This document shows positions 1 through 64,000 of a stretch of 64,000 nt of DNA, piece by piece. A program made the translations under genes and the position numbers. The notes under the pieces are model-generated. The model saw nothing but the letters and a program-made list of their open reading frames with translations, was not told the origin of the DNA and ran no database searches. The stretch is taken from NCBI GenBank assembly GCA_020073005.1, contig JAIQFX010000051.1, positions 732 to 64,731 of the forward strand. The letters run 5' to 3'. Source of the stretch: Terriglobia bacterium (GTDB lineage: Bacteria > Acidobacteriota > Vicinamibacteria > Vicinamibacterales > CAVVIG01). Numbering within the stretch: position 1 is the stretch's first letter; the number at the start of each line of letters is the position of its first letter.

Positions 1-240
1 AACCTCGGCGAAGTGCTGTTCGCGAAGAACAAGAACGACGAAGCGAGCCAGGCGTACACCAAGGCGGCGCAGATGGACCCGACATGGGGCAAGCCGCTCT
101 TCGGGCTCGCGAAGATCGCCCTGAACAAGGGCGACAAGGATGGCGCGATCAAGGCGTTCGAACGCGTCGTCGCCGCCGACCCGAGTTCGCCGGAAGCCGC
201 GCAGGCGAAAGCGGTCGTGGAGCAGTTGAAGAAGTCATGA
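1..240 (+). CDS. TPR-repeat protein, C-terminal fragment (gene begins upstream of window)
   Basis: Frame 1 is open from the window edge to TGA at 238-240. The sequence ...AYTKAAQMDPTWGKPLFGLAKIALNKGDKDGAIKAFERVVAADP... has TPR-like helix-pair spacing, similar in style to the C-termini of the downstream sulfatase/TPR paralogs. Confidence 0.6.
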   Translation, partial: NLGEVLFAKNKNDEASQAYTKAAQMDPTWGKPLFGLAKIALNKGDKDGAIKAFERVVAADPSSPEAAQAKAVVEQLKKS

Positions 241-385
241 GGTGCCGGGTGCGGCGTACCTGGTGCCATGCGGGGTGCGGGGTGCCGCGTGCGGCGTCCC
301 GTACACAGTGCGGCGCACCCGGCACTAGCCTGAGGCACCCGGCACGGCACCCAGCACTTCAGCACCAGGCACCCAGCACCCGCCG
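241..385. repeat. Inverted arrays of G-rich heptamers (GGTGCSG-like on the left, complementary CACCCRG-like on the right), intergenic
   Basis: Left part: ggtgccg ggtgcgg ... ggtgcca ... gtgcggg gtgcggg. Right part: cacccgg cac ggcaccc agcac ... accaggc acccagc accc. Together they can fold as a long imperfect hairpin between two genes. Confidence 0.7.
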
Positions 386-2593
386 ATGTCCCGCCCCCTC
401 CGATATACGTTCATTCTGATACTGGCGGCTCTTGGCACCGGCCTGGCGGCCGTAGGCGGATGGCGGTACGCGCGCGCGTCGGCGCCCGTCAGCGGCCCGA
501 TCGTCATCATCTCCATCGACACGCTGCGCGCCGATCATCTCCCGGCGTACGGCTACCAGAAGGTCAAGACGCCGGCGATCGACGCGCTGGCCGCCGACGG
601 CGTCGTGTTCGAGCGCGCGTACTCGCACGCGCCGCAGACGCTGCCCGCGCACGCCGCGATCCTCTCGGGCCTGCTGCCCTTCGAGCACGGCGTCCGCGAC
701 AACATCGGCTTCACGGTGAAGACCGGCGAGCGGCTCCTGCCGCAGATGCTCCGCGAGCGCGGGTTCACGACCGGGGGCGTCGTCTCGGCGTTCGTCCTGC
801 GCAAGGACACCGGCATCAGCCAGGGCTTCGATTTCTTCGACGGCGAGATGCCGCCGGCCACGCCCGATCAGCCGATCGGCTCGGTCCAGCGCGACGGCGC
901 CGTGTCGGAAGCGATCGCGGAACGCTGGCTCGCGTCGATCGGCACGTCCCGCGCGTTCCTGTTCCTGCACCTCTACGAGCCGCACAAACCGTACGCGCCG
1001 CCGGAGCGCTACGCGCAGTTCGCGCCGTACGACGGCGAGATCGCGTACAGCGACGAGATCGTCGGCCGGCTCATCCGCTACCTGAAATCGCATCAGCTGT
1101 ACGACCGATCGACGATCGTGCTGCTGTCCGATCACGGCGAGGGCCTCGGCGATCACGGCGAGCAGGAGCACGGCCTGTTCGTCTACGACGAAGCGATCCA
1201 CGTGCCGCTGATCATCAAGCAGGAAAGCAACGTCGGCGCGGGCCGCCGCGTGACGGGCCTCGTCCAGCACATCGATCTGGTGCCGACGATTCTCGATCTC
1301 GTCAAGGCGCCGATTCCCGGCAACCTGCGCGGCCGCTCGCTCAAGCCGGTCCTCGACGGCACGGGACCGCTCGCCGAGCCGTCCGTCTACTCCGAAGCGC
1401 TCTACGCCCGGTATCACTTCGGCTGGAGCGAGCTGACGGCGCTGACCGACGACCGCTATCGTTTCATCAAGGCGCCGCACGAAGAGCTCTACGACCTGCA
1501 GCGCGATCCGCACGAGCGCGAGAATCTGGCGGGCGATCGCGTGCAGGCGCGACAGGCGCTGCGCGCCGCGCTGGATCGTCTCGCCGCCGGCGCCGCGATT
1601 CATGCGCCGGCCGAAGTCTCGGCCGACGCGCGCGAGCGGCTGCAGGCGCTCGGCTACGTCGGCGCGCAGACCGAGATCGCGACCGCGCCCGGCGAGACGC
1701 TGCCCGATCCGAAAGACAAGCGGCAGATTCTCGAGACCTACCGCGCGGCGGTCGACCTGGCGGGCGAACGCAAATGGCCGCAGGCGATCGCGCTGCTTCA
1801 GCAGATCCTGCGCGAGGATCCCGGGATGGCGGACGTCTGGAGCCAGCTCGCCGGTTTTGCGGGGCGTCTCGATCGCATGGATCTCGTCGTCGACGCCTAC
1901 AAGCACTACATCGAGCTGAAGCCGTCGGAGCCCGGCGGCTATCTCGGCGCGGCCTCGGCGTTTTTCAAGCAGCGCAAGCTCGAGGACGCGCGGGCGCACG
2001 CCGCGCTCGCCGCCGACGTCGCCTCCGATCACGACGTCCGGTCGCGGGTGGCCGCGCACGAACTGCTCGCGCGCCTCGCCCTCGCCCGGCACGACGCCGA
2101 TGACGCGCGACAGGAAGCCCAGCTCGCGCACGAGGCGGATCCGAAGCTGCCCATCGTTCCGTACATCGACGCGCGCCTGCTCTACGATCAGGGAAAATTC
2201 GGGGACGCGCTCCCGCTCTTCGAGCGCGCGCTCGCCGATCAGCAATCCGGCGGCAGTCCGCTGGCCGAGCTGCACTACTACGCGGCGGACACGTTCGGGC
2301 GCCTCGAGCGATATCCCGACGCCGAAGCGCAGTTCACCGCGGAGCTGCGCGACTTCCCGCAGAACTCGCGCGCGCGCGGCGGATTGGCGATGCTCTACCA
2401 GGCCAACGGTCAGACCGACGCCGCGAATCGCGCCATCACCGACATGATTCGCGTGGCGCCGACCCCCGAGTCCTACGCGCTCGCCGCGCGCCTCTGGACG
2501 ATGTTCGGTGACCGGCAACAAGCCGATGCCATCCGCGCGGACGCGCGACGGGCGTTCGCCGACACGCCGCGACGCGCCGCCAACGCGCGCTGA
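386..2593 (+). CDS. Membrane-anchored sulfatase-like (alkaline-phosphatase superfamily) enzyme fused to a C-terminal TPR domain, paralog 1 of 4
   Basis: 735-aa ORF with an ATG start and N-terminal hydrophobic anchor [17 protein letters not shown]. Motifs [31 protein letters not shown] and [18 protein letters not shown]. Linker [10 protein letters not shown]...DPKD is followed by a TPR-like C-terminal half. Confidence 0.85.
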
Positions 2594-2605
2594 CGCGGAA
2601 CCACG

Positions 2606-4807
2606 GTGGGAAAAGAATCCTCCTCTCGTTTCAGTGTCCTCCGTGGTGTCGCCTTTCTTCTCGTCGCAGCTCTCGTAACGACGGTCGCAGTCTTCGTTTT
2701 CCGGAGCCGCGGCGTGCAAGCCGACCTTCGGCCGATCCCCAATCAAAACGTCCTGCTCATCACCATCGACACGCTTCGCGCCGACGCGCTCGGCAGCTAC
2801 GGCGGACAGGCGTCGACGCCCGCGCTCGATCGTCTGGCCGCCGGCGGCGTGCGGTTCGATTTCGCGCACGCGCACGCCGTCCTGACGCTGCCTTCGCATA
2901 CGAGCATCCTCACCGGCCGGTACCCGTTCCAGCACGGCGTGCGCGACAACAGCGGCTACCGCCTCGCGCCGGACGCGCGCACGGCGGCGACGATCCTGAA
3001 GCGCGCCGGCTACGCGACGGCGGCGTTCGTCGCCGCGTTCCCGCTCCACTCGCGCTTCGGGTTGAACCAAGGCTTCGACGTGTACGACGACCGCTTCGGC
3101 GAGACGCGCGCCCCGACCGAGTTCGTCATGCCCGAGCGCCCGGCGACGACGGTCGTCGCGCTCGCGCGCGAGTGGCTCGCCGCGCGGCACGATCGTGCGT
3201 TCACCTGGGTCCACGTCTTCGAGCCGCACGCGCCGTACCGCCCGCCGCCGCCCTACGACGCGCAGTACGCCGCGCGCCCGTACTACGGCGAGGTCGCGGC
3301 GGCCGACGCGGCGCTGGCGCCGCTGCTCGACGATGTCCGCCGGTCGGCGCAGCCGACAGTGGTCATCGTCACGGGCGATCACGGCGAGGCGCTCGGCGAT
3401 CACGGCGAGGACACGCACGGCATCTTCGCGTACGAGTCGACGCTCAGGATTCCGCTGATCATCGCGGAGCTCGGCGGGACAGGTCCGGCTGAAGCCGGAC
3501 GCCACGATAACAGTCGGGTCCGGCTTCAGCCGGACGACGGCGAAGTCTCGAGCGTCGCCGCGCGTCACGTCGACATCCTGCCGACGATCCTCGACGCGGT
3601 CGGCCAGGCGATTCCGTCCGATCTCCCGGGCCGCTCGCTGCTCTCCGCCGCCGAGCGCCGCTCGGCGGCGGCGCCGCGCACGTCGTACTTCGAGGCGATG
3701 TCCGGCATGCTGAACCGCGGCTGGGCGCCGCTCACGGGCGTGCTCGCCGATCGCGACAAGTACATCGACGTGCCGATCCCCGAGCGGTACGAGCTCGCGA
3801 GCGATCCCGCTGAAGCCTCGAACCTCGCGGGCCGCGCGCCGGAGCGCGATCGCACGCTCGCCGCGAGCCTTCGCGCGTTCCAATCGGAGCTGCCGGGCCA
3901 GCGGCGTCCGGAAGATCCGGACGCCGCGGCGCGGCTGCGCGCGCTGGGGTACGTGAGCGGCGACGCGCCGATCAAGCCGCGCTACACCGACGCGGACGAC
4001 CCGAAGACGCTCGTCGGCCTCGACCAGGAAATCCACCGCGGCGTCGACCTGTTCGTCGCGAAACGCTTCGCCGACGCCGTGCAGGTGTACGAGGGCGTCA
4101 TCGGCCGCAGGCCGGACATGGCCATCGCGTACCGCCATCTCGCGTTCGTGCGGTGGGAGTCGGGCAACGTCGCGGCGGCGATCGCCGTGCTCGAGCGGGC
4201 GCGCCAAGCGGGCGTCGCGCACGGCGGCATCACGTCGCAGCTGGGCGCGTATCTCGCGGAAGCCGGCCGCGCCTCCGACGCCGTCCGCCTGCTGCAGCCC
4301 GTGGCCAGCGCCGCGGCGCCCGACATCGACGCCCTCAACGCGCTCGGCATCGCCTACGCGCGGAGCGGACGGGCCGGCGAGGCGCGCGCCGTGTTCGAGC
4401 GGATGCTCGCGCTGAATGCGGAAAGCGCGATGGCGATGGAGAATCTCGGCACGCTGGATCTGGAGCGCAACGATCTGCACAGCGCCGGCAGACACTTCGC
4501 TGACGCCGTCCGCGTCGATCCGTTTTCGTCACAGGCCCAGGCCGGCATGGGCGTCGTCTCGCTGAAGACCGGCGACCGCCGATCGGCGATCGCGGCGTGG
4601 ACGAAGGCCGTCGAGCTCGACGCCACCAACTACGACGCGATGTACAACCTCGCCATGGCGCTCCTGGGCGACAAGCAGGCGGCGGCCGCGCGTCCCTATC
4701 TCGAACGATTTCTCCGCTCGGCGCCCGCCGCGTTTTACGAAAAAGACCTGCGGGAAGTCGCGGCGCTGCTCCAGCGCCTGCCTCAGGACGCCCGGGAAAA
4801 ACGCTAA
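2606..4807 (+). CDS. Sulfatase-like/TPR fusion protein, paralog 2 of 4
   Basis: 733-aa ORF starting with GTG at 2606 (exact start uncertain). Anchor FLLVAALVTTVAVFVF. Motifs LLITIDTLRADALGSYGG, LTLPSHTSILTG and VTGDHGEALGDHGEDTHG. Linker ARLRALGYVSG...DDPKT is followed by TPR-like repeats. It carries the in-frame palindromic insert at 3484-3535. Confidence 0.85.
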   Translation: MGKESSSRFSVLRGVAFLLVAALVTTVAVFVFRSRGVQADLRPIPNQNVLLITIDTLRADALGSYGGQASTPALDRLAAGGVRFDFAHAHAVLTLPSHTSILTGRYPFQHGVRDNSGYRLAPDARTAATILKRAGYATAAFVAAFPLHSRFGLNQGFDVYDDRFGETRAPTEFVMPERPATTVVALAREWLAARHDRAFTWVHVFEPHAPYRPPPPYDAQYAARPYYGEVAAADAALAPLLDDVRRSAQPTVVIVTGDHGEALGDHGEDTHGIFAYESTLRIPLIIAELGGTGPAEAGRHDNSRVRLQPDDGEVSSVAARHVDILPTILDAVGQAIPSDLPGRSLLSAAERRSAAAPRTSYFEAMSGMLNRGWAPLTGVLADRDKYIDVPIPERYELASDPAEASNLAGRAPERDRTLAASLRAFQSELPGQRRPEDPDAAARLRALGYVSGDAPIKPRYTDADDPKTLVGLDQEIHRGVDLFVAKRFADAVQVYEGVIGRRPDMAIAYRHLAFVRWESGNVAAAIAVLERARQAGVAHGGITSQLGAYLAEAGRASDAVRLLQPVASAAAPDIDALNALGIAYARSGRAGEARAVFERMLALNAESAMAMENLGTLDLERNDLHSAGRHFADAVRVDPFSSQAQAGMGVVSLKTGDRRSAIAAWTKAVELDATNYDAMYNLAMALLGDKQAAAARPYLERFLRSAPAAFYEKDLREVAALLQRLPQDAREKR
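3484..3535. repeat. Palindromic GTCCGGCTKMAGCCGGAC element, double-arm copy, inside the paralog 2 CDS
   Basis: gtccggctgaagccggacgccac (3484-3506) is the reverse complement of the 23-mer at 38202-38224 and 62582-62604. The second arm gtccggcttcagccggac lies at 3519-3535. It is translated as ...PAEAGRHDNSRVRLQPD... Confidence 0.85.
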
Positions 4808-4820
4808 GATCTGATCCTCC

Positions 4821-7277
4821 ATGACCGCAGGGCTCGTCCTCGCGCTGGCGGCAGCCGTGGCCGTCCAGGATCAGGCGGCGCCGGTCTTCAAGGCCGGCGT
4901 CGAGCTCGTCCGGCTGGACGTGCGCGTGACGGACGCGCTCGGCCGGCCGGTGCGCGATCTGCGGCCGGACGAGCTCGAGGTGATCGAAGACGGCGAGCGC
5001 CGGCCGATCGTCTTCTTCCAGCACATCGAAGAGCCGGCCGAGTCGTTCGCGGACGTCGCGCGGCACACGGTCGCGGGCGAAGTCTCGACCAATCAGGGGG
5101 CGGCGCGCGGGCATCTGTACGTGCTCGTGTTCGACCAGGAGCACATCACGCCGGGCCGCGAACAGCGCGTGCGCCAGGCGGCGCGGCGCTTCGTGCAGAC
5201 GCGGCTGCGCCCGGGCGATCGCGTCGCGCTCTACGCGCTGCCGGGACCGGGACCGCAGATCCCGTTCACGGCGGACGCGCGGCGGATCGCCGCCGAGCTG
5301 TCGAGCGCGCGCGGGATCGCGGAGCCGCAGGCGTTCGGCGCGCTCGGCAGCATGTCGCTGCCGGAGGCGTACCAGATCGTGCTCGGGAACAACGAGGTGT
5401 ATCAGCGCGTGGCGGAACGGATCCAGGGGCAGGGGACGAGCGACGCCGCGCGCCGCGCCGACGCATCGCTCGTCGGCAGAAGCGACACGCCGCTGACCAA
5501 TCCGATCAAGGAAGACGCGGAACGGATCGCCAATATCGCCGACGGCCAGACGCGGCGCGTGCTCGCGGCGCTGACCGACCTGCTGCGCGCGATGCGCGGC
5601 ATCGAGGGACGCAAGTCGGTGCTGTTCATGTCCGAGGGCTTCTACGGCGACCGCCTGTCGCGGGAGATCGAGCAGGTCGCGGCGGCGGCCGCGGAATCGT
5701 ACAGCGTCATTCACGCGTTCGATCTCAACCGCCGCGAGCCCGACATCACGCTCGACGAGCCGTCCGGCGCCGACCAGGCGAACGCGATCCACGACACGCT
5801 GAGTCCGCTCGGCTCGCTGGCCGCCGAGACGGGCGGCTCGCTCGTCATCGACGCCAGCATGCGCGCCGGCGAAGCCTTCGACGCGATGGCCGATCAGTCG
5901 CAGGACTACTACCTCGTGGGCTTCACGCCGCGCGCGGAGGCGCTGAAGGATCGCGGCGCGTACCGGCGCGTGGCCGTGCGCGTCCGCCGCGGCGGGGCGC
6001 AGGTCAGCACGCGCACCGGGTTCGCGCTGAATGAAACCGCGGCGCGCCTGGATCGGCGGCAGGCGATCGATCGCGCCATGACGTCGCCGTTCCCGCTCCA
6101 GGGCCTGCCGGTGCAGTACACGACCTACGTGCTGCGCGGCAGCGCGGCGGGCCTGCAGCGCGTGATTCTCAGTCTGGCCGCGGAGCTGCCGCTCGCCTCG
6201 CGCGATGGCGCGCCAACCGGCGTCGCCGACGCCGCGGACGTGGCCTTTGTCGTGCGCGCGGCCGTTGACGGCCGCGTGGCCGCCAGCGGTCACGACGCGA
6301 TCGCCCTGCCCGAACGGCGGGCGCCGGCCAGCACGACGGGGACCGGCACGTTCCGCGCGCAGTTCGAGCTGCCGCCCGGCGACTATCTGATGCGCGCGAT
6401 CGTGCGCGAGCCGGGCGGGCTCGTCGGCAGCGCCGACCGCCGCTTCACGGTGCGCGCGCTGAACGGACCGACGCTCGAAAGCGGCGACCTCGTCCTGAGC
6501 CCGACGCGCGGCGAGCTGCCCGTGCGGCCGACGGCGTACATCGGCGACGGCCTGAGCGGCGTGCTGGAGCTCTACGCGCGGACCATTGATCAATTGCGCG
6601 ACGCGCGCGTCGTCGTCGATCTCATTCCGGTCGGCGAGGACGCGGCGATCGTCTCCGGCTCGGCCGATCTGCAGCCGATCCGCGCGATCGCGGGGGGCGC
6701 CGCGCGCGAAGCTCGCGTGGCGCTGCCGCTTCCGTCGGTCGCGCCGGGAACGTACGTCGCCCGGGCGCGCGTGTTGTCGGGGTTGGACACCGTGTCGCAG
6801 GTCGTTCGCGACATCGAGATTCGGCAAGGCCAGCGTCCGGCGTCTGTCGATGAAGATCCGCCGGCGGCGTTCGATCCGCAGGCCGTGGTGACCGGCGCGG
6901 TGGCGCGTGACTACGCGGCCGCGGCGACGACGGGCGCGGAGGGCCGGCGCGGACTCGAGCGCCTCGGCGCGCGCGACTTCCCGGCGGCGATTACAGCGTT
7001 TCAGGCGGCGCTGGCTGCGGACGAGAACAACGGCGCCGCGGCGTTTCTCCTGGGCTGGGCGTTTCACGGCGCCGGCGACGATCGACAGGCGATCAGCGCG
7101 TGGCGTCGCGCCGCCTTCGTCGATCCCACGCTCGTCTCCGCGCACCTCGCGCTGGCCGACACCTACCTCCGCCTCGCGCAGCCCGCGCTCGCCGTCCAGG
7201 CGCTGCGCGCGGGTCTCGTCGCGCTGCCGCAGTCGGTCGAGCTTCTCGATCGATTGGGTCGGATCGAACGACGATGA
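4821..7277 (+). CDS. VWA-type protein of the 'VWFA-related acidobacterial domain' kind with a C-terminal TPR-like tail
   Basis: 818-aa ORF with a signal-like N-terminus. Lead-in FKAGVELVRLDVRVTDALGRPVRDLRPDELEVIEDGERRPI, then a VWA-like region ending YYLVGFTP...YRRVAVRVRRGGAQVSTRTGF. The tail is TPR-like. The stop overlaps the next start (ATGA at 7274-7277). Confidence 0.75.
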   Translation: MTAGLVLALAAAVAVQDQAAPVFKAGVELVRLDVRVTDALGRPVRDLRPDELEVIEDGERRPIVFFQHIEEPAESFADVARHTVAGEVSTNQGAARGHLYVLVFDQEHITPGREQRVRQAARRFVQTRLRPGDRVALYALPGPGPQIPFTADARRIAAELSSARGIAEPQAFGALGSMSLPEAYQIVLGNNEVYQRVAERIQGQGTSDAARRADASLVGRSDTPLTNPIKEDAERIANIADGQTRRVLAALTDLLRAMRGIEGRKSVLFMSEGFYGDRLSREIEQVAAAAAESYSVIHAFDLNRREPDITLDEPSGADQANAIHDTLSPLGSLAAETGGSLVIDASMRAGEAFDAMADQSQDYYLVGFTPRAEALKDRGAYRRVAVRVRRGGAQVSTRTGFALNETAARLDRRQAIDRAMTSPFPLQGLPVQYTTYVLRGSAAGLQRVILSLAAELPLASRDGAPTGVADAADVAFVVRAAVDGRVAASGHDAIALPERRAPASTTGTGTFRAQFELPPGDYLMRAIVREPGGLVGSADRRFTVRALNGPTLESGDLVLSPTRGELPVRPTAYIGDGLSGVLELYARTIDQLRDARVVVDLIPVGEDAAIVSGSADLQPIRAIAGGAAREARVALPLPSVAPGTYVARARVLSGLDTVSQVVRDIEIRQGQRPASVDEDPPAAFDPQAVVTGAVARDYAAAATTGAEGRRGLERLGARDFPAAITAFQAALAADENNGAAAFLLGWAFHGAGDDRQAISAWRRAAFVDPTLVSAHLALADTYLRLAQPALAVQALRAGLVALPQSVELLDRLGRIERR

Positions 7278-9204
7278 AAACGAAGAAAGGGACCTTTCTC
7301 TCCGTGTCCTCCGTGTCCTCTGTGGTGATTTCTTTCTTGGTCGGAGCGCTCGCTTTAGCGCAGTCGCCGCCGCCAAACGTCCTCCTCATCACCATCGACA
7401 CGGTGCGGGCCGATCATCTCGGCGCGTACGGTTACACGAAGGGCGCAACACCGGCGATCGATAGGCTCGCGCGCGAGGGCGTCCGCTTCGCCGATGCCAC
7501 GTCGCAGGCGCCGTTGACCGGACCGGCGCACGCCGCGATCCTCACCGGGCAGTATCCGGCGCGGCTCGGCGTCCGCGACAACGCCAGCACGCCGATTCCC
7601 GCCGGCACGTCAACGCTCGCGACGATGTTCAAGGGGCGCGGGTACAGGACGGGCGGCTTCGTCGGCGCGTTCATCCTGGGCCCGGAGTACGGCTTCGCGC
7701 AGGGCTTCGACACGTTCGACGCGACGTTCGCGCGATTCAACGCCGGGATGAAGCTGCAGGCGCAGCGCCGCGGCGGCGAGGTGACCGACGCCGCGCTCAA
7801 GTGGATACGGGGAGACAGCCACCAGTTCTTCGCGTGGGTGCACCTCTACGACGCGCACGCGCCGTACGACGCGCCCGCGCCCTTCCGCGCGCGCTTCGCG
7901 GCGGCGCCGTACGACGGCGAGGTCGCGTACGTCGACAGCTGCATCGCGAAGATCGTCGCGGCCCTCGAACAATCGGGCCAGCTCGAGCGCACGCTGATCG
8001 CCGTCGTCGCGGATCACGGCGAGGGACTGGGCGATCACGGCGAAGCCGAGCACGGTCTGTTCCTCTACGAATCCGTGCTGCACGTGCCGTGGATCATGCG
8101 GCTGCCCGGCCACGACGCCGCGGGATCGGTCGTCAAGACGCAGGTGCGCGCGATCGACGTGCTGCCCACGCTGGCGGCAATCGCGGGCGTGACGCCGCCG
8201 AAGACGGACGGCTCTATCCGAAGTGGCACTTCGGCTGGAGCGAGCTGAAGTCGGTCCGCGTCGGCGACTGGAAGTACATCGACGCGCCGAAGCCGGAGCT
8301 GTACGACATGCGCGCGGACGCCGGTGAAGCGCGCAACGCCATCGACGCGCGCGGCCCGCTCGCCGGCGGTCTGTCCGCGGAGCTCGGGAAAATCCAGACG
8401 GGATTCGGCGCCGCCGCCACCGTCACGGATGCGCCGCAGCCCGATCCGGAAACGCTGGCGCGGCTGCGCAGCCTCGGCTACGTCGGCATCGCGTCGCCGT
8501 CGCCGGGCGTGCGCGGTCCCGATCCGAAGGACATGGTCCCGACGCTCGAGACCTTCAAGACCGGAATCAGCCGCGCGATGGACGCGCTCGGGCGCGGCAA
8601 CGCGGACGCCGCGATCGCGCAGCTGAAGACGCTCGTCGCGATGAACGATCGTTCGTACGAGCTGCACCTGTTTCTCGGCGACGCGTACGCGGCCAAGCGC
8701 CAGTACGACACGGCGCTCGGCGAATACGCCGCCGCGCGGATGCTGAACGCGCACAGCAGCGCGCCGGCCATCTCCGAGGCGCGCGTCTATCTGGGGCAGG
8801 GCAATCTCGCGCGCGCGCTGCAGCAGATCGACGCGGCCGAGCGCCTGGATCCGACGAGCAGCGAGGTGCCGCTCGTCCGCGGCGAGATTCTGGAGAAGCA
8901 GGGCCGCGGTCCGGACGCGCTCGCGCAGTACGAGATTGCCGTCCGCACGAACGGCTCGGACGCGCAGGCCCGCGTCAGCCTCGCCAGCCTGGCGCTGCAG
9001 CTGCGTCAGTACGATCTGGCCCGGCCGCAATTCGAGAAGCTCGTGCAGATGGGCTATCGTCCGTCGCGGATGCACTTCGGGCTCGCGCAGATCGCCGAGG
9101 CGCAGGGCGACGTGAAGAAAGCGATCGCCGAGTATCGTCTGGCCCTGAAGCTCGAACCGTCGCTCAAGGAAGCCAGCGCGGCGTTGTCACGGCTCAGTCA
9201 ATAG
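7274..9204 (+). pseudogene. Sulfatase-like/TPR fusion, paralog 3 of 4, broken by an internal deletion plus frameshift near 8210
   Basis: Frame A (7274-8248) reads MKTKKG...LLITIDTVRADHLGAYGY...LTGPAHAAILTG...[17 protein letters not shown]...GVTPPKTDG and then hits nonsense and a stop. The frame offset by 2 nt (-1 frame) resumes at about 8212 with LYPKWHFGWSEL...ARLRSLGYVG...TPR and runs to 9204. About 22 residues conserved in the paralogs (RSL...YSE) are missing at the junction. Confidence 0.8.
7299..7327. repeat. Single arm of the CTCCGTGTC-type repeat, encoding part of the signal peptide (LSVSSVSSVV)
   Basis: cctccgtgtcctctgtggt at 7308-7326 is the exact reverse complement of accacagaggacacggagg at 48651-48669. 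Confidence 0.8.
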
Positions 9205-9212
9205 GAGGCACC

Positions 9213-9980
9213 ATGCTCCCGTTTGCGCTCGTCGCGATCCTTCTCCAGTCGCCGGCGTCAGACGCGCGGCAGGTCGCGCTCTCGGCCATACAGATCGTCA
9301 CCGAGGTCGACGCCGGCAAGCTCAAGGGCGATCTCGTGCGCCTCGCCTGGTCGCCCGACGGCAGGCAGTTCTATCTGCAGACGATCGAACGCGACAGCCA
9401 CGGAAACGTGAAGCAGGCGCGGCACTACGTCGTGTCCACGGCGTCGAGAGACGTGAAGAGCGCCGAGGGCGAGCCGGACTGGGCGTCGCAATACTGGACG
9501 TGGAAATCGGCACAGGCATCGCCCGCGGTGGCGACATTCAAGATCGACGTGAGCTCGCGGCAGGAAACCGTCCGGTCGACGGCGGCGCCCACCGGCGGCG
9601 CGCTCGCCAAGGGCGGCGCCGCTGATCCGGCGGCCGGCTCGACACTGCAGGACGTCGCATCCGCCGCCGACACGGCGCAGGTGCAGAACATCTACTCGCT
9701 CAAGGTGAAGAACGAAACGATCGGCGAGTGGATCAACGAGCCCGTGCTACCGGGCGTCAACTTCGCCTGGGCCCCGGCGCCCATCTCGCTCCTCGTGTTC
9801 GCGAAGCGGGAAGGCGGTCCGCTCACCGTACTGGATCCGTCCGGGCGCAAACAGGAGCTGACCGGCGCGAAGGCGGCGCTGCTCCCCGCCTGGTCGAACG
9901 ATGGGACGAAATTGGCATGGCTCGAGCGGAAGGACAGAAAGAAGTACGACCTGAAGATCGCGGAGATCTCATCGCGCTGA
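9213..9980 (+). CDS. Hypothetical exported protein with two PD40/TolB-like motifs
   Basis: 255-aa ORF preceded by AGGAGG (caataggaggcaccATG) and with a hydrophobic N-terminus. Motifs LAWSPDGRQFYLQT and PAWSNDGTKLAWL resemble PD40 beta-propeller blades. No family recognised otherwise. Confidence 0.6.
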   Translation: MLPFALVAILLQSPASDARQVALSAIQIVTEVDAGKLKGDLVRLAWSPDGRQFYLQTIERDSHGNVKQARHYVVSTASRDVKSAEGEPDWASQYWTWKSAQASPAVATFKIDVSSRQETVRSTAAPTGGALAKGGAADPAAGSTLQDVASAADTAQVQNIYSLKVKNETIGEWINEPVLPGVNFAWAPAPISLLVFAKREGGPLTVLDPSGRKQELTGAKAALLPAWSNDGTKLAWLERKDRKKYDLKIAEISSR

Positions 9981-9987
9981 TGCGCCC

Positions 9988-12054
9988 ATGAACGCGAAGA
10001 TTGCCACGAGCGTCGCGCTTGTTGCCGCCGTCCTGGGCGGAGCGAGCTCCGCCCCTACGGCGCAATTGCCGACCTTCCGCGCGGCCACGGACGTCGTCGA
10101 AGTGGACGTCGTCGTGGAGGACAGGCAGGGTCACTTCGTCACCGACTTATCCCCCGCTGACTTCGAGGTCAGCGAAGAAGGCGCGCCGCAGCGCGTGAGT
10201 CTCTTCTATCTGGTCGAGTCCGGCGTCGCGCGCGCGCCGGCGCTTCCCGTCCAGAACGAATCCGCCGCTGCCACCGGTGCGGCTCCACGGACACCGCGAT
10301 TCTTCATCGTGTACTTCGACGATGCGCACCTCACGCCGGCGGGATTCAAGCGGGTGCAGGCGGCGGCGCTGACGCTCTTCTCCAGGGAGTTCAAGCCGGG
10401 TGATGTCGGCGGCGTCATCTACAACGGCGCCATGGCCAACGGCCGCCTGACGTCGGATCGGGAAGAACTCGTCAAGGCGATCAAGAACGCGAAGCCGAAT
10501 TCCGCGAAGAACTCGCGCCTCATGGAAGAGCGCTCGTTCCCGCGTATGGGCGAAATCGAGGCCGTGCGAATTCGCGTGAACAACGACGAAAACATCAGGG
10601 CGGAGGTCATCCGCCGGGCAATCGAGGAAGAGCCGAACACCCGAGTGGAGATTATCGAAGCGATGGTCGACGTCAAGACGCAGAACCTCAGCTCGACGGC
10701 GCAGGCAGAGAGCAATCAGACGCTGCAGGGACTGCTCGCCGTCATGAATGGTCTCGCCAGGATCGAGGGACGAAAGACGATCCTTCTGCTGTCTGAGGGC
10801 TTCATCGCGGAAGAATCCTGGCCTCTCGTGCGAACTGCTGTCGACAGCGCTTCGCGCGCGAACGCCAGACTCTACACGCTGGACGCGCGCGGTCTGGAAC
10901 GCGGACTGCGCTCCATCTACGATGTCGCGCCAGGCGGCTCTGATTCCGGCCTGCGCACACTCGAGCAGCAGGACGTCGGCGCGGACGCCATCAACAGCCT
11001 TGCGGTGGACACCGGCGGCTTCGTCGTCCGCAACACCAACATCTTCGACGCGGCGGTCGGGCGCATCGCCGCCGACGCCGGCACGTACTACGTGCTTGGC
11101 TATCGCCCCGACAAGGCCGCGGACGGCAAGTACCGCCGTCTCTCGGTGAAGGTCACGCGGCCGGGACTCGTCGTCCGCGCGCGCAAGGGCTACGTCGCCA
11201 CGCCACGCGCCGCAGCCGCGCCAGCGGTTACGGCGACCGGCACTCCGGCTGCGCCGCGTAGTCAACCCGTGCCGGCTCCGACGCCGGATGATGTTCGCGA
11301 ACCGTCACCGGTCGAACCTCCCACGGCGCCTGCCGGCGGCGGTGATGCGACGCTTGTTCCGGCCACGTCCGCCGGCAACGGCGTGCGCCTGCGACCGAAC
11401 GTCGAGGTGCATCTGAACGACCTCGCCGCGAACGAAGGTCCCGACAAGGACGCGACCACGGGCTGGGAAGCCTATCAGCGCGGCGATCTCGCGACGGCGC
11501 GGACGTTTCTCGCCACGGCCGCGGCCCGCCGGACCGCGCAGCTGTGGGTGCACTACGCGCTCGGGCAGTCCGAGTACGCGCTGCGCGAATACCCCGGCGC
11601 GGTGGCGGCGTGGGAACGGGTCCACGGCGGCGCGCCTGAGTTCGAGCCGGTGTACTTCGATCTCGTGGACGGCTACCTTCAGCTGAAGGAGTACGACAAG
11701 GCCGTCCGTCTTCTGCGGACGGCGACGGAGCGATGGCCGCGCGATCCGGAAGTCTTCAACGCGCTCGGCGTCGTCCAGACGGCCCGCGGATCGCTCGACG
11801 ATGCGGTCAAGTCGTTCGGACAGGCGATCGCCGCGGTGCCTGGCGACGCGATCGGCTACTTCAACCTCGGCAAGGCGATGGAACTGAGGTACTACCGCTC
11901 GCGGCACTACGTGCAGCAGCTCCGGACGTGGGTCGCGAACGAGAGCGACCGCGCCGCCGCGGTCGAACACTACGAGCACTACCTCACGCTCGGCGGGCCG
12001 TACGCTGACGCCGCGCGCGAGGGCCTGACGCGGCTGAACTGGACACCGAAGTAG
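9988..12054 (+). CDS. VWA-type (TIGR03436-like) protein with a C-terminal TPR domain
   Basis: 688-aa ORF with a signal peptide ending ...APTAQ. Lead-in FRAATDVVEVDVVVEDRQGHFVTDLSPADFEVSEEGAPQRV, then the VWA-like body ...TGGFVVRNTN...YYVLGYRP..YRRLSVKVTRPGLVVRARKGY. A Pro-rich linker and TPR-like repeats follow. Confidence 0.8.
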   Translation: MNAKIATSVALVAAVLGGASSAPTAQLPTFRAATDVVEVDVVVEDRQGHFVTDLSPADFEVSEEGAPQRVSLFYLVESGVARAPALPVQNESAAATGAAPRTPRFFIVYFDDAHLTPAGFKRVQAAALTLFSREFKPGDVGGVIYNGAMANGRLTSDREELVKAIKNAKPNSAKNSRLMEERSFPRMGEIEAVRIRVNNDENIRAEVIRRAIEEEPNTRVEIIEAMVDVKTQNLSSTAQAESNQTLQGLLAVMNGLARIEGRKTILLLSEGFIAEESWPLVRTAVDSASRANARLYTLDARGLERGLRSIYDVAPGGSDSGLRTLEQQDVGADAINSLAVDTGGFVVRNTNIFDAAVGRIAADAGTYYVLGYRPDKAADGKYRRLSVKVTRPGLVVRARKGYVATPRAAAAPAVTATGTPAAPRSQPVPAPTPDDVREPSPVEPPTAPAGGGDATLVPATSAGNGVRLRPNVEVHLNDLAANEGPDKDATTGWEAYQRGDLATARTFLATAAARRTAQLWVHYALGQSEYALREYPGAVAAWERVHGGAPEFEPVYFDLVDGYLQLKEYDKAVRLLRTATERWPRDPEVFNALGVVQTARGSLDDAVKSFGQAIAAVPGDAIGYFNLGKAMELRYYRSRHYVQQLRTWVANESDRAAAVEHYEHYLTLGGPYADAAREGLTRLNWTPK

Positions 12055-12062
12055 CAAAAAAA

Positions 12063-12089
12063 GACCCCGGAGGTCAGCCCTCCGGGGTC
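12063..12089. terminator. Hairpin between convergent genes, with a U-tract on the minus-strand side
   Basis: gaccccggagg-tcagc-cctccggggtc has an 11-bp perfect stem. The A-run at 12055-12062 becomes a U-run after the hairpin for the minus-strand receptor gene. Confidence 0.7.
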
Positions 12090-12107
12090 GGTCGAACCGC
12101 AGGCAGG

Positions 12108-12130
12108 GTCCGGCTAAAGCCGGACGCCAC
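12108..12130. repeat. Intergenic copy of the GTGGCGTCCGGCTTCAGCCGGAC palindromic element (1 mismatch)
   Basis: gtccggctaaagccggacgccac is the reverse complement of the 23-mer family with a single loop change. Confidence 0.8.
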
Positions 12131-12136
12131 GGAACA

Positions 12137-15085
12137 TCAGAAGAAGAAGCGCACGCCGAGCCGCGCAATGCGCGGCTGCATGATCTCCTGCACGGTGTTG
12201 AACGCCGTCCCCGTGCGCGCGTCGTACTGGTTGCCCAGGACGGTCGCGTTGTTGGCGATGTTGAAGATGTCGAAGTCCAGCGCGAGATTCGTCTTCTGGA
12301 ACTTGAACATCTTCTCGACGCGCGCATCGAGCGAGGTCACCGCGTCGAGACGAAACTGATCGACGCTGGTCGTCAGCAGCACGCTCTTGCTCGAGACGAC
12401 CGGGTCGCCCGGGTTCACCTTGCTGCGGAAGTACGGCTCGCCGTACCCCTGGCGGAACAGGAGGTTGGCGCCGACGTTGATCCCCCACGGTCCCTCATAG
12501 AGCCCGTTGGCGGTGAACTGGTACTTGGGCGGCAACAGGTAGATGCTGCTCTTGCCGCTGCCGGAGGACTTCACGACGACCGGCCCGCCGTCGATGTTGG
12601 GTCCGGCGCTCTGGAAGGACTGGTACTGTCCCGAGGCGTTGGGCGTCGGCGTCAGGTCGAGCCGTGCGTCCGCCGCGCTGAAGTATTCGTTCCAGCTCGT
12701 CGTCGCAAACCCCGCGCGCGCCATCCAGTGATTCGACATGCGCTTGGTCGCGGTCGCTTCGAATCCGAGGTAGCGCTGGTGGTAGTCCGGCCGGTTCACG
12801 GCCGTGTAGCCGGGCAGCGCCGACGTCGCTCTGTAGATCGGAACGTTCGGCGCGCCGGTCACGGGAACGTTGAGCGCCGTGCCGTTCTGCACGTAGCTGG
12901 CCGGCGTCACGCCGTTGCGCGGGTTCCACAGAAAGTTGTTCATGTAGCGGTACGTCATCGTCGCGCTGACGCCGAAGTTCGCCATCAGCTCGTGGTCGAC
13001 GCCGCCCATGATTTCCTGCGTGCGCGGCGCTGTGATGTCGCTGATCTTGTTGTTCGACGTGAACACGCCCGGGTGCGACAGATCGACGACGTTGGACCCC
13101 TGCACGCCCTGGCTGAACAGGACTTCGTTGAGATCGGCGTAGCCGTTGCACCCGTTCGATTTTGCCTGGCCCTGCGCGAGAGTACACGGCGCGCCGGTCG
13201 ACGTCCGATCGACGGCGTTGTAGTACACGTAGGTGTACGGCTGGATGCCGGAGACGAATCCGGCGGCGTTACCCGGCAGCTGCGACGCGAACATCGCGTA
13301 GCTCACCCGGGCGATCGTCTTTCGCGAATCGTCGAGCGCATACGTGATACCGACGCGCGGCGTCACGTTGTTGAAGTCGTAGGCGTTGTTGACCGCCGTC
13401 GCCGTCGCCGCCGGCAGCAGCGGGAACCCGGCCACCGCGGGCGCGGTGGACGGCAGGATGGATGACGTCTGGTGGTCGAACCGCACGCCGGCCATCAGGG
13501 TCAACCGGTTCATCGAGATCGTGTCCGTGACGAAGCCCTGCGTGTACTTGCCTTCGCTGCTGACCACGTAGTCCTGCTGCGCCTGGGCGATCAGGTCCGG
13601 GTAGCCGTTCCAGAACGTCATGATCCGGTTGGGGCCCGTCACCGTCGACAGCGAATCGACCGGCGTCTTGCGGTACGAGAAGCCAAACTTCACTTCGTGC
13701 TTGCCCTTGAAGTAGCTCGCGTCTCCGCCCGCGAAGTACTGCGGGCGCGTCGTGCTGTAGAAGTAGTACGAGTTGTGCCAGACACCGCTATCGTCCTTGT
13801 AGAACGGCGTGTCCACACCGCCCCGCGGCGACAACTGGAACCCGCCGCTGATGTACGCGTATCGCGCCGACGCGAACAGGTTCTGCCCCACCGTGAAGTT
13901 GCCCTCGCCCTTGTAGTACTTGGTTGGGCCGGTCTGATCCCACGTCGTTTCGTCCGGGTGGGTCGCGCTCGCGCCGCGCCCGTTCTTCACCTTGTTGCCC
14001 TCGAAGAACGTGAAGTTGCCGCGGACGCTGGGATTCACCTGCGCGTCGCCTTTGAACGCGTAGTTCTTCAGGACCGTTTCATCCAGCGTTCCAATCAGCG
14101 TCCGGATGCGCGGGTTGGTCTCACCGATGGTGCCCCACACCCAGACCTTGTCTTTCAGGAGCGGGCCGCCGAGGTCGAAACCGTAGTCCTTGTATATATC
14201 CGTCCGGTTTCCGCAGTGCTGCGTGTACCCGCTGTCAATGCAGGGCTGATAGGCGCCGCCGATCGTCTTGGCGAGCGTCGGATCCATGTTGTTGCCCTGC
14301 AGGTTCTCGTTCTCGAAGTAGTAGCGGGCATCGCCGTGGATCTGGTTGCTGCCCTTCTTGAGAATCAGGTTCAGCTGCACGCCGGGCGTCGGGTTCTGCG
14401 CGTCCGCGCCGCCGGTCGTGATGGCCATTTCCTGGAACATGTCGAAGTCGTAGTAGGTCGGCGTCGACCCGGTCGCGCCCATGTCGGTGACCGGCACGCC
14501 GTCGATGTTCCACGTGTTGTCGGTGCCGAACGAGCCCTTGCCGATGTAGTTCGACTGCTGGCCCGACTCCGAGCCGCCGACGTTGACACGGTCGACGTAG
14601 ATCGTCGGCACCGTCTGCATGACGACCCACGGATCGCGCGCGCTCGGGATGTTCTGCAGTTCCTCGAGCGTCACGTTCGTCGTTGTCGTCTCGCGCCGGA
14701 TATCGATGATGGGCGTCGCCGCCGTCACGTTCACGGTTTCCGCCGTGCCCGCGACGCCGAGTTTGATGGCGACGGGCGTCGCAGAGCCGCTGGCCACCGC
14801 GACTTCAGGGTTGTTGTAGGGATTGAATCCCGAGAGACTGGCTTTGATCGCGTAAGTCCCGACCGGCAGATTCAGGAAATGCACCTGGCCCTGCGCGTCG
14901 GACACCTGCGTCTGATTGACGGGTCCGGTGAGGTCCACCGAGACGCCCGGCAGCCGGCCACCGGTCGTGTCTTCGATCGTGACGTCCACGCGCCCGGTGA
15001 AGATCTGCGCCGAAGCGGTCGACACCACGCCGAGCACCATCACGAGTGCCGCGAACCACGCGACGAGTTTACGGTTCCGTTTCAT
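12137..15085 (-). CDS. TonB-dependent-receptor-like outer-membrane barrel with an N-terminal carboxypeptidase-regulatory-like domain
   Basis: 982 aa from the ATG at 15085, preceded by GGAGGAG. Signal peptide MKRNRKLVAWFAALVMVLGVVSTASAQ. CarboxypepD_reg-like region GRVDV...GGRLPGVSVDL...AQGQVHFLNLPVGTYAI. The body is rich in Y/G/N/T beta strands and ends in a terminal ...LGVRFFF. The upstream M at 15124 was rejected. Confidence 0.8.
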   Translation of the reverse strand: MKRNRKLVAWFAALVMVLGVVSTASAQIFTGRVDVTIEDTTGGRLPGVSVDLTGPVNQTQVSDAQGQVHFLNLPVGTYAIKASLSGFNPYNNPEVAVASGSATPVAIKLGVAGTAETVNVTAATPIIDIRRETTTTNVTLEELQNIPSARDPWVVMQTVPTIYVDRVNVGGSESGQQSNYIGKGSFGTDNTWNIDGVPVTDMGATGSTPTYYDFDMFQEMAITTGGADAQNPTPGVQLNLILKKGSNQIHGDARYYFENENLQGNNMDPTLAKTIGGAYQPCIDSGYTQHCGNRTDIYKDYGFDLGGPLLKDKVWVWGTIGETNPRIRTLIGTLDETVLKNYAFKGDAQVNPSVRGNFTFFEGNKVKNGRGASATHPDETTWDQTGPTKYYKGEGNFTVGQNLFASARYAYISGGFQLSPRGGVDTPFYKDDSGVWHNSYYFYSTTRPQYFAGGDASYFKGKHEVKFGFSYRKTPVDSLSTVTGPNRIMTFWNGYPDLIAQAQQDYVVSSEGKYTQGFVTDTISMNRLTLMAGVRFDHQTSSILPSTAPAVAGFPLLPAATATAVNNAYDFNNVTPRVGITYALDDSRKTIARVSYAMFASQLPGNAAGFVSGIQPYTYVYYNAVDRTSTGAPCTLAQGQAKSNGCNGYADLNEVLFSQGVQGSNVVDLSHPGVFTSNNKISDITAPRTQEIMGGVDHELMANFGVSATMTYRYMNNFLWNPRNGVTPASYVQNGTALNVPVTGAPNVPIYRATSALPGYTAVNRPDYHQRYLGFEATATKRMSNHWMARAGFATTSWNEYFSAADARLDLTPTPNASGQYQSFQSAGPNIDGGPVVVKSSGSGKSSIYLLPPKYQFTANGLYEGPWGINVGANLLFRQGYGEPYFRSKVNPGDPVVSSKSVLLTTSVDQFRLDAVTSLDARVEKMFKFQKTNLALDFDIFNIANNATVLGNQYDARTGTAFNTVQEIMQPRIARLGVRFFF

Positions 15086-15334
15086 GTCTTCGGCTCCTCC
15101 TCTAAGAAGCTGATGACCACGCATCCTGTCGGATGCCTACGCGCGTCCTGCGTAAGACGAACGTAAATGCCGTGCGAGCAATCGGTTGACCGCTCGGCGA
15201 CCGTTCATGATACAGCGATCTGTATCGGGCGAAACATTGGCTTGCGTGATTTCGGCGACTGTCCGGCCGATGTCCGGAAATACGGTCGTCCACGGCGCAC
15301 CTGTCCGGAAACGAACACCCCTCGGGGCTCTATA

Positions 15335-16207
15335 ATGCGCGGTGTCGTGATGCCGGTCGTTCTGGCGCTGGCCGCCGCAGTCGCCACACTCCCCGCAATG
15401 GCTCGAGGGGCCCAATCCCCCGCGCCGCCTTCACAGACTGGCGCAAGCCGTCTCGTCCTTGCCGCCGCGACCGACCCGCGCAACCGCCCGCTCGTGGACC
15501 TCGGGCCCGATGATTTCGTGATTGAGGAAGGCAAAGACGAGCGCGAGGTGCTCTCCGTCCATCCGGCGGACTATCCGATCGTCGTGTTGCTCGGCACCGG
15601 CGTCGAAGCGCACGCGGACTTCGCCACGATTCAGACAGCCGTGCTGCACTTCATCGAGCGGCTCGGCGACGAGCGGCCGATCGCGCTCGTCTCGTTCGGC
15701 GGCGCGCCGCGGCTGATCGCGTCCTTCGAGGACGACCGGAAGACCGTGCTCGCGCGCCTGCAAGCCCTGTCCATCGACGCCGCGCCCGGCCGCGAGGTCC
15801 TGCGCGGCGCCGGCCTGGCGGCCGAGACGCTGCGCGCCACCCAGACGCTGTTTTCCGCCATCGTCGTCGTCTCCGGCACGCCGATCGACGCGGCTCGTGG
15901 AACGGACGAAGATACGCTCGGACCCATTATCGAGAGCGGCGCCATCCTGCATGTCGTCGCCAACTTCGGGAACGCCGCCGCCGCGCCGGGGACGCTGCGC
16001 GGACTCGTCGAGCAGACGCACGGCGTCTACACGCCGGTCTACACGGCCGCGTCGTTTCAGCCGGCGCTCGATCGACTGGCGGATCGGCTGTCGACCGAGC
16101 TCATCGTCGAATACCTGGTGCCGGCCGGGTCGAAGGCGAGCGACGTGCGCGTCGGCGTCCGGATTCCGGGCGCGCGGGTCCGCGGCCTCGGCGTGGCGCC
16201 CCGATAG
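15335..16207 (+). CDS. Small VWA-like (TIGR03436-style) exported protein with a degenerate MIDAS site
   Basis: About 290 aa. Signal peptide MRGVVMPVVLALAAAVATLPAMARGAQ (an alternative ATG lies at 15350). Motifs PLVDLGPDDFVIEEGKDEREV and IVVLLGTGVEAH, with tail LIVEYLVP...VRVGVRIPGARVRG. The upstream part of ORF 15167 was rejected. Confidence 0.65.
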   Translation: MRGVVMPVVLALAAAVATLPAMARGAQSPAPPSQTGASRLVLAAATDPRNRPLVDLGPDDFVIEEGKDEREVLSVHPADYPIVVLLGTGVEAHADFATIQTAVLHFIERLGDERPIALVSFGGAPRLIASFEDDRKTVLARLQALSIDAAPGREVLRGAGLAAETLRATQTLFSAIVVVSGTPIDAARGTDEDTLGPIIESGAILHVVANFGNAAAAPGTLRGLVEQTHGVYTPVYTAASFQPALDRLADRLSTELIVEYLVPAGSKASDVRVGVRIPGARVRGLGVAPR

Positions 16208-16228
16208 ACCCGGCAGATCCGATACGCG

Positions 16229-18301
16229 ATGAAAATCAGGCTCGCCTTTGCGGTCCTCGCTCTGACGGCAGTCGCCTGGTTTGTCTGGGAGCGCAGCCGG
16301 CCGTCGGTGCGTCCGGGCGCGTGCGCAGGCTGCAACGTCCTGCTCATCACGATCGACACGCTGCGGCTCGATCGCGTCGGCGCGTTCGGCGGCCCGGCCG
16401 GTCTCACGCCGCATCTCGATCGCCTCGCGGCGGAGGGCCTGCGGCTCACGCGGACCTACAGCTCCGCGCCGCTCACGCTGCCCTCTCACACGTCGATCAT
16501 GACTGCCGTGTCGCCGCCGGTGCATGGCGTGCGGACCAACGGCCTGTTCCGCCTCGGCGCCGCGCTTCCGACGCTCGCGACCGTCCTGAAGGCAGCCGGC
16601 TATCGCACGGGCGCGTTCGTCGGCGCGTTCGTGCTGGACGCGCGGTTCGGCCTGAACCGCGGATTCGACGTGTACGACGACCGCTACGGCGAAAAACACA
16701 CGGGCGATCCGACGGAAGGCGCCGAGCGCCGCGCGGAAGAGGTGATCAAGCCGGCGGCGGCATGGATCCTGGACGGCGGCCACCCGTCTTCAGCCACCAG
16801 CCACCAGCCACCAGCCACCAATCCTTGGTTCGCGTGGGTCCACCTCTACGATCCGCACGAGCCCTACCGCGCGCCCGAGCCGTACGCCTCGCAACACGAG
16901 CCGTACGACGCCGAGGTGGCGTACGCGGACGCGATGGTCGGCCGCTTGCTCGACGACCTGCGGTCGGCCGGACAACTCGATCGAACGCTCGTCGTGGTCG
17001 CGTCGGATCACGGCGAAAGCCTCGGCGAGCACGGCGAGCGCACGCACGGCGTGTTTACCTACGACGCGACGATGCGCGTGCCGTGGATCGTGTGGGCGGG
17101 GTCGCGTCTCCCGAGCGCGTCGACCGACGCGCTCGTCCGGCTGATCGACGTCGCCCCGACGACGCTCGACCTCGTCGGCGTGGCGGCGCCGCCTTCGTTC
17201 GAGGGCCGCTCGGCGCTCCCGGAGGCGGGCTGCCGGACCTGGTTCGCGCAGACTCCACCGGCGCGCACGGCGTACATCGAAGCGATGGACGCGAACCTGA
17301 CACGGAACTGGGCGCCCCTGACGGGCATCGTGTCGGGGAGCGCGAAGCTCATCGAGCTGCCGATCCCGGAGCTCTACGATCTCTCGTCGGATCCGAAGGA
17401 AGCGACGAACCTCTTCACGCGCGACGCCGAGCGCGCGCGCACGCTGAGTGCGCTGCTTCGCGAGTCCACGTCCGCATTTCTCTCGCGCGGTTCAGCCGCC
17501 GAGAAAACCACGCTGGGCGGCGAGGCGCGCCAGCGGCTGCAGGCGCTCGGTTACGTGGCGTCGAGCGCCGAGCCCGGCAATCGCGTCTTCACGGACGCCG
17601 ACGATCCGAAGACGCTCATCGGGCCCGCCAACGATCTCCAGCGCGCGGTCATCGCGTTCAACACGGGATCGAGGGCGCCGGCGATGGACGCCGTCCGCGC
17701 GATCGTCCGGGCGCACCCGGGCTTCACGACGGCCCATGGGATGCTCGCGTCGATGCAGCGCGAGAGCGGCGACCTGCGCGGCGCGATTGCCACGCTCGAG
17801 GACGTCCTGCGCCGCGGCATCGCGGATCAGAGCGTGATGATCGTGCTCGCGGGGTATCTGCAGGAGGCGGGCGACGCCGCCAAGTCGGTCGCGCTGCTGG
17901 AGGCGGTCGTCGCCGCGCACCCGGACTACGCTGAGGCGTACAACTCGCTCGGCGTCGCGTACATGCGCCTGGGCCGCCACGATCAGGCCCGCGCGGCGCT
18001 GCGCAAGGTGCTCGACCTCGATCCGACGTCGGCGAAGGCGTACGAGAATCTGGGCGCCGATGAATTGTCCGTGGGCGATCTGGCGGCCGGCGTCGACGAT
18101 CTGAAGCGGGCGATCGATCTCGATCCGCTGCTCTACGATGCGCTGTACAACCTGGCGCTGGCGCTGCACGATCTCGGACGGCGCGATGAGGCGCGGCCGT
18201 ATCTCGAGCGCTTCGTGCGCGAGGCGCCGCAGCCGCGCTACGCGCGCGACATCGCGAAGCTGCAGAGTGTTTTTGAAAAGAGCGGGACCGGAAAAAAATA
18301 G
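16229..18301 (+). CDS. Sulfatase-like/TPR fusion protein, paralog 4 of 4
   Basis: 690-aa ORF with anchor LAFAVLALTAVAWFVW. Motifs VLLITIDTLRLDRVGAFGG, LTLPSHTSIMT and VASDHGESLGEHGERTHG. Linker [11 protein letters not shown]...DDPKT is followed by TPR repeats. It contains the heptamer run at 16791-16818. Confidence 0.85.
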   Translation: MKIRLAFAVLALTAVAWFVWERSRPSVRPGACAGCNVLLITIDTLRLDRVGAFGGPAGLTPHLDRLAAEGLRLTRTYSSAPLTLPSHTSIMTAVSPPVHGVRTNGLFRLGAALPTLATVLKAAGYRTGAFVGAFVLDARFGLNRGFDVYDDRYGEKHTGDPTEGAERRAEEVIKPAAAWILDGGHPSSATSHQPPATNPWFAWVHLYDPHEPYRAPEPYASQHEPYDAEVAYADAMVGRLLDDLRSAGQLDRTLVVVASDHGESLGEHGERTHGVFTYDATMRVPWIVWAGSRLPSASTDALVRLIDVAPTTLDLVGVAAPPSFEGRSALPEAGCRTWFAQTPPARTAYIEAMDANLTRNWAPLTGIVSGSAKLIELPIPELYDLSSDPKEATNLFTRDAERARTLSALLRESTSAFLSRGSAAEKTTLGGEARQRLQALGYVASSAEPGNRVFTDADDPKTLIGPANDLQRAVIAFNTGSRAPAMDAVRAIVRAHPGFTTAHGMLASMQRESGDLRGAIATLEDVLRRGIADQSVMIVLAGYLQEAGDAAKSVALLEAVVAAHPDYAEAYNSLGVAYMRLGRHDQARAALRKVLDLDPTSAKAYENLGADELSVGDLAAGVDDLKRAIDLDPLLYDALYNLALALHDLGRRDEARPYLERFVREAPQPRYARDIAKLQSVFEKSGTGKK
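16791..16818. repeat. Perfect tandem heptamer (CAGCCAC) x4 inside the CDS
   Basis: cagccac cagccac cagccac cagccac is translated ...SATSHQPPATN... within a roughly 12-residue stretch absent from the other three paralogs. Confidence 0.9.
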
Positions 18302-18324
18302 GCCGGGTGGTTGCCCACCCGGCC
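18301..18324 (-). terminator. Intrinsic-terminator-like hairpin serving the minus-strand receptor gene
   Basis: ggccgggtgg-ttgc-ccacccggcc has a 10-bp stem. The A-run at 18292-18298 gives UAUUUUUUU after the stem on the minus strand. It begins at the stop codon of the plus-strand gene. Confidence 0.7.
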
Positions 18325-18336
18325 CATCACAAATCG

Positions 18337-18386
18337 TCCGGCTGAAGCCTGCGCGCTACGGCTGTAGCGCGAGCCTTTCAGGCGAG
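18337..18386. repeat. Degenerate palindromic element or nested hairpins between convergent genes
   Basis: gtccggctgaagcc is related to the GTCCGGCTGAAGCCGGAC family. It is followed by the hairpin cgcgctac-ggct-gtagcgcg (18352-18371) and gcctttcaggc. Confidence 0.55.
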
Positions 18387-18390
18387 CGTC

Positions 18391-21360
18391 CTACCAGATC
18401 AAACGGAAGCCCACGCGGGCCGTCCGCGGTCCGAGGATCCCGGTCGGCTGCAGATACGTCGCGCCGGTCGCCTGCACGATCGTCTCGCCGGCGTACGCGT
18501 TCGCCAGGTTGAAGCCGTCGAGGAACAGGCGGACCTTGGCCGCGTTGCCCAGGTTCACGGTCTTCTCGACGCGCACGTCGATGACCGAGATTTTGTCCTG
18601 GGTGTTCGCGTTGTAGTCCGTCGCGTACACCGTGGTGTTCGCGAGGCTTCCGCCGCGCGCCGCGCTGAACGTGCAGGCGCACGACGCGGGCGCCGACACC
18701 GACAGCGTCCGGGCGAAGTTCGCGCCGCCCTGGAACCGGTACACGGGGCTGATGCTGATGCCCCACGGCGCCAGGTACTGCGCGTTGAGCTTGAAGCTCA
18801 CGGTGCGGTAGTCGTAGTCGAACGGGCCGTTCGGCGTGTTCGGGAACGTCAACGGGTAATCGTGCTGCCACGTGTACCCGAAGCCCGCGCCGAGCGAGTA
18901 GTTATGGCTCTGGCGCTTGTTGACGGAGAACTCCAGCGTCTTGTACTTGCCGTCCTGCGCCTGATTCATCACGACGTTGTTCGTCGGATACGCGCAGGTC
19001 GGCGTCACCGTCGTCGTGGTCGCCGTGCAGCCCGCGATCAACGCGCTCGGGATCCCGCGGAACGTCAGGGTCTGATCGTCAGAGGTGCCCTGAATGTTGT
19101 CCGGCCCCTTGTCGATCACCGTGAACGGCACCGTGTACGCCGACGCCGGCCGCAGCGGCTGATACGTGCTGGTCTGGTTGGTGACCGTATACAGCACGAA
19201 CCCGACGCGCGCGCCGACGCCTTCGGTGATCTGACGCTCGACGTAAACCGTCGCCTGCTGCGAGTACGGCTGCTGCAGGTTCGGATCCACCGAGATCGTG
19301 CCGGCCAGCGCGCTGGCGGTCTGCGCGCCTTCCTCGCCGACCTGGTACGTCTTGTCGCCGGGCTTGCAGGTCGCGCAGACCTTGGCGTCGGTCCACGCGT
19401 AGGTGACGCTCTTCACGGTCTGGTTCGGGTTCGCGCTCGCCGCGACGCCGACACCAGGGTTGAAGCGATACAGCCCGTAGTTCAGCTTCAGCACGGTCTT
19501 GCCGTCGCCCATGAGGTCGTACGCCATGCCGAGGCGCGGCACGAACGAGTTCCACTTCACGTAGTGCTGCTCAGGGAAGCTCTGCGCCGCGATGGCGACG
19601 CCGGTCGGGAACGTGTACGCCAGCTGGTTCTGCGTGGGCGTCCACACGTCGTAGCTGTCGAAGCGCATGCCGAGGTTCATCGTCGCGCGCTTGTACGTCC
19701 ACTGATCGGTGATGAAGGCGTCGTACGTGCTCACCTTGTCGACGCTCAGCAGGTTGCCGTTCGGCCCGTCGCCGAGGCTGCCCGCGTGCGTCGCCGTCGG
19801 CGCGTACATCACGACGCTGGTCGGGATGCCGTTGGAGCCGATGGTTTCGCGGATGTTGCCCGAGGCCACCTGCTGATAGCCGTACCAGCCGGTTTCGAGG
19901 AGCATCTCGCCGCCGACCTTGAAGTTGTGCGAGCCGCCCCAGCCGTCCTTGAAGTACGTGACGGACCCGGTCGCCTGACGACGCTGCCGGTCGGTCTGCT
20001 CGATCTGATCGGCGCCCGTCAGCAGCGACTGGCTGTTGTCGAACTTCTCGTGCTCGGTCGTCGAGCTGTTGGCGAGCAGCGGGAAGTAGTAGCCGAACAC
20101 GCCGTAGCGCGCTTCGACGTACATGTTCTTGTTGACGGTGCCGTTCCACTCACCCTTGTAGATCCAGCTGCCGGAGATCTGCTTGAGCGTTCCATCGAGC
20201 GCGGTGTAGTTGAGCGAGCTCGACGGCAGACGATTCGGCTGAACCTTCTGGCCCCACTGGTAGTACCCGATCAGCTTGTTGTTCTGGTTGACCTGGTACG
20301 TGGTCTTGCCGGACGGATTCCACAGGCGCGTGTCGAACAGCGTGCCGGCGATCGGTCCGATGAAGTTCGGCTGGCCCACCGAGGTCTTCTGGTCGCGATA
20401 CGAGAAGTACCACCAGACCTTGTCCTTCTTGATCGGGCCGCCGACGTTGATGTTCGAGTCGCGGTACTTCGACGTCTCGTTGCTGTGATCGCGCACGCCG
20501 CCGGAGTTGGTGACCGGGTCGTACGCGAACTTGGCCGGGATGTTCGAGGCGATGTTGTCCGAGATCATCGAGTTGGTCTCGAAGTCCTGGTAGATCTCGC
20601 CCTGGAACTTGTTGCCGCCCGACTTGCCGAGCATCTGGCTCTGCACGCCCGGCGTCGGCATCTCGGCGCCCTGCGCGATCGTGCCGAGGAAGACTTCCTC
20701 GAACGACCCGTAGTCGACGTAGAAGCCCGCGGCGCTCGTGCCCTCGGTCGTGTTGATGCCCTCGACGAGGACGCGGTTCTGGCCGCTGTAGCCGTACGCG
20801 GTGTAGCCCGTCTGCGTGCCGGCGCGGTTGCCGCCGACGTCGATGCGGCCCATGGACACCGACGGCGTCACCGCCAGCAGCGACCACAGATCGCGCGAGT
20901 TCGGAATTTCCTGCAGCGCCTCGAGCTTGAAGTTCTGCTGCACGCGCGTGGATGACGTGTCGATGACGGGCGACGCGCCCGTGACCGTCACGGTCTCCTG
21001 CAGGGACGCCACGGCCAGCTCGACGTTGACCGTCGCCGTGAAGCCCATCGCAATCTGAATGCCCTCACGCTTCAGCGTGTTGAAGCCGGGCAGCTCGTAG
21101 GTCACCGTGTAGCTGCCTGGAGGCAGCGCCGGGAAACGGTAAAGACCGCCCGTATCGGTCACCGACGTCTGGGAGCCCATCATGGACGGGCTGGTGGCGG
21201 TCACCGTGACGCCGGGCAGGACGCCGCCGCTGCTGTCGGCGACCTTGCCGTTGATGGAGCCGGTGGTGCTTGCGCCACCACCCTGCGCGAACGCGTGGGT
21301 CGCCGCGAGCAGACTGACTGCCAGCATCGCGATGACCAGACGGAACCCTCGACCTCTCAT
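18391..21360 (-). CDS. TonB-dependent-receptor-like outer-membrane barrel with an N-terminal carboxypeptidase-regulatory-like domain (paralog of 12137-15085)
   Basis: 989 aa from the ATG at 21360, preceded by AGGAGGGGG. Signal peptide MRGRGFRLVIAMLAVSLLAATHAFAQ. Region GKVADSSGGVLPGVTVTATS...GGLYRFPALPPGSYTV. C-terminus ...ARVGFRLIW. The upstream 60 codons of ORF 21540 were rejected. Confidence 0.8.
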   Translation of the reverse strand: MRGRGFRLVIAMLAVSLLAATHAFAQGGGASTTGSINGKVADSSGGVLPGVTVTATSPSMMGSQTSVTDTGGLYRFPALPPGSYTVTYELPGFNTLKREGIQIAMGFTATVNVELAVASLQETVTVTGASPVIDTSSTRVQQNFKLEALQEIPNSRDLWSLLAVTPSVSMGRIDVGGNRAGTQTGYTAYGYSGQNRVLVEGINTTEGTSAAGFYVDYGSFEEVFLGTIAQGAEMPTPGVQSQMLGKSGGNKFQGEIYQDFETNSMISDNIASNIPAKFAYDPVTNSGGVRDHSNETSKYRDSNINVGGPIKKDKVWWYFSYRDQKTSVGQPNFIGPIAGTLFDTRLWNPSGKTTYQVNQNNKLIGYYQWGQKVQPNRLPSSSLNYTALDGTLKQISGSWIYKGEWNGTVNKNMYVEARYGVFGYYFPLLANSSTTEHEKFDNSQSLLTGADQIEQTDRQRRQATGSVTYFKDGWGGSHNFKVGGEMLLETGWYGYQQVASGNIRETIGSNGIPTSVVMYAPTATHAGSLGDGPNGNLLSVDKVSTYDAFITDQWTYKRATMNLGMRFDSYDVWTPTQNQLAYTFPTGVAIAAQSFPEQHYVKWNSFVPRLGMAYDLMGDGKTVLKLNYGLYRFNPGVGVAASANPNQTVKSVTYAWTDAKVCATCKPGDKTYQVGEEGAQTASALAGTISVDPNLQQPYSQQATVYVERQITEGVGARVGFVLYTVTNQTSTYQPLRPASAYTVPFTVIDKGPDNIQGTSDDQTLTFRGIPSALIAGCTATTTTVTPTCAYPTNNVVMNQAQDGKYKTLEFSVNKRQSHNYSLGAGFGYTWQHDYPLTFPNTPNGPFDYDYRTVSFKLNAQYLAPWGISISPVYRFQGGANFARTLSVSAPASCACTFSAARGGSLANTTVYATDYNANTQDKISVIDVRVEKTVNLGNAAKVRLFLDGFNLANAYAGETIVQATGATYLQPTGILGPRTARVGFRLIW

Positions 21361-21653
21361 GAAACCCCCTCCTGAACTTACCGGCTCAGCGGCCGTGGTT
21401 GGCCCGCCTGAGCAATCCAACTGAAACGCACAGCGCCCGGCCATCGTGCGTTGTTCCAACAGAGCTTCACGCACGGACAGGCAAACACTATGCTCGACCT
21501 TGGAGCCGCGAAGCTTAACACCGAAGCCGTGGACGAGCAATCGTTTACGTGCCCTTCACGGATCCGAGGAATCGACAGGATTCCGCGTGAATCCAAGAAG
21601 TTGTTCGTGATGAGTCCGATAGACCGAATCTGGGACGTCCGAGAGAAACCGAT

Positions 21654-21685
21654 GCGCCGGAGGCACATTCGTCCGTCTCCGGCGC
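21654..21685 (-). terminator. Possible terminator after atpF
   Basis: Stem GCGCCGGAG/CTCCGGCGC with a 14-nt loop, followed on the minus strand by aucgguuucucuc. Confidence 0.4.
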
Positions 21686-21691
21686 CGTCAG

Positions 21692-22195
21692 CTAGTGGCG
21701 GGGCGTTTCGATCTGCTTCAGCGCTTCTTCGATGAGGCTCTCGTTGTCGGCCTTCGACAGGTTGCGGCCGATGATCTTCGACGCGATCATGACCGACAGG
21801 TCGACGGCCTCGCGGCGAATCTGCTGGACGGCGCGCGCCGTTTCCAGCTGAATCTGCCGCTCGGCGTTGCGCACGATGCCTTCGGCGTCGGACCGCGCCT
21901 TCTGCTTCATCTCTTCGCGCAGCCGCTCGCCGTCGGATCGGCTGCGGCTGACGATCGCTTCGGCCTCGACGCGCGCGGTCTTGATGATCTGCGCGGATTC
22001 CTGCTGCAGCCGCTCCAGCTCCTGCTTCGCCTGCTGCGCATCGTCGAGTGACTTCTTAATCAGCGCGTGACGACTTTCCAGCGCCTGGAGAAGCGGCCCC
22101 CACGCGAACTTCGCGAGCAGGGTCAGCAGCACCAGGAACGTGACAATGGTCCAGATGAACAGCCCCGGATCGGGCTGGACCAACGGGTTATCCAT
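21692..22195 (-). CDS. atpF: F0F1 ATP synthase F0 subunit b
   Basis: 167 aa with a single N-terminal TM segment (LFIWTIVTFLVLLTLLAKFAW). A long charged coiled-coil follows (KKSLDDAQQAKQELERLQQESAQII...). It lies directly after atpE. Confidence 0.85.
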   Translation of the reverse strand: MDNPLVQPDPGLFIWTIVTFLVLLTLLAKFAWGPLLQALESRHALIKKSLDDAQQAKQELERLQQESAQIIKTARVEAEAIVSRSRSDGERLREEMKQKARSDAEGIVRNAERQIQLETARAVQQIRREAVDLSVMIASKIIGRNLSKADNESLIEEALKQIETPRH

Positions 22196-22216
22196 AAAAA
22201 GTCCTTCGCATGAAGC

Positions 22217-22267
22217 CGTCAGCTATCAGCTGTCAGCACTGAAAAGCTGAGAGCTGTGCGCTGACAG
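22217..22267. repeat. Inverted TRTCAGC heptamer arrays between atpE and atpF
   Basis: cgtcagc tatcagc tgtcagc - spacer - gctgaga gctgtgc gctgaca gc. Confidence 0.7.
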
Positions 22268-22495
22268 CTACTTCAGCAGCACCACGAGCAGCGCGAAGAC
22301 TTCCGCCAGAATCGCGACGCCTTCGAGCAGGAAGAGCGGCAGGTTCACGGCGCCGGTGATCTTGTCGGCCGCGCTCGGCTGCCGCGCAATGCCTTCGGCC
22401 GCCGCCGCCGCCAGCTTGCCGATCCCGAGCCCCGCGCCGATGACGATCATGCCGAGCGCAATCGCGGCGCCAAAAAAATGCAGACTTCCTACCAT
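22268..22495 (-). CDS. atpE: F0F1 ATP synthase F0 subunit c
   Basis: 75 aa from the ATG at 22495, preceded by GGAGGA. Two-helix hairpin with GAGLGIG, the loop ARQP, and the carboxylate in LFLLEGVAI. Confidence 0.9.
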   Translation of the reverse strand: MVGSLHFFGAAIALGMIVIGAGLGIGKLAAAAAEGIARQPSAADKITGAVNLPLFLLEGVAILAEVFALLVVLLK

Positions 22496-22518
22496 TCGCC
22501 TATCCTCCGTTGAGAGTC

Positions 22519-23463
22519 TCAGTGATGAACGTGAATCGCCATGCCGATGAACACGGCCGACAGTAACGCGAACACATACGCCTGAACCAGCACGACGATG
22601 ATCTCGAGGCCGGAAATCCCGACGGCCAGCGGCACCGACACCACGGCGCCGACACCGATGCCGACAATCGCCCGTCCCGCCATTTCCGTGAACAGGAACA
22701 CGAACGACAGAATCGCGAGAATCGCGATGTGCCCGCCGGTCATGTTGGCCGCGAGTCGCATCGTCAGCGCGAAGGGCCGCACGAACATCCCCATGACTTC
22801 GATGGGGATCAGAATGATGTACAGGGGCCAGGCCAGGCCGTGCGGCACCATGTTCACCCAGTGCTTGATCGCGCCATGGGCGCGCGACCCGGCGACGATG
22901 ATGGCGAAGAACGTGATGGTCGCCAGCGCGGCCGTCACGTTGAAGTTCGCGGTGGCGGTCGTGCCGCCGTGCATCACGTGCTTGAGGAACGAGTCCTCGG
23001 CCGTATGCAGGACGAAATGATCCAGGAGACCGATCGTCTCGAAGACCGGGATCAAGCCGATGCCGTTGGCGCACAGGATGAACACGAACAGCGTGAGGAC
23101 GAGCGGCGTCCACGTGTTCACCCATTTCTTCCCGACGTTGGGCTGCACGATGGCGTCACGGACGAACTCGACGACGGCTTCAAGCGCGTTCATGAAGCCG
23201 GTCGGCAGCGGGCGATCCTGCTTCAGGTAGCGCCGCACGGTCCACGTCACGACGACGAAGACGAACGCCGCGACGAGCCACAGCATGAGCACGTGCTTGG
23301 TGACCGAGAAGTCGATGCCGAGAACGTGCGGCAGGCGGATCAGCGGATGATCGTGCCCGCTGTTCGACACGTGCTCGATGATCGTCTTGCCGGCGTTGAA
23401 CTTCTCGGCGGCCCCTTCGGCGGCAGCGGCGGCGTGTTCCTGAACGGCTTCCTGGACCAGCAT
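22519..23463 (-). CDS. atpB: F0F1 ATP synthase F0 subunit a
   Basis: 314 aa, polytopic, with the conserved ...RPFALTMRLAANMTGGH... arginine motif. Confidence 0.9.
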   Translation of the reverse strand: MLVQEAVQEHAAAAAEGAAEKFNAGKTIIEHVSNSGHDHPLIRLPHVLGIDFSVTKHVLMLWLVAAFVFVVVTWTVRRYLKQDRPLPTGFMNALEAVVEFVRDAIVQPNVGKKWVNTWTPLVLTLFVFILCANGIGLIPVFETIGLLDHFVLHTAEDSFLKHVMHGGTTATANFNVTAALATITFFAIIVAGSRAHGAIKHWVNMVPHGLAWPLYIILIPIEVMGMFVRPFALTMRLAANMTGGHIAILAILSFVFLFTEMAGRAIVGIGVGAVVSVPLAVGISGLEIIVVLVQAYVFALLSAVFIGMAIHVHH

Positions 23464-23487
23464 GATCGTTGATGAGTATCCGTCTGC

Positions 23488-23859
23488 TTATCGCGGCGCG
23501 CGCGGGCCGTCCGCGAACAGCCGGCGCAGCGCGAAGGCTTCCATCACGTGCAAGGCGACAAAGTAACCGGTGAAACTGACGACGAACGGCACTGGCTGCA
23601 GCGCCAGCCCCTTGAGCATCACCACGACGTAGAATCCGAAGAACACCATCTTGCCCGCGAACCCGGCGACCATCAGCCCGGTCACGCGCTCGGGCGTGCG
23701 ACGGTAGGTCTGCTCGATGAGCACCCAGCTCCCGATCGCGATCACGAGCGGCGCGAGCATGCCGAGCACGACCTCGGCGCCGATCCGCCTGCCGAACCAG
23801 CCGATCGCGGCCAGTGCCGTCAGTGCGCTCACGCCGGCCATCCAGGCGACCGTCTTCAT
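23488..23859 (-). CDS. atpI: ATP synthase protein I-like small membrane protein
   Basis: 123 aa from the ATG at 23859, which overlaps the previous stop (ATGA). It has four hydrophobic segments and sits immediately upstream of atpB. The assignment rests on position and topology. Confidence 0.55.
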   Translation of the reverse strand: MKTVAWMAGVSALTALAAIGWFGRRIGAEVVLGMLAPLVIAIGSWVLIEQTYRRTPERVTGLMVAGFAGKMVFFGFYVVVMLKGLALQPVPFVVSFTGYFVALHVMEAFALRRLFADGPRAPR

Positions 23860-24101
23860 CGCCGAAAAACCGTCTTCGCCAGCTCGTAGAATCCGACGAT
23901 CAGCCCCAGCAGCAGCCCACCGAGCAGGAACCAATGCGCCTGCCCGAGCACGAGGTCGACGGCGTATCCGATGCCGCCGAGCAGGATAATGGCGCCGATC
24001 AGCGTGTAGCTGGCCCCCGCCGCAGGTCCCGACCGACGAATATTCTCTTGGAGATACTTCAGCGAACGCGCTAGGAAGAAATCGGGGTCGTTGTCGGGCA
24101 T
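23856..24101 (-). CDS. AtpZ/AtpI-family small membrane protein (putative F0F1-ATPase accessory subunit)
   Basis: 81 aa. The segment ...ASYTLIGAIILLGGIGYAVDLVLGQAHWFLLGGLLLGLIVGFYE... matches the two-helix G-rich pattern of AtpZ-type proteins found ahead of atp operons. Confidence 0.6.
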   Translation of the reverse strand: MPDNDPDFFLARSLKYLQENIRRSGPAAGASYTLIGAIILLGGIGYAVDLVLGQAHWFLLGGLLLGLIVGFYELAKTVFRR

Positions 24102-24188
24102 GTTCCCCTAGCGCACGCGGGCATTATGCACGCGCGCCGGGGAGTATAGCGTACCTTGTGAAATACTTCACCAGCCGTCGATGAACCG

Positions 24189-25638
24189 TCAGCGGACCGC
24201 CGCCGCGATCCCCACGGCCCCCAGCGTCCGCGCCGACGCGTCGGCCAGCTCGAACAGCAGCCGCGGGTACACGCCCAGCACGAGCGTCGCCACCACCGCG
24301 ACCCCCAGCGCCAGCGCAAGCGTCGGGCTCGTCGTCGGCTCCGATCCGAACACATCGCGCTTCAAGTACATGAACACGACGATGCGGACGTAGTAGTAGA
24401 GCGAGACGGCGCTGTTGAGCACGCCGATCACGGCCAGCCCGTAGTACTTCGCGTCAATCGCCGCGCTGAACAGCCAGAACTTGCCCATGAATCCGGCGGT
24501 CGGCGGAATCCCGCCGAGCGACAGCATGAACAGCAGCATGGCGAACGCGCCGAACGGATTCCGGAACGCCAGACCGCTGAAGTCCTTCAGCTCGTCGCCG
24601 ACGACGTCCGCGCGCCGCAGCAGCACGACGACGGCGAACGCGCCGAGCTGCATGAACGAGTAGACCATCAGGTACACGAGCGTCGCCGTCACGCCGCGCG
24701 TCGTGCCCGCGACGATCCCGATCAGCAGGTACCCGGCGTGCGCGATGGACGAGTACGCGAGGATCCGTTTGACGTTGGACTGCGTGAGCGCGGCGAAATT
24801 GCCGACCGTCATCGTCGCGATCGAGAGAACGTAGAACAGCAGGCGCCAGTCGGCGCTCATCGTCGAGAGACCCTCGATGAAGATCCGGATCAGCATCGCG
24901 AACGACGCCGCCTTCGACCCGACCGAGAGAAACGCCGTGATCGGCGTCGGCGCGCCTTCGTACACGTCGGGCGCCCACATGTGGAACGGGACCGCCGCGA
25001 TCTTGAAGCCGACGCCCGCCACGACGAGGATCACGGCCAGCACCAGCCGCGGATCCTTCTCCTGACCCGCGAACGCCGCCGTCATCGCGCGCAGGTTCGT
25101 CGTGCCCGACAGCCCGTACAGCAGCGACATGCCGTACAGCAGAAGGCCGAGCGAAAACGCGCCGAGCAGGAAGTACTTCACCGCCGCTTCGTTCGACCGC
25201 TGATTCGGCTTGAGGAAGCCCGCGAGGATGGAGGCCGATGAAGATCGTGATGAGATCGATCCCGCCCGCCATGATCATCATGCCGAGCGTCGCGCAGAGC
25301 ACGAGGAAGTAGTACTCGCCGGGCGACGCGCCCTCGACTTCGAGGTAGCGCACGGACATGAGGACCGTCATCGCCGCGGCGATGAGGAAGACCACTTTGA
25401 AGAACAGCGCGAACTGATCGACCGCGATCAGGCCGTGGGCGACCTCGACGTGGGTGTTCGCGAACGGCACGAGCGAGGCGAGCGTCGCGCCGATGACGAG
25501 CAGCGTGATCCACGCCAGCGCGTTGCCGCTCCGGCGCGGTAGCAGGACGTCCGCGACCAGGACGAGCAGCGCCCCGCCGGTGATCACCAGCTCCGGCAGG
25601 ATGTAATAGAAGTCGCTCGTGGAGATTCCGGCCGGCAT
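24189..25638 (-). pseudogene. nuoN: NADH-quinone oxidoreductase subunit N, interrupted by a small deletion/frameshift at about 25230
   Basis: The N-terminal frame (25638-25231) reads MPAGISTSDFYYILPELV...AGGIDLITIFIGL. After one stray nucleotide (25230), the frame of ORF 24189-25181 continues ILAGFLKPNQRSNEAAVKYFLLGAFS... to 24189. About 8 conserved residues (E-L-x-S-x-x-x-Y type) are missing. Confidence 0.85.
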
Positions 25639-27281
25639 CACCGATTCTCCGGGGACGGGTCTCCGCTGGATCGCTTCGGAGACCCGTCCCCGAGGTCACA
25701 CGGCATCGAGGCGAGGAACTTCGCCGCGGGGTTGGTCGAGGCGGCGACCTGCGTGGGCGTCGGCGGCGCGGTGTCGCAGTCCGCGGCCTTCGCCGCGGCG
25801 TACTCCGGGCTCACGCGCGACATGACGTGCTGCACCGACGTCTCCAGCCGCCGCAGGAACGGCGCCGGATAGAGCCCCATCCACACCGCGAGGATCAGCA
25901 GCGGCGCGAACGTCGCGAACTCACGGTGGCTGAGATCCAGCAGCCGCTCGTTCTTCGGATTCTCGACCTTGCCGAACATGGTCCGCTGGTAGAGCGAGAG
26001 CATGTAGACCGCGCCGAGCACGACGCCGCTCGCGGCGAACGCCGCCCACACCTTGCTCGTCACGAACACCCCTTGCAGGATCAGGAACTCGCCGATGAAT
26101 CCGTTCAGCGTCGGCAGCCCGATCGACGACATCGTCATGACCATGAACACGGCGGCGTAGACCGGCATCACTTTGGACAGCCCGCCGTACTCCGAGATCT
26201 CGCGCGTGTGGCGCCGCTCGTAGACGATGCCGACGATCAGGAAGAGCGCGCCGGTCGAAATGCCGTGATTGAGCTGCTGAATGATGCTGCCCGTGATGCC
26301 CACCGGGTTCAGCGCGAACATGCCGAGCATCACCATCGCCATGTGGCTGACCGAGGAATAGGCGACGAGCCGCTTCCAGTCCTTCTGCGCGAGCGCGACG
26401 AGCGCGCCGTAGACGATGCCGATGATCGACAGGACGACGATCATCGGCACGAAATGCCGCGACGCCTCCGGCAGGATCGGGAGGCTGAAGCGCAGGAAGC
26501 CGTACGTCCCCATTTTCAGGAGGACGGCGGCCAGGATCACCGAGCCCGCCGTCGGCGCATCGGTGTGCGCATCAGGCAACCAGGTGTGGAACGGGAACAT
26601 CGGGACCTTGATCGCGAAGCCCAGGAAGAATGCGAGGAAGACCCACCACTGCAGGTTGAACGGCACGTTCAGCTTGTGGAACTGCGTGATGTCGAACGTG
26701 TAGATGCCGGTCAGCTGGTGGTTGTAGAAGTACAGCGCCAGGATGCCGAGCAGCATGACGACGCTGCCGACGAGCGTGTACAGAAAGAACTTGATCGCCG
26801 AGTACAGCCGGTTCGCGCTGCCCCAGATGCCGATCAGGAAGTACATCGGCACGAGCATGACTTCCCAGAACAGGAAGAACAGCAGGAAGTCGAGCGACAT
26901 GAACGCGCCGAGCATGCCGGTCTGCAGCACGAGCAGGAAGATGTAGTACTCCTTCACCCGCTCGGTGATCGCCGTCCACGACGACAGGACGGCGATGAAG
27001 CCCATCATCGTCGTGAGCAGGATGAGCAGCGTGCTCAGGCCGTCGACGCCGAGGAAGTATTCCGCTCCCACCGAGGGGATCCACTGCGCGCGCTCGACGA
27101 ACTGGAAGTCCGCGCTCGACGGGTTGTACCAGAACCAGAGCGGCACCGAGATGGCGAACCCGATGAGCGCGACGATGTTCGCGACCCAGCGGATGGCGTC
27201 CTCGTTCTTCTTGTTGATGAGCAACAGAACGAGCGCGCCGGCCAGCGGCGTGAAAAGAATGATCGAGAGGTAATGATTCAT
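25638..27281 (-). CDS. nuoM: NADH-quinone oxidoreductase subunit M
   Basis: About 547 aa from the ATG at 27281 (MNHYLSIILF...), 4 nt after the nuoL stop. Mrp-antiporter-like polytopic protein (WLPDAHTDAPTAGSVILA). It has a roughly 50-aa hydrophilic C-terminal extension. Its stop overlaps the nuoN ATG (TGATG). Confidence 0.9.
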   Translation of the reverse strand: MNHYLSIILFTPLAGALVLLLINKKNEDAIRWVANIVALIGFAISVPLWFWYNPSSADFQFVERAQWIPSVGAEYFLGVDGLSTLLILLTTMMGFIAVLSSWTAITERVKEYYIFLLVLQTGMLGAFMSLDFLLFFLFWEVMLVPMYFLIGIWGSANRLYSAIKFFLYTLVGSVVMLLGILALYFYNHQLTGIYTFDITQFHKLNVPFNLQWWVFLAFFLGFAIKVPMFPFHTWLPDAHTDAPTAGSVILAAVLLKMGTYGFLRFSLPILPEASRHFVPMIVVLSIIGIVYGALVALAQKDWKRLVAYSSVSHMAMVMLGMFALNPVGITGSIIQQLNHGISTGALFLIVGIVYERRHTREISEYGGLSKVMPVYAAVFMVMTMSSIGLPTLNGFIGEFLILQGVFVTSKVWAAFAASGVVLGAVYMLSLYQRTMFGKVENPKNERLLDLSHREFATFAPLLILAVWMGLYPAPFLRRLETSVQHVMSRVSPEYAAAKAADCDTAPPTPTQVAASTNPAAKFLASMPCDLGDGSPKRSSGDPSPENR

Positions 27282-27285
27282 AACG

Positions 27286-29469
27286 CTATCTGACAAAGAG
27301 ATAAATGGTGACGAACGCGAACACGCCGAACACCATCAGGAGCGCGTAGTTCTGCACGAGGCCCGTCTGCAGCCGCCGGAACCAGTAACTGCCTTCCTCG
27401 CAGACGCGGCCGACGAGGTTGACGACGCCGTCGACGACCGTGCTGTCGGTCAGGCCCGAGAACCACGCGCTGATGACCGTCAGCCAGCCCGTGCCGTTCA
27501 CCGCGCCGTCGACCACGTTCCGATCGAACGACCAGAGCCCGCGGCCGCTGGCGAGCGTCCCCGAGATCACGGTCGCGTTGTACAGCTCGTCGACGTAGTA
27601 CTTGTTCGAGAGCAGCTTGTGCGGTCCGGCCCACTGCTCCGCCAGTCCCTGCGAGATCTCGGGGCTCGTCACGTAGAACTTGCGCGCCAGGCCGATACCG
27701 GCGGCGGCGATCAGCACCGAGAAGCCCATCAGCCCGAGCTCGACGCCGCGCGACACGTGAGGCTCAGCTTCATGCTCGGCTTCGGCAGCCGGCGCGGCCG
27801 CGTGGCCCTCGCCGCCGGCCACGGCTTGCGCCGTGAAGCTCGGCTCCAGGAAGTGCTCGATCGTGTTCGGGCCGTTGAGCGCGGCCGGAATGCCGAAGAA
27901 CCCCGCGACGACCGCGCCGACGGCGAGCGCCATCAGCGGGAACGTCATCGGCGTCGGCGACTCGTGCGGTCCGTGCCACGCGCCGTGACCGTGACCGTGA
28001 CCGTGATCGTCGGGCGCCGCGTGGCCGTGCGCGTCATGACCGCTCGCGTGCGCCGGATCGGCGTGACCGTGCGCGGCTCCCGCGCCTTCCCATTCGGGTC
28101 CGCGGTACGCGCCGAGGAACGTCATCGACACGAGCCGGAACATGTAGAACGCGGTCATCAGCGCGGTGGCGACCGCGATCACCCAGATTGCCTTGTTGTT
28201 GATGAACGCGCGGAACAGGATTTCGTCCTTGCTGAAGAATCCTGAGAGCGGCGGGATGCCGGCGATCGCGAGCGTGCCGATGAACATCGTGGCGAACGTG
28301 ACCGGCATGTATTTCTTCAGGCCGCCCATGTGCCGCATGTCCTGCTCGCCCGCCATCGCGTGGATGACGGACCCGCTGCCGAGGAAAAGCAGCGCCTTGA
28401 AGAACGCGTGCGTCATCAGATGGAACGCGCCGGCCGAGAACGCGCCGACGCCCATCGCCGTGAACATGTAGCCGAGCTGCGAGACCGTCGAATACGCGAG
28501 CACGCGCTTGATGTCGTACTGCACGAGGCCGATCGACGCCGCCATGAACGCGGTCAGCACGCCGACGATCGCGACAATCTGCATGACCATCGGCGCGTGC
28601 GAGAACAGGACCGCGTTCCGGCCGACCATGTACACGCCCGCGGTGACCATCGTCGCCGCGTGGATCAGCGCCGACACCGGCGTCGGGCCTTCCATCGCGT
28701 CCGGCAGCCAGACGTACAGCGGAATCTGCGCGCTCTTGCCGGTCGCGCCGACGAACAGGAAGAGGCAGATGAACGAGAGCACGCCGAAATGCGTGGTCTC
28801 GACCGTCATCGTCGCGGCCGCGTTCTGCACCGCCCGGAAGTCGAACGTGCCGAACATGTAATAGATGAGGAAGACGCCCAGCACGAAACCCCAGTCGCCG
28901 ATGCGGTTCGTGATGAAGGCTTTCTTGCCGGCGTCCGAGGCGCTCTTCTTTTCGTACCAGTAGCCGATCAGCAGGTACGAGCAGAGACCCACGCCCTCCC
29001 AGCCCACGAACATCACCAGGAAGTTGTTTCCCAGGACGAGCATGAGCATGAAGAAGCAGAACAGGTTGAGGTAGCAGAAGAAGCGCGCCACGCCGCCGCG
29101 CGGCTCCTCCGCCATGTACGCCGTCGAGTAGACGTGGATGAGCGTGCCGATGCCGGTGACGACGAGAATCATCAGCCCGGACAGCGGATCGAGGCGGAAG
29201 CCCCACGGAATCTGCAGGCCGCCCACGCCGTGCTGCGTCATGAGCGGGATCGACGGAATCCACTGCGCGATGACGACGTCGAAGGCGCGCGACTCGGACG
29301 GCAGCCCGAGCAGCTGCCAGAACGCGAAGAGCGACAGCGCCAGCGCCGCCGTCATCATCGTGCAGGCCACGACGCCCGCCGTCTTGCGCGAGAACGAACG
29401 GATGCCGATGAGGCCGTTGATGGCGGCCCCGGCGCCCGGAAGCAGTGGAATCAGCCAGATGTATTTCAT
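27286..29469 (-). CDS. nuoL: NADH-quinone oxidoreductase subunit L (with a His-rich loop insertion)
   Basis: 727 aa. Motifs MKYIWLIPLLPGAGA... and WLPDAMEGPTPVSALIHAATMVTAG. The ATG follows the nuoK stop directly. Confidence 0.9.
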   Translation of the reverse strand: MKYIWLIPLLPGAGAAINGLIGIRSFSRKTAGVVACTMMTAALALSLFAFWQLLGLPSESRAFDVVIAQWIPSIPLMTQHGVGGLQIPWGFRLDPLSGLMILVVTGIGTLIHVYSTAYMAEEPRGGVARFFCYLNLFCFFMLMLVLGNNFLVMFVGWEGVGLCSYLLIGYWYEKKSASDAGKKAFITNRIGDWGFVLGVFLIYYMFGTFDFRAVQNAAATMTVETTHFGVLSFICLFLFVGATGKSAQIPLYVWLPDAMEGPTPVSALIHAATMVTAGVYMVGRNAVLFSHAPMVMQIVAIVGVLTAFMAASIGLVQYDIKRVLAYSTVSQLGYMFTAMGVGAFSAGAFHLMTHAFFKALLFLGSGSVIHAMAGEQDMRHMGGLKKYMPVTFATMFIGTLAIAGIPPLSGFFSKDEILFRAFINNKAIWVIAVATALMTAFYMFRLVSMTFLGAYRGPEWEGAGAAHGHADPAHASGHDAHGHAAPDDHGHGHGHGAWHGPHESPTPMTFPLMALAVGAVVAGFFGIPAALNGPNTIEHFLEPSFTAQAVAGGEGHAAAPAAEAEHEAEPHVSRGVELGLMGFSVLIAAAGIGLARKFYVTSPEISQGLAEQWAGPHKLLSNKYYVDELYNATVISGTLASGRGLWSFDRNVVDGAVNGTGWLTVISAWFSGLTDSTVVDGVVNLVGRVCEEGSYWFRRLQTGLVQNYALLMVFGVFAFVTIYLFVR

Positions 29470-29775
29470 TTACGACCGCATCACATTCATCTCGTCGATG
29501 TTGACGGTCTCTTTGTTGCGGTAGAACGCGAGGATGATGCCGAGGCCGACGGCCGCCTCGGCCGCCGCGACCGCGATGACGAAGATCGCGAACACCTGCC
29601 CGATGCCGTTCTGCAGCTGCTGCGAGAAGGCGATGAGGTTGATGTTCACCGCGTTCAGAATCAGCTCGATCGACATGAAGATGATGATGATGTTGCGGCG
29701 CACCATGACGCCCACCACGCCGATCGTGAAGAGCGCGGCCGAGAGCAGAATGTAGTGGGTCGTGGTGATCGGCAT
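29470..29775 (-). CDS. nuoK: NADH-quinone oxidoreductase subunit K
   Basis: 101 aa. [28 protein letters not shown]...[10 protein letters not shown]...[11 protein letters not shown] is a typical three-helix NuoK. Confidence 0.9.
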
Positions 29776-30287
29776 CACAGTTCCCTCTTGGCCAACACGA
29801 TCGCGCCAATCATCGCGACCAGCAGCAGCATCGACGCAATCTCGAACGGAATCAGGTAGCTGGTGTAGAGCAGCCAGCCAATCTGCGCGGTGTTGCCGGT
29901 CACGGGCATCGCCGCCCCCGGCACCGGGACCATCGCCGGCTGCGAGTGCCCGTAGACCGCGATGGCGCCGACTTCGACCAGCACGGCCGCGGCCAGCAGG
30001 AATCCGAGCATCGTCCGGCGATGCGGATCCGAGTGCGCCTCCGGCGGCCGCTTGAGATTCACCAGCATGACGACGAACAAATACAACACGACGATGCCGC
30101 CCGCGTAGACGAGCACCTGAATCGCGGCGAGGAACTCGGCGCCCAGCAGGACGTACAGCGCGGCCACGAACAGGAAGTCCATCACCAGGAACAGCACGCT
30201 GTGCACGGTGTCCTTCGTGCTGACCACCAGCACGGCGAATCCGAGAATGCACGCGGCGATGAAGTAGAACGCGATCGCTTGCGCCAT
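29775..30287 (-). CDS. nuoJ: NADH-quinone oxidoreductase subunit J
   Basis: 170 aa. [35 protein letters not shown]...[14 protein letters not shown]. The ATG shares one nucleotide with the nuoH stop (TGATG), so there is no room for nuoI. Confidence 0.85.
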
Positions 30288-31309
30288 CAGAGCAGCATCA
30301 CTTTGATGATCCCGGTGACCACCAGATTCGCGATCGCCAGCGGAATCAGAACCTTCCATCCGAGCCGCATCAGCTGGTCGTAGCGGTAGCGCGGCAGCGT
30401 CGCGCGAACCCAGATGAAGATGTAGAGGAAGACGAACGACTTGACCAGGAACCAGGTCCACGACGGGATGAAATCGAGGAACGAGAGAAACGCGACGTTC
30501 GGGAACGGACGCAGCCACCCGCCGAGGAACAGCGTCGTCGCGACCGACGAGACGACGATCATGTTCGCGTATTCGGCGAGGAAGAACAGCGCGAAGCGCA
30601 TCCCGCTGTATTCGGTGTGGAAGCCGCCGGTCAGCTCCTGCTCCGCTTCCGGCAAATCGAACGGCGCGCGGTTGGTTTCGGCGAGGCCGCCGATGAAGAA
30701 GATCAGGAACGCCAGCGGCTGCACGAACGCGTACCACATGTGCGAGCTCTGCTGCGCGCGCACGATGCTGACCATGCTGAGCGAACCGGCCATCATGATG
30801 ACGCTCACGAGCGTCAGCGTGACCGCGACTTCATAGGAAATCAGCTGCGCCGACGCGCGCAGGCTGGCCAGCAGCGGGTACTTGCTGTTCGACGCGTAGC
30901 CCGCCAGGATGATCCCGTACACGCCGACCGACGCGACCGAGACGATGTAGAGCAGGCCGACGTTGATGTCGGTGATGTAGAGCGTCACCTGCCGGCCGAA
31001 CAGCTTCACCTCGGGCCCGAACGGAATCACCGCGTACACGATGAGCGCCGGCACCATCGAGATGATCGGCGCGATCGTGAAGACCCACCGGTCGGCGCGG
31101 ACCGGCGTGATGTCTTCCTTGATCATCAGCTTCACGGCGTCGGCGACCGGCTGCAGGATGCCGTACGGGCCGACGCGCATCGGGCCGAGCCGCGACTGCG
31201 CCCACGCGATCACCTTCCGCTCGAGCAGCACCATGTAGGTGACCGAGACGAGCGTCGCGTTGAGGACGATGACGATCTTGAGCAGCGGGATGACCAGCGT
31301 GTCGATCAT
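30287..31309 (-). CDS. nuoH: NADH-quinone oxidoreductase subunit H
   Basis: 340 aa from the ATG at 31309. Motifs ...[34 protein letters not shown]... and ...[29 protein letters not shown]... Confidence 0.9.
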
Positions 31310-31331
31310 TTCAGTTCTTGGCCGCAGGCGC

Positions 31332-32462
31332 TCACCGGTCGACCTCACCGAGCACGACGTCGAGCGATCCGATGAGCGCGACGACGTCTGCAACAAGATG
31401 GCCCTTGATCAGCGTGCGCAGCCCCTGGAGATTGCAGAACGACGGCGGCCGGACGCGGAACCGGTACGGGTTGGTCGATTTGCCGTCGCTGACGATGAAG
31501 TAGCCGAGCTCGCCCTTCGGCGATTCGATCGCGTGATAGGTTTCCCCCGCCGGCGGTTTGATCAGGCGCGGCACCTTGCCGACGATCGGGCCCTCGGGAA
31601 TGCCCTCGGTCGCCTGCCGGATGACGCGCAGCGACTGGCGGAATTCCTCGAGCCGCACCAGATACCGATCGTAGGTGTCGCCGGCCGTGCCGATCGGCAC
31701 GTCGAACTCCATCTCGTCGTACGCGGCGTAGGGCTCGTCCTTGCGGACGTCGCGCGGCACGCCCGAGCCGCGCAGCGGCGGGCCGCTCAGCCCGAGCGCC
31801 ACGGCCGCCGGACCGTCGATCACGCCGATGCCTTTGGTGCGCTCCAGCCAGATCCGGTTGTGCGTCAGCAGCTCCTCGTACTCGTCGATCTTCGTGGCCA
31901 TGATCGTGCAGAACTCGAGGACCTTCTTGTCCCAGCCGGGCGGGATGTCCAGCGGCAGTCCGCCGATGCGCATCGAGTTGTACGTGAGGCGCGCGCCGCA
32001 CATTTCCTCGAAGAGATCGAGAATCAGCTCGCGCTCGCGGAACGCGTAGAGGAACACGGTCATCGCGCCGATGTCCATCGCGTGCGTGCCGACCCAGAGG
32101 CAGTGGCTCGCGATCCGCTGCAGCTCGCACAGAATCGTCCGCACGTACCGCGCGCGGCGCGGCACCTCGAGCGACATCAGCTTCTCGACCGTCTCGCAGT
32201 AGCCGACGTTGTTGGTCGCGGCCGCGACGTAGTCCATCCGGTCGGTGAGCAGGATGATCTGCGTCCAGTTGCGGTTCTCGCTCAGCTTCTCGATGCCGCG
32301 GTGCAGGTAGCCGATGACGACGTCGGCGTCCACCACCTTCTCGCCGTCCAGGCGCAGGACGACGCGCAGCACGCCGTGCGTGCTCGGATGCTGCGGGCCC
32401 ATGTTCAGCACCAGCTCGTTGGTGTCGAACATGGCGCCGTGATGAATGACCGGTGTGTCCAT
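31332..32462 (-). CDS. nuoD: NADH-quinone oxidoreductase subunit D
   Basis: 376 aa. Motif ...[26 protein letters not shown]...[11 protein letters not shown]..., ending [13 protein letters not shown]. Confidence 0.9.
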
Positions 32463-32490
32463 TTTTCAATGGGCCGAGCGAACTCGGCCC

Positions 32491-33096
32491 TTACTCAATG
32501 TCCGCCTGCTCGCGCGACTGGCGCAGCTTGAGCCACTCGATCGGATTTTCGAGTAGCAGTTCGCCCGGCCCTTCGAGCGGATAGTCCTTGCGCTGCGGGT
32601 GGCCCTGCCAGTCTTCGGGCATCAGGATGCGCCGGCGATCCGGATGTCCGGTGAAGCCGACGCCGAACATGTCGTAGACCTCGCGCTCCAGCCACCCGGC
32701 CGCGGGCCAGACGCCGGTGACCGACGCCAGCGGCTGCTGCTCGCCGAGAATCACCTTCAGCCGGACGCGATGCCGGTGCCGCGTCGAGTAGAGGCAGTAG
32801 ACGACGTCAAAGCGGCCTTCCGCGCGTGGCGGCCAGTCGGTCGCGGTGACGTCGGAACAGAAGTCGAACGCCGCGTCGGCGGCGTCGCGCAGGTGCTGTG
32901 CCACTTGCAGGATGAGCGCCGCGGGGACGACGAGCGTCCAGTCGCCAAGCCAGTAACTGACGTGCGTCACGCCTCCGGGCACCGCCGCGTGAAGCGTCGC
33001 GATGAACGCGGGCGCCGTGACGTCGGCCGGCGGCGGCGGATCGGGAGGGCCCGTCGGCGCGGCGGCCTTCGGGACATGCGCGGGCGCGTCAGCCAT
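32491..33096 (-). CDS. nuoC: NADH-quinone oxidoreductase subunit C
   Basis: 201 aa. Motif ...DVVYCLYSTRHRHRVRLKV...WPAAGWLEREVYDMFGVGFTGHPD. The ATG immediately follows the nuoA TAA, so no nuoB lies between them. Confidence 0.85.
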   Translation of the reverse strand: MADAPAHVPKAAAPTGPPDPPPPADVTAPAFIATLHAAVPGGVTHVSYWLGDWTLVVPAALILQVAQHLRDAADAAFDFCSDVTATDWPPRAEGRFDVVYCLYSTRHRHRVRLKVILGEQQPLASVTGVWPAAGWLEREVYDMFGVGFTGHPDRRRILMPEDWQGHPQRKDYPLEGPGELLLENPIEWLKLRQSREQADIE

Positions 33097-33453
33097 TTAG
33101 ACCCATTCCAGCGCGCCCTTTTGCCACGCGTAGTAATAGCCAACGACCAGGATGAAGATGAACACGAGCATCTCGATCAGCCCGAACAGGAGCAGCTTGT
33201 CGAAGATGACGGCCCAGGGAAACATGAAAACGGTCTCGACGTCGAAAATCACGAACAGCATCGCGACCAGGTAGTACCGGATGCTGTAGCGATCGCGCGC
33301 GTCGCTGAGCGGCTCGATGCCGCACTCGTACGGCTCGAGCTTGACTTTGTTGTACTTGCTCGGATGAATCAGACTCGTGAAGACGAGCGTGAACAACGCA
33401 AAGCCGGTCGCAACGGCGACGAAAATGGCGATTGGGATGTAAGAAGAAAGCAT
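33097..33453 (-). CDS. nuoA: NADH-quinone oxidoreductase subunit A
   Basis: 118 aa. Motif ...KLEPYECGIEP...RYSIRYYLVAMLFVIFDVETVFMFPWA... Confidence 0.9.
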   Translation of the reverse strand: MLSSYIPIAIFVAVATGFALFTLVFTSLIHPSKYNKVKLEPYECGIEPLSDARDRYSIRYYLVAMLFVIFDVETVFMFPWAVIFDKLLLFGLIEMLVFIFILVVGYYYAWQKGALEWV

Positions 33454-33608
33454 TGAGGTGACGCGTCGCGAGAGAAAAACGCGACAGAGAAAAGCCGTTG
33501 GTTTATAACACGCGACCTGAGGGGTGTCAAGAAAACGGCCGCCCGCGGTTTCGGTGCAATCATTCGCCGCAACCTACAGATTTCAAACCATTTTTCGTCG
33601 GCGAATCC

Positions 33609-33638
33609 TTGACGCTCCTCTGAAGCGGGACCTATACT
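33609..33638 (+). promoter_or_regulatory. Sigma70-like promoter candidate giving a (near-)leaderless VWA transcript
   Basis: TTGACG (33609-33614), an 18-nt spacer, then TATACT (33633-33638). The ATG at 33645 lies only 6 nt after the -10 box and has no SD. Confidence 0.4.
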
Positions 33639-33644
33639 CATTCG

Positions 33645-34541
33645 ATGAACGCTGGGCGCATTTGGCCCGCACTCCTGCTCGCCGCGCTCGTCCTGACCTG
33701 GCCGGGCCGGCTCGCCGCGCAAGCCATCCAGCGATCCATGTACGTCAGCGTGATCACCGACGCCGGCGCGCCGGTGCCCGATCTCGGACCGCCGGACTTC
33801 ATCGTGCGCGAAGACAACGTCGCGCGCGAAGTCCTGCACGTCGAACCCGCGACGGACCCGATGCAGGTGGCCGTGCTCGTCGACACGAGCCAGCAGGCGC
33901 GCAACGACATCGCCTACATGCGGACGGCGCTGCCGCCGTTTGTCGCCACCTTGACCGAAGGTGCCGTCAAGAGCGAGGTCGCGATCATCGGGTTCGGCGA
34001 GCGGCCGACGACCCTCTCCGACTACACGACCAGCCGCGCGACGCTGCAGAAAGGCGTCGATCGCATCTGGTCGCAGCAGGGCTCGGGCGCGTACCTGCTC
34101 GACGCGATCACCGAGATCAGCGAGGGCTTCAAGAAGAAGGAATCGCGGCGGCCGGTGATCGTCGCCATCGCGGCTGAAGGCGCCGAGTACAGCTTCCGTC
34201 AGTACGATCAGGTGCTCGAAGCGCTCGCCGGCGGCGGCGCGGCGTTCTACGCGATCATGCTGGGCACGCCGTCATCGTCGGTGAGCCAGGAAGCCATCAG
34301 CCGCAACATCGTTCTCGATCGCGGCCCGAATAACAGCGGAGGCCGGCGCGAGCAGTTGCTCAGCGCCATCGCGCTCGGCGAAAAGCTGAAGCAGCTCGGC
34401 GACCAGCTCACGCACATGTACAAGGTGACCTACGCGCGGCCGCAGTCGCTCATCCCGCCGGAGAAGGTCACCGTCGCGGCCACCGGCGCCGGACGCACGG
34501 CGCACGGCACATTGATCAAGGACGACAAGGGCCGTCGATGA
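33645..34541 (+). CDS. VWA-like (TIGR03436-style) exported protein
   Basis: 298 aa with signal peptide ...LTWPGRLAAQA. Motifs VSVITDAGAPVPDLGPPDFIVREDNVAREV and VAVLVDTSQQARND, tail YKVTYARP. The stop overlaps the next ATG (ATGA). Confidence 0.7.
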   Translation: MNAGRIWPALLLAALVLTWPGRLAAQAIQRSMYVSVITDAGAPVPDLGPPDFIVREDNVAREVLHVEPATDPMQVAVLVDTSQQARNDIAYMRTALPPFVATLTEGAVKSEVAIIGFGERPTTLSDYTTSRATLQKGVDRIWSQQGSGAYLLDAITEISEGFKKKESRRPVIVAIAAEGAEYSFRQYDQVLEALAGGGAAFYAIMLGTPSSSVSQEAISRNIVLDRGPNNSGGRREQLLSAIALGEKLKQLGDQLTHMYKVTYARPQSLIPPEKVTVAATGAGRTAHGTLIKDDKGRR

Positions 34542-35536
34542 CCCGGCATCTGAGGACATGGGCGGCCCCGGCGATCGCCGTCGCCATGGCTGCGGCACTG
34601 GTGAGCGTCTCGGCGCAAACGCCGGCGCAAACGCCGCCACCTGATCCGCAGGCGCCCGGCCGTCAGCAACCCCAGCAACCCTCGTTTCGCGCGGGCGTCG
34701 ACCTCGTGTCGCTGAACGTCACGGTCTCCGACGGCACCGGCAAGTACGTCACGGATCTCGGGACCGAGGATTTCAACGTGTTCGAGGACGGCGTCAAGCA
34801 GGACGTGACGTTCTTCACCAAGACCAACCTGCCGATTGCGCTGGCGCTGCTGCTCGACACGAGCGCCAGCATGGACACCAAGCTGCCGACCGCGCAGGAA
34901 GCGGCGATCGGCTTCGCGAAGCGGCTGCGGACGCAGGATCTCGCTGAAGTCATCGACTTCGACAGCCGCGTCGTCGTGCTGCAGAACTTCACCGCCAGCG
35001 CGCCCGAGCTCGAGCAGGCGATCCGCAAGACGTCGGCCGGCGGATCGACGTCGCTCTACAACGCGGTCTACATCGCGCTCAAGGATCTGAAGAAGGTCGT
35101 CGCGAAGAACGTCGACGAGATCCGCCGGCAGGCGATCGTCGTGCTGTCGGACGGCGAAGACACGTCGAGCCTGCTGCCGTTCGAGGAAGTGCTCGACCTC
35201 GCGAAGCGATCGGAAACGGCGATCTACTCCATCGGCCTGCGCGCGCCCGAAGGCCCGGGCTCGTCGAGCACCAAGGGATTCAAGGAAGCCGAGTTCGTCC
35301 TGCGGCAGTTCTCGCAGGAGACCGGCGGCCGCGCCTTCTTTCCATCGCAGCTCGCGGACCTCGCCGGCGTCTACGGCCAGATTTCCGACGAGCTGTCGAG
35401 CCAGTACACGGTCGGCTACACGCCGCGGAATCCGCGCCGCGACGGCTCGTGGCGCCGGATCGTGGTCCGGGTCGCGAGGCCGAACCTGACGGCGCGCACC
35501 AAGCTCGGCTACTTCGCGCCCACCACGCCGCGATGA
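34538..35536 (+). CDS. VWA domain protein (TIGR03436-like) with an intact MIDAS motif
   Basis: 332 aa with a signal peptide. Motifs FRAGVDLVSLNVTVSDGTGKYVTDLGTEDFNVFEDGVKQDV, LALLLDTSASMD (DxSxS) and GGSTSLYNAV, with tail YTVGYTP...WRRIVVRVARPNLTARTKLGY. Confidence 0.85.
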   Translation: MTRHLRTWAAPAIAVAMAAALVSVSAQTPAQTPPPDPQAPGRQQPQQPSFRAGVDLVSLNVTVSDGTGKYVTDLGTEDFNVFEDGVKQDVTFFTKTNLPIALALLLDTSASMDTKLPTAQEAAIGFAKRLRTQDLAEVIDFDSRVVVLQNFTASAPELEQAIRKTSAGGSTSLYNAVYIALKDLKKVVAKNVDEIRRQAIVVLSDGEDTSSLLPFEEVLDLAKRSETAIYSIGLRAPEGPGSSSTKGFKEAEFVLRQFSQETGGRAFFPSQLADLAGVYGQISDELSSQYTVGYTPRNPRRDGSWRRIVVRVARPNLTARTKLGYFAPTTPR

Positions 35537-36357
35537 ACGTCGCGCCGCTTGCCCTCTACACGGCGGCCATGGCGGCTTACGCCTGGCACTTCGCGCAGCG
35601 CAATCCGGCCGTCGGCCGCGCCGCGACGACGATGCTCGTCGCCGGCGCGCTCGCGCACACCTTCGTGATCGGCATGCTGACGATGGAGATCGGGCAGGTG
35701 CCGATGGCGGGCGCCACGTCCGCGATCTCGACGTTCGTCTGGCTGCTGGCCCTCGCGTATCTCTACACGGAGATGACGACCGACGAGCGCGCGATGGGCG
35801 TGTTCATCCTGCCGCTCCTCGTCCTGCTGCAGGCGATTCCGGCGATCCGTCCGATCGAGACGCGCGCGGCGGTGCTGCAGGGGCCGCTGTTCGGGATCCA
35901 CGTGTCGTCGCTGCTGTTCGCGTACGCCAGCTTCGCGCTCGCGTGCGTCATCGGCATCACGTACGTCCTGCTCTTCAAGGAGATCAAGGCCAAGCATCTC
36001 GGCTTCTTCTACGCGCGGCTGCCGTCGCTCCAGGTGCTGGACCGGATGAATCAGCGGGCGATCGTCATCGGCTGGATCTTCCTCACCTTGGGTTTGATCG
36101 TCGGCTTCATCTTCGCCGCCCAGGCGCGCGGCGGCTACGGATCGGGCGACCCGCGGGTGCAGGCCATGTCGCTCATGGATCCGAAGATCTTCGTCGCGCT
36201 CGTGTGCTGGGTCGTGTACTCGTTCGAGCTGTTCGGCGCGCGGCGGATCGGCTGGGGCGGACGGCGCACCGCGTACTTGTCGCTGCTCGGCTTCGTGATC
36301 GTGCTGCTGAACTTCGTGCCGATCAGCTACTTCTTTTCGAAGAGCCACAACTTCTAG
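35533..36357 (+). CDS. HemX/CcsA-like polytopic membrane protein (cytochrome c assembly protein family) preceding hemA
   Basis: 274 aa from the ATG at 35533, which overlaps the previous stop (ATGA). It has about 8 TM segments. A W-poor version of the WWD region (...SLMDPKIFVALVCWVVY...) is present. Its position upstream of hemA matches the hemAXCDBL-type operon layout. Confidence 0.6.
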   Translation: MNVAPLALYTAAMAAYAWHFAQRNPAVGRAATTMLVAGALAHTFVIGMLTMEIGQVPMAGATSAISTFVWLLALAYLYTEMTTDERAMGVFILPLLVLLQAIPAIRPIETRAAVLQGPLFGIHVSSLLFAYASFALACVIGITYVLLFKEIKAKHLGFFYARLPSLQVLDRMNQRAIVIGWIFLTLGLIVGFIFAAQARGGYGSGDPRVQAMSLMDPKIFVALVCWVVYSFELFGARRIGWGGRRTAYLSLLGFVIVLLNFVPISYFFSKSHNF

Positions 36358-36362
36358 CGATG

Positions 36363-36449
36363 AATCTGGTCATTGAGTCATTTGGTTACGTGGTCATTTT
36401 GAGGACGCACTCAATCGGCCACATCAATGACCAGATCACTAGATGACTC
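36363..36449. repeat. AT-richer inverted repeat (TGGTCAT-type heptamers) in the hemX-hemA gap
   Basis: atctggtcattga (36364-36376) is the exact reverse complement of tcaatgaccagat (36424-36436). There are further tggtcat / atgactc copies. Confidence 0.75.
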
Positions 36450-36464
36450 GATGAACACATTCGC

Positions 36465-37805
36465 ATGCACCTTCTTCTAGTCGGAGTCAGTCACCGCACC
36501 GCGCCGGTCGAAGTGCGCGAGCGCGTGGACTTCCAGGCGCGCGGCGTCGCCGAGGCGCTCGGCGTGCTGGCCTCGCGCGGGTCGACGCGCGAAGCGGTCG
36601 TGCTGTCCACGTGCAACCGCGCCGAGCTGTACGTCGCCTGCGACGACGTCCAGCCGACGCGCGACGATCTCGTGGGCTTCGTCGGCGACTTCCACGGCCT
36701 CGCGCACGCAGACCTCGCGCCGCACGTCTACGACGTCAGCGATCTCGACGCGGCCCGCCATCTGTTCCGCGTCGCGGCAGGGCTCGACTCGCTCGTCGTC
36801 GGCGAGCCGCAGATCCTCGGTCAGGTGAAGGAAGCGCATTCAGTCGCCACCGAAGCGCACACCGTCGGGCCGGTGCTCAACCGGCTGTTCCACAGCTCGT
36901 TCGCCGTCGGCAAGCGCGTGCGGACCGAGACCGGCCTCGGCTCCGGCGCGGTGTCGGTGAGCTACGCGGCCGTCGCGCTGGCGCGCAAGATCTTCGGCGA
37001 CCTCACGGGCCGGAACGTCCTCGTCGTCGGCGCGGGCGAGATGGGCAAGCTGACCGCCCTGCACATGAAATCGCAGGGCGTGCACCACATGACGATCATC
37101 AGCCGGACGATGGCGCACGCGGCGCGGACGGCCGAGGCGATCGGCGGCGCGAGCGCGGCGCCGTGGGACGAGCTCGATGCGTCGCTCGGCGCGAGCGACA
37201 TCGTGATCACGGCGACCGGCGCGAGCGCGCCGATTCTCACGAAGGCGCACATCGAAGGCGTCATGCGCCGGCGGCGCAGCCGTCCCCTGTTCATCATCGA
37301 CATCGCCCTGCCCCGCGACGTCGAGTCCGCGGCCGGCGAGATCGAGCAGGTGTTCCTCTACAACATCGACGATCTGCAGGCAACCGTTCGCGAGAATCTC
37401 GCGCGGCGCGCCAGCGAGATGGTCCGCGCCGAAGCGATCGTCGCCGAGGAGATCGACAAGTTCGGCGCGTGGTTCCGCTCGCGGGGCGCGATTCCGACCG
37501 TCGTCGCGCTGCGCCAGCGCTTCGAGGCGATCCGCCAGGCGGAGCTCGAGCGCCTCGACTTCAAACTCTCCGCGCTGCCGCCGGAAGCCCGCACGCGCGT
37601 CGACGAGATCACGCATCTCATCGTCGAGAAGCTTCTGCTGACGCCGACCGAGCAGCTCAAGGCGGTCGGCGACGCCGACACGGTCGGCGCGTACACCGAG
37701 GCGCTCACGCGCCTGTTCGGCCTGCCCGAAGAGGGCGACGCGGAACGCACGGATACCGTCGAACCTTTCAACCCCGAACGACGCAATCGGCCGCGCTCGC
37801 GCTGA
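36465..37805 (+). CDS. hemA: Glutamyl-tRNA reductase
   Basis: 446 aa. MHLLLVGVSHRTAPVEVRE...VVLSTCNRAELY (catalytic Cys), and the NADPH-binding site VLVVGAGEMG. Confidence 0.92.
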   Translation: MHLLLVGVSHRTAPVEVRERVDFQARGVAEALGVLASRGSTREAVVLSTCNRAELYVACDDVQPTRDDLVGFVGDFHGLAHADLAPHVYDVSDLDAARHLFRVAAGLDSLVVGEPQILGQVKEAHSVATEAHTVGPVLNRLFHSSFAVGKRVRTETGLGSGAVSVSYAAVALARKIFGDLTGRNVLVVGAGEMGKLTALHMKSQGVHHMTIISRTMAHAARTAEAIGGASAAPWDELDASLGASDIVITATGASAPILTKAHIEGVMRRRRSRPLFIIDIALPRDVESAAGEIEQVFLYNIDDLQATVRENLARRASEMVRAEAIVAEEIDKFGAWFRSRGAIPTVVALRQRFEAIRQAELERLDFKLSALPPEARTRVDEITHLIVEKLLLTPTEQLKAVGDADTVGAYTEALTRLFGLPEEGDAERTDTVEPFNPERRNRPRSR

Positions 37806-38861
37806 ATGCCCGTGGCCCACGAACTCCGTCTCGGGACGCGCGGCAGTCAACTCGCCTTGTGGCAGGCCAACACCGTCGCCGCGCGGATCGCCGCCGCCGG
37901 CGGCCCGCCGTGCCGCGTCACGATCATCAAGACGTCCGGCGATCGCCTGCAGGACGCGCCGCTGTCGACGGTCGGCGGAAAGCGCCTGTTCGTGAAGGAA
38001 ATCGAGGACGCGCTGCTGCGGCGCGACGTCGATCTCGCGGTCCACAGCAGCAAGGACATGCCGGCGGTGCTGCCCGGCGGCCTCGCGATTGCGGGCGTCC
38101 TGCCGCGCGAGGATCCGCTGGACGCGGTGATTCTGCCCGCGACGGTCCGCCTGAAGGCGGACCCCACGGCATCAGGGGACGTGGCGTCCCGCGCGACACA
38201 CGTGGCGTCCGGCTTCAGCCGGACCGCAACGGTGGATGATCTCGTCGCGCATCTCGGGCCGGCACCGTCGATTGGCACCGGCAGCGTGCGGCGCATCGCG
38301 CAGTTGATGCGGCTGTTTCCCGGCGCGCGGTTCGCGCCGATTCGCGGGAACCTCGACACGCGGCTGCGGAAGCTCGATCAGCCGGCAGCGGAGGCTGGTA
38401 AGCTTGACGCCATCGTGCTGGCCGCGGCCGGACTGCGACGGCTCGGATTCGGCGCCCGCATTTCGATGACGCTGCCGGCCGCCTCGTGCGTGCCGGCGCC
38501 CGGGCAGGGCATCGTCGCAATCGAGATTCGCGAGGACGACGACGTGGTGCGGCGCGCGGTGGCGGCGATCGACGATCCACAGGCGGGCGCGGCGCTCGCG
38601 GCCGAGCGCGCGCTGGTGGAAACGCTGGGCGGCGGATGTCAGACGCCGGTCGGCGCGCTGGCGTCTCCGCTTCCGGGTGAGATGCTCGAGTTGACGGCGG
38701 TCGTCGTCGCACTGGACGGCAGTCGCGCCGTCCGCGCGCAGGCGCGAGGGTCGTGGAAGGAAGCGGCCGCGCTCGGCGCGCGCGCGGGCGCGGACCTGCT
38801 GCGCGACGGCGCGGGCGAGATTCTGGCCGAAGCGCAGCGGGCATCGTCAACGAACGACTAA
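37806..38861 (+). CDS. hemC: Hydroxymethylbilane synthase (porphobilinogen deaminase) carrying an in-frame palindromic insert
   Basis: 351 aa. Motifs LRLGTRGSQLALWQA, GDRLQD, GGKRLFVKEIE, VHSSKDMP, GTGSVRR, RGNLDTRL and GGCQTPVG. It carries an extra ~30 aa at 38145-38224. Confidence 0.92.
   Translation: MPVAHELRLGTRGSQLALWQANTVAARIAAAGGPPCRVTIIKTSGDRLQDAPLSTVGGKRLFVKEIEDALLRRDVDLAVHSSKDMPAVLPGGLAIAGVLPREDPLDAVILPATVRLKADPTASGDVASRATHVASGFSRTATVDDLVAHLGPAPSIGTGSVRRIAQLMRLFPGARFAPIRGNLDTRLRKLDQPAAEAGKLDAIVLAAAGLRRLGFGARISMTLPAASCVPAPGQGIVAIEIREDDDVVRRAVAAIDDPQAGAALAAERALVETLGGGCQTPVGALASPLPGEMLELTAVVVALDGSRAVRAQARGSWKEAAALGARAGADLLRDGAGEILAEAQRASSTND
38145..38224. repeat. Double-arm palindromic element (GTCCGSCTKMAGSCGGAC family) inserted in-frame in hemC
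   Basis: The arms are gtccgcctgaaggcggac (38145-38162) and gtggcgtccggcttcagccggac (38202-38224). Translated VRLKADPTASGDVASRATHVASGFSRT. Confidence 0.85.
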
Positions 38862-38952
38862 CGACTAACGACTAACGACTAACGACCAACGACTAACGAC
38901 CAACGACCAACGACCAACGACCAACGACTACCGACTCACGACTACTGACCAC
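38855..38952. repeat. Tandem heptamer array (CGACTAA/CGACCAA and degenerate units, about 14 copies) filling the hemC-cobA gap
   Basis: cgactaa x4, cgaccaa, cgactaa, cgaccaa x4, cgactac, cgactca, cgactac, tgaccac. The first unit contains the hemC TAA stop. The last unit ends 2 nt before the next ATG. Confidence 0.9.
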
Positions 38953-38954
38953 TG

Positions 38955-40487
38955 ATGTCCATCGTCTACTTAATCGGCGCCGGCCCTGGCGACCCGGGCC
39001 TCATCACGGTGCGCGGCATGCAGTGCCTCGCGGCCGCGGACGTCGTTCTCTACGACCATCTCGTCTCCGCGCGGCTGCTCCGCTACGCGCGCCAGGATGC
39101 CGAGACGATTGACGTCGGCACGGCGGCGCCTCAGCCGCTCGAGCAGGAAGCCATCTGTTATCTCCTCGCGGAGAAGGCGCGTGAAGGCAAGACCGTCGCG
39201 CGTCTCAAGTGGGGCGATCCGTTCGTCTTCGAGGGCGGCGGCAGCGAGGCGCTGTTCCTGCACGAGCAGGGCGTGCGATTCGAGGTCGTGCCCGGCATCC
39301 CGGCGGGCATCGCCGTGCCGACCTTCGCCGGCATCCCCATCACGTACGCCGGCGGTGGCGACACGCTGACGTTCATCCGCGGCCACGAAGACGCCGGCAA
39401 GACGCGCGCGGCGATCGACTGGACCAGCCTGGCGCGCCTCGACGGCACCATCGTCTGCTACGCGGGACCCGATCAGCTGCCCCGGATTCTGCACTCGCTG
39501 CTCTCGCACGGACGGCCCGGCGACGATTCGGCCGCCGTCGTCTACGACGGCACGCTGGCCACGCAGGAAACGATCGACGGGCCGCTGGCTGAGATCGCCG
39601 GCAGGCTCAAGGATTCGACCGATCGGCGGCCCGCGGTGCTGGTGGTCGGCCGCGTCGTCGCGCTGCGCGAGCATCTGCGATGGTTCGACAACCGGCCGCT
39701 CGTCGGCAAGCGCATCCTCGTGACCCGGCCGCGCGAGCAGGCCGCGGATCTGATCGATCGCCTGGAGTCGATGGGCGCCTCGACGATCGAAGCGCCGATG
39801 ATTCGCATCCTGCCGCCCGAGGACGACTACGCGGCGCTCGACGACGCGTGCGCGCGCGCGTCGGAGTTCGACTGGATCATCTTCACCAGCGCGAACGCGG
39901 CGGACGCGTTCGTCGCGCGCCTGCTGGCGGGACCGCACGATCTGCGCGCGCTCGGCGGCGTGAAACTGTGCGGCGTCGGCCCCGCGACGGCGGAGCGGCT
40001 CGCGCGCCACGGCCTGAAGATCGATCTCACGCCGTCCGAGTACCGCGCGGAAGCGGTCGTGCGCGCGATCACCGAGGCGCAGCCGGTGAAGGGACTCAAG
40101 GTCCTGCTGCCGCACGCGGACATCGGCCGCGAGCTGATCGCGGACGAGCTGCGCAAGCAGGGCGCCGAGGTCACGGAAGTCGTCGCGTATCGAACGGTGG
40201 AAGCGGAACCCGATCGCGAGGGCGAGCCCGACATCTATCGCATGCTGCTCGAGCGCCGGATCGACGTCGTCACGTTCACGAGCGGATCGGCGGTCCGCAG
40301 CTTCGTGCACGCGCTCGGCGCCGAGCCCGCGGCTGATCTCTTGAACGGCATCGTCGTCGCCGCGATTGGTCCGCTGACGGCGGAAGCGGCGGCGCAGTGC
40401 GACATCAAGACCGCGATCATGCCGGCGGCGCACACGGTCCCCGCGCTCGTCGACGCGATCGTGGAGTACTTCGGGAGGCAGGCATGA
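38955..40487 (+). CDS. cobA-hemD: Bifunctional uroporphyrinogen-III C-methyltransferase / uroporphyrinogen-III synthase
   Basis: 510 aa. The N-terminal half has [18 protein letters not shown]...[12 protein letters not shown] (TP_methylase). The C-terminal half (from about residue 255) is HemD-like ([10 protein letters not shown]...FTSANA...FTSGSAV). Confidence 0.85.
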
Positions 40488-41479
40488 ATCCCACGACGAC
40501 GCCTACCACGCTGAAACTCACGCGACGGCTCCGCCGCCTGCGTCACTCCGAATCGATGCGCGCGATGGTGCGCGAGACGCGGCTGTCGCCGGACATGTTC
40601 ATGCTGCCGCTCTTCGTCTGCGAGGGCGAAGGCGTCCGGCGCGAAGTGCCGTCGATGCCCGGCGTGTTCAACCTCTCGGTCGACGAGGCCGTGAAGGAAA
40701 CGGAAGGCGCGCAGCGCGACGGCGTGAAGAGCGTCATTCTCTTCGGCCTGCCCGATCACAAGGACGGCGTCGGGTCGGGCGCGTACGATCCGGAGGCGCC
40801 GGTGCAGTCGGCGATTCGCGCGATCAAGCGCGCCGTGCCCGGCGTGCTCGTCGTGACCGACGTGTGCCTGTGCGAGTACACCGACCACGGGCACTGCGGG
40901 ATCGTCGTCGACGAAGAGATCGTGAACGATCCGACCGTCGATCTCCTGGCGCGCGCGGCCGTGTCGCACGCGGCGGCGGGCGCGGACATCGTCGCGCCGT
41001 CGGACATGATGGACGGCCGCGTCGGCGCCATCCGCCAGGCGCTCGACGAGCGCGGATTCCAGAACACGGCGATCATGGCGTACGCGGCGAAGTACTGCTC
41101 CGCCTTCTACGGTCCGTTCCGCGACGCGGCCGCGTCGGCGCCGGCGTTCGGCGACCGCCGGTCGCATCAGATGGATCCCGCCAACAGCGACGAAGCGCTG
41201 CGCGAAGTCGCGCAGGACATCGAGGAAGGCGCCGACATCGTCATGGTGAAGCCGGCGGTCACGTACCTCGACGTGATCCGCCGCGTGAAGGACGCGTTCC
41301 ACTACCCGACCGCCGCGTATCACGTCAGCGGCGAGTACGCGATGCTCAAGGCCGCGGGGCGCAACGGCTGGATCGACGAGCGGCGCGCCATGCTCGAAAC
41401 GCTGACGTCCATCCATCGCGCCGGCGCGGACATCATCCTGACTTACTACGCGCGCGAAGCTGCAAAGGCGATCGCCTGA
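40484..41479 (+). CDS. hemB: Porphobilinogen synthase (delta-aminolevulinate dehydratase), Zn type
   Basis: 331 aa from the ATG at 40484 (ATGA overlap). Motifs [15 protein letters not shown], Cys-rich [24 protein letters not shown], and active-site Lys IVMVKPA. Confidence 0.92.
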
Positions 41480-41480
41480 C

Positions 41481-42281
41481 ATGATCATCACGTCGCTGCT
41501 CCTCGCGGGACTCGTCGGCGGCGCGCAGGCGCCGTCGCCGGCGGCACCGCCGGCCGTGCGCATCGAGCTCAAGGACGACGGCATCACGCTGCCGCCGCGC
41601 ATCACGGCCGGACTGACGACGTTCAGCGTCGAGAACGCGGGCACCGGTCCGCACGACGCCCGCTTCGTTCGGATCACCGGCACGCACACGGTCGCCGACG
41701 TGTCCGCGTGGTTGAAGGCAGGCGGTGCGGTGCCCGAGTGGCTCGTGACGGCCGGCGGCGCCGGCGCGCTCGCGCCAGGCGGGAAAGAGGAATACACGTT
41801 CAACATCGCGCCCGGCTCGTACGTCGTCCTGTGCGGGCATCGCGGCGACGATGGCGCGACGCACGCCGAGAAGGGCGGATTCACGGCGCTGCAGGTCGAC
41901 GCCGGAAAATCGACGCTGCGTCCGCCCGACGCGGACCGCATCGTCACGCTGCGCGATCACGGCTTTCAGCTGACGGCGCCGATCGAGGGCGGCCGCTCGA
42001 CGTGGCACGTGCGCAACACGGGCAGCGAGCCGCATCAGATGTTGATCGTGAAGCTGGCCGACAGCGGCGGCGAGTATCCCGAGCGCGCGTGGTTCAACCA
42101 CGGCGCGCGCGGCCCGCGTCCGGGCCAGGCGGCCGGCGGCGTGCTCGAAGTGCCTCCGGGCGAAGAGGCGTGGATCCGCCTCGAGCTCGGGCCCGGGCAT
42201 TACCTTCTCTTATGCGCCGAGCAGGAAGAGGACGGCCAGCACTTCGACCTCGGGATGATCTACCGCTTCACGATTGAATAA
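41481..42281 (+). CDS. Exported protein with two tandem cupredoxin-like repeats (hypothetical)
   Basis: 266 aa with a signal-like N-terminus. There is an internal duplication: FSVENAGTGPHDARFVRI / WHVRNTGSEPHQMLIVKL, and GSYVVLCGHRGDDGATHAEKG / GHYLLLCAEQEEDGQHFDLGM. The second repeat has a His...Cys...His...Met pattern. Confidence 0.5.
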   Translation: MIITSLLLAGLVGGAQAPSPAAPPAVRIELKDDGITLPPRITAGLTTFSVENAGTGPHDARFVRITGTHTVADVSAWLKAGGAVPEWLVTAGGAGALAPGGKEEYTFNIAPGSYVVLCGHRGDDGATHAEKGGFTALQVDAGKSTLRPPDADRIVTLRDHGFQLTAPIEGGRSTWHVRNTGSEPHQMLIVKLADSGGEYPERAWFNHGARGPRPGQAAGGVLEVPPGEEAWIRLELGPGHYLLLCAEQEEDGQHFDLGMIYRFTIE

Positions 42282-42315
42282 GGTCCGGCGACGGCGCGGG
42301 AATATAATCCCGCTC

Positions 42316-43980
42316 GTGAAACATTCCAGCCTGGCGCTTCTCTCCACTGCCGGCCTCGTCGCGGCCCTTGTCGTATTGGTCTCGGCGCAGCAGCCCGCGC
42401 GGCCCTTCGACCTGCTCGTCACCAACGCGCGGATCATCGACGGCACCGGCGCACCGGCGGTCGCAGGATCGGTCGCCGTGCGTGACGGCCGCATCGCCGG
42501 CGTCGGACGCGTCACGGGCGCAGCTGCGCGCACGATCGACGCGCACGGGCTGGTGCTCGCGCCCGGATTCATCGATCCGCACTCGCACTCGGACTACGCG
42601 CTGCTGACCGACGGCAACGCGGAAAGCAAGATCCGCCAGGGCGTGACGACCGAAGTGATCGGTGAGAGCGGATCGGTGGCGCCGCAGAAACCGACCGCCG
42701 CGCGCAACTGGAGCGACTTCGCCGGCTACTTCGCCGCGATCGAGAAATCGAAGACCTCGGTGAACCTGCTGTCCTACATCGGCCTCGGCCAGGTGCGCGA
42801 GTTCGTGATGGGCAACGACGATCGCGATCCGACGCCGGACGAGCTCGCGAAGATGACCGCGGTCGTCGCTGACGCGATGAAGCAGGGCGCGTACGGCACG
42901 GCGACCGGACTCATCTACACCCCGAACGCGTACGCCAAATTGCCTGAACTGATCGCGCTCTCGAAACCCGCCGCAGCCGCGGGGGGGCTGTACGTCTCGC
43001 ACCTGCGCTACGACGGCGACAAATGGCGCGAAGGCATCGAGGAGGCGATCGCCGTCGGCGAAGGCGCGCACATGCCCGTACAGATCCTGCACCTCAAGAT
43101 CACCGGGGCTAAGAACTTCGGACGGATGAAGGACGCGATTGCGTTGATCGAAGCGGCACGGAAACGCGGCGTCGAAATCTCCGCGAATCAATATCCGTAC
43201 GTCGCGAGCAGCACCGGGCTCATCCAGACGATCCCGCCGTGGGCGCACGAAGGCGGCAACGCGAAACTCGTCGCGCGGCTCAAGGATCCGGCGACGCGCG
43301 AGCGCATCCGCAAGGAGATGGACGATCCGAACCCGACGTGGGAGAACCGGCTCATTTCGGCGGGCACGTGGCACAACGTGCAGATCGCGTCGCTGCCGTC
43401 GCGCACGGGCATGGACACCGGCTACAGGCGCTTCGAAGGCTGGCGCGTCGACGATGCCGCGAAAGAGATGGGCAAGGATCCGTACGACTTCGTCTTCGAG
43501 ATGCTGATCGCCAACGGCGGCAGCGTGAGCTGCGTGTGGTTCATCATCGACGAGAGCGATCTCAAGCTGGCGATGCAGCAGCCGTGGGTCTCCATCGGAT
43601 CGGACGGCTCGGCGCTCGCGACGTCCGGCCCGCTGCGGACGGGCGTGCCGCACCCGCGCAACTTCGGCACCTTCCCGCGCGTGCTCGGCAAGTACGTCCG
43701 CGAGGAGCACACGCTCACGCTCGAGCAGGCCGTCCACAAGATGAGCGGCCTGACCGCGTCGCAGCTCCACATCAAGGATCGCGGGCTCATCAAGGAGGGC
43801 ATGGCCGCGGATCTCGTGATGTTCGATCCGGCGACGGTCGCCGATCGCGCGACGTTCACGGATCCGTTTCAGTACCCCGTCGGCATCTCGACCGTCATCG
43901 TGAACGGCAAGGTCGTGCTCGACAACGGACGGCACACCGGCGAGCGGCCCGGCGTCGTGATCCGAGGACACGGAGTCTAG
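42316..43980 (+). CDS. D-aminoacylase-like amidohydrolase (exported)
   Basis: About 554 aa from the GTG at 42316 (MKHSSLALLSTAGLVAALVVLVSAQQ). The ORF track begins at a TTG at 42274 that overlaps the previous gene. Motifs DLLVTNARIIDGTGAP...VRDGRIAGVG...VLAPGFIDPHSHSD (HxH metal site). Confidence 0.75.
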   Translation: MKHSSLALLSTAGLVAALVVLVSAQQPARPFDLLVTNARIIDGTGAPAVAGSVAVRDGRIAGVGRVTGAAARTIDAHGLVLAPGFIDPHSHSDYALLTDGNAESKIRQGVTTEVIGESGSVAPQKPTAARNWSDFAGYFAAIEKSKTSVNLLSYIGLGQVREFVMGNDDRDPTPDELAKMTAVVADAMKQGAYGTATGLIYTPNAYAKLPELIALSKPAAAAGGLYVSHLRYDGDKWREGIEEAIAVGEGAHMPVQILHLKITGAKNFGRMKDAIALIEAARKRGVEISANQYPYVASSTGLIQTIPPWAHEGGNAKLVARLKDPATRERIRKEMDDPNPTWENRLISAGTWHNVQIASLPSRTGMDTGYRRFEGWRVDDAAKEMGKDPYDFVFEMLIANGGSVSCVWFIIDESDLKLAMQQPWVSIGSDGSALATSGPLRTGVPHPRNFGTFPRVLGKYVREEHTLTLEQAVHKMSGLTASQLHIKDRGLIKEGMAADLVMFDPATVADRATFTDPFQYPVGISTVIVNGKVVLDNGRHTGERPGVVIRGHGV

Positions 43981-44757
43981 GTGAGAGTCCCCCTCCGAGT
44001 CTCGGTGTCTCGGTGGCTGATCTCCCTCGGCGTTCTCTGCACGCTCAGCGCCCTCGTGTCCGCGCAGCACGCGGCCTTCCGGGTGAAGGGACGCGTCGTG
44101 ACCGAACGCGGCGAGCCGATTCCGCGCGCGGACGTGCGGCTCGAAGCGTTTTACGGATATTTCGCCGGCACGTTTGCAGGACAGCGCACGTTCTCGACGA
44201 CAACCGACGCCAAAGGTCTGTGGAGCGTCGGCGCGTTGCAGCCGGGCGTGTGGCTCTTCGAAGTGTTCGCGCCGAACTACATGCCGGAAACCGTCGTCCT
44301 GCCCATCCGCATCCTGACGACAGTCAGCATGGGCACGTCGGGCATGGCGCTGACGTGGGACCTGGTGCTGAAGCCCCAGCGCGTGTCCGACGACGCGCGC
44401 GGCACGCTGTTGACGGAAGCCGTCACCGTCGCCCGCGACAAGCAGGTCGAGAAAGTCCGCGAGATGCTGAGCCGCGTGCCCGACGACGCCGACGCCGACT
44501 TCCTGGCGGGAGCCGCGCGCATTGCGCTGGTCGCGCGGGACACCGACCTCGCGCGCCCGCTCTTCATGCGCGCGCTCGAACGCGACCCCTCGTCGTACCG
44601 CGCGGCGATGGGCATCGCGTCGTTGTTCCTCCTGCAGCGCGACTTCGACAGCGCCTCGCGGGCGTTCGACGCGACGCGCAATCGGACGCACGACAAGGAC
44701 GAGCAGAAATTCCTGACGGCCGCCATCGGCGACCTCGCGACCATCAAGATTCGCTAG
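43981..44757 (+). CDS. Hypothetical exported protein with a CarboxypepD_reg-like beta-sandwich plus a TPR-like tail
   Basis: 258 aa with a GTG start right after the previous TAG. Signal LISLGVLCTLSALVSAQ. Motifs VKGRVVTERGEPIPRADVRLE...TTDAKGLWSVGALQPGVWLFEV, then a helical region ...FMRALERDPSSYRAAMGIASLFLLQRDFDSA. Confidence 0.5.
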   Translation: MRVPLRVSVSRWLISLGVLCTLSALVSAQHAAFRVKGRVVTERGEPIPRADVRLEAFYGYFAGTFAGQRTFSTTTDAKGLWSVGALQPGVWLFEVFAPNYMPETVVLPIRILTTVSMGTSGMALTWDLVLKPQRVSDDARGTLLTEAVTVARDKQVEKVREMLSRVPDDADADFLAGAARIALVARDTDLARPLFMRALERDPSSYRAAMGIASLFLLQRDFDSASRAFDATRNRTHDKDEQKFLTAAIGDLATIKIR

Positions 44758-44781
44758 CCGACGTATCCTTGTGTCTTGACT

Positions 44782-46065
<1,284 letters not shown>

Positions 46066-46070
46066 GAACA

Positions 46071-46101
46071 GAAAAGTGAAAAATGAGAGTCTTCACTTTT
46101 C
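46071..46101 (+). terminator. Hairpin plus T-rich tract after hemL, built from CTGAAAA-family repeat arms
   Basis: gaaaagtgaa - 11 nt - ttcacttttc has a 10-bp stem and is followed by agttttctcttttcag. It lies between convergent hemL and rseP. Confidence 0.6.
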
Positions 46102-46128
46102 AGTTTTCTCTTTTCAGTCTTCAGTTTC

Positions 46129-47454
46129 CTATCGCCAGGGCATCAGGCGTTCGATCCAGCTGATGCGCGTCAGATCGTTGTAGATCACCGTCACCATCAG
46201 CATCATCAGCACGACCAGGCCCGCGAGCAGCATCTTCTCTTTCACGCGGATGCTGAAGTCGCGGCGCACGAGACCTTCGAGCCCCATGATGAAGATGTGC
46301 CCGCCGTCGAGCACGGGGATCGGCAGCAGGTTCAGGATGCCGAGGTTGAGGCTGATCATCGCCATCAGACTGAAGAGCGACATCCATCCCAGTTGCGCCG
46401 ACTCGCCCGACAACTGCGCGATCGCGACCGGGCCCATCAGCTGCCGCGGCGACGTCTCGCGCGTCAGCAGGCCCCACAGCGTCTGGAAGATCAGGCCGCC
46501 GTACTCGACGTTGCGCTGCGCGCTCATGCCGATCGCCTGCGCGACGCCCGGCTTGATCGTGACGTTGTCGTCGACGGGAATCACGCCGAGCCAGCCGACG
46601 GTGCCGTGTTTGCCGACGGCCACCGGAATGCTGCGCGCCACGCCGTCCCGCAGGACCGACAGCGTGATCGTCTGGTCGGGGTGCTTGGCGATCGTCTCGC
46701 GCAACTGCCAGTGGAACGTCACCGGCTGGCCGTCGGTGGCGACGATCACGTCGCCCGCCTTCAGGCCGCTCTTGTCCCCCGGATCTCCCGGCGTGATGGA
46801 TCGCAGGTGCGGGTGCACGTTGGGCAGGACGCCGATGTCGCCGATCTCGAGGCGGCCGGCGCCCGCAAGCTGGACGGTCGTCACCTTGCGCGACAGCTCC
46901 TGCCCGTCGCGCAGCAGCACCAGCGTCACCTCGCGATTGGGACGCGATCCGATCGCGACGAAGAACTGCTCCCACGTGCCGACGGCGTGATCCTGCACCG
47001 ACACGATACGGTCTCCGGATCGCACGTCGGCGCGCGCGGCCGGCGATCCAGCCGCGACGACGCCGACGACCGGCGGCTGATCTTCGTACGCGCCCTTCTC
47101 GACGCCCTGGAACAGCACGATGGCCGTCAGCACGAACGCCAGCAGGATGTTCATGGTCGGTCCCATGATTAGCACCTGGAAGCGCTGCCACTTGCTCTTC
47201 GACAGGAATTCGTCCGCCTGCCCCGTGCGCTCATCGTCCGGATTTTCGCCGGCCATCTTCACGTAGCCGCCGAGGGGCAGCGCGCCGACGCCGTACTCCG
47301 TGTCGCCGCGGCGGAAGCTCAGCACCGTGGGATTGAACCCGAGCTGGAATTTGAGGACGCGAATCCCGACGCGCTTGGCGGCGAGAAAATGGCCGAGCTC
47401 GTGCACGAACACGAGCACGCCAAGCACGAACAGGAACGCCAGTAATGTAGTCAC
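46129..47454 (-). CDS. rseP: RIP (site-2) zinc metalloprotease RseP
   Basis: 441 aa with a GTG start. Motifs HELGHFLAAK (HExxH), PDZ-like middle regions, and NLLPIPVLDGGH. Confidence 0.9.
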   Translation of the reverse strand: MTTLLAFLFVLGVLVFVHELGHFLAAKRVGIRVLKFQLGFNPTVLSFRRGDTEYGVGALPLGGYVKMAGENPDDERTGQADEFLSKSKWQRFQVLIMGPTMNILLAFVLTAIVLFQGVEKGAYEDQPPVVGVVAAGSPAARADVRSGDRIVSVQDHAVGTWEQFFVAIGSRPNREVTLVLLRDGQELSRKVTTVQLAGAGRLEIGDIGVLPNVHPHLRSITPGDPGDKSGLKAGDVIVATDGQPVTFHWQLRETIAKHPDQTITLSVLRDGVARSIPVAVGKHGTVGWLGVIPVDDNVTIKPGVAQAIGMSAQRNVEYGGLIFQTLWGLLTRETSPRQLMGPVAIAQLSGESAQLGWMSLFSLMAMISLNLGILNLLPIPVLDGGHIFIMGLEGLVRRDFSIRVKEKMLLAGLVVLMMLMVTVIYNDLTRISWIERLMPWR

Positions 47455-47455
47455 G

Positions 47456-48634
47456 TCAGACCTTTAATTGTAACTCGCCGGCCAGCTCTTCGGCACGCTC
47501 GCGCGCCCAGCGATCCACGGCCCGCACCTCGGCGAGCGTGGCGACGTTCGCCAGGGGGCCGGGCGTGTGCGCGTCCATCGTGCGCGCGATGACCCGCGGG
47601 ATGGCGGTGAAACCGATGCGGCCGTCGAGGAATCGCGCGACCGCCACTTCATTCGCCGCGTTCAAGACGACCGGCAGGCTGCGCTCGGCGTCCAGCGCGC
47701 GGTACGCCAGACCCAGACAGGGAAACGCCGCGGTGTCAGGCGCTTCGAACTCCAGACGTCCCGCCGCCGCGAGATCGAGCGGCGGCAGGGGCGCGTGCCA
47801 GCGGTCGGGATACGAGAACGCGTACTGAATCGGCAGCCGCATGTCCGTCAGGCCGAGCTGCGCGATGATCGATCCGTCCGTCAGCTCCACCATCGAGTGC
47901 ACGACCGACTGCGGGTGGATGACGACGTCGATCTGATCGGCACGCACGCCGAACAACCAGTGCGCCTCGATCACTTCGAGGCCCTTGTTCATCAGCGTGG
48001 CCGAATCGATCGTGATTTTTCTGCCCATGCGCCAGGTGGGATGCTTCAGCGCGTCCGCCGCCGTGACCCCTGTCAGATCAGACGCGGCGCGGCCGCGAAA
48101 AGGTCCGCCCGACGCGGTCAATATCAATCGTGTGATCTCCGCGCGATTCCTGCCATGCAGGCATTGGTGGATGGCGTTGTGCTCGCTGTCCACCGGCAGA
48201 ATCGCGACGCCGTGCCGCGCGGCGGCGTCGGTGACGATGCCGCCGGCCATGACGAGCACTTCCTTGTTGGCCAGCGCGATCGTTTTCTTCTGCGCGATCG
48301 CGGCGAGGACGGCCTCGAGCGCCTCGGTCCCGCTCGACGCGCAGAGCACGAGGTCGACGTCCGGATGCGATGCGACGGCGACGAGTCCGTCGCGGCCGGT
48401 GCCGGCGAGCGCCACGCCGGCCGCGTAGCCGATCTGCTTCAGGCGATCCATCGCGGCGCCCGTGGCCATCGCGGCGACGCGCGGCCGGTACTGCGTGACC
48501 TGCGCCGCGAAGAGCTCCGCGTTCTCGCCGGCGGCGAGGCCGACGACCTGCAGTCGATCGGCATGCGCGTCGACGACGGCGAGCGCGCTCTGGCCGATCG
48601 AGCCGGTCGATCCAAGGATGGCGAGGCGTTTCAT
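47456..48634 (-). CDS. dxr: 1-deoxy-D-xylulose 5-phosphate reductoisomerase
   Basis: 392 aa from the ATG at 48634. Motifs MKRLAILGSTGSIGQSAL, LANKE, ILTASGGPFR, and HPTWRMGRKITIDSATLMNKGLE. The upstream 21 codons of ORF 48697 lie in repeat sequence and were rejected. Confidence 0.92.
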   Translation of the reverse strand: MKRLAILGSTGSIGQSALAVVDAHADRLQVVGLAAGENAELFAAQVTQYRPRVAAMATGAAMDRLKQIGYAAGVALAGTGRDGLVAVASHPDVDLVLCASSGTEALEAVLAAIAQKKTIALANKEVLVMAGGIVTDAAARHGVAILPVDSEHNAIHQCLHGRNRAEITRLILTASGGPFRGRAASDLTGVTAADALKHPTWRMGRKITIDSATLMNKGLEVIEAHWLFGVRADQIDVVIHPQSVVHSMVELTDGSIIAQLGLTDMRLPIQYAFSYPDRWHAPLPPLDLAAAGRLEFEAPDTAAFPCLGLAYRALDAERSLPVVLNAANEVAVARFLDGRIGFTAIPRVIARTMDAHTPGPLANVATLAEVRAVDRWARERAEELAGELQLKV

Positions 48635-48647
48635 CGCTGAAAAGGAA

Positions 48648-48735
48648 GGAACCACAGAGGACACGGAGGGCACGGAGGTGAGAAATGTGGGCGACACAGG
48701 TTCCTTCCTCCGTGTCCCCCGTGTCCTCCGTGGTT
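48648..48735. repeat. Inverted GGACACGGA-type repeat (hairpin element) between cdsA and dxr
   Basis: The left arm aaccacagaggacacggagggcacggagg pairs with the right arm cctccgtgtcccccgtgtcctccgtggtt with 3 mismatches in 29. The loop is about 28 nt. Confidence 0.85.
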
Positions 48736-48743
48736 AATCCCTT

Positions 48744-49562
48744 TCATACGTACTTCAGTACTACGTAGTAAACCGGCGCCGCGAAGAGCAGCGCGTCGAT
48801 CCGATCGAGCACGCCGCCGTGCCCGGGAATCAGCGTCGAGCTGTCCTTCACGCCGGCGCTGCGCTTGAGCATCGATTCGAACAGATCGCCCGCGATGCCG
48901 AGCGCGACCATCGTCAAGCCGAGTCCGGCGCGCAGCGCGACGGGCAGATCCGGCAGCCACCACGCGCCGGCGACGGTGAGCGTCGCGGCACCGAAGACGA
49001 AGCCGCCGATCGCGCCTTCGATCGTCTTCTTCGGGCTGATGGCGGGCGCGAGCAGCCGGCGGCCGAACGCACGGCCCGTGTAGTACTGCGCCGTGTCGCT
49101 CACCATGACCGTCAGCATCAACAGGAACACGGCGGCGCTGCCGCGTGACGCGCGGATCGACAGCATCGCGCCGATGGGCAGCCCGAGATACAGCATCGGG
49201 AAGACGCTGGCCGCCGCGCGGCCCATCGCGTCTTTGTCTCTATCGCCGCGCCACGTCATCAGAGACATCGCCGCCAGGACGACGAAGCCGGACATCAGGA
49301 CGGCGTCGAGCAGAAACGCCGTGGCGACGATTTCATCGCCGAGCCAGTGAAACGACGAGACGCCGATCGACGCAAGGACGGTGGCGGCGCCGGCCGGCAC
49401 CGCGGGAATCGGCAGGCCGCACGCCGTCGCGAGCCGCGAGTATTCGACGAACGCGAGGATGAGCAGCAGCTCGCCGAACGCGAAGAAGACGGGAGACGGC
49501 GCGAACCACACGACCGCGACGGCGATCGCAATCAGCGCGGCCCCGCTGAGGACGCGGGTCAC
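48744..49562 (-). CDS. cdsA: Phosphatidate cytidylyltransferase
   Basis: About 272 aa from the GTG at 49562, which overlaps the uppS stop (GTGA). The signature SMLKRSAGVKDSSTLIPGHGGVLDRID is present. The longer ORF to 49670 would overlap uppS. Confidence 0.85.
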   Translation of the reverse strand: MTRVLSGAALIAIAVAVVWFAPSPVFFAFGELLLILAFVEYSRLATACGLPIPAVPAGAATVLASIGVSSFHWLGDEIVATAFLLDAVLMSGFVVLAAMSLMTWRGDRDKDAMGRAAASVFPMLYLGLPIGAMLSIRASRGSAAVFLLMLTVMVSDTAQYYTGRAFGRRLLAPAISPKKTIEGAIGGFVFGAATLTVAGAWWLPDLPVALRAGLGLTMVALGIAGDLFESMLKRSAGVKDSSTLIPGHGGVLDRIDALLFAAPVYYVVLKYV

Positions 49563-50350
49563 TTGATGCTGAGCGCCACCGGCGACGGTTTGATGCCGCC
49601 GTAGCGGCGGTCGCGTTTCTGGTAGGCGAGCACGGCTTCGAGGAGATGACGGCAGCGGAAATCCGGCCACAGCGTTTCGGTGACCCAGATCTCGGCGTAC
49701 GCGATCTGCCAGAGCAGGAAGTTACTGACGCGCATCTCGCCGCTCGTGCGGATGAGCAGATCGGGATCCGGCTGTCCTGCGGTGTACAGGAAGTCGCTGA
49801 AGCGCCGCTCGTCGAGATCCTCGGCGGGAATGCCCGACGCGATCGCGCGCCGCGCCGCGTCGACGATTTCCGCGCGGCCGCCGTAATTGAGCGCGATGTT
49901 GAACAGCATGCCGGTGTTGGCCGCCGTCTGCCGGATGCCGATCTCGAGCTCGGTCTGCACGTCCGGCGCGAGCTCGTCGGACCGGCCGATGACCTGGAAG
50001 CGGATGTTGTTCTTCTGCAGCGTGCCGAGCTCGAGGCGGATGTACCGCTTCAGCAGCGTCATCAGCGTGTTGACTTCCGCGCGCGGCCGCTTCCAGTTCT
50101 CGACCGAAAACGCGTAGAGCGTCAGCACGCCGATCCCGAGCCGCGCCGACGCCTCGACGACGTCGCGCACCGAATCGATGCCGGCGCGGTGCCCTTCGAC
50201 GCGTGGAAGATGGCGCTGCGCGGCCCAGCGCCCGTTGCCATCCATGATGATGGCGACGTGCGTCGGCAGCTGCTCGAAGTTCACCTGCCGCGCCAGCGTC
50301 TCGTCGGGCGAGCCCGGCGGAATCCACGCCAGCAGCTGCTCAAGCGACAT
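49559..50350 (-). CDS. uppS: Isoprenyl transferase (undecaprenyl-diphosphate synthase)
   Basis: 263 aa. Motifs HVAIIMDGNGRWA, LTLYAFSVENWKRP and RTSGEMRVSNFLLWQ. Confidence 0.92.
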   Translation of the reverse strand: MSLEQLLAWIPPGSPDETLARQVNFEQLPTHVAIIMDGNGRWAAQRHLPRVEGHRAGIDSVRDVVEASARLGIGVLTLYAFSVENWKRPRAEVNTLMTLLKRYIRLELGTLQKNNIRFQVIGRSDELAPDVQTELEIGIRQTAANTGMLFNIALNYGGRAEIVDAARRAIASGIPAEDLDERRFSDFLYTAGQPDPDLLIRTSGEMRVSNFLLWQIAYAEIWVTETLWPDFRCRHLLEAVLAYQKRDRRYGGIKPSPVALSIK

Positions 50351-50391
50351 GACGGTTCCCAGGAGGCAATCGTTGCAAGCGTTGATTTTAC

Positions 50392-52236
50392 CTAATATCC
50401 CATCGCATACGCGGTCCGCCGCGGATCGCCGCCCGCCATCATGGTCCCCGTTTTCGGATCGAAACGAATCGCCTGCATGTGGCCGAGCGACCCCCAGCCG
50501 GGCAGCACCTGCACGTCGTGCCCCATCGCCTTGAGCGCCGCGATGGTCTCCGGCGAGGCGCGGTTCTCGATCTGCACGCGCAGCGCCGCGCCGGGCTTGT
50601 AGAAGTTCGGCTTGGCGTCGACGACGAACCGCGGCGCCTCGATCGCCTGCTGCACAGGCAAACCGAAGTCGATCAGATTGACCAGCATCTGGAACTCGGT
50701 CTGCCCGATCGTCTCGCCTCCGGGCGAGCCGAAGACGAACGCCGGCTTGCCGTCCTTCAGCACGATGACCGGCGAGTTGTTGAGGATGGGAATCTTGCCG
50801 GGGCCGACGTAGTTCACGTCGGTGGGATACGGCGATGTCGAGCCCAGCCGGAGGCCGTTGTTGAGCAGCAGGCCGGTGTTGCCGACGACGACGTTGTTGC
50901 CGAAGAGGCCGCCGAGCGTCGGCGTGACGGCGATCGTGTTGCCGAACGCGTCGGCGATCGAGTAGCTCGTCGTGTGCTGCTCGGCGTCGTAGTCGTCCGG
51001 AAAATGCTTGCCGCCGGCCGGAGCGGATGTCGTCGACGCGCCTTCAGGCGTGCCCGGGTTTGGATACGGACCGGCCTTCGTCATGTCGATCAGCGCGCGG
51101 CGCGTTGCCGCGTAGCCTTTCGCGAGCATGCCGGCGGTCGGGATGATCGTGAACTTCGGATCGGCGACGTACCGATAGATGTCCGCCTTGGCGACTTTGA
51201 TCGCCTCGATCTCGGCGTGCAACGCCTTCGGCGTGCCCGGCCCGAATGATGTCAGATCGAACCCTTCGACGAGATTCGCCTGCATCAGGACTTCGAAGCC
51301 GCCGCGCGACGTCGACGGATTGCTGTAGACGTCGTAGCCGCGATACGTCGTGTGCAGCGGCTCCTCCCACTTCGGCTCGTACGCCGCGAGGTCCGACGCG
51401 CGCATCACGCCGCCGTTCGCCCTGAAGAAATGATCGAACTCCTGCGCGATGTCGCCCTTGTAGAAGCGATCGAACGCCGCTGCGATCGCCGCCGAACGAT
51501 TGGCGCCCTTCGTTTTCGCCTGCGCCTCCGCCTCGACCATCTTGCGCAGCGTGCTCGCGTAGTCAGGGTTCTTCAGCAGCTCGCCGGCTTTCAACGGCTG
51601 TCCGCCCGGCAGATAGATCTTCGCCGTTGTCGGATACTTCGACAGGTTGTTCTTGCCGCGGTTGATGTCGTCAGCGAGCATCGGATCGATCGGGTAGCCC
51701 TTCTCGGCGTACTCGATCGCCGGCGAGAAGACGTCCGCGACGCTCATCGTGCCGTAGCGATCCAGGAGAAACAGGTAGCCGCCGAGATTGCCAGGCACGA
51801 TGCCGGCCTTCATGCCGGCGTTCAGCAACTCCGGCGTCATCTCGGCCGGCTTGAGGCCCTTGGGCGCGGCGCCCGTCATCGCGAGCGACATCACCTTGCC
51901 GGTCTTCCTGTCGAACAGCGTCGCGAAGCCGTTGCCGCCGATGCCGTTCATCTCCGGCTCGCCGAGCGCGATCATCGCGCCGACGGCGACGGCGGCGTCG
52001 AACGCGTTGCCGCCCTTGAGGAGCATCTGCAGTCCCGCCGAAGACGCGATGGGATGGCCGGCCGTCACGAGGCCGTGCAGACCGGCGACCGCGGGACGCG
52101 TCTGCACGCGGCGATCCGTCGCGGGCGCTTCGGCCGCCTGCTGCTGCGCGACGATGACGGCGCCGCACGCGATGAGAAGGACAGCCGAGCCGAGAGCCGC
52201 TCGCAGGATCTTGGCCTTGTTCACGGGGCACCTCAT
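50392..52236 (-). CDS. ggt: Gamma-glutamyltransferase (exported)
   Basis: About 614 aa from the ATG at 52236 (the GTG at 52224 is an alternative). It has a signal-like N-terminus and the autoprocessing/nucleophile region ...EQHTTSYSIADAFGNTIAVTPTLGGLFG... Confidence 0.85.
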   Translation of the reverse strand: MRCPVNKAKILRAALGSAVLLIACGAVIVAQQQAAEAPATDRRVQTRPAVAGLHGLVTAGHPIASSAGLQMLLKGGNAFDAAVAVGAMIALGEPEMNGIGGNGFATLFDRKTGKVMSLAMTGAAPKGLKPAEMTPELLNAGMKAGIVPGNLGGYLFLLDRYGTMSVADVFSPAIEYAEKGYPIDPMLADDINRGKNNLSKYPTTAKIYLPGGQPLKAGELLKNPDYASTLRKMVEAEAQAKTKGANRSAAIAAAFDRFYKGDIAQEFDHFFRANGGVMRASDLAAYEPKWEEPLHTTYRGYDVYSNPSTSRGGFEVLMQANLVEGFDLTSFGPGTPKALHAEIEAIKVAKADIYRYVADPKFTIIPTAGMLAKGYAATRRALIDMTKAGPYPNPGTPEGASTTSAPAGGKHFPDDYDAEQHTTSYSIADAFGNTIAVTPTLGGLFGNNVVVGNTGLLLNNGLRLGSTSPYPTDVNYVGPGKIPILNNSPVIVLKDGKPAFVFGSPGGETIGQTEFQMLVNLIDFGLPVQQAIEAPRFVVDAKPNFYKPGAALRVQIENRASPETIAALKAMGHDVQVLPGWGSLGHMQAIRFDPKTGTMMAGGDPRRTAYAMGY

Positions 52237-52291
52237 GGAAAAAGGTTGCGGTAAACGGCACATTATCGCCGATGTAAACGGGAGCTCCGCG

Positions 52292-53077
52292 CTAATAGTG
52301 GACGGCGACCAGGAATAGTCCTTCGGCCGGTGCGGTTTGTCCGGCGGCCGTGCGATCTCGCGACGCGAGCACGTCGTTCATCCAGTCCACCGGCCGCCGT
52401 CCGCGGCCGATCTCGACGAGCGTGCCGACGATCGTCCGCACCATGTGGCGGAGGAAGCCGTCGCCGGTGATTTCATACATCACCAATGCGGAGTGAGGAG
52501 TGCGGAGTGCGGAGTGCAGACCGGCTTCCCCAATCCGCATTCCGCACTCCTCAATCCGCGATGTGACGATCGTCCGCACCGTCGACTTCACCTCGCTCTT
52601 CGGTCCCTGGAACGCCGCGAAGTCGTGCGTGCCCTTGACCAGCGCGGCCGCGACCTGCATCGCGGCGACGTCGAGCGCGCCGTAGACGTGCCACGCGTAG
52701 TGGCGCTCGAACGGATCGAGGACATCGGCGTTCCAGAGGCGGTAGCGGTACGTCTTGCCGCGCGCATGGAACCGCGCATGAAAATCGTCCGGCGCGTCTT
52801 CCGCCGACAGCACGCGCACGGCGGGCGGCAGGTTCGCGTTGAGCGAGCGCTGCACGACGTCGGCGGTGACGGCGCGCGCGAGCGTGAACGACGCGACCTG
52901 TCCACGCGCGTGCACGCCGGCGTCGGTGCGGCCGGCGCCGTGCACCGTGACGTCGCGCTCGTCGAGCAGCTTCAGCGCGTCCTCGAGCTGTCCCTGGATC
53001 GACACGCCAGTCGCCTGCCGCTGCCAGCCGACGAAGTCGGTGCCGTCGTAGGCGAGCGTGATCTTGAAGGTGGGCAA
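52292..53077 (-). CDS. truA: tRNA pseudouridine(38-40) synthase, carrying an in-frame repeat insert
   Basis: 261 aa. Motifs FKITLAYDGTDFVGWQRQ, GAGRTDAGVHARGQV (catalytic Asp), FHARF and GFLRHMVRTIVG. It carries an extra ~20 aa at 52487-52559. Confidence 0.9.
   Translation of the reverse strand: MPTFKITLAYDGTDFVGWQRQATGVSIQGQLEDALKLLDERDVTVHGAGRTDAGVHARGQVASFTLARAVTADVVQRSLNANLPPAVRVLSAEDAPDDFHARFHARGKTYRYRLWNADVLDPFERHYAWHVYGALDVAAMQVAAALVKGTHDFAAFQGPKSEVKSTVRTIVTSRIEECGMRIGEAGLHSALRTPHSALVMYEITGDGFLRHMVRTIVGTLVEIGRGRRPVDWMNDVLASRDRTAAGQTAPAEGLFLVAVHY
52487..52559. repeat. Inverted GCGGAKT heptamer arrays inserted in-frame in truA
   Basis: gcggagt gaggagt gcggagt gcggagt gc ... gcattccgcactcctcaatccgc. 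The stretch 52541-52559 is identical to 60831-60849. Translated (minus strand) ...RIEECGMRIGEAGLHSALRTPHSAL... Confidence 0.85.
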
Positions 53078-53081
53078 TTCT

Positions 53082-53660
53082 TCAGGCGACCACGGGCCGC
53101 GACCCTGGCTTCACGACGGGCAGTCCCTGCGCGCACAGCGGACATTGATCGGGCTCGTGCGTCGGCAGGGCGATCTCGAGGAGCGCGGCGAACGGCACGT
53201 CGAACCGTACCGCGCCGCCGCTGCGATCGACGAGGGACGCCGCGCCGACGACCTGTCCGCCGGCCGCCCTCGCCACCTGCATCGTCTCGCGCGTCGATCC
53301 CCCGGTCGTCAGCACGTCCTCGATCACCAGCACGCGATCCGTTTCGCTGATGACGAACCCGCGGCGCAGCGCGAGCGCGCCGTCCTGCCGCTCCGCGAAG
53401 ATGGCGCGCACGCCGAGCGCGCGGCCCACTTCGTGGCCGATGACGACGCCGCCGAGCGCCGGCGAGAGCACGAGGCTCGGACGCAGGTCGCGCGTGCGAT
53501 CCGCGATCGCGCGGCCGAGCGCTTCGGCGTGCTTCGGGTGCTGCAGCACCAGCGCGCACTGCAGGTAGCCCGGACTGTGGAGCCCGGACGACAAACGGAA
53601 ATGACCTTCGAGCAGCGCGCCGGAGCGCCGGAAGAGATCGAGAAGCTCGTCGCGGGTCAT
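53082..53660 (-). CDS. pyrE: Orotate phosphoribosyltransferase
   Basis: About 192 aa from the ATG at 53660 (a TTG lies at 53663). Motifs FRLSSGLHSPGYL and the PRPP loop VLVIEDVLTTGGS. The start shares one nucleotide with the upstream stop (TGATG). Confidence 0.9.
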   Translation of the reverse strand: MTRDELLDLFRRSGALLEGHFRLSSGLHSPGYLQCALVLQHPKHAEALGRAIADRTRDLRPSLVLSPALGGVVIGHEVGRALGVRAIFAERQDGALALRRGFVISETDRVLVIEDVLTTGGSTRETMQVARAAGGQVVGAASLVDRSGGAVRFDVPFAALLEIALPTHEPDQCPLCAQGLPVVKPGSRPVVA

Positions 53661-56101
53661 CAATTCGAACTTCTCACTTTTCCGTTTTCACTTTTCAGTG
53701 TGTCGTCGAAGAGTTTCATGATCCGCCTGTACTCGTCCGCCCAGCTCGTCTCGTCCTCGAACCCGTGATCCTCGACCGGGAACATCGCGACGGACCAGTT
53801 CTCCTTGCGCAGCTCGATCAGGCGCTGCACCAGACGCACGCTGTCCTGGAAGAGCACGTTGGTGTCCACCATGCCGTGGCAGATCAGGAGCGCGCCCTTC
53901 AGGCCCTGCGCGAAGTAGATCGGCGAGCTCTGCCGGTACGCCTCCGGATCGTTCTGCGGCTCGTTCAGAATGTTCGACGTGTAGCCGTGGTTGTAATGCG
54001 CCCAGTCGGTGACGGGCCGCAGCGCCGCGCCGGCCGCGAACGTGTCGGGCGACGTGAACATCGCCATCAGCGTGATGAAGCCGCCGTAGCTGCCGCCGTA
54101 CACGCCGATGTGCTTCGCGTTCACCTTCTGCTTCTCGACGAGATACTTGGCGCCGTCGACGACGTCGTCCAGATCCTTGCCGCCCATGTGGCGATAGATT
54201 GCCGTCCGCCAGTCGCGGCCGTAGCCCGAGCTCGCGCGGTAATCGGGATCGAGCACGACATAGCCCTTCGACGCGAGGACGTTGTGGAACATGTACTCGC
54301 GGTAGTAGCTCGCCCAGTACTTGTGCGCGTTCTGCGCGTAGCCCGCGCCGTGCACGAAGACGACGGCCGGCGCCGACGGATCGCGTTTGGCGCCCATCAT
54401 CTCGGGCGTGAACAGCCGCGCGTAGACGTCGACGCCGTCGCGCGTCTTATAAGTAATGAGCTGCGGATCGATCCACCTGTGCGACCGCCACTCGTCGGTC
54501 GGCGTCGTCGTCACCTGCTTCATCGCCGCGCCGGCCCCATTGGGTGTGTTCGGCATCAGGTACACCTCGTGCGGCTTCGTGCTCGCCGAGTAGATGATGC
54601 CGAACGTCGTGTCGTCGGGCGAGACGACGCCCGCGCTGCCACCCGTCAGCGACGTCAGCTTCGTGCGCGCGCCGCCGTCAACCGACATTGAATAGATGTG
54701 GCGCTCGCCGGGATGCACTTCCGTGCTCGTGATGTAGAACTTCTTCTTGTCCGGCGACAAGCTGAGCGATTCGATCTCCCACTTACCCTGCGTCAGTTGA
54801 CGCGCGGCGGGGTGCTCCGCTGTCGCGTCGAGCGTGTAGAGATGCATCCACGCGTCGCGCTCGGACAGGAACCAGATGTGTTTCTGGTCCGGCAGAAAGC
54901 CGAGTGACGGATCGTTGGGCCCGAAGCCGCCGATCTCGCGCACCCACGCGTCGTCGTGCAGCGTGTCGAGGACGCGCGTCTTGCCGGTGTCGGGATCGAC
55001 CGCCGCCAGCCACCGATCTTTATTGTCGTTCGCGCGCACGTGCGCGACCGTCAGCGATCCGTCCTCGGAGATTTGCGGCATCGCCCAGCGCACCTCGCGC
55101 GGTTGCGGTTTGGCCTCCGTGGCATCCGGCTTCAGCCGGACCGTTCCTGCGAAACCGCCGTCCGCCCACACGGTCTTGCCCGTCTCGAGATTCATGATCG
55201 CGAGCGTCCGCTTGTCCTGCGAATCGCCGACGTAGGTCCGCGCGGGAATGTCTTCGGTGTAGCTCGTCGCCGTCACGTAGTTCGGGACGTTCGGCCGCTT
55301 CGCCGCGTCGGCGCGCTCGACGACGAGGATCATCACGTGCGTGCCGTCGGGCGACAGTTGCAGATCGCCGGCCGACTGCCGGTCCGCGAGCTCGAGCTTC
55401 GGCAGCGCGTTCGCCTTGTCCTTCTCTTCGGCCTTCTTCTTCTTCTCGGCTTCGGTGCGCGTGTGCTCGATGAGCTGCGTCTCTTCCGTCTTCACGAACT
55501 TCTGGCTGTCGGTGTCGCGCGCGTCGCGCTTGCGCGGCTCGATGTCGGTGAGCTGGAGGATGCCGCCGGCCATCGCGCCGTCGAGAGAAACGAGATACAA
55601 ATTGTTCTCGCGCGTGAACGTGACCGCCGTTTCATGGCGCGCCCACCGCGGGTTCGATTCATTGCCCATCGTGCGCGTGATCTGACGTCGCGCGCCGGAC
55701 ACGGAATCCAGCAGGACGATGTCGCCGCGATCGACGGCCAGCACTCGGCGGTGCGCCGCGTCCCACGCGCCGTTGACGGGCGGCGCGCTGCGCCGTTCTT
55801 CATCCGACAGCTTCCGGAGATCGCTCCCGTCGCGCGACACGACCCACGTCGACGCCTCGTCGTCCTGCGGCCGCCGCCACTCGAAGTAGAGCCGCGCGGA
55901 ATCGCCGGACCAGCGCAGGCCGGTCGGCGGATAGCCGACGAGCTTCGGGCCGCGCATCACGCTGTCGACCGTCAGCTCGAAGCCGGCGGGCTTCGACGGC
56001 GGGGCCGCGCCGGCGGACGAGGTTCCCGCCAGGTGCGCCGAGGCGGCGGTCAGAGCCAGCGCGGCGAGGCCGCAGGTCACGCGCGAAGCAGAAATGTGCA
56101 T
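53660..56101 (-). CDS. S9-family serine peptidase (prolyl oligopeptidase / dipeptidyl-peptidase type), exported
   Basis: 813 aa from the ATG at 56101, preceded by GAGGAA. It has a signal peptide and a beta-propeller-like N-terminal part. The C-terminal hydrolase has GVYGGSYGGF (GxSxGG), HGMVDTNV and VEDHGF. The upstream 114 codons of ORF 56443 were rejected. Confidence 0.85.
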   Translation of the reverse strand: MHISASRVTCGLAALALTAASAHLAGTSSAGAAPPSKPAGFELTVDSVMRGPKLVGYPPTGLRWSGDSARLYFEWRRPQDDEASTWVVSRDGSDLRKLSDEERRSAPPVNGAWDAAHRRVLAVDRGDIVLLDSVSGARRQITRTMGNESNPRWARHETAVTFTRENNLYLVSLDGAMAGGILQLTDIEPRKRDARDTDSQKFVKTEETQLIEHTRTEAEKKKKAEEKDKANALPKLELADRQSAGDLQLSPDGTHVMILVVERADAAKRPNVPNYVTATSYTEDIPARTYVGDSQDKRTLAIMNLETGKTVWADGGFAGTVRLKPDATEAKPQPREVRWAMPQISEDGSLTVAHVRANDNKDRWLAAVDPDTGKTRVLDTLHDDAWVREIGGFGPNDPSLGFLPDQKHIWFLSERDAWMHLYTLDATAEHPAARQLTQGKWEIESLSLSPDKKKFYITSTEVHPGERHIYSMSVDGGARTKLTSLTGGSAGVVSPDDTTFGIIYSASTKPHEVYLMPNTPNGAGAAMKQVTTTPTDEWRSHRWIDPQLITYKTRDGVDVYARLFTPEMMGAKRDPSAPAVVFVHGAGYAQNAHKYWASYYREYMFHNVLASKGYVVLDPDYRASSGYGRDWRTAIYRHMGGKDLDDVVDGAKYLVEKQKVNAKHIGVYGGSYGGFITLMAMFTSPDTFAAGAALRPVTDWAHYNHGYTSNILNEPQNDPEAYRQSSPIYFAQGLKGALLICHGMVDTNVLFQDSVRLVQRLIELRKENWSVAMFPVEDHGFEDETSWADEYRRIMKLFDDTLKSENGKVRSSN
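53675..53698. repeat. CTGAAAA-family heptamers forming the 3' end of the peptidase CDS
   Basis: cactttt ccgtttt cactttt cag is translated on the minus strand as ...LKSENGKVRSSN*. Confidence 0.7.
55119..55141. repeat. Single-arm copy of the GTGGCGTCCGGCTTCAGCCGGAC element inside the peptidase CDS (1 mismatch)
   Basis: gtggcatccggcttcagccggac is translated on the minus strand as VRLKPDAT. Confidence 0.8.
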
Positions 56102-56216
56102 GGATTCCTCAAAAAAACGGGGCCTAAGTATACAATTGCCTGAACCATATTTCCCCGCCGGACGTCTACTGATCAGACCAGCGACAGATTTTCCTTTTCT
56201 TGATGGAGCGTCAGAA

Positions 56217-57857
56217 ATGCGTCTGTTCCACACCATCCGCCGCACGTCAGTCGCCGTGATCGCCGCGGCGATCACCCTGGCTGCACCGTCCGTTTTCGCG
56301 CAGAGCGAACAGTCGCGATTCGCGAGCAGCCTCGAAGCCGCCGCGGCGCAGGCTGCCGCGCAATCGGGCGGCGACATCGTCCGCCGGATCTCGGTTGACG
56401 ATGCGGTCAAGCTCGCGCTCGAACAGAACCTCGGCATCCGCATCCAGCGCCTCGATCCGCAGATTCAGGACATGGGCGTGGCGCAAGCCCAATCCGCGTG
56501 GGCGCCGAACTTCACCTCGGCCCTCCAGCGAAACTCGCAGGTCCAGCAGTCGACGAACGCGCTCGCCGGCGGCGCGACGAGCGTGGACAACGGCACGCTG
56601 GGCACGCAGATTGGCCTGAACCAGACGCTGCCGTGGGGCGGCAGCTACTCGGGCACCTTCAACAACTCCCGCGTGACGACCTCGAACTTCTTCGCCGCCT
56701 ACAGTCCGCAGCTGAACTCGACGGTGAACGTGCAGTACACGCAGCCGCTCCTGCGCAACTACTCCATCGATCAGATTCGCCAGCAGGTCGCCAGCAGCAA
56801 GAAGACCCGCGACCTCTCGGACATCCAGCTGCAGTCGGTGATCACCGGGACGCTGCGGGGCGTGAAGAACGCGTACTGGGATCTCGTCTACACGATCGAC
56901 AACCTCAAGGCGCAGCAGCAGTCGCTCGCGCTCTCACAGCAGTTCCTGAAGGACAACCAGAAGCGCGTCGAGATCGGCACGCTGGCGCCGATCGACATCG
57001 TCCAGGCGCAGGCCGAAGTCGCCGCCAACGAGCAGGGCGTCATCGTCGCGGACGCCGCGATCAAGCAGGCGCAGGATGCGCTGCGCGCGCTGGTACTCGA
57101 TCCGGGAGCGCCGGACTTCTGGAACATCGACTTCGAGCCGACCGACGCGGCGTCGTTCGCCGAGCGCGCGATCGACATCGACGCGGCGGTCCGCAACGCG
57201 CTGGACAAGCGGTCCGACCTGCACACGGCGAAGAACAGCCTCGAGCAGAGCGACATCAACCTGAAGTTCTTCGGCAACCAGATCAAACCGGACGTCAACG
57301 CGCAGGTGAACTACATCGCAGCGGCGTCTGGCGGGCAGCCGCTGGCGAGCCAGGTGAACATTCTGGGACAGACCGCGAAGGTGCCCGAGCGCGGGTACGG
57401 CACCGTGTTGGGCGACGTGCTCAAAGCGTCGTACCCGACCTGGACCGTCGGCGTGCAGATAGGCTATCCCCTCGGCCTGAACATCGCCAAGGCGAACCTC
57501 GCGAGAGCACGGCTGCAGTACGAGCAGTCGCAGTCGCAGCTCAAGAACCTCGAGATGCAGGTGGCCACACAGGTGCGGACCGCGGCGCGCAACGTCCAGA
57601 CCAACCAGAAGCGCGTCCAGTCGGCGAAGGCGTCGCGCGAGCTGCAGGAGAAGAAGCTCGAGGCCGAGGAGAAGAAGCTCGCGGCCGGCATGTCGCAGAG
57701 CTTCTTCGTCTTCCAGGCGCAGCGCGACCTCGCGCTCGCCCGCACGGCGGAGATTCAGGCGATTGCCGACTACAACAAGTCGCTCGTCGATTTCGAAGCC
57801 GTGCAGGAAGTCCCGCTCAACGGCGGCGGCGGGGGAATTACAATCGCCGGGCGCTGA
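56217..57857 (+). CDS. TolC-family outer-membrane efflux protein
   Basis: 546 aa from the ATG at 56217, with GGAG upstream. Signal ...LAAPSVFAQ. Two repeated halves have a long-helix pattern (ALEQNLGIR..., ...RVEIGTLAPIDIVQAQAEVA..., ...SQSFFVFQAQRDLALA...). Confidence 0.8.
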   Translation: MRLFHTIRRTSVAVIAAAITLAAPSVFAQSEQSRFASSLEAAAAQAAAQSGGDIVRRISVDDAVKLALEQNLGIRIQRLDPQIQDMGVAQAQSAWAPNFTSALQRNSQVQQSTNALAGGATSVDNGTLGTQIGLNQTLPWGGSYSGTFNNSRVTTSNFFAAYSPQLNSTVNVQYTQPLLRNYSIDQIRQQVASSKKTRDLSDIQLQSVITGTLRGVKNAYWDLVYTIDNLKAQQQSLALSQQFLKDNQKRVEIGTLAPIDIVQAQAEVAANEQGVIVADAAIKQAQDALRALVLDPGAPDFWNIDFEPTDAASFAERAIDIDAAVRNALDKRSDLHTAKNSLEQSDINLKFFGNQIKPDVNAQVNYIAAASGGQPLASQVNILGQTAKVPERGYGTVLGDVLKASYPTWTVGVQIGYPLGLNIAKANLARARLQYEQSQSQLKNLEMQVATQVRTAARNVQTNQKRVQSAKASRELQEKKLEAEEKKLAAGMSQSFFVFQAQRDLALARTAEIQAIADYNKSLVDFEAVQEVPLNGGGGGITIAGR

Positions 57858-57963
57858 AACTGAAAAGTGAAAACAGAAAACTGAAAACTGAAAAGTAGAG
57901 ACCTTTTCTTTTTCGCGGTAGTCTTCACTTTTCGGTTTTCATTTTTCGGTTTCAAGTTTCAAA
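57855..57963. repeat. Long inverted CTGAAAA heptamer arrays between the TolC-like gene and GT2
   Basis: ctgaaac tgaaaag tgaaaac agaaaac tgaaaac tgaaaag ... gtcttcacttttcggttttcatttttcggtttcaagtttca. The stretch 57920-57933 is identical to 46088-46101. Confidence 0.85.
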
Positions 57964-57977
57964 GTACTATTCCCCTC

Positions 57978-58775
57978 GTGCCCCGGCTTTCCGTCACGGT
58001 CATCACCAAGAACGAAGCGGCGGACATCGACGCGGCCCTGACGTCCGTCGCGTGGGCCGACGAGATCGTCGTCGTCGATTCGCACAGCACCGACGACACC
58101 GTGGCCATCGCACGGCGGCACACCGACCGCGTCGTCGTCCGCGACTGGGCCGGCTACATCGATCAGAAGAACCACGCCGCGTCGCTCGCGAGCCATGACT
58201 GGATTCTGTCGCTCGACGCCGACGAGCGCGTCACGCCGGAGCTCGCGGCCGAGATCACGCAACTGATCTCCAGTGAGCCGCTCGCGGCCGGATACCGGAT
58301 CCCGCGCGTGACGTGGCATCTCGGCCGATGGATCCGGACGACCGACTGGTATCCCGACCATCAATTGCGCCTCTACGATCGGCGCCGCGCGCGATGGACC
58401 GGCGCGTACGTGCACGAGGCGGTGACCGTCGACGGCGCGATTGGTCACCTGCGCGGCCAGCTGCAGCATTACGCGTTCCACGACATCGCGGATCATCTCG
58501 AGACCATCGATCGCTATTCGACCTTCGCCGCGCGGCAGATGCGCGAGGCCGGAAGACGCGGCGGCCTGCTGCAGATGATCGGCCATCCGCCGCTCGCGTT
58601 CCTGCGCAACTATCTCGCGCACGGCGGCATCCGCGACGGCGCGCCCGGCTTCATCATCTCGGCGCTGAACGCGTACTACGTGTTCCTCAAGTTCGCAAAA
58701 CTGTGGGAGTTGCAGTCAACGCTCGTGAATCACGAAGACACGAAGAGCACGAAGGACACGAAGCAACCAACATGA
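57978..58775 (+). CDS. Family 2 glycosyltransferase
   Basis: 265 aa with a GTG start. Motifs LSVTVITKNEAADIDAALTSV..ADEIVVVDSHSTDDT and ILSLDADE (DxD-like). The C-terminal tail ...HEDTKSTKDTKQPT is encoded by a repeat arm. Confidence 0.8.
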   Translation: MPRLSVTVITKNEAADIDAALTSVAWADEIVVVDSHSTDDTVAIARRHTDRVVVRDWAGYIDQKNHAASLASHDWILSLDADERVTPELAAEITQLISSEPLAAGYRIPRVTWHLGRWIRTTDWYPDHQLRLYDRRRARWTGAYVHEAVTVDGAIGHLRGQLQHYAFHDIADHLETIDRYSTFAARQMREAGRRGGLLQMIGHPPLAFLRNYLAHGGIRDGAPGFIISALNAYYVFLKFAKLWELQSTLVNHEDTKSTKDTKQPT

Positions 58776-58811
58776 GCTCTTCGTGTTCTCCGTGGCCTTC
58801 GTGCCTTCGTG
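58731..58811. repeat. Inverted CACGAAG-type repeat spanning the GT2 stop and the GT2-GT4 gap
   Basis: cacgaagacacgaagagcacgaaggacacgaag ... cttcgtgttctccgtggccttcgtgccttcgtg. Confidence 0.8.
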
Positions 58812-58827
58812 ATACATAGTCTCGTCA

Positions 58828-59976
58828 ATGTTTTCCTTGCATGTCGACACGGCCCGCACGTGGCGCGGCGGACAGAATCAGGTGCTCCTGACCGTCAACG
58901 GCCTGCGCGCGATCGGGCAGCGCGCGGCGCTCGTGGCGCACCCCGACGGCGAGCTCAGGAAGCGCGTCGAGGAAGGCCTCGAGCTGATTCCGATCGCGCC
59001 GAAGACCGAGATGGATCTGACGGCCGGCTGGCGCTTCGCCCGGCTCCTCAAGAAACTCGCGCCCGACGTCATTCACGCGCACGATCCGCATGGCGTGGCG
59101 ATGGCGTCGCTCGCGTTGTCGCTCGGAGCATCGTCGTCCACAAAGAGCGGGTCCACGGCGCGCGTGCCCGCGCTGGTCGCCTCGCGCCGCGTGGACTTTC
59201 ATCTCAAGGGCAATTCGTTCTCGCGCTGGAAGTACCGGCAGGTGGACTGCTTCATCGCCGCGTCCGAGGCGATCCGGCAGATGCTCGTCGCCGACGGCGT
59301 GCCGGCCGACCGCACCGTCACCGTCCACGAGGGCATCGACGTCGACCACGTGCTCGCCGCGCCGCCGGTCAACGTGCACGAAGCGTTCTGGCTGCCGCAC
59401 CATGCGCCCGTCGTCGGCAACGTCGCCGCGCTCGTGCCGCACAAGGGCCAGCGGTACTTGATCGACGCGGCGCATCTCGTCGTCCAACAGATCCCCGACG
59501 CGCGATTCATCATCCTCGGTGAAGGCGAACTGCGCGAGCACCTCGAGCATCAGGTGAAAGAGCATCACCTCGAGAAGCACGTCCTGCTGCCGGGCTTCCG
59601 CACCGACGTGCTCGGCTGCATCAAAGGCTTCGATCTGTTTGTGATGAGCTCGGTGACGGAAGGCCTGGGGACGTCGCTGCTGGACGCGATGGCGTGCGCG
59701 CGCCCGATCGTCGCCACGCGCGCCGGCGGCATTCCGGAAATCGTCGAGGACGAGGTGAACGGCGTGCTCGTCCCGCCGCGCGACGCGCACGCGCTCGCCG
59801 ACGCCATCATCCGCCTGTTGAAGGACGAGGGGACGCGGCAGCGGATGGGCGACGCCGGCCTCGCGCGCGTGCGCGAGCGATTCACCGTCGATCGGATGGT
59901 CGCCGAGACCGCCGGAGTCTACGAAAGAGTCGTCACGCTCCCTCGCCAAGTCTCGAGTGTGAAGGCTCACGTCTGA
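58828..59976 (+). CDS. Family 4 (GT-B) glycosyltransferase
   Basis: 382 aa. Motif ...FIILGEGELREHLE...HVLLPGFRTDV...FVMSSVTEGLGTSLLDAMACARPIVATRAGGIPEIVEDEVNGVLV (E-x7-E region). Confidence 0.85.
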   Translation: MFSLHVDTARTWRGGQNQVLLTVNGLRAIGQRAALVAHPDGELRKRVEEGLELIPIAPKTEMDLTAGWRFARLLKKLAPDVIHAHDPHGVAMASLALSLGASSSTKSGSTARVPALVASRRVDFHLKGNSFSRWKYRQVDCFIAASEAIRQMLVADGVPADRTVTVHEGIDVDHVLAAPPVNVHEAFWLPHHAPVVGNVAALVPHKGQRYLIDAAHLVVQQIPDARFIILGEGELREHLEHQVKEHHLEKHVLLPGFRTDVLGCIKGFDLFVMSSVTEGLGTSLLDAMACARPIVATRAGGIPEIVEDEVNGVLVPPRDAHALADAIIRLLKDEGTRQRMGDAGLARVRERFTVDRMVAETAGVYERVVTLPRQVSSVKAHV

Positions 59977-60851
59977 AGAGCGGCGGCGTCCGCTTTCAGC
60001 CTTCGCACTTCAGCCTTCAGACTCGAGACGTTTCTATGCCTCATCCCCAAGTGGCAGAGCGAGAAGTCGTACTTCACGGGATCGTCCGGGTCGAGGCGGC
60101 GCAGTGACGCCGTGATGTCGCGCGCCATCTTCCAGCCCGGGCTCGTGTACGTCGTCAGCCGCAGGCAGCGCCCGACGCGAATGACGTGCGTGTCGAGCGG
60201 CACGATCAGCTTCGACGGCGACACGCGCCGCCAGACGCCGAGATCGAGCGCGTCGCGCCGCACCATCCAGCGCAGAAACAGATTCAGCCGCTTGCATCCG
60301 CTGCCCTTCGACGGCTGCGCAAAAAAGTACGGCACGCCGGGCGCGCGGTTCGAGAAGCGCGGCACGCGTCCGTAGGCGGACCGGAGATCGAGCGCGAGCG
60401 CGCGCGTCGAGAAACTCTCGATCGCGTTCTCGATGTCCTCCGCGGACGGATCGTAGCCTTCGAGAAAGAAGCCTTCGACCGATCCCGAGCGGTCGAGCAT
60501 CTGCTTCAGCTGCCAGACGAGCGCGACGAGATCGGGCCCGCGCGTCCAGCGATGCACGATGGACGCGAACGGCTTCGCGTCGCGCCGTGGATCGAATCGA
60601 CGGACGTACGCGGCCGGCTCCGGTCCCATGACGGCGACCACGCGCTCGATCGACTGCAGCACGCTCATCACGCGGCCGAACGCCAGCGCGCCGGCCACGA
60701 ACCCGACGATCTCGCGGTCGTCGTTTCGTTCGAATCGCCGGACGATCTGAATCGGATCGATCGCCGAATCGGGGTAGTTGAACGACCGGTACAGGCCGTC
60801 CAGCGCCGGTTTCAACTCTTCAATCCGCAATCCGCACTCCTCAATCCGCAA
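59967..60851 (-). CDS. TIGR02757/DUF2400-like protein (function unknown)
   Basis: 294-aa ORF. The family call is from memory of the conserved pattern (...DPIQIVRRF...DREIVGFVAGALAFGRV..., ...RLNLFLRWMVRRD..DLGVW...). The first ~11 codons (MRIEECGLRIEE) come from a heptamer repeat, so the true start is uncertain. Confidence 0.5.
   Translation of the reverse strand: MRIEECGLRIEELKPALDGLYRSFNYPDSAIDPIQIVRRFERNDDREIVGFVAGALAFGRVMSVLQSIERVVAVMGPEPAAYVRRFDPRRDAKPFASIVHRWTRGPDLVALVWQLKQMLDRSGSVEGFFLEGYDPSAEDIENAIESFSTRALALDLRSAYGRVPRFSNRAPGVPYFFAQPSKGSGCKRLNLFLRWMVRRDALDLGVWRRVSPSKLIVPLDTHVIRVGRCLRLTTYTSPGWKMARDITASLRRLDPDDPVKYDFSLCHLGMRHRNVSSLKAEVRRLKADAAALQT
60816..60850. repeat. Single array of GCGGAKT-family heptamers (complement strand shown) at the 5' end of the minus-strand gene
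   Basis: ctcttca atccgca atccgca ctcctca atccgca. The stretch 60821-60849 matches 52531-52559 with 1 mismatch. Confidence 0.85.
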
Positions 60852-61533
60852 TGAGTATTATTCACCCATGCGGAAGCTCGCGCTGAAAGGACTCGCCGCC
60901 CTCATCGCGCTCGTCGCAATCGTCGCTCTCGGCGCGTACCTCTACCTGCGGCGCTCGCTCCCGCAATTCGACGGGACGACGACGGTCGCCGGCATCAGCG
61001 CGCGCGTCGACATCATCCGCGACGCGGACGCGATCCCGCACATCTTCGCCGCCAACAGGCTCGACGGCCTCTTCGGCCTCGGCTACGTCCACGCGCAGGA
61101 TCGCCTGTGGCAGATGGAGATCCAGCGGCGCATCGGCTTCGGCCGCCTGTCGGAGGTGCTCGGCGCCACCGCGCTGCCGCAGGATCGCTTTCTCCGCACC
61201 ATCGGATTCGGCCGCGCCGCGCGGGCCGCGTGGGCGTCGACGCCGGACTGGGCGAAGCAGCGGGTGAGCGCGTACGTCGCCGGCGTGAACGCGTTCATCG
61301 CCACGCATCATGGCGCCGGGCTGCCACCTGAGTTCTCACTGCTCCGCTTCGAGCCCGAGCCGTGGAAGGGCGAGGACGTCGTCGTCTGGGTGAAGATGAT
61401 GGCGTGGGATCTGAGCGGCAACTATTCGTTCGAGTTGCTGCGGCACGATCTCATACAGGCGGTGGGCGAAGCTCGAATGGCCCAGCTGCTGCCGCCGTAC
61501 CCAGCCAACGGGCTGAGTATTCTCGGAAAGAGC

Positions 61534-61610
61534 GGAACCACGGAGGACACGGAGGCAAGGAGCAATGAAATGTACTCTCCCTCCGTGTCCTCAGTGTCCC
61601 CGGTGGTTTC
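61534..61610. repeat. Inverted GGACACGGA-type hairpin element inside the acylase CDS
   Basis: ggaaccacggaggacacggagg ... cctccgtgtcctcagtgtccccggtggtttc. Translated GTTEDTEARSNEMYSPSVSSVSPVV, about 32 residues upstream of the Ser of SNNW. Confidence 0.85.
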
Positions 61611-62563
61611 TCTTTCGTGGACCCACGCGTTCGCGTCAGCGCTGTCCTTCGGCGACGCGACGACGCGCGACTTCCTGCGCGGTGGCGCCACCGAAGGCCT
61701 GGGCTCCAACAACTGGGTCGTCGACGGCACGCTGACCGCGAGCGGCAAGCCGCTCCTCGCCAACGATCCGCATCTCGGCACGCGGCTGCCATCGACGTGG
61801 TATCTCGCGCATATCTCCGCCGGCGACTTCGATCTCATCGGCGGCACCTTCCCTGGCACGCCCGCCGTCGCGCTCGGGCGGAACAAATACATCGCGTGGG
61901 GCGCGACCAACGTCGCCGCGGACGTCGAGGATTTCTATCGCGAGCGTCTCGACGCGACCGGGACGTTCTACGAGTTCCGCGGCGCGCAGGAGCCCATCAC
62001 GGTGATCCCCGAGACGATCGTCGTGAAGGGCGCCGCGCCGGTGCACGTCGACGTGCGCGTGACGCGCCACGGCCCGCTCTGGTCCGACGCCGTCAACGCG
62101 AACAACGCCGAGTCGAAGACGACTCCGAAGCCGGCGCCGCTCGAGCCGCTCGCGTTCCGCTGGACGGCGCTGGATCCGGACGATGGCACGCTCGCGTCGT
62201 TCCTGAAGGTGAACGAGGCGCGCAACTGGACGGAATTCACCGACGCGCTGAAGGGCTACGTCGTCCCGTCGCAGAATTTCGTCTACGCCGACGTCGACGG
62301 CCACATCGGCTACTACGCGCCGGGACACATTCCAGTCCGCGCGTCAGGCGACGGCTCGCGTCCCGCGGACGGCTGGTCCGGCGACGCGGAGTGGACCGGC
62401 TGGGTGCCGTTCGACGATCTGCCGCACACGTTCGATCCGCCGGACCACGTCATCGTCACGGCGAACAATCGTCCGGTCGCGCCGCCGTACAACCCGATGC
62501 TCGGCCTCGAGTGGGCCGAGCCGTACCGCGCGCAGCGCATCACCGACCTTCTCGATCAATTGC

Positions 62564-62604
62564 GTGACGTTCAAACGTCACGTGGCGTCCGGCTTCAGCC
62601 GGAC
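62564..62604. repeat. Hairpin gtgacgtt-ca-aacgtcac followed by GTGGCGTCCGGCTTCAGCCGGAC, inside the acylase CDS
   Basis: The 27-mer cacgtggcgtccggcttcagccggacc is identical to the hemC copy but is read here as SRGVRLQPD. Confidence 0.85.
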
Positions 62605-63164
62605 CAGACCCACAAACTCACGCCAGACGACTTCGCGCGGATGCAGGCCGACACGCTCTCGCTTCACGCGAAGACGCTGCTGCCCCTTCTGCTCTCGCAC
62701 GCGAACGCCGTCGGCGCGCGCGACAACCAGGCGATCGATCTGCTCCGCCGCTGGACCTTCAACGCCGTGGGCGACAGTCCGGCGCCGGCGATCTTCCAGG
62801 CGTGGTTCCTGCATCTCACCCCGACGCTCGCGGGCGACGATCTCGGTCCGCTCGTGACCGAGGCGTATCAGGGCAAGTTTTCGTTCGTGACGCGGTTCAT
62901 CATCAACACGCTGACGTCGAACCCATCTAACGACGTCACGTGGTGCGACGACGTGACGACGGCGAGACACGAGACGTGCGATGAAGCGGTGGCGGGTGCG
63001 CTGCACAAAGGCGTCGAGGATCTCACGCGTCTCATGGGCAGCGACATGTCGCGCTGGCGGTGGGACGCCGTGCACCGCGCCGTGTTTCCGCACACGCTCG
63101 ACTCGGTCGCCGTGCTGCGGCCGCTGCTCAGCCGATCGATCGGCATCGCCGGCGACTGGAGCAC

Positions 63165-63214
63165 CGTCGACGTCGGCGTGACCGCGGCCCGTCGACGTCG
63201 GCGTGACCGCGGCC
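63165..63214 (+). repeat. Perfect 25-bp direct tandem duplication
   Basis: cgtcgacgtcggcgtgaccgcggcc occurs at 63165-63189 and again at 63190-63214. Confidence 0.95.
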
Positions 63215-63450
63215 GATCATCCGTTCGAAGCGCACACCGTGCCCGGCTATCGCGAAGTCATCGACCTCTCGCCCGCGAACGACAGCCGCGTCCAGGATGC
63301 GGTGGGGCAATCCGGTCACGTCCTGTCACCGCACTACGATGACGCGCTGCAGGCGTGGCACGACGTGCGGCACCGGAAGATGCGGATGACGCGCGCGGAC
63401 GTCGAGCGCGGCGCGCTCGGCACGCTGACGCTGACTCCCCGATAGGGCCC

Positions 63451-64000
63451 ATGCATCGTCGCGACTTTCTCACAGACGTCGTCGCAACCGCGCGTCTCGT
63501 CTTCGTCGGCTGCGGCCTTGCCGGCGCAGATGTAGCGCGAGGCGTTCAGCCGAGCGGTGCGGCTCGCCGTCGGGTGACGGTGAAGGGCAAGCGAATCAAG
63601 ACCGTTGACGTCCACGCGCATTGCGCGATCCCGAAGGCGTCGGCGCTGCTGCGGCGGCCGGGCGCGGGCCCCGCGGCGGATGGACCGCTGACGCTCGACG
63701 GCCAGATGCTCGCCGATCGTCTGGCGGTCATGGACACGCAGGGTATCGACGTTTCGGTCCTCAGCATCAATCCCAACTGGTACGACGCGGATCGCGATCT
63801 CGCCACACAGGTCATCAGCATTCAGAACGAAGGCCTCGCGGAGTTCTGCGCGTCGCACGCCGATCGCTTCGCGGCGTTCGCGTCGGTCGCGCTGCAGTTT
63901 CCGGATCTCGCCGCCGAGCAGCTCGAGCGCGGCATGAAGACGATGGGGTTTCGCGGCGCGGCGATTGGCGGCAGCGTCGGGAAGCTCGAGCTCGCCGATC
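63451..64000 (+). CDS. Tat-signal amidohydrolase-2 (ACMSD/PF04909-like) family protein, N-terminal fragment running off the window
   Basis: Own translation from the ATG at 63451: MHRRDFLTDVVATARLVFVGCGLAGA... (RRxFL twin-arginine motif), then ...IKTVDVHAHCAIP...IDVSVLSINPNWY...FAAFASVALQFPDLAAEQLERGMKTMGFRGAAIGG. There is no stop before the window end, so it is not in the ORF track. Confidence 0.65.
   Translation, partial: MHRRDFLTDVVATARLVFVGCGLAGADVARGVQPSGAARRRVTVKGKRIKTVDVHAHCAIPKASALLRRPGAGPAADGPLTLDGQMLADRLAVMDTQGIDVSVLSINPNWYDADRDLATQVISIQNEGLAEFCASHADRFAAFASVALQFPDLAAEQLERGMKTMGFRGAAIGGSVGKLELAD

Follow-up and report, generated by a model that had tools for sequence, protein, structure and literature searches.

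A nuo cluster lacking nuoB and nuoI beside the F0 genes of ATP synthase: split complex I genes in soil Vicinamibacterales

Gene content of the nuo-atp cluster

Between positions 21692 and 33453 of the window (the whole stretch of 64,000 nucleotides analysed here), the minus strand carries nuoA-C-D-H-J-K-L-M-N followed by atpZ-I-B-E-F (Table 1). The identities of these open reading frames are Pfam assignments, with the matches of all seven membrane subunits of complex I (NuoA, H, J, K, L, M and N) lying far above the cut-off. The co-directional run described in an earlier note on this DNA is therefore confirmed, with the reservation that atpI is named by position. The start of this atpI-like gene overlaps the atpZ stop, and the gene is kept at the same position in relatives. 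The N-terminal extension of NuoC, short in this genome, measures 30 to about 190 aa in relatives, and the NuoM length given in Table 1 is also called in a near-identical contig.

Table 1. Features of the nuo-atp region (positions within the window)
Feature	Coordinates	Strand	Description
sigma-70-like promoter candidate	33502..33530	-	TTGACA, 17 nt, TATAAA; 48 nt before nuoA ATG; read from the sequence
nuoA	33097..33453	-	118 aa; PF00507, E 5.7e-39
nuoC	32491..33096	-	201 aa; PF00329, E 5.2e-46; short Ala/Pro-rich N-terminal extension
nuoD	31332..32462	-	376 aa; PF00346, E 1.6e-100
nuoH	30287..31309	-	340 aa; PF00146, E 5e-127
nuoJ	29775..30287	-	170 aa; PF00499, E 2.3e-41
nuoK	29470..29775	-	101 aa; PF00420, E 3.6e-30
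nuoL	27286..29469	-	727 aa; PF00361 and PF00662; His-rich loop, variable relative to relatives
nuoM	25638..27281	-	547 aa counted from the ATG 4 nt past the nuoL stop; PF00361, E 1.8e-80
nuoN	24189..25638	-	two frames; a 23-bp deletion at about 25230 disrupts the gene in this assembly
atpZ	23856..24101	-	81 aa; PF09527, E 5.6e-8
atpI-like small membrane protein	23488..23859	-	123 aa; named by position only; no Pfam match
atpB, F0 subunit a	22519..23463	-	314 aa; PF00119, E 3.7e-52
atpE, F0 subunit c	22268..22495	-	75 aa; PF00137
atpF, F0 subunit b	21692..22195	-	167 aa; PF00430, E 1e-29
terminator-like hairpin with T-rich tail	21652..21668	-	23 nt after atpF stop; consensus scan

The genes are tightly packed. 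The nuoA TAA abuts the nuoC ATG (33097/33096), 22 nt separate nuoD from nuoH, and the nuoH TGA and nuoJ ATG have one base (30287) in common, all as the earlier note had read them. Further downstream, TGATG overlaps join nuoJ to nuoK and nuoM to nuoN, TAAATG links nuoK to nuoL, nuoL and nuoM are 4 nt apart, and the atpZ ATG lies 87 nt past the nuoN stop. Reading of the sequence upholds the conclusion that no space remains at these junctions for nuoB, nuoI, nuoEFG or the F1 genes. The possibility that nuoB or nuoI is fused to or hidden within the run was rejected, since no Oxidored_q6 or ferredoxin domain was found by Pfam in any of its open reading frames and six-frame searches with PF01058 and TIGR01971, covering the whole genome, gave no match on the window's contig. 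The candidate promoter upstream of nuoA is not listed by a stricter consensus scan, and the hairpin behind atpF is a weak indication of a terminator because terminator-like sites in the region are no more numerous than in shuffled sequences.

The atp genes on this strand are those of the F0 part, as the earlier note stated; atpHAGDC, encoding F1, form a separate operon on another contig (C133). The F-type ATP synthase is thus split, with the F0 a, c and b genes apart from F1 and one set per genome, and atpB is the sole a-subunit gene found by tblastn in the whole genome. AtpE carries a motif of E then G with no Ser/Thr, which we take to indicate an H+-type c subunit that lacks the Ser/Thr of Na+ sites. 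An N-type ATPase (contiguous atpD-C-Q-R-B-E-F-A-G with a Na+-type c) was rejected, as no F1 genes adjoin F0 and the c subunit has no Ser/Thr. Split atp operons, with atpIBEF(F') apart from atpHAGDC, are known from Rhodospirillum and Rhodobacter. The present arrangement resembles theirs in that the genes for F0 a, c and b and the upstream small membrane proteins form one locus and those for delta-alpha-gamma-beta-epsilon another, but differs in that the F0 operon here lies next to the nuo membrane-arm genes, a position that is conserved. The atp genes converge with nuo in about 23 related loci and run in the same direction in about 30. This inversion, seen in about a quarter of relatives, was overlooked by the earlier note; because of it, obligatory nuo-atp co-transcription was rejected as a conserved feature.

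Location of the remaining subunit genes

The prediction that the partners of these subunits are encoded elsewhere is borne out by a search of the genome, which located nuoB, nuoI, nuoE, nuoF, a nuoG-like gene, atpHAGDC and nuo paralogs. The genes nuoB and nuoI follow a ferredoxin gene (fdx) in a tight fdx-nuoB-nuoI operon that is split in this assembly over the ends of contigs C36 and C50, which overlap by 139 nt. The nuoB gene lies at C36:99794-100339 with the 85-aa ferredoxin gene 8-10 nt upstream; nuoI, at the end of C50, has a start that overlaps the nuoB stop. The Q-module subunits NuoB, C, D and I are therefore all present in the genome, nuoC and nuoD in the window and nuoB and nuoI at C36/C50, and since the F1 genes are likewise found at another locus, no gene has been lost. 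The motifs GLACCAIEM, GSCSNAGGP and SGCPPRPE can be read in NuoB, tandem Cys included; their cysteines are presumably the four ligands of cluster N2, with the tandem CC among them.

The same fdx-nuoB-nuoI order occurs in fifteen other Vicinamibacterales genomes. Five closed chromosomes each contain exactly one NuoB and one NuoI, encoded by adjacent genes, and one NuoD; in these relatives, neither nuoB nor nuoI occurs outside the fdx-nuoB-nuoI locus. Outside Vicinamibacterales, the nearest NuoI sequences (41-52% identity) are encoded in ordinary nuoD-H-I-J-K-L clusters.

The genome also contains a second complex I cluster, nuoA-B-C-x-D-E-F-H-J, which the earlier note had overlooked and which is equipped with a separate nuoB and with a canonical nuoI that stands alone.

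Conservation in Vicinamibacterales

The order nuoA-C-D-H-J-K-L-M-N recurs in all 80 of the related Vicinamibacterales loci compared (NuoD identity 79-96%), closed chromosomes included, and no nuoB or nuoI lies inside their 10-kb flanks. A layout unique to this assembly is thereby rejected, and the earlier proposal that nuoB and nuoI are absent from the cluster by design and not through degradation is supported. In every genome of the order examined, nuoB and nuoI occupy a separate locus. Among 151 genomes of the order, orthologs of NuoI are present in 87, of NuoD in 88 and of both in 85; four families of the order have neither. We conclude that this gene layout is real and shared across the soil Vicinamibacterales lineage, and that the three-way split (nuo run with F0, fdx-nuoB-nuoI, and F1) is the rule in most families of the order. 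Split nuo and split atp operons are already known, but the literature searched contains no description of this particular nuo split or of Vicinamibacteria complex I.

The window's own copy shows irregularities. The earlier note missed a 23-bp deletion in nuoN. Visible against the sequences of all relatives, it costs the gene eight conserved codons (ETMAVSFY, with the GLE glutamate among them) and causes a frameshift. The nuoI gene of the fdx-nuoB-nuoI locus has an in-frame gap of 24 codons. If these deletions are real, this strain's copy of the complex may be non-functional, and the cluster could be regarded as a decaying remnant whose enzyme is no longer made, a reading to which the breaks of contigs inside nuoN in several independent assemblies, as expected of a real polymorphism, would also lend themselves. 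We regard it as distinctly unlikely. Two contigs of other assemblies that are 99.6-99.7% identical to the window contain the 23 bp and encode an intact NuoN of 490 aa, every other gene of the run is full length, and orthologs are kept in 85 or more genomes. A third intragenic deletion, in the nuoH of the genome's other complex I, looks more like a habit of the assembly than like selection.

Type of enzyme encoded

Compared with solved structures, NuoD matches the 49-kDa subunits of true complex I best (1.8e-118; range 1e-118 to 1e-90), whereas matches to the large subunits of Mbx, Mbh and FHL are far weaker (1e-64 to 1e-47) and the match to the NiFe hydrogenase model PF00374 falls below the cut-off. 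The HGV and MDY motifs are present, presumably equivalents of Thermus His38 and Tyr87. By these features NuoD is predicted to be of the quinone-binding type and not a NiFe hydrogenase large subunit. The placement of NuoD relative to complex I and Mbh-like enzymes, suggested earlier as a check, comes from this ranking of solved structures and favours true complex I. It is conceivable that the membrane arm with NuoC and NuoD pairs instead with another small-subunit/ferredoxin module, for example from the group-4 hydrogenase or Mrp-like clusters of contig C95, to give a hydrogenase-like or Mbx-like enzyme, as there are five NuoB-family matches in the genome, two of them on C95 adjoining NuoD-like and NuoL-like genes. 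This reading is highly improbable in view of the NuoD ranking just described, the tandem-Cys N2 motif of NuoB, and closed relatives in which the single NuoB-family gene is that of fdx-nuoB-nuoI.

Thirteen sampled relatives, of which eight are single-contig genomes, keep the split complex but yielded no NuoF, and the five closed relatives that keep it have neither a NuoF- nor a NuoG-type domain. Together with their single nuoB/nuoI locus, this identifies the enzyme as an 11-subunit complex I without an N-module (NUO11) with an unusual split gene layout, and the gene content points to a core enzyme of the lineage that works without NuoEFG. The earlier suggestion of a module paired with a different electron-input unit holds in part: relatives do keep the complex without NuoF or NuoG, whereas the donor itself we can only infer. 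The cluster has no NuoE, F or G of its own, as a canonical 14-subunit enzyme would. The eleven nuo genes without any NuoEFG in the genome are found in the 13 sampled relatives, so that the NUO11 assignment applies to the lineage of the enzyme and not to the window's genome as a whole, where a second, NuoEF-containing complex coexists. This coexistence raises the alternative that the complex encoded in the window functions as an ordinary NADH dehydrogenase by borrowing the single NuoE/F/G set encoded at or close to the second cluster, the split being irrelevant to electron input. Single copies of nuoE and nuoF (C37) and of a nuoG-like gene (C108) are present in the genome and might in principle be shared by the two complexes, and 135 of the 151 genomes of the order contain a NuoF-type gene. 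However, both nuoE and nuoF belong to the second cluster, which comes with a nuoB and a canonical nuoI of its own, the split-type and canonical NuoI proteins share only about 30% identity, and the thirteen NuoF-less relatives retain the split complex; we therefore consider borrowing unlikely.

NUO11 enzymes have been described previously (Moparthi and Hagerhall 2011, PMC3144371; Degli Esposti 2015, PMC4758237), for example in Chlorobium, Bacteroides and Desulfitobacterium (PMC11238625). The present enzyme resembles them in its eleven subunits (A, B, C, D, H, I, J, K, L, M and N), in having nuoD followed directly by nuoH, and in the tandem-Cys motif of NuoB and the quinone-site motifs of NuoD. 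It differs from the eleven contiguous genes of described operons (nuoABCDHIJKLMN) in that nuoB and nuoI have moved behind a ferredoxin gene. Likewise, cyanobacterial and plastid NDH-1, a ferredoxin:plastoquinone oxidoreductase (e.g., PDB 6HUM), has no N-module, its NdhH ranks among the stronger matches of NuoD to solved structures (E 2.3e-109), and the cyanobacterial genes are scattered over several loci (PMC4758237). The cyanobacterial split is a different one, however (ndhCKJ, ndhAIGE, ndhH and others); NDH-1 has ferredoxin-docking oxygenic-specific subunits (NdhL-S, V, O), none of which is encoded in the window run, and its donor is a plant-type 2Fe-2S ferredoxin, in contrast to the 7Fe ferredoxin gene found here. 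The nuo operon of Bdellovibrio has also been named 'split' (PMC4758237) and similarly divides complex I genes between loci, with Q-module genes apart from membrane-arm genes; such split operons detach nuoB, C, D and I as a group or include NuoEFG, whereas in the present case only nuoB and nuoI have left the membrane-arm genes, and nuoC and nuoD remain beside them.

We consider it very probable that the gene organisation reflects a NUO11 complex I split over two nuo loci, with the F1 genes at a third. The run would then encode most of a genuine quinone-reducing, proton-pumping enzyme, comprising the seven membrane subunits with NuoC and NuoD, and continue into the genes for the F0 half of the single F-type ATP synthase that the cell possesses. 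The second locus would supply the remaining Fe-S subunits, NuoB (cluster N2) and NuoI (N6a/b), encoded directly behind the ferredoxin gene, and atpHAGDC would complete the ATP synthase from the third. Judging from co-occurrence, the products of the two nuo loci would assemble into one complex, which reduced ferredoxin may feed instead of NADH.

The ferredoxin and its possible role as electron donor

The fdx product belongs to the 7Fe family (1H98, E 4.5e-27). It aligns over its full length, including both Cys motifs and the C-terminal helix, with the solved 7Fe ferredoxins of Thermus thermophilus (1H98), Bacillus schlegelii (1BC6) and Mycobacterium smegmatis (FdxA, 2V2K), at E 4.5e-27 to 3e-23, but differs from them in an 8-residue insertion after the first motif and in heading an operon with nuoB and nuoI. 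In five genomes that lack the complex, an fdx ortholog (71-82% identity) occurs alone, and in three of these it is flanked by genes for an IclR-type regulator and a TPR protein. A ferredoxin dedicated to the complex was rejected on this ground, since sister families without the complex keep fdx alone, and the adjacency to nuoBI could be an accident of the landing site. Because the same fdx is present in these families, a ferredoxin donor is plausible but we infer it indirectly. Enzymes of the 2-oxoacid:ferredoxin oxidoreductase family (POR/KOR) are present in all 16 genomes of the NuoF-poor family. It is a reasonable suggestion, if somewhat short of probable, that electrons enter from reduced ferredoxin, most simply from the co-transcribed 7Fe ferredoxin, and not from NADH. 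We regard as doubtful the more specific model of a respiratory, proton-pumping ferredoxin:menaquinone oxidoreductase that is supplied by 2-oxoacid:ferredoxin oxidoreductases and has the 7Fe ferredoxin as its physiological donor or even as a bound twelfth subunit.

Implications

Genomes missing any of the 14 subunits have been scored as being without complex I (Spero et al. 2015). Automated annotation that looks for the nuo genes in one contiguous block, or for all 14 of them, will mark genomes of the present kind as lacking complex I, and in some closed genomes the split enzyme is the sole complex I. What feeds the bacterial 11-subunit enzymes without an NADH module is a long-standing question; to our knowledge, the donor is settled only for cyanobacteria and plastids (ferredoxin), some archaea (F420H2 or ferredoxin) and Campylobacter (flavodoxin). 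Here, in a highly abundant order of soil bacteria, the two Fe-S subunits predicted to take up the electrons share a predicted operon with a ferredoxin gene, making the 7Fe ferredoxin a concrete, testable candidate donor and providing organisms in which to test it. If this reading of the donor is true, the N-module-less complex I of abundant aerobic soil Acidobacteria would be a ferredoxin:menaquinone oxidoreductase.

Gene content and conservation of the nuo-atp run

Unambiguous Pfam names could be given to 13 of the 14 genes in the run (NuoA, NuoC, NuoD, NuoH, NuoJ, NuoK, NuoL, NuoM, NuoN, AtpZ of family PF09527, and the F0 subunits a, c and b), and the 123-aa membrane ORF at the atpI position matched no Pfam family. 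The nuoA/nuoC, nuoD/nuoH and nuoH/nuoJ junctions, re-read from the sequence, are as an earlier note on this DNA had given them. A nuoB or nuoI gene fused to or hidden in the run is ruled out: Pfam found no NuoB or ferredoxin domain in any of its ORFs, and six-frame searches of the whole genome with NuoB and NuoI models gave no match on the window's contig.

The nearest loci among public genomes all belong to Vicinamibacterales (Acidobacteriota). The order nuoA-C-D-H-J-K-L-M-N, whose recurrence in relatives the earlier note had proposed as a check, is present in all 80 loci retrieved around NuoD (79-96% NuoD identity) to the extent of each contig, and none of the 80 has a NuoB or NuoI homolog within 10 kb. 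The atpZIBEF genes are a frequent neighbor, co-directional with nuo in ~30 of these loci and convergent in ~23, which indicates that the neighborhood is kept but that a common transcript is not conserved. Within the window, a candidate promoter (TTGACA-17-TATAAA) lies upstream of nuoA, a terminator-like hairpin lies downstream of atpF and none was seen between nuoN and atpZ; judging from these sequence features, read-through from nuo into atp is possible. On the other side of nuoA, the divergent genes likewise align with the neighborhoods of relatives.

Two subunits carry variable segments. NuoC has an Ala/Pro/Lys-rich N-terminal extension of ~45 aa, probably disordered, which reaches ~190 aa in the nuoA-nuoC region of the relatives (loci L023-L102) and ends in the conserved motif PKAPPEPPKGP..DPPPP; N-terminal NuoC extensions have also been noted in the 11-subunit enzymes of Bacillaceae (PMC3144371). 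Frameshifts inside nuoC in several long-read MAGs of relatives (L023, L033 and L040) most likely stem from sequencing errors in the Ala/Pro-rich part of the gene. Residues ~495-535 of NuoL form a His-rich loop (HGHADPAHASGHDAHGH..HGHGHGHGAWHGPHESP) that is very variable in length among relatives, with its HGHG-WHGPHESP end retained.

Location of the partner genes

The window's own genome (179 contigs, 5.86 Mb) holds five NuoB-family matches, two NuoI-like genes and one match each for NuoF, NuoE and a NuoG-type protein. That the partners must be encoded elsewhere, as the earlier note had proposed, is borne out. At the end of contig C36 is a stand-alone nuoB, its start preceded by an 85-aa ferredoxin gene (fdx) that ends 8-10 nt ahead, and nuoI begins at the end of contig C50. 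These contig ends share 139 nt, and joining them reveals an overlap between the stop of nuoB and the start of nuoI, indicating that this genome has a tight fdx-nuoB-nuoI operon. The F1 genes make up a separate operon, atpH-A-G-D-C, on contig C133, and the window copy of the F-type a-subunit gene is the only one in the genome (tblastn). A second ATP-synt_ab gene pair, on contig C111, perhaps belongs to a V/A-type ATPase.

Searches with the window proteins (tblastn) also recovered a second complex I on contigs C37 and C169, in the order nuoA-B-C-x-D-E-F-H-J, a contig end, and then L-M-N, where x is SIS-domain-like. This complex is scattered too, with nuoI and a 595-aa nuoG-like gene both standing alone; its nuoI, on C138, is of the canonical type, is only ~30% identical to the split-type nuoI and belongs with the NuoEF-containing complex. 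Two hydrogenase/Mrp-like clusters on C95, with NuoB-, NuoD-, NuoH- and several NuoL/M-like genes, probably encode group-4 hydrogenase/Mrp-type complexes.

Coordinates and junctions of the features discussed (window positions unless a contig is named; G000, the assembly containing the window; G070 and G146, closed relatives)
Feature	Location	Strand	Detail
nuo-atp run	21692-33453	minus	14 genes
nuoA/nuoC junction		minus	TAA then ATG, no gap
nuoD/nuoH junction		minus	22 nt between
nuoH/nuoJ junction		minus	TGA and ATG, one base in common
nuoJ/nuoK and nuoM/nuoN junctions		minus	TGATG overlaps
nuoK/nuoL junction		minus	TAAATG
nuoL/nuoM junction		minus	4 nt
nuoN/atpZ junction		minus	87 nt
nuoC	32491-33096	minus	N-terminal extension
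nuoL	27286-29469	minus	His-rich loop
nuoN	24189-25638	minus	split over two frames
Genes divergent from nuoA	33645-37805	plus	2 VWA-domain genes, cytochrome c assembly-type gene, hemA
fdx-nuoB-nuoI locus	G000 C36:99528-100475 and C50:68419-68817	C50 part minus	broken by contig gap
Second complex I parts	G000 C37:90-6641, C169:1-5200, C138:4487-4933, C108:2287-4074		C138, nuoI; C108, nuoG-like
Hydrogenase/Mrp-like clusters	G000 C95:24000-39000
Second ATP-synt_ab gene pair	G000 C111:33122-35316
Locus with nearby pyruvate:ferredoxin-oxidoreductase-like gene	G146 C1:2037085-2037603; G070 C1:3621124-3621642

Association of the two nuo loci

Each of five closed relative chromosomes contains a single NuoB-family gene and a single NuoI gene, adjacent to one another and megabases away from the sole nuoACDHJKLMN cluster, and the order fdx-nuoB-nuoI was found in all of these and in all of 10 further genomes. 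Among 151 evenly sampled genomes of the order, an ortholog of this split-type NuoI (77-99% identity) occurs in 87 and one of the window NuoD (75-100% identity) in 88; 85 carry both, and both are missing from four families (51 genomes). The discordant genomes are few and include the window's own, whose nuoI fell below the threshold because, compared with 87 orthologs, exactly 24 residues are missing between its two 4Fe-4S motifs.

The fdx gene (71-82% identity) also occurs alone in five genomes without the split complex, one from each of the four families lacking it plus a fifth from the family of the window's genome. In three of the five its neighbors are an IclR-type regulator gene on one side and a TPR gene on the other, the latter being the same gene that elsewhere follows nuoI; the nuoBI pair thus occupies exactly the space between fdx and its old neighbor, an arrangement that may reflect an insertion or a later clean loss.

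Deletions within complex I genes of the assembly

The earlier note had missed that nuoN is broken by a 23-bp deletion at ~25230 that shifts the frame and takes out eight conserved codons (ETMAVSFY), among them the Glu codon of the GLE motif. This deletion was found in none of the relatives compared, and two contigs from other metagenome assemblies, 99.6-99.7% identical to the window, retain the 23 bp and have an unbroken nuoN with a 490-aa product. In three other assemblies, contigs begin or stop within nuoN. The nuoH of the second complex lacks ~51 codons and carries a frameshift. Together with the gap in nuoI, this makes three intragenic deletions affecting complex I within a single assembly, and they look like either local faults of the assembly or variants of the strain.

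Type of enzyme and electron donor

The window NuoD matches the 49-kDa subunits of solved complex I structures (Aquifex, mitochondria, cyanobacterial NdhH, Thermus, E. coli) with E-values of 1e-118 to 1e-90, compared with only 1e-64 to 1e-47 for the solved Mbx, Mbh and FHL large subunits, and the tandem-Cys N2 motif is present in NuoB. No NuoF or NuoG-type Fe-S domain was found in the five closed relatives. NuoF is absent from 16 of the 151 genomes of the order; 13 of these 16 carry the split complex, and eight of the 13 are single-contig genomes. Among 300 sampled genomes of the phylum, the nearest NuoI homologs outside the order are 41-52% identical, and all 19 inspected belong to ordinary nuoD-H-I-J-K-L clusters in which nuoH comes directly after nuoD. 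A NuoD of true complex I type, the absence of the N-module (NuoEFG) in relatives and the ordinary clusters outside the order together indicate that the split complex is a NUO11 with a rearranged operon, that is, a member of the described 11-subunit class of complex I without the N-module (PMC3144371, PMC4758237). Since the two loci co-occur and the closed genomes encode no other NuoB or NuoI, the eleven products would most likely assemble into one menaquinone-reducing, proton-pumping enzyme. It is improbable that in the window's own genome this complex shares the NuoEFG of the second one, as its nuoE and nuoF genes lie within the second nuo cluster and not in the window's.

For the NUO11 enzyme, ferredoxin is the most economical candidate electron donor, given the linked 7Fe ferredoxin gene, the 2-oxoacid:ferredoxin oxidoreductases and the precedent of cyanobacterial NDH-1. 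The best solved relatives of the co-operonic ferredoxin are those of Thermus (1H98), B. schlegelii (1BC6) and M. smegmatis (FdxA, 2V2K). In the NuoF-poor family, each of the 16 genomes has two or three genes of the 2-oxoacid:ferredoxin oxidoreductase (POR) family, one of which lies 8-9 kb from the fdx-nuoBI locus in two of the 16. A ~1600-aa pyruvate:ferredoxin-oxidoreductase-like open frame lies at this distance in two closed relatives. We nevertheless regard this donor as somewhat doubtful, because fdx is a housekeeping gene also present where the complex is absent and because POR-family genes are common in bacteria generally, being present in 11 of 14 control genomes.

Relation to known split operons

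The ordinary answer to the missing genes that puzzled the earlier note is scattered operons. Separate F0 and F1 operons are textbook cases, and split nuo operons are known from cyanobacteria and Bdellovibrio (PMC4758237). The present arrangement differs from those known split nuo operons in that only nuoB and nuoI are detached and placed behind a ferredoxin gene. Our literature search found no description of such a split, nor any account of complex I in Vicinamibacteria. The placement of nuoB and nuoI behind fdx is conserved in most families of this order, which is abundant in soil, and the ferredoxin linkage is the part of the finding worth pursuing.
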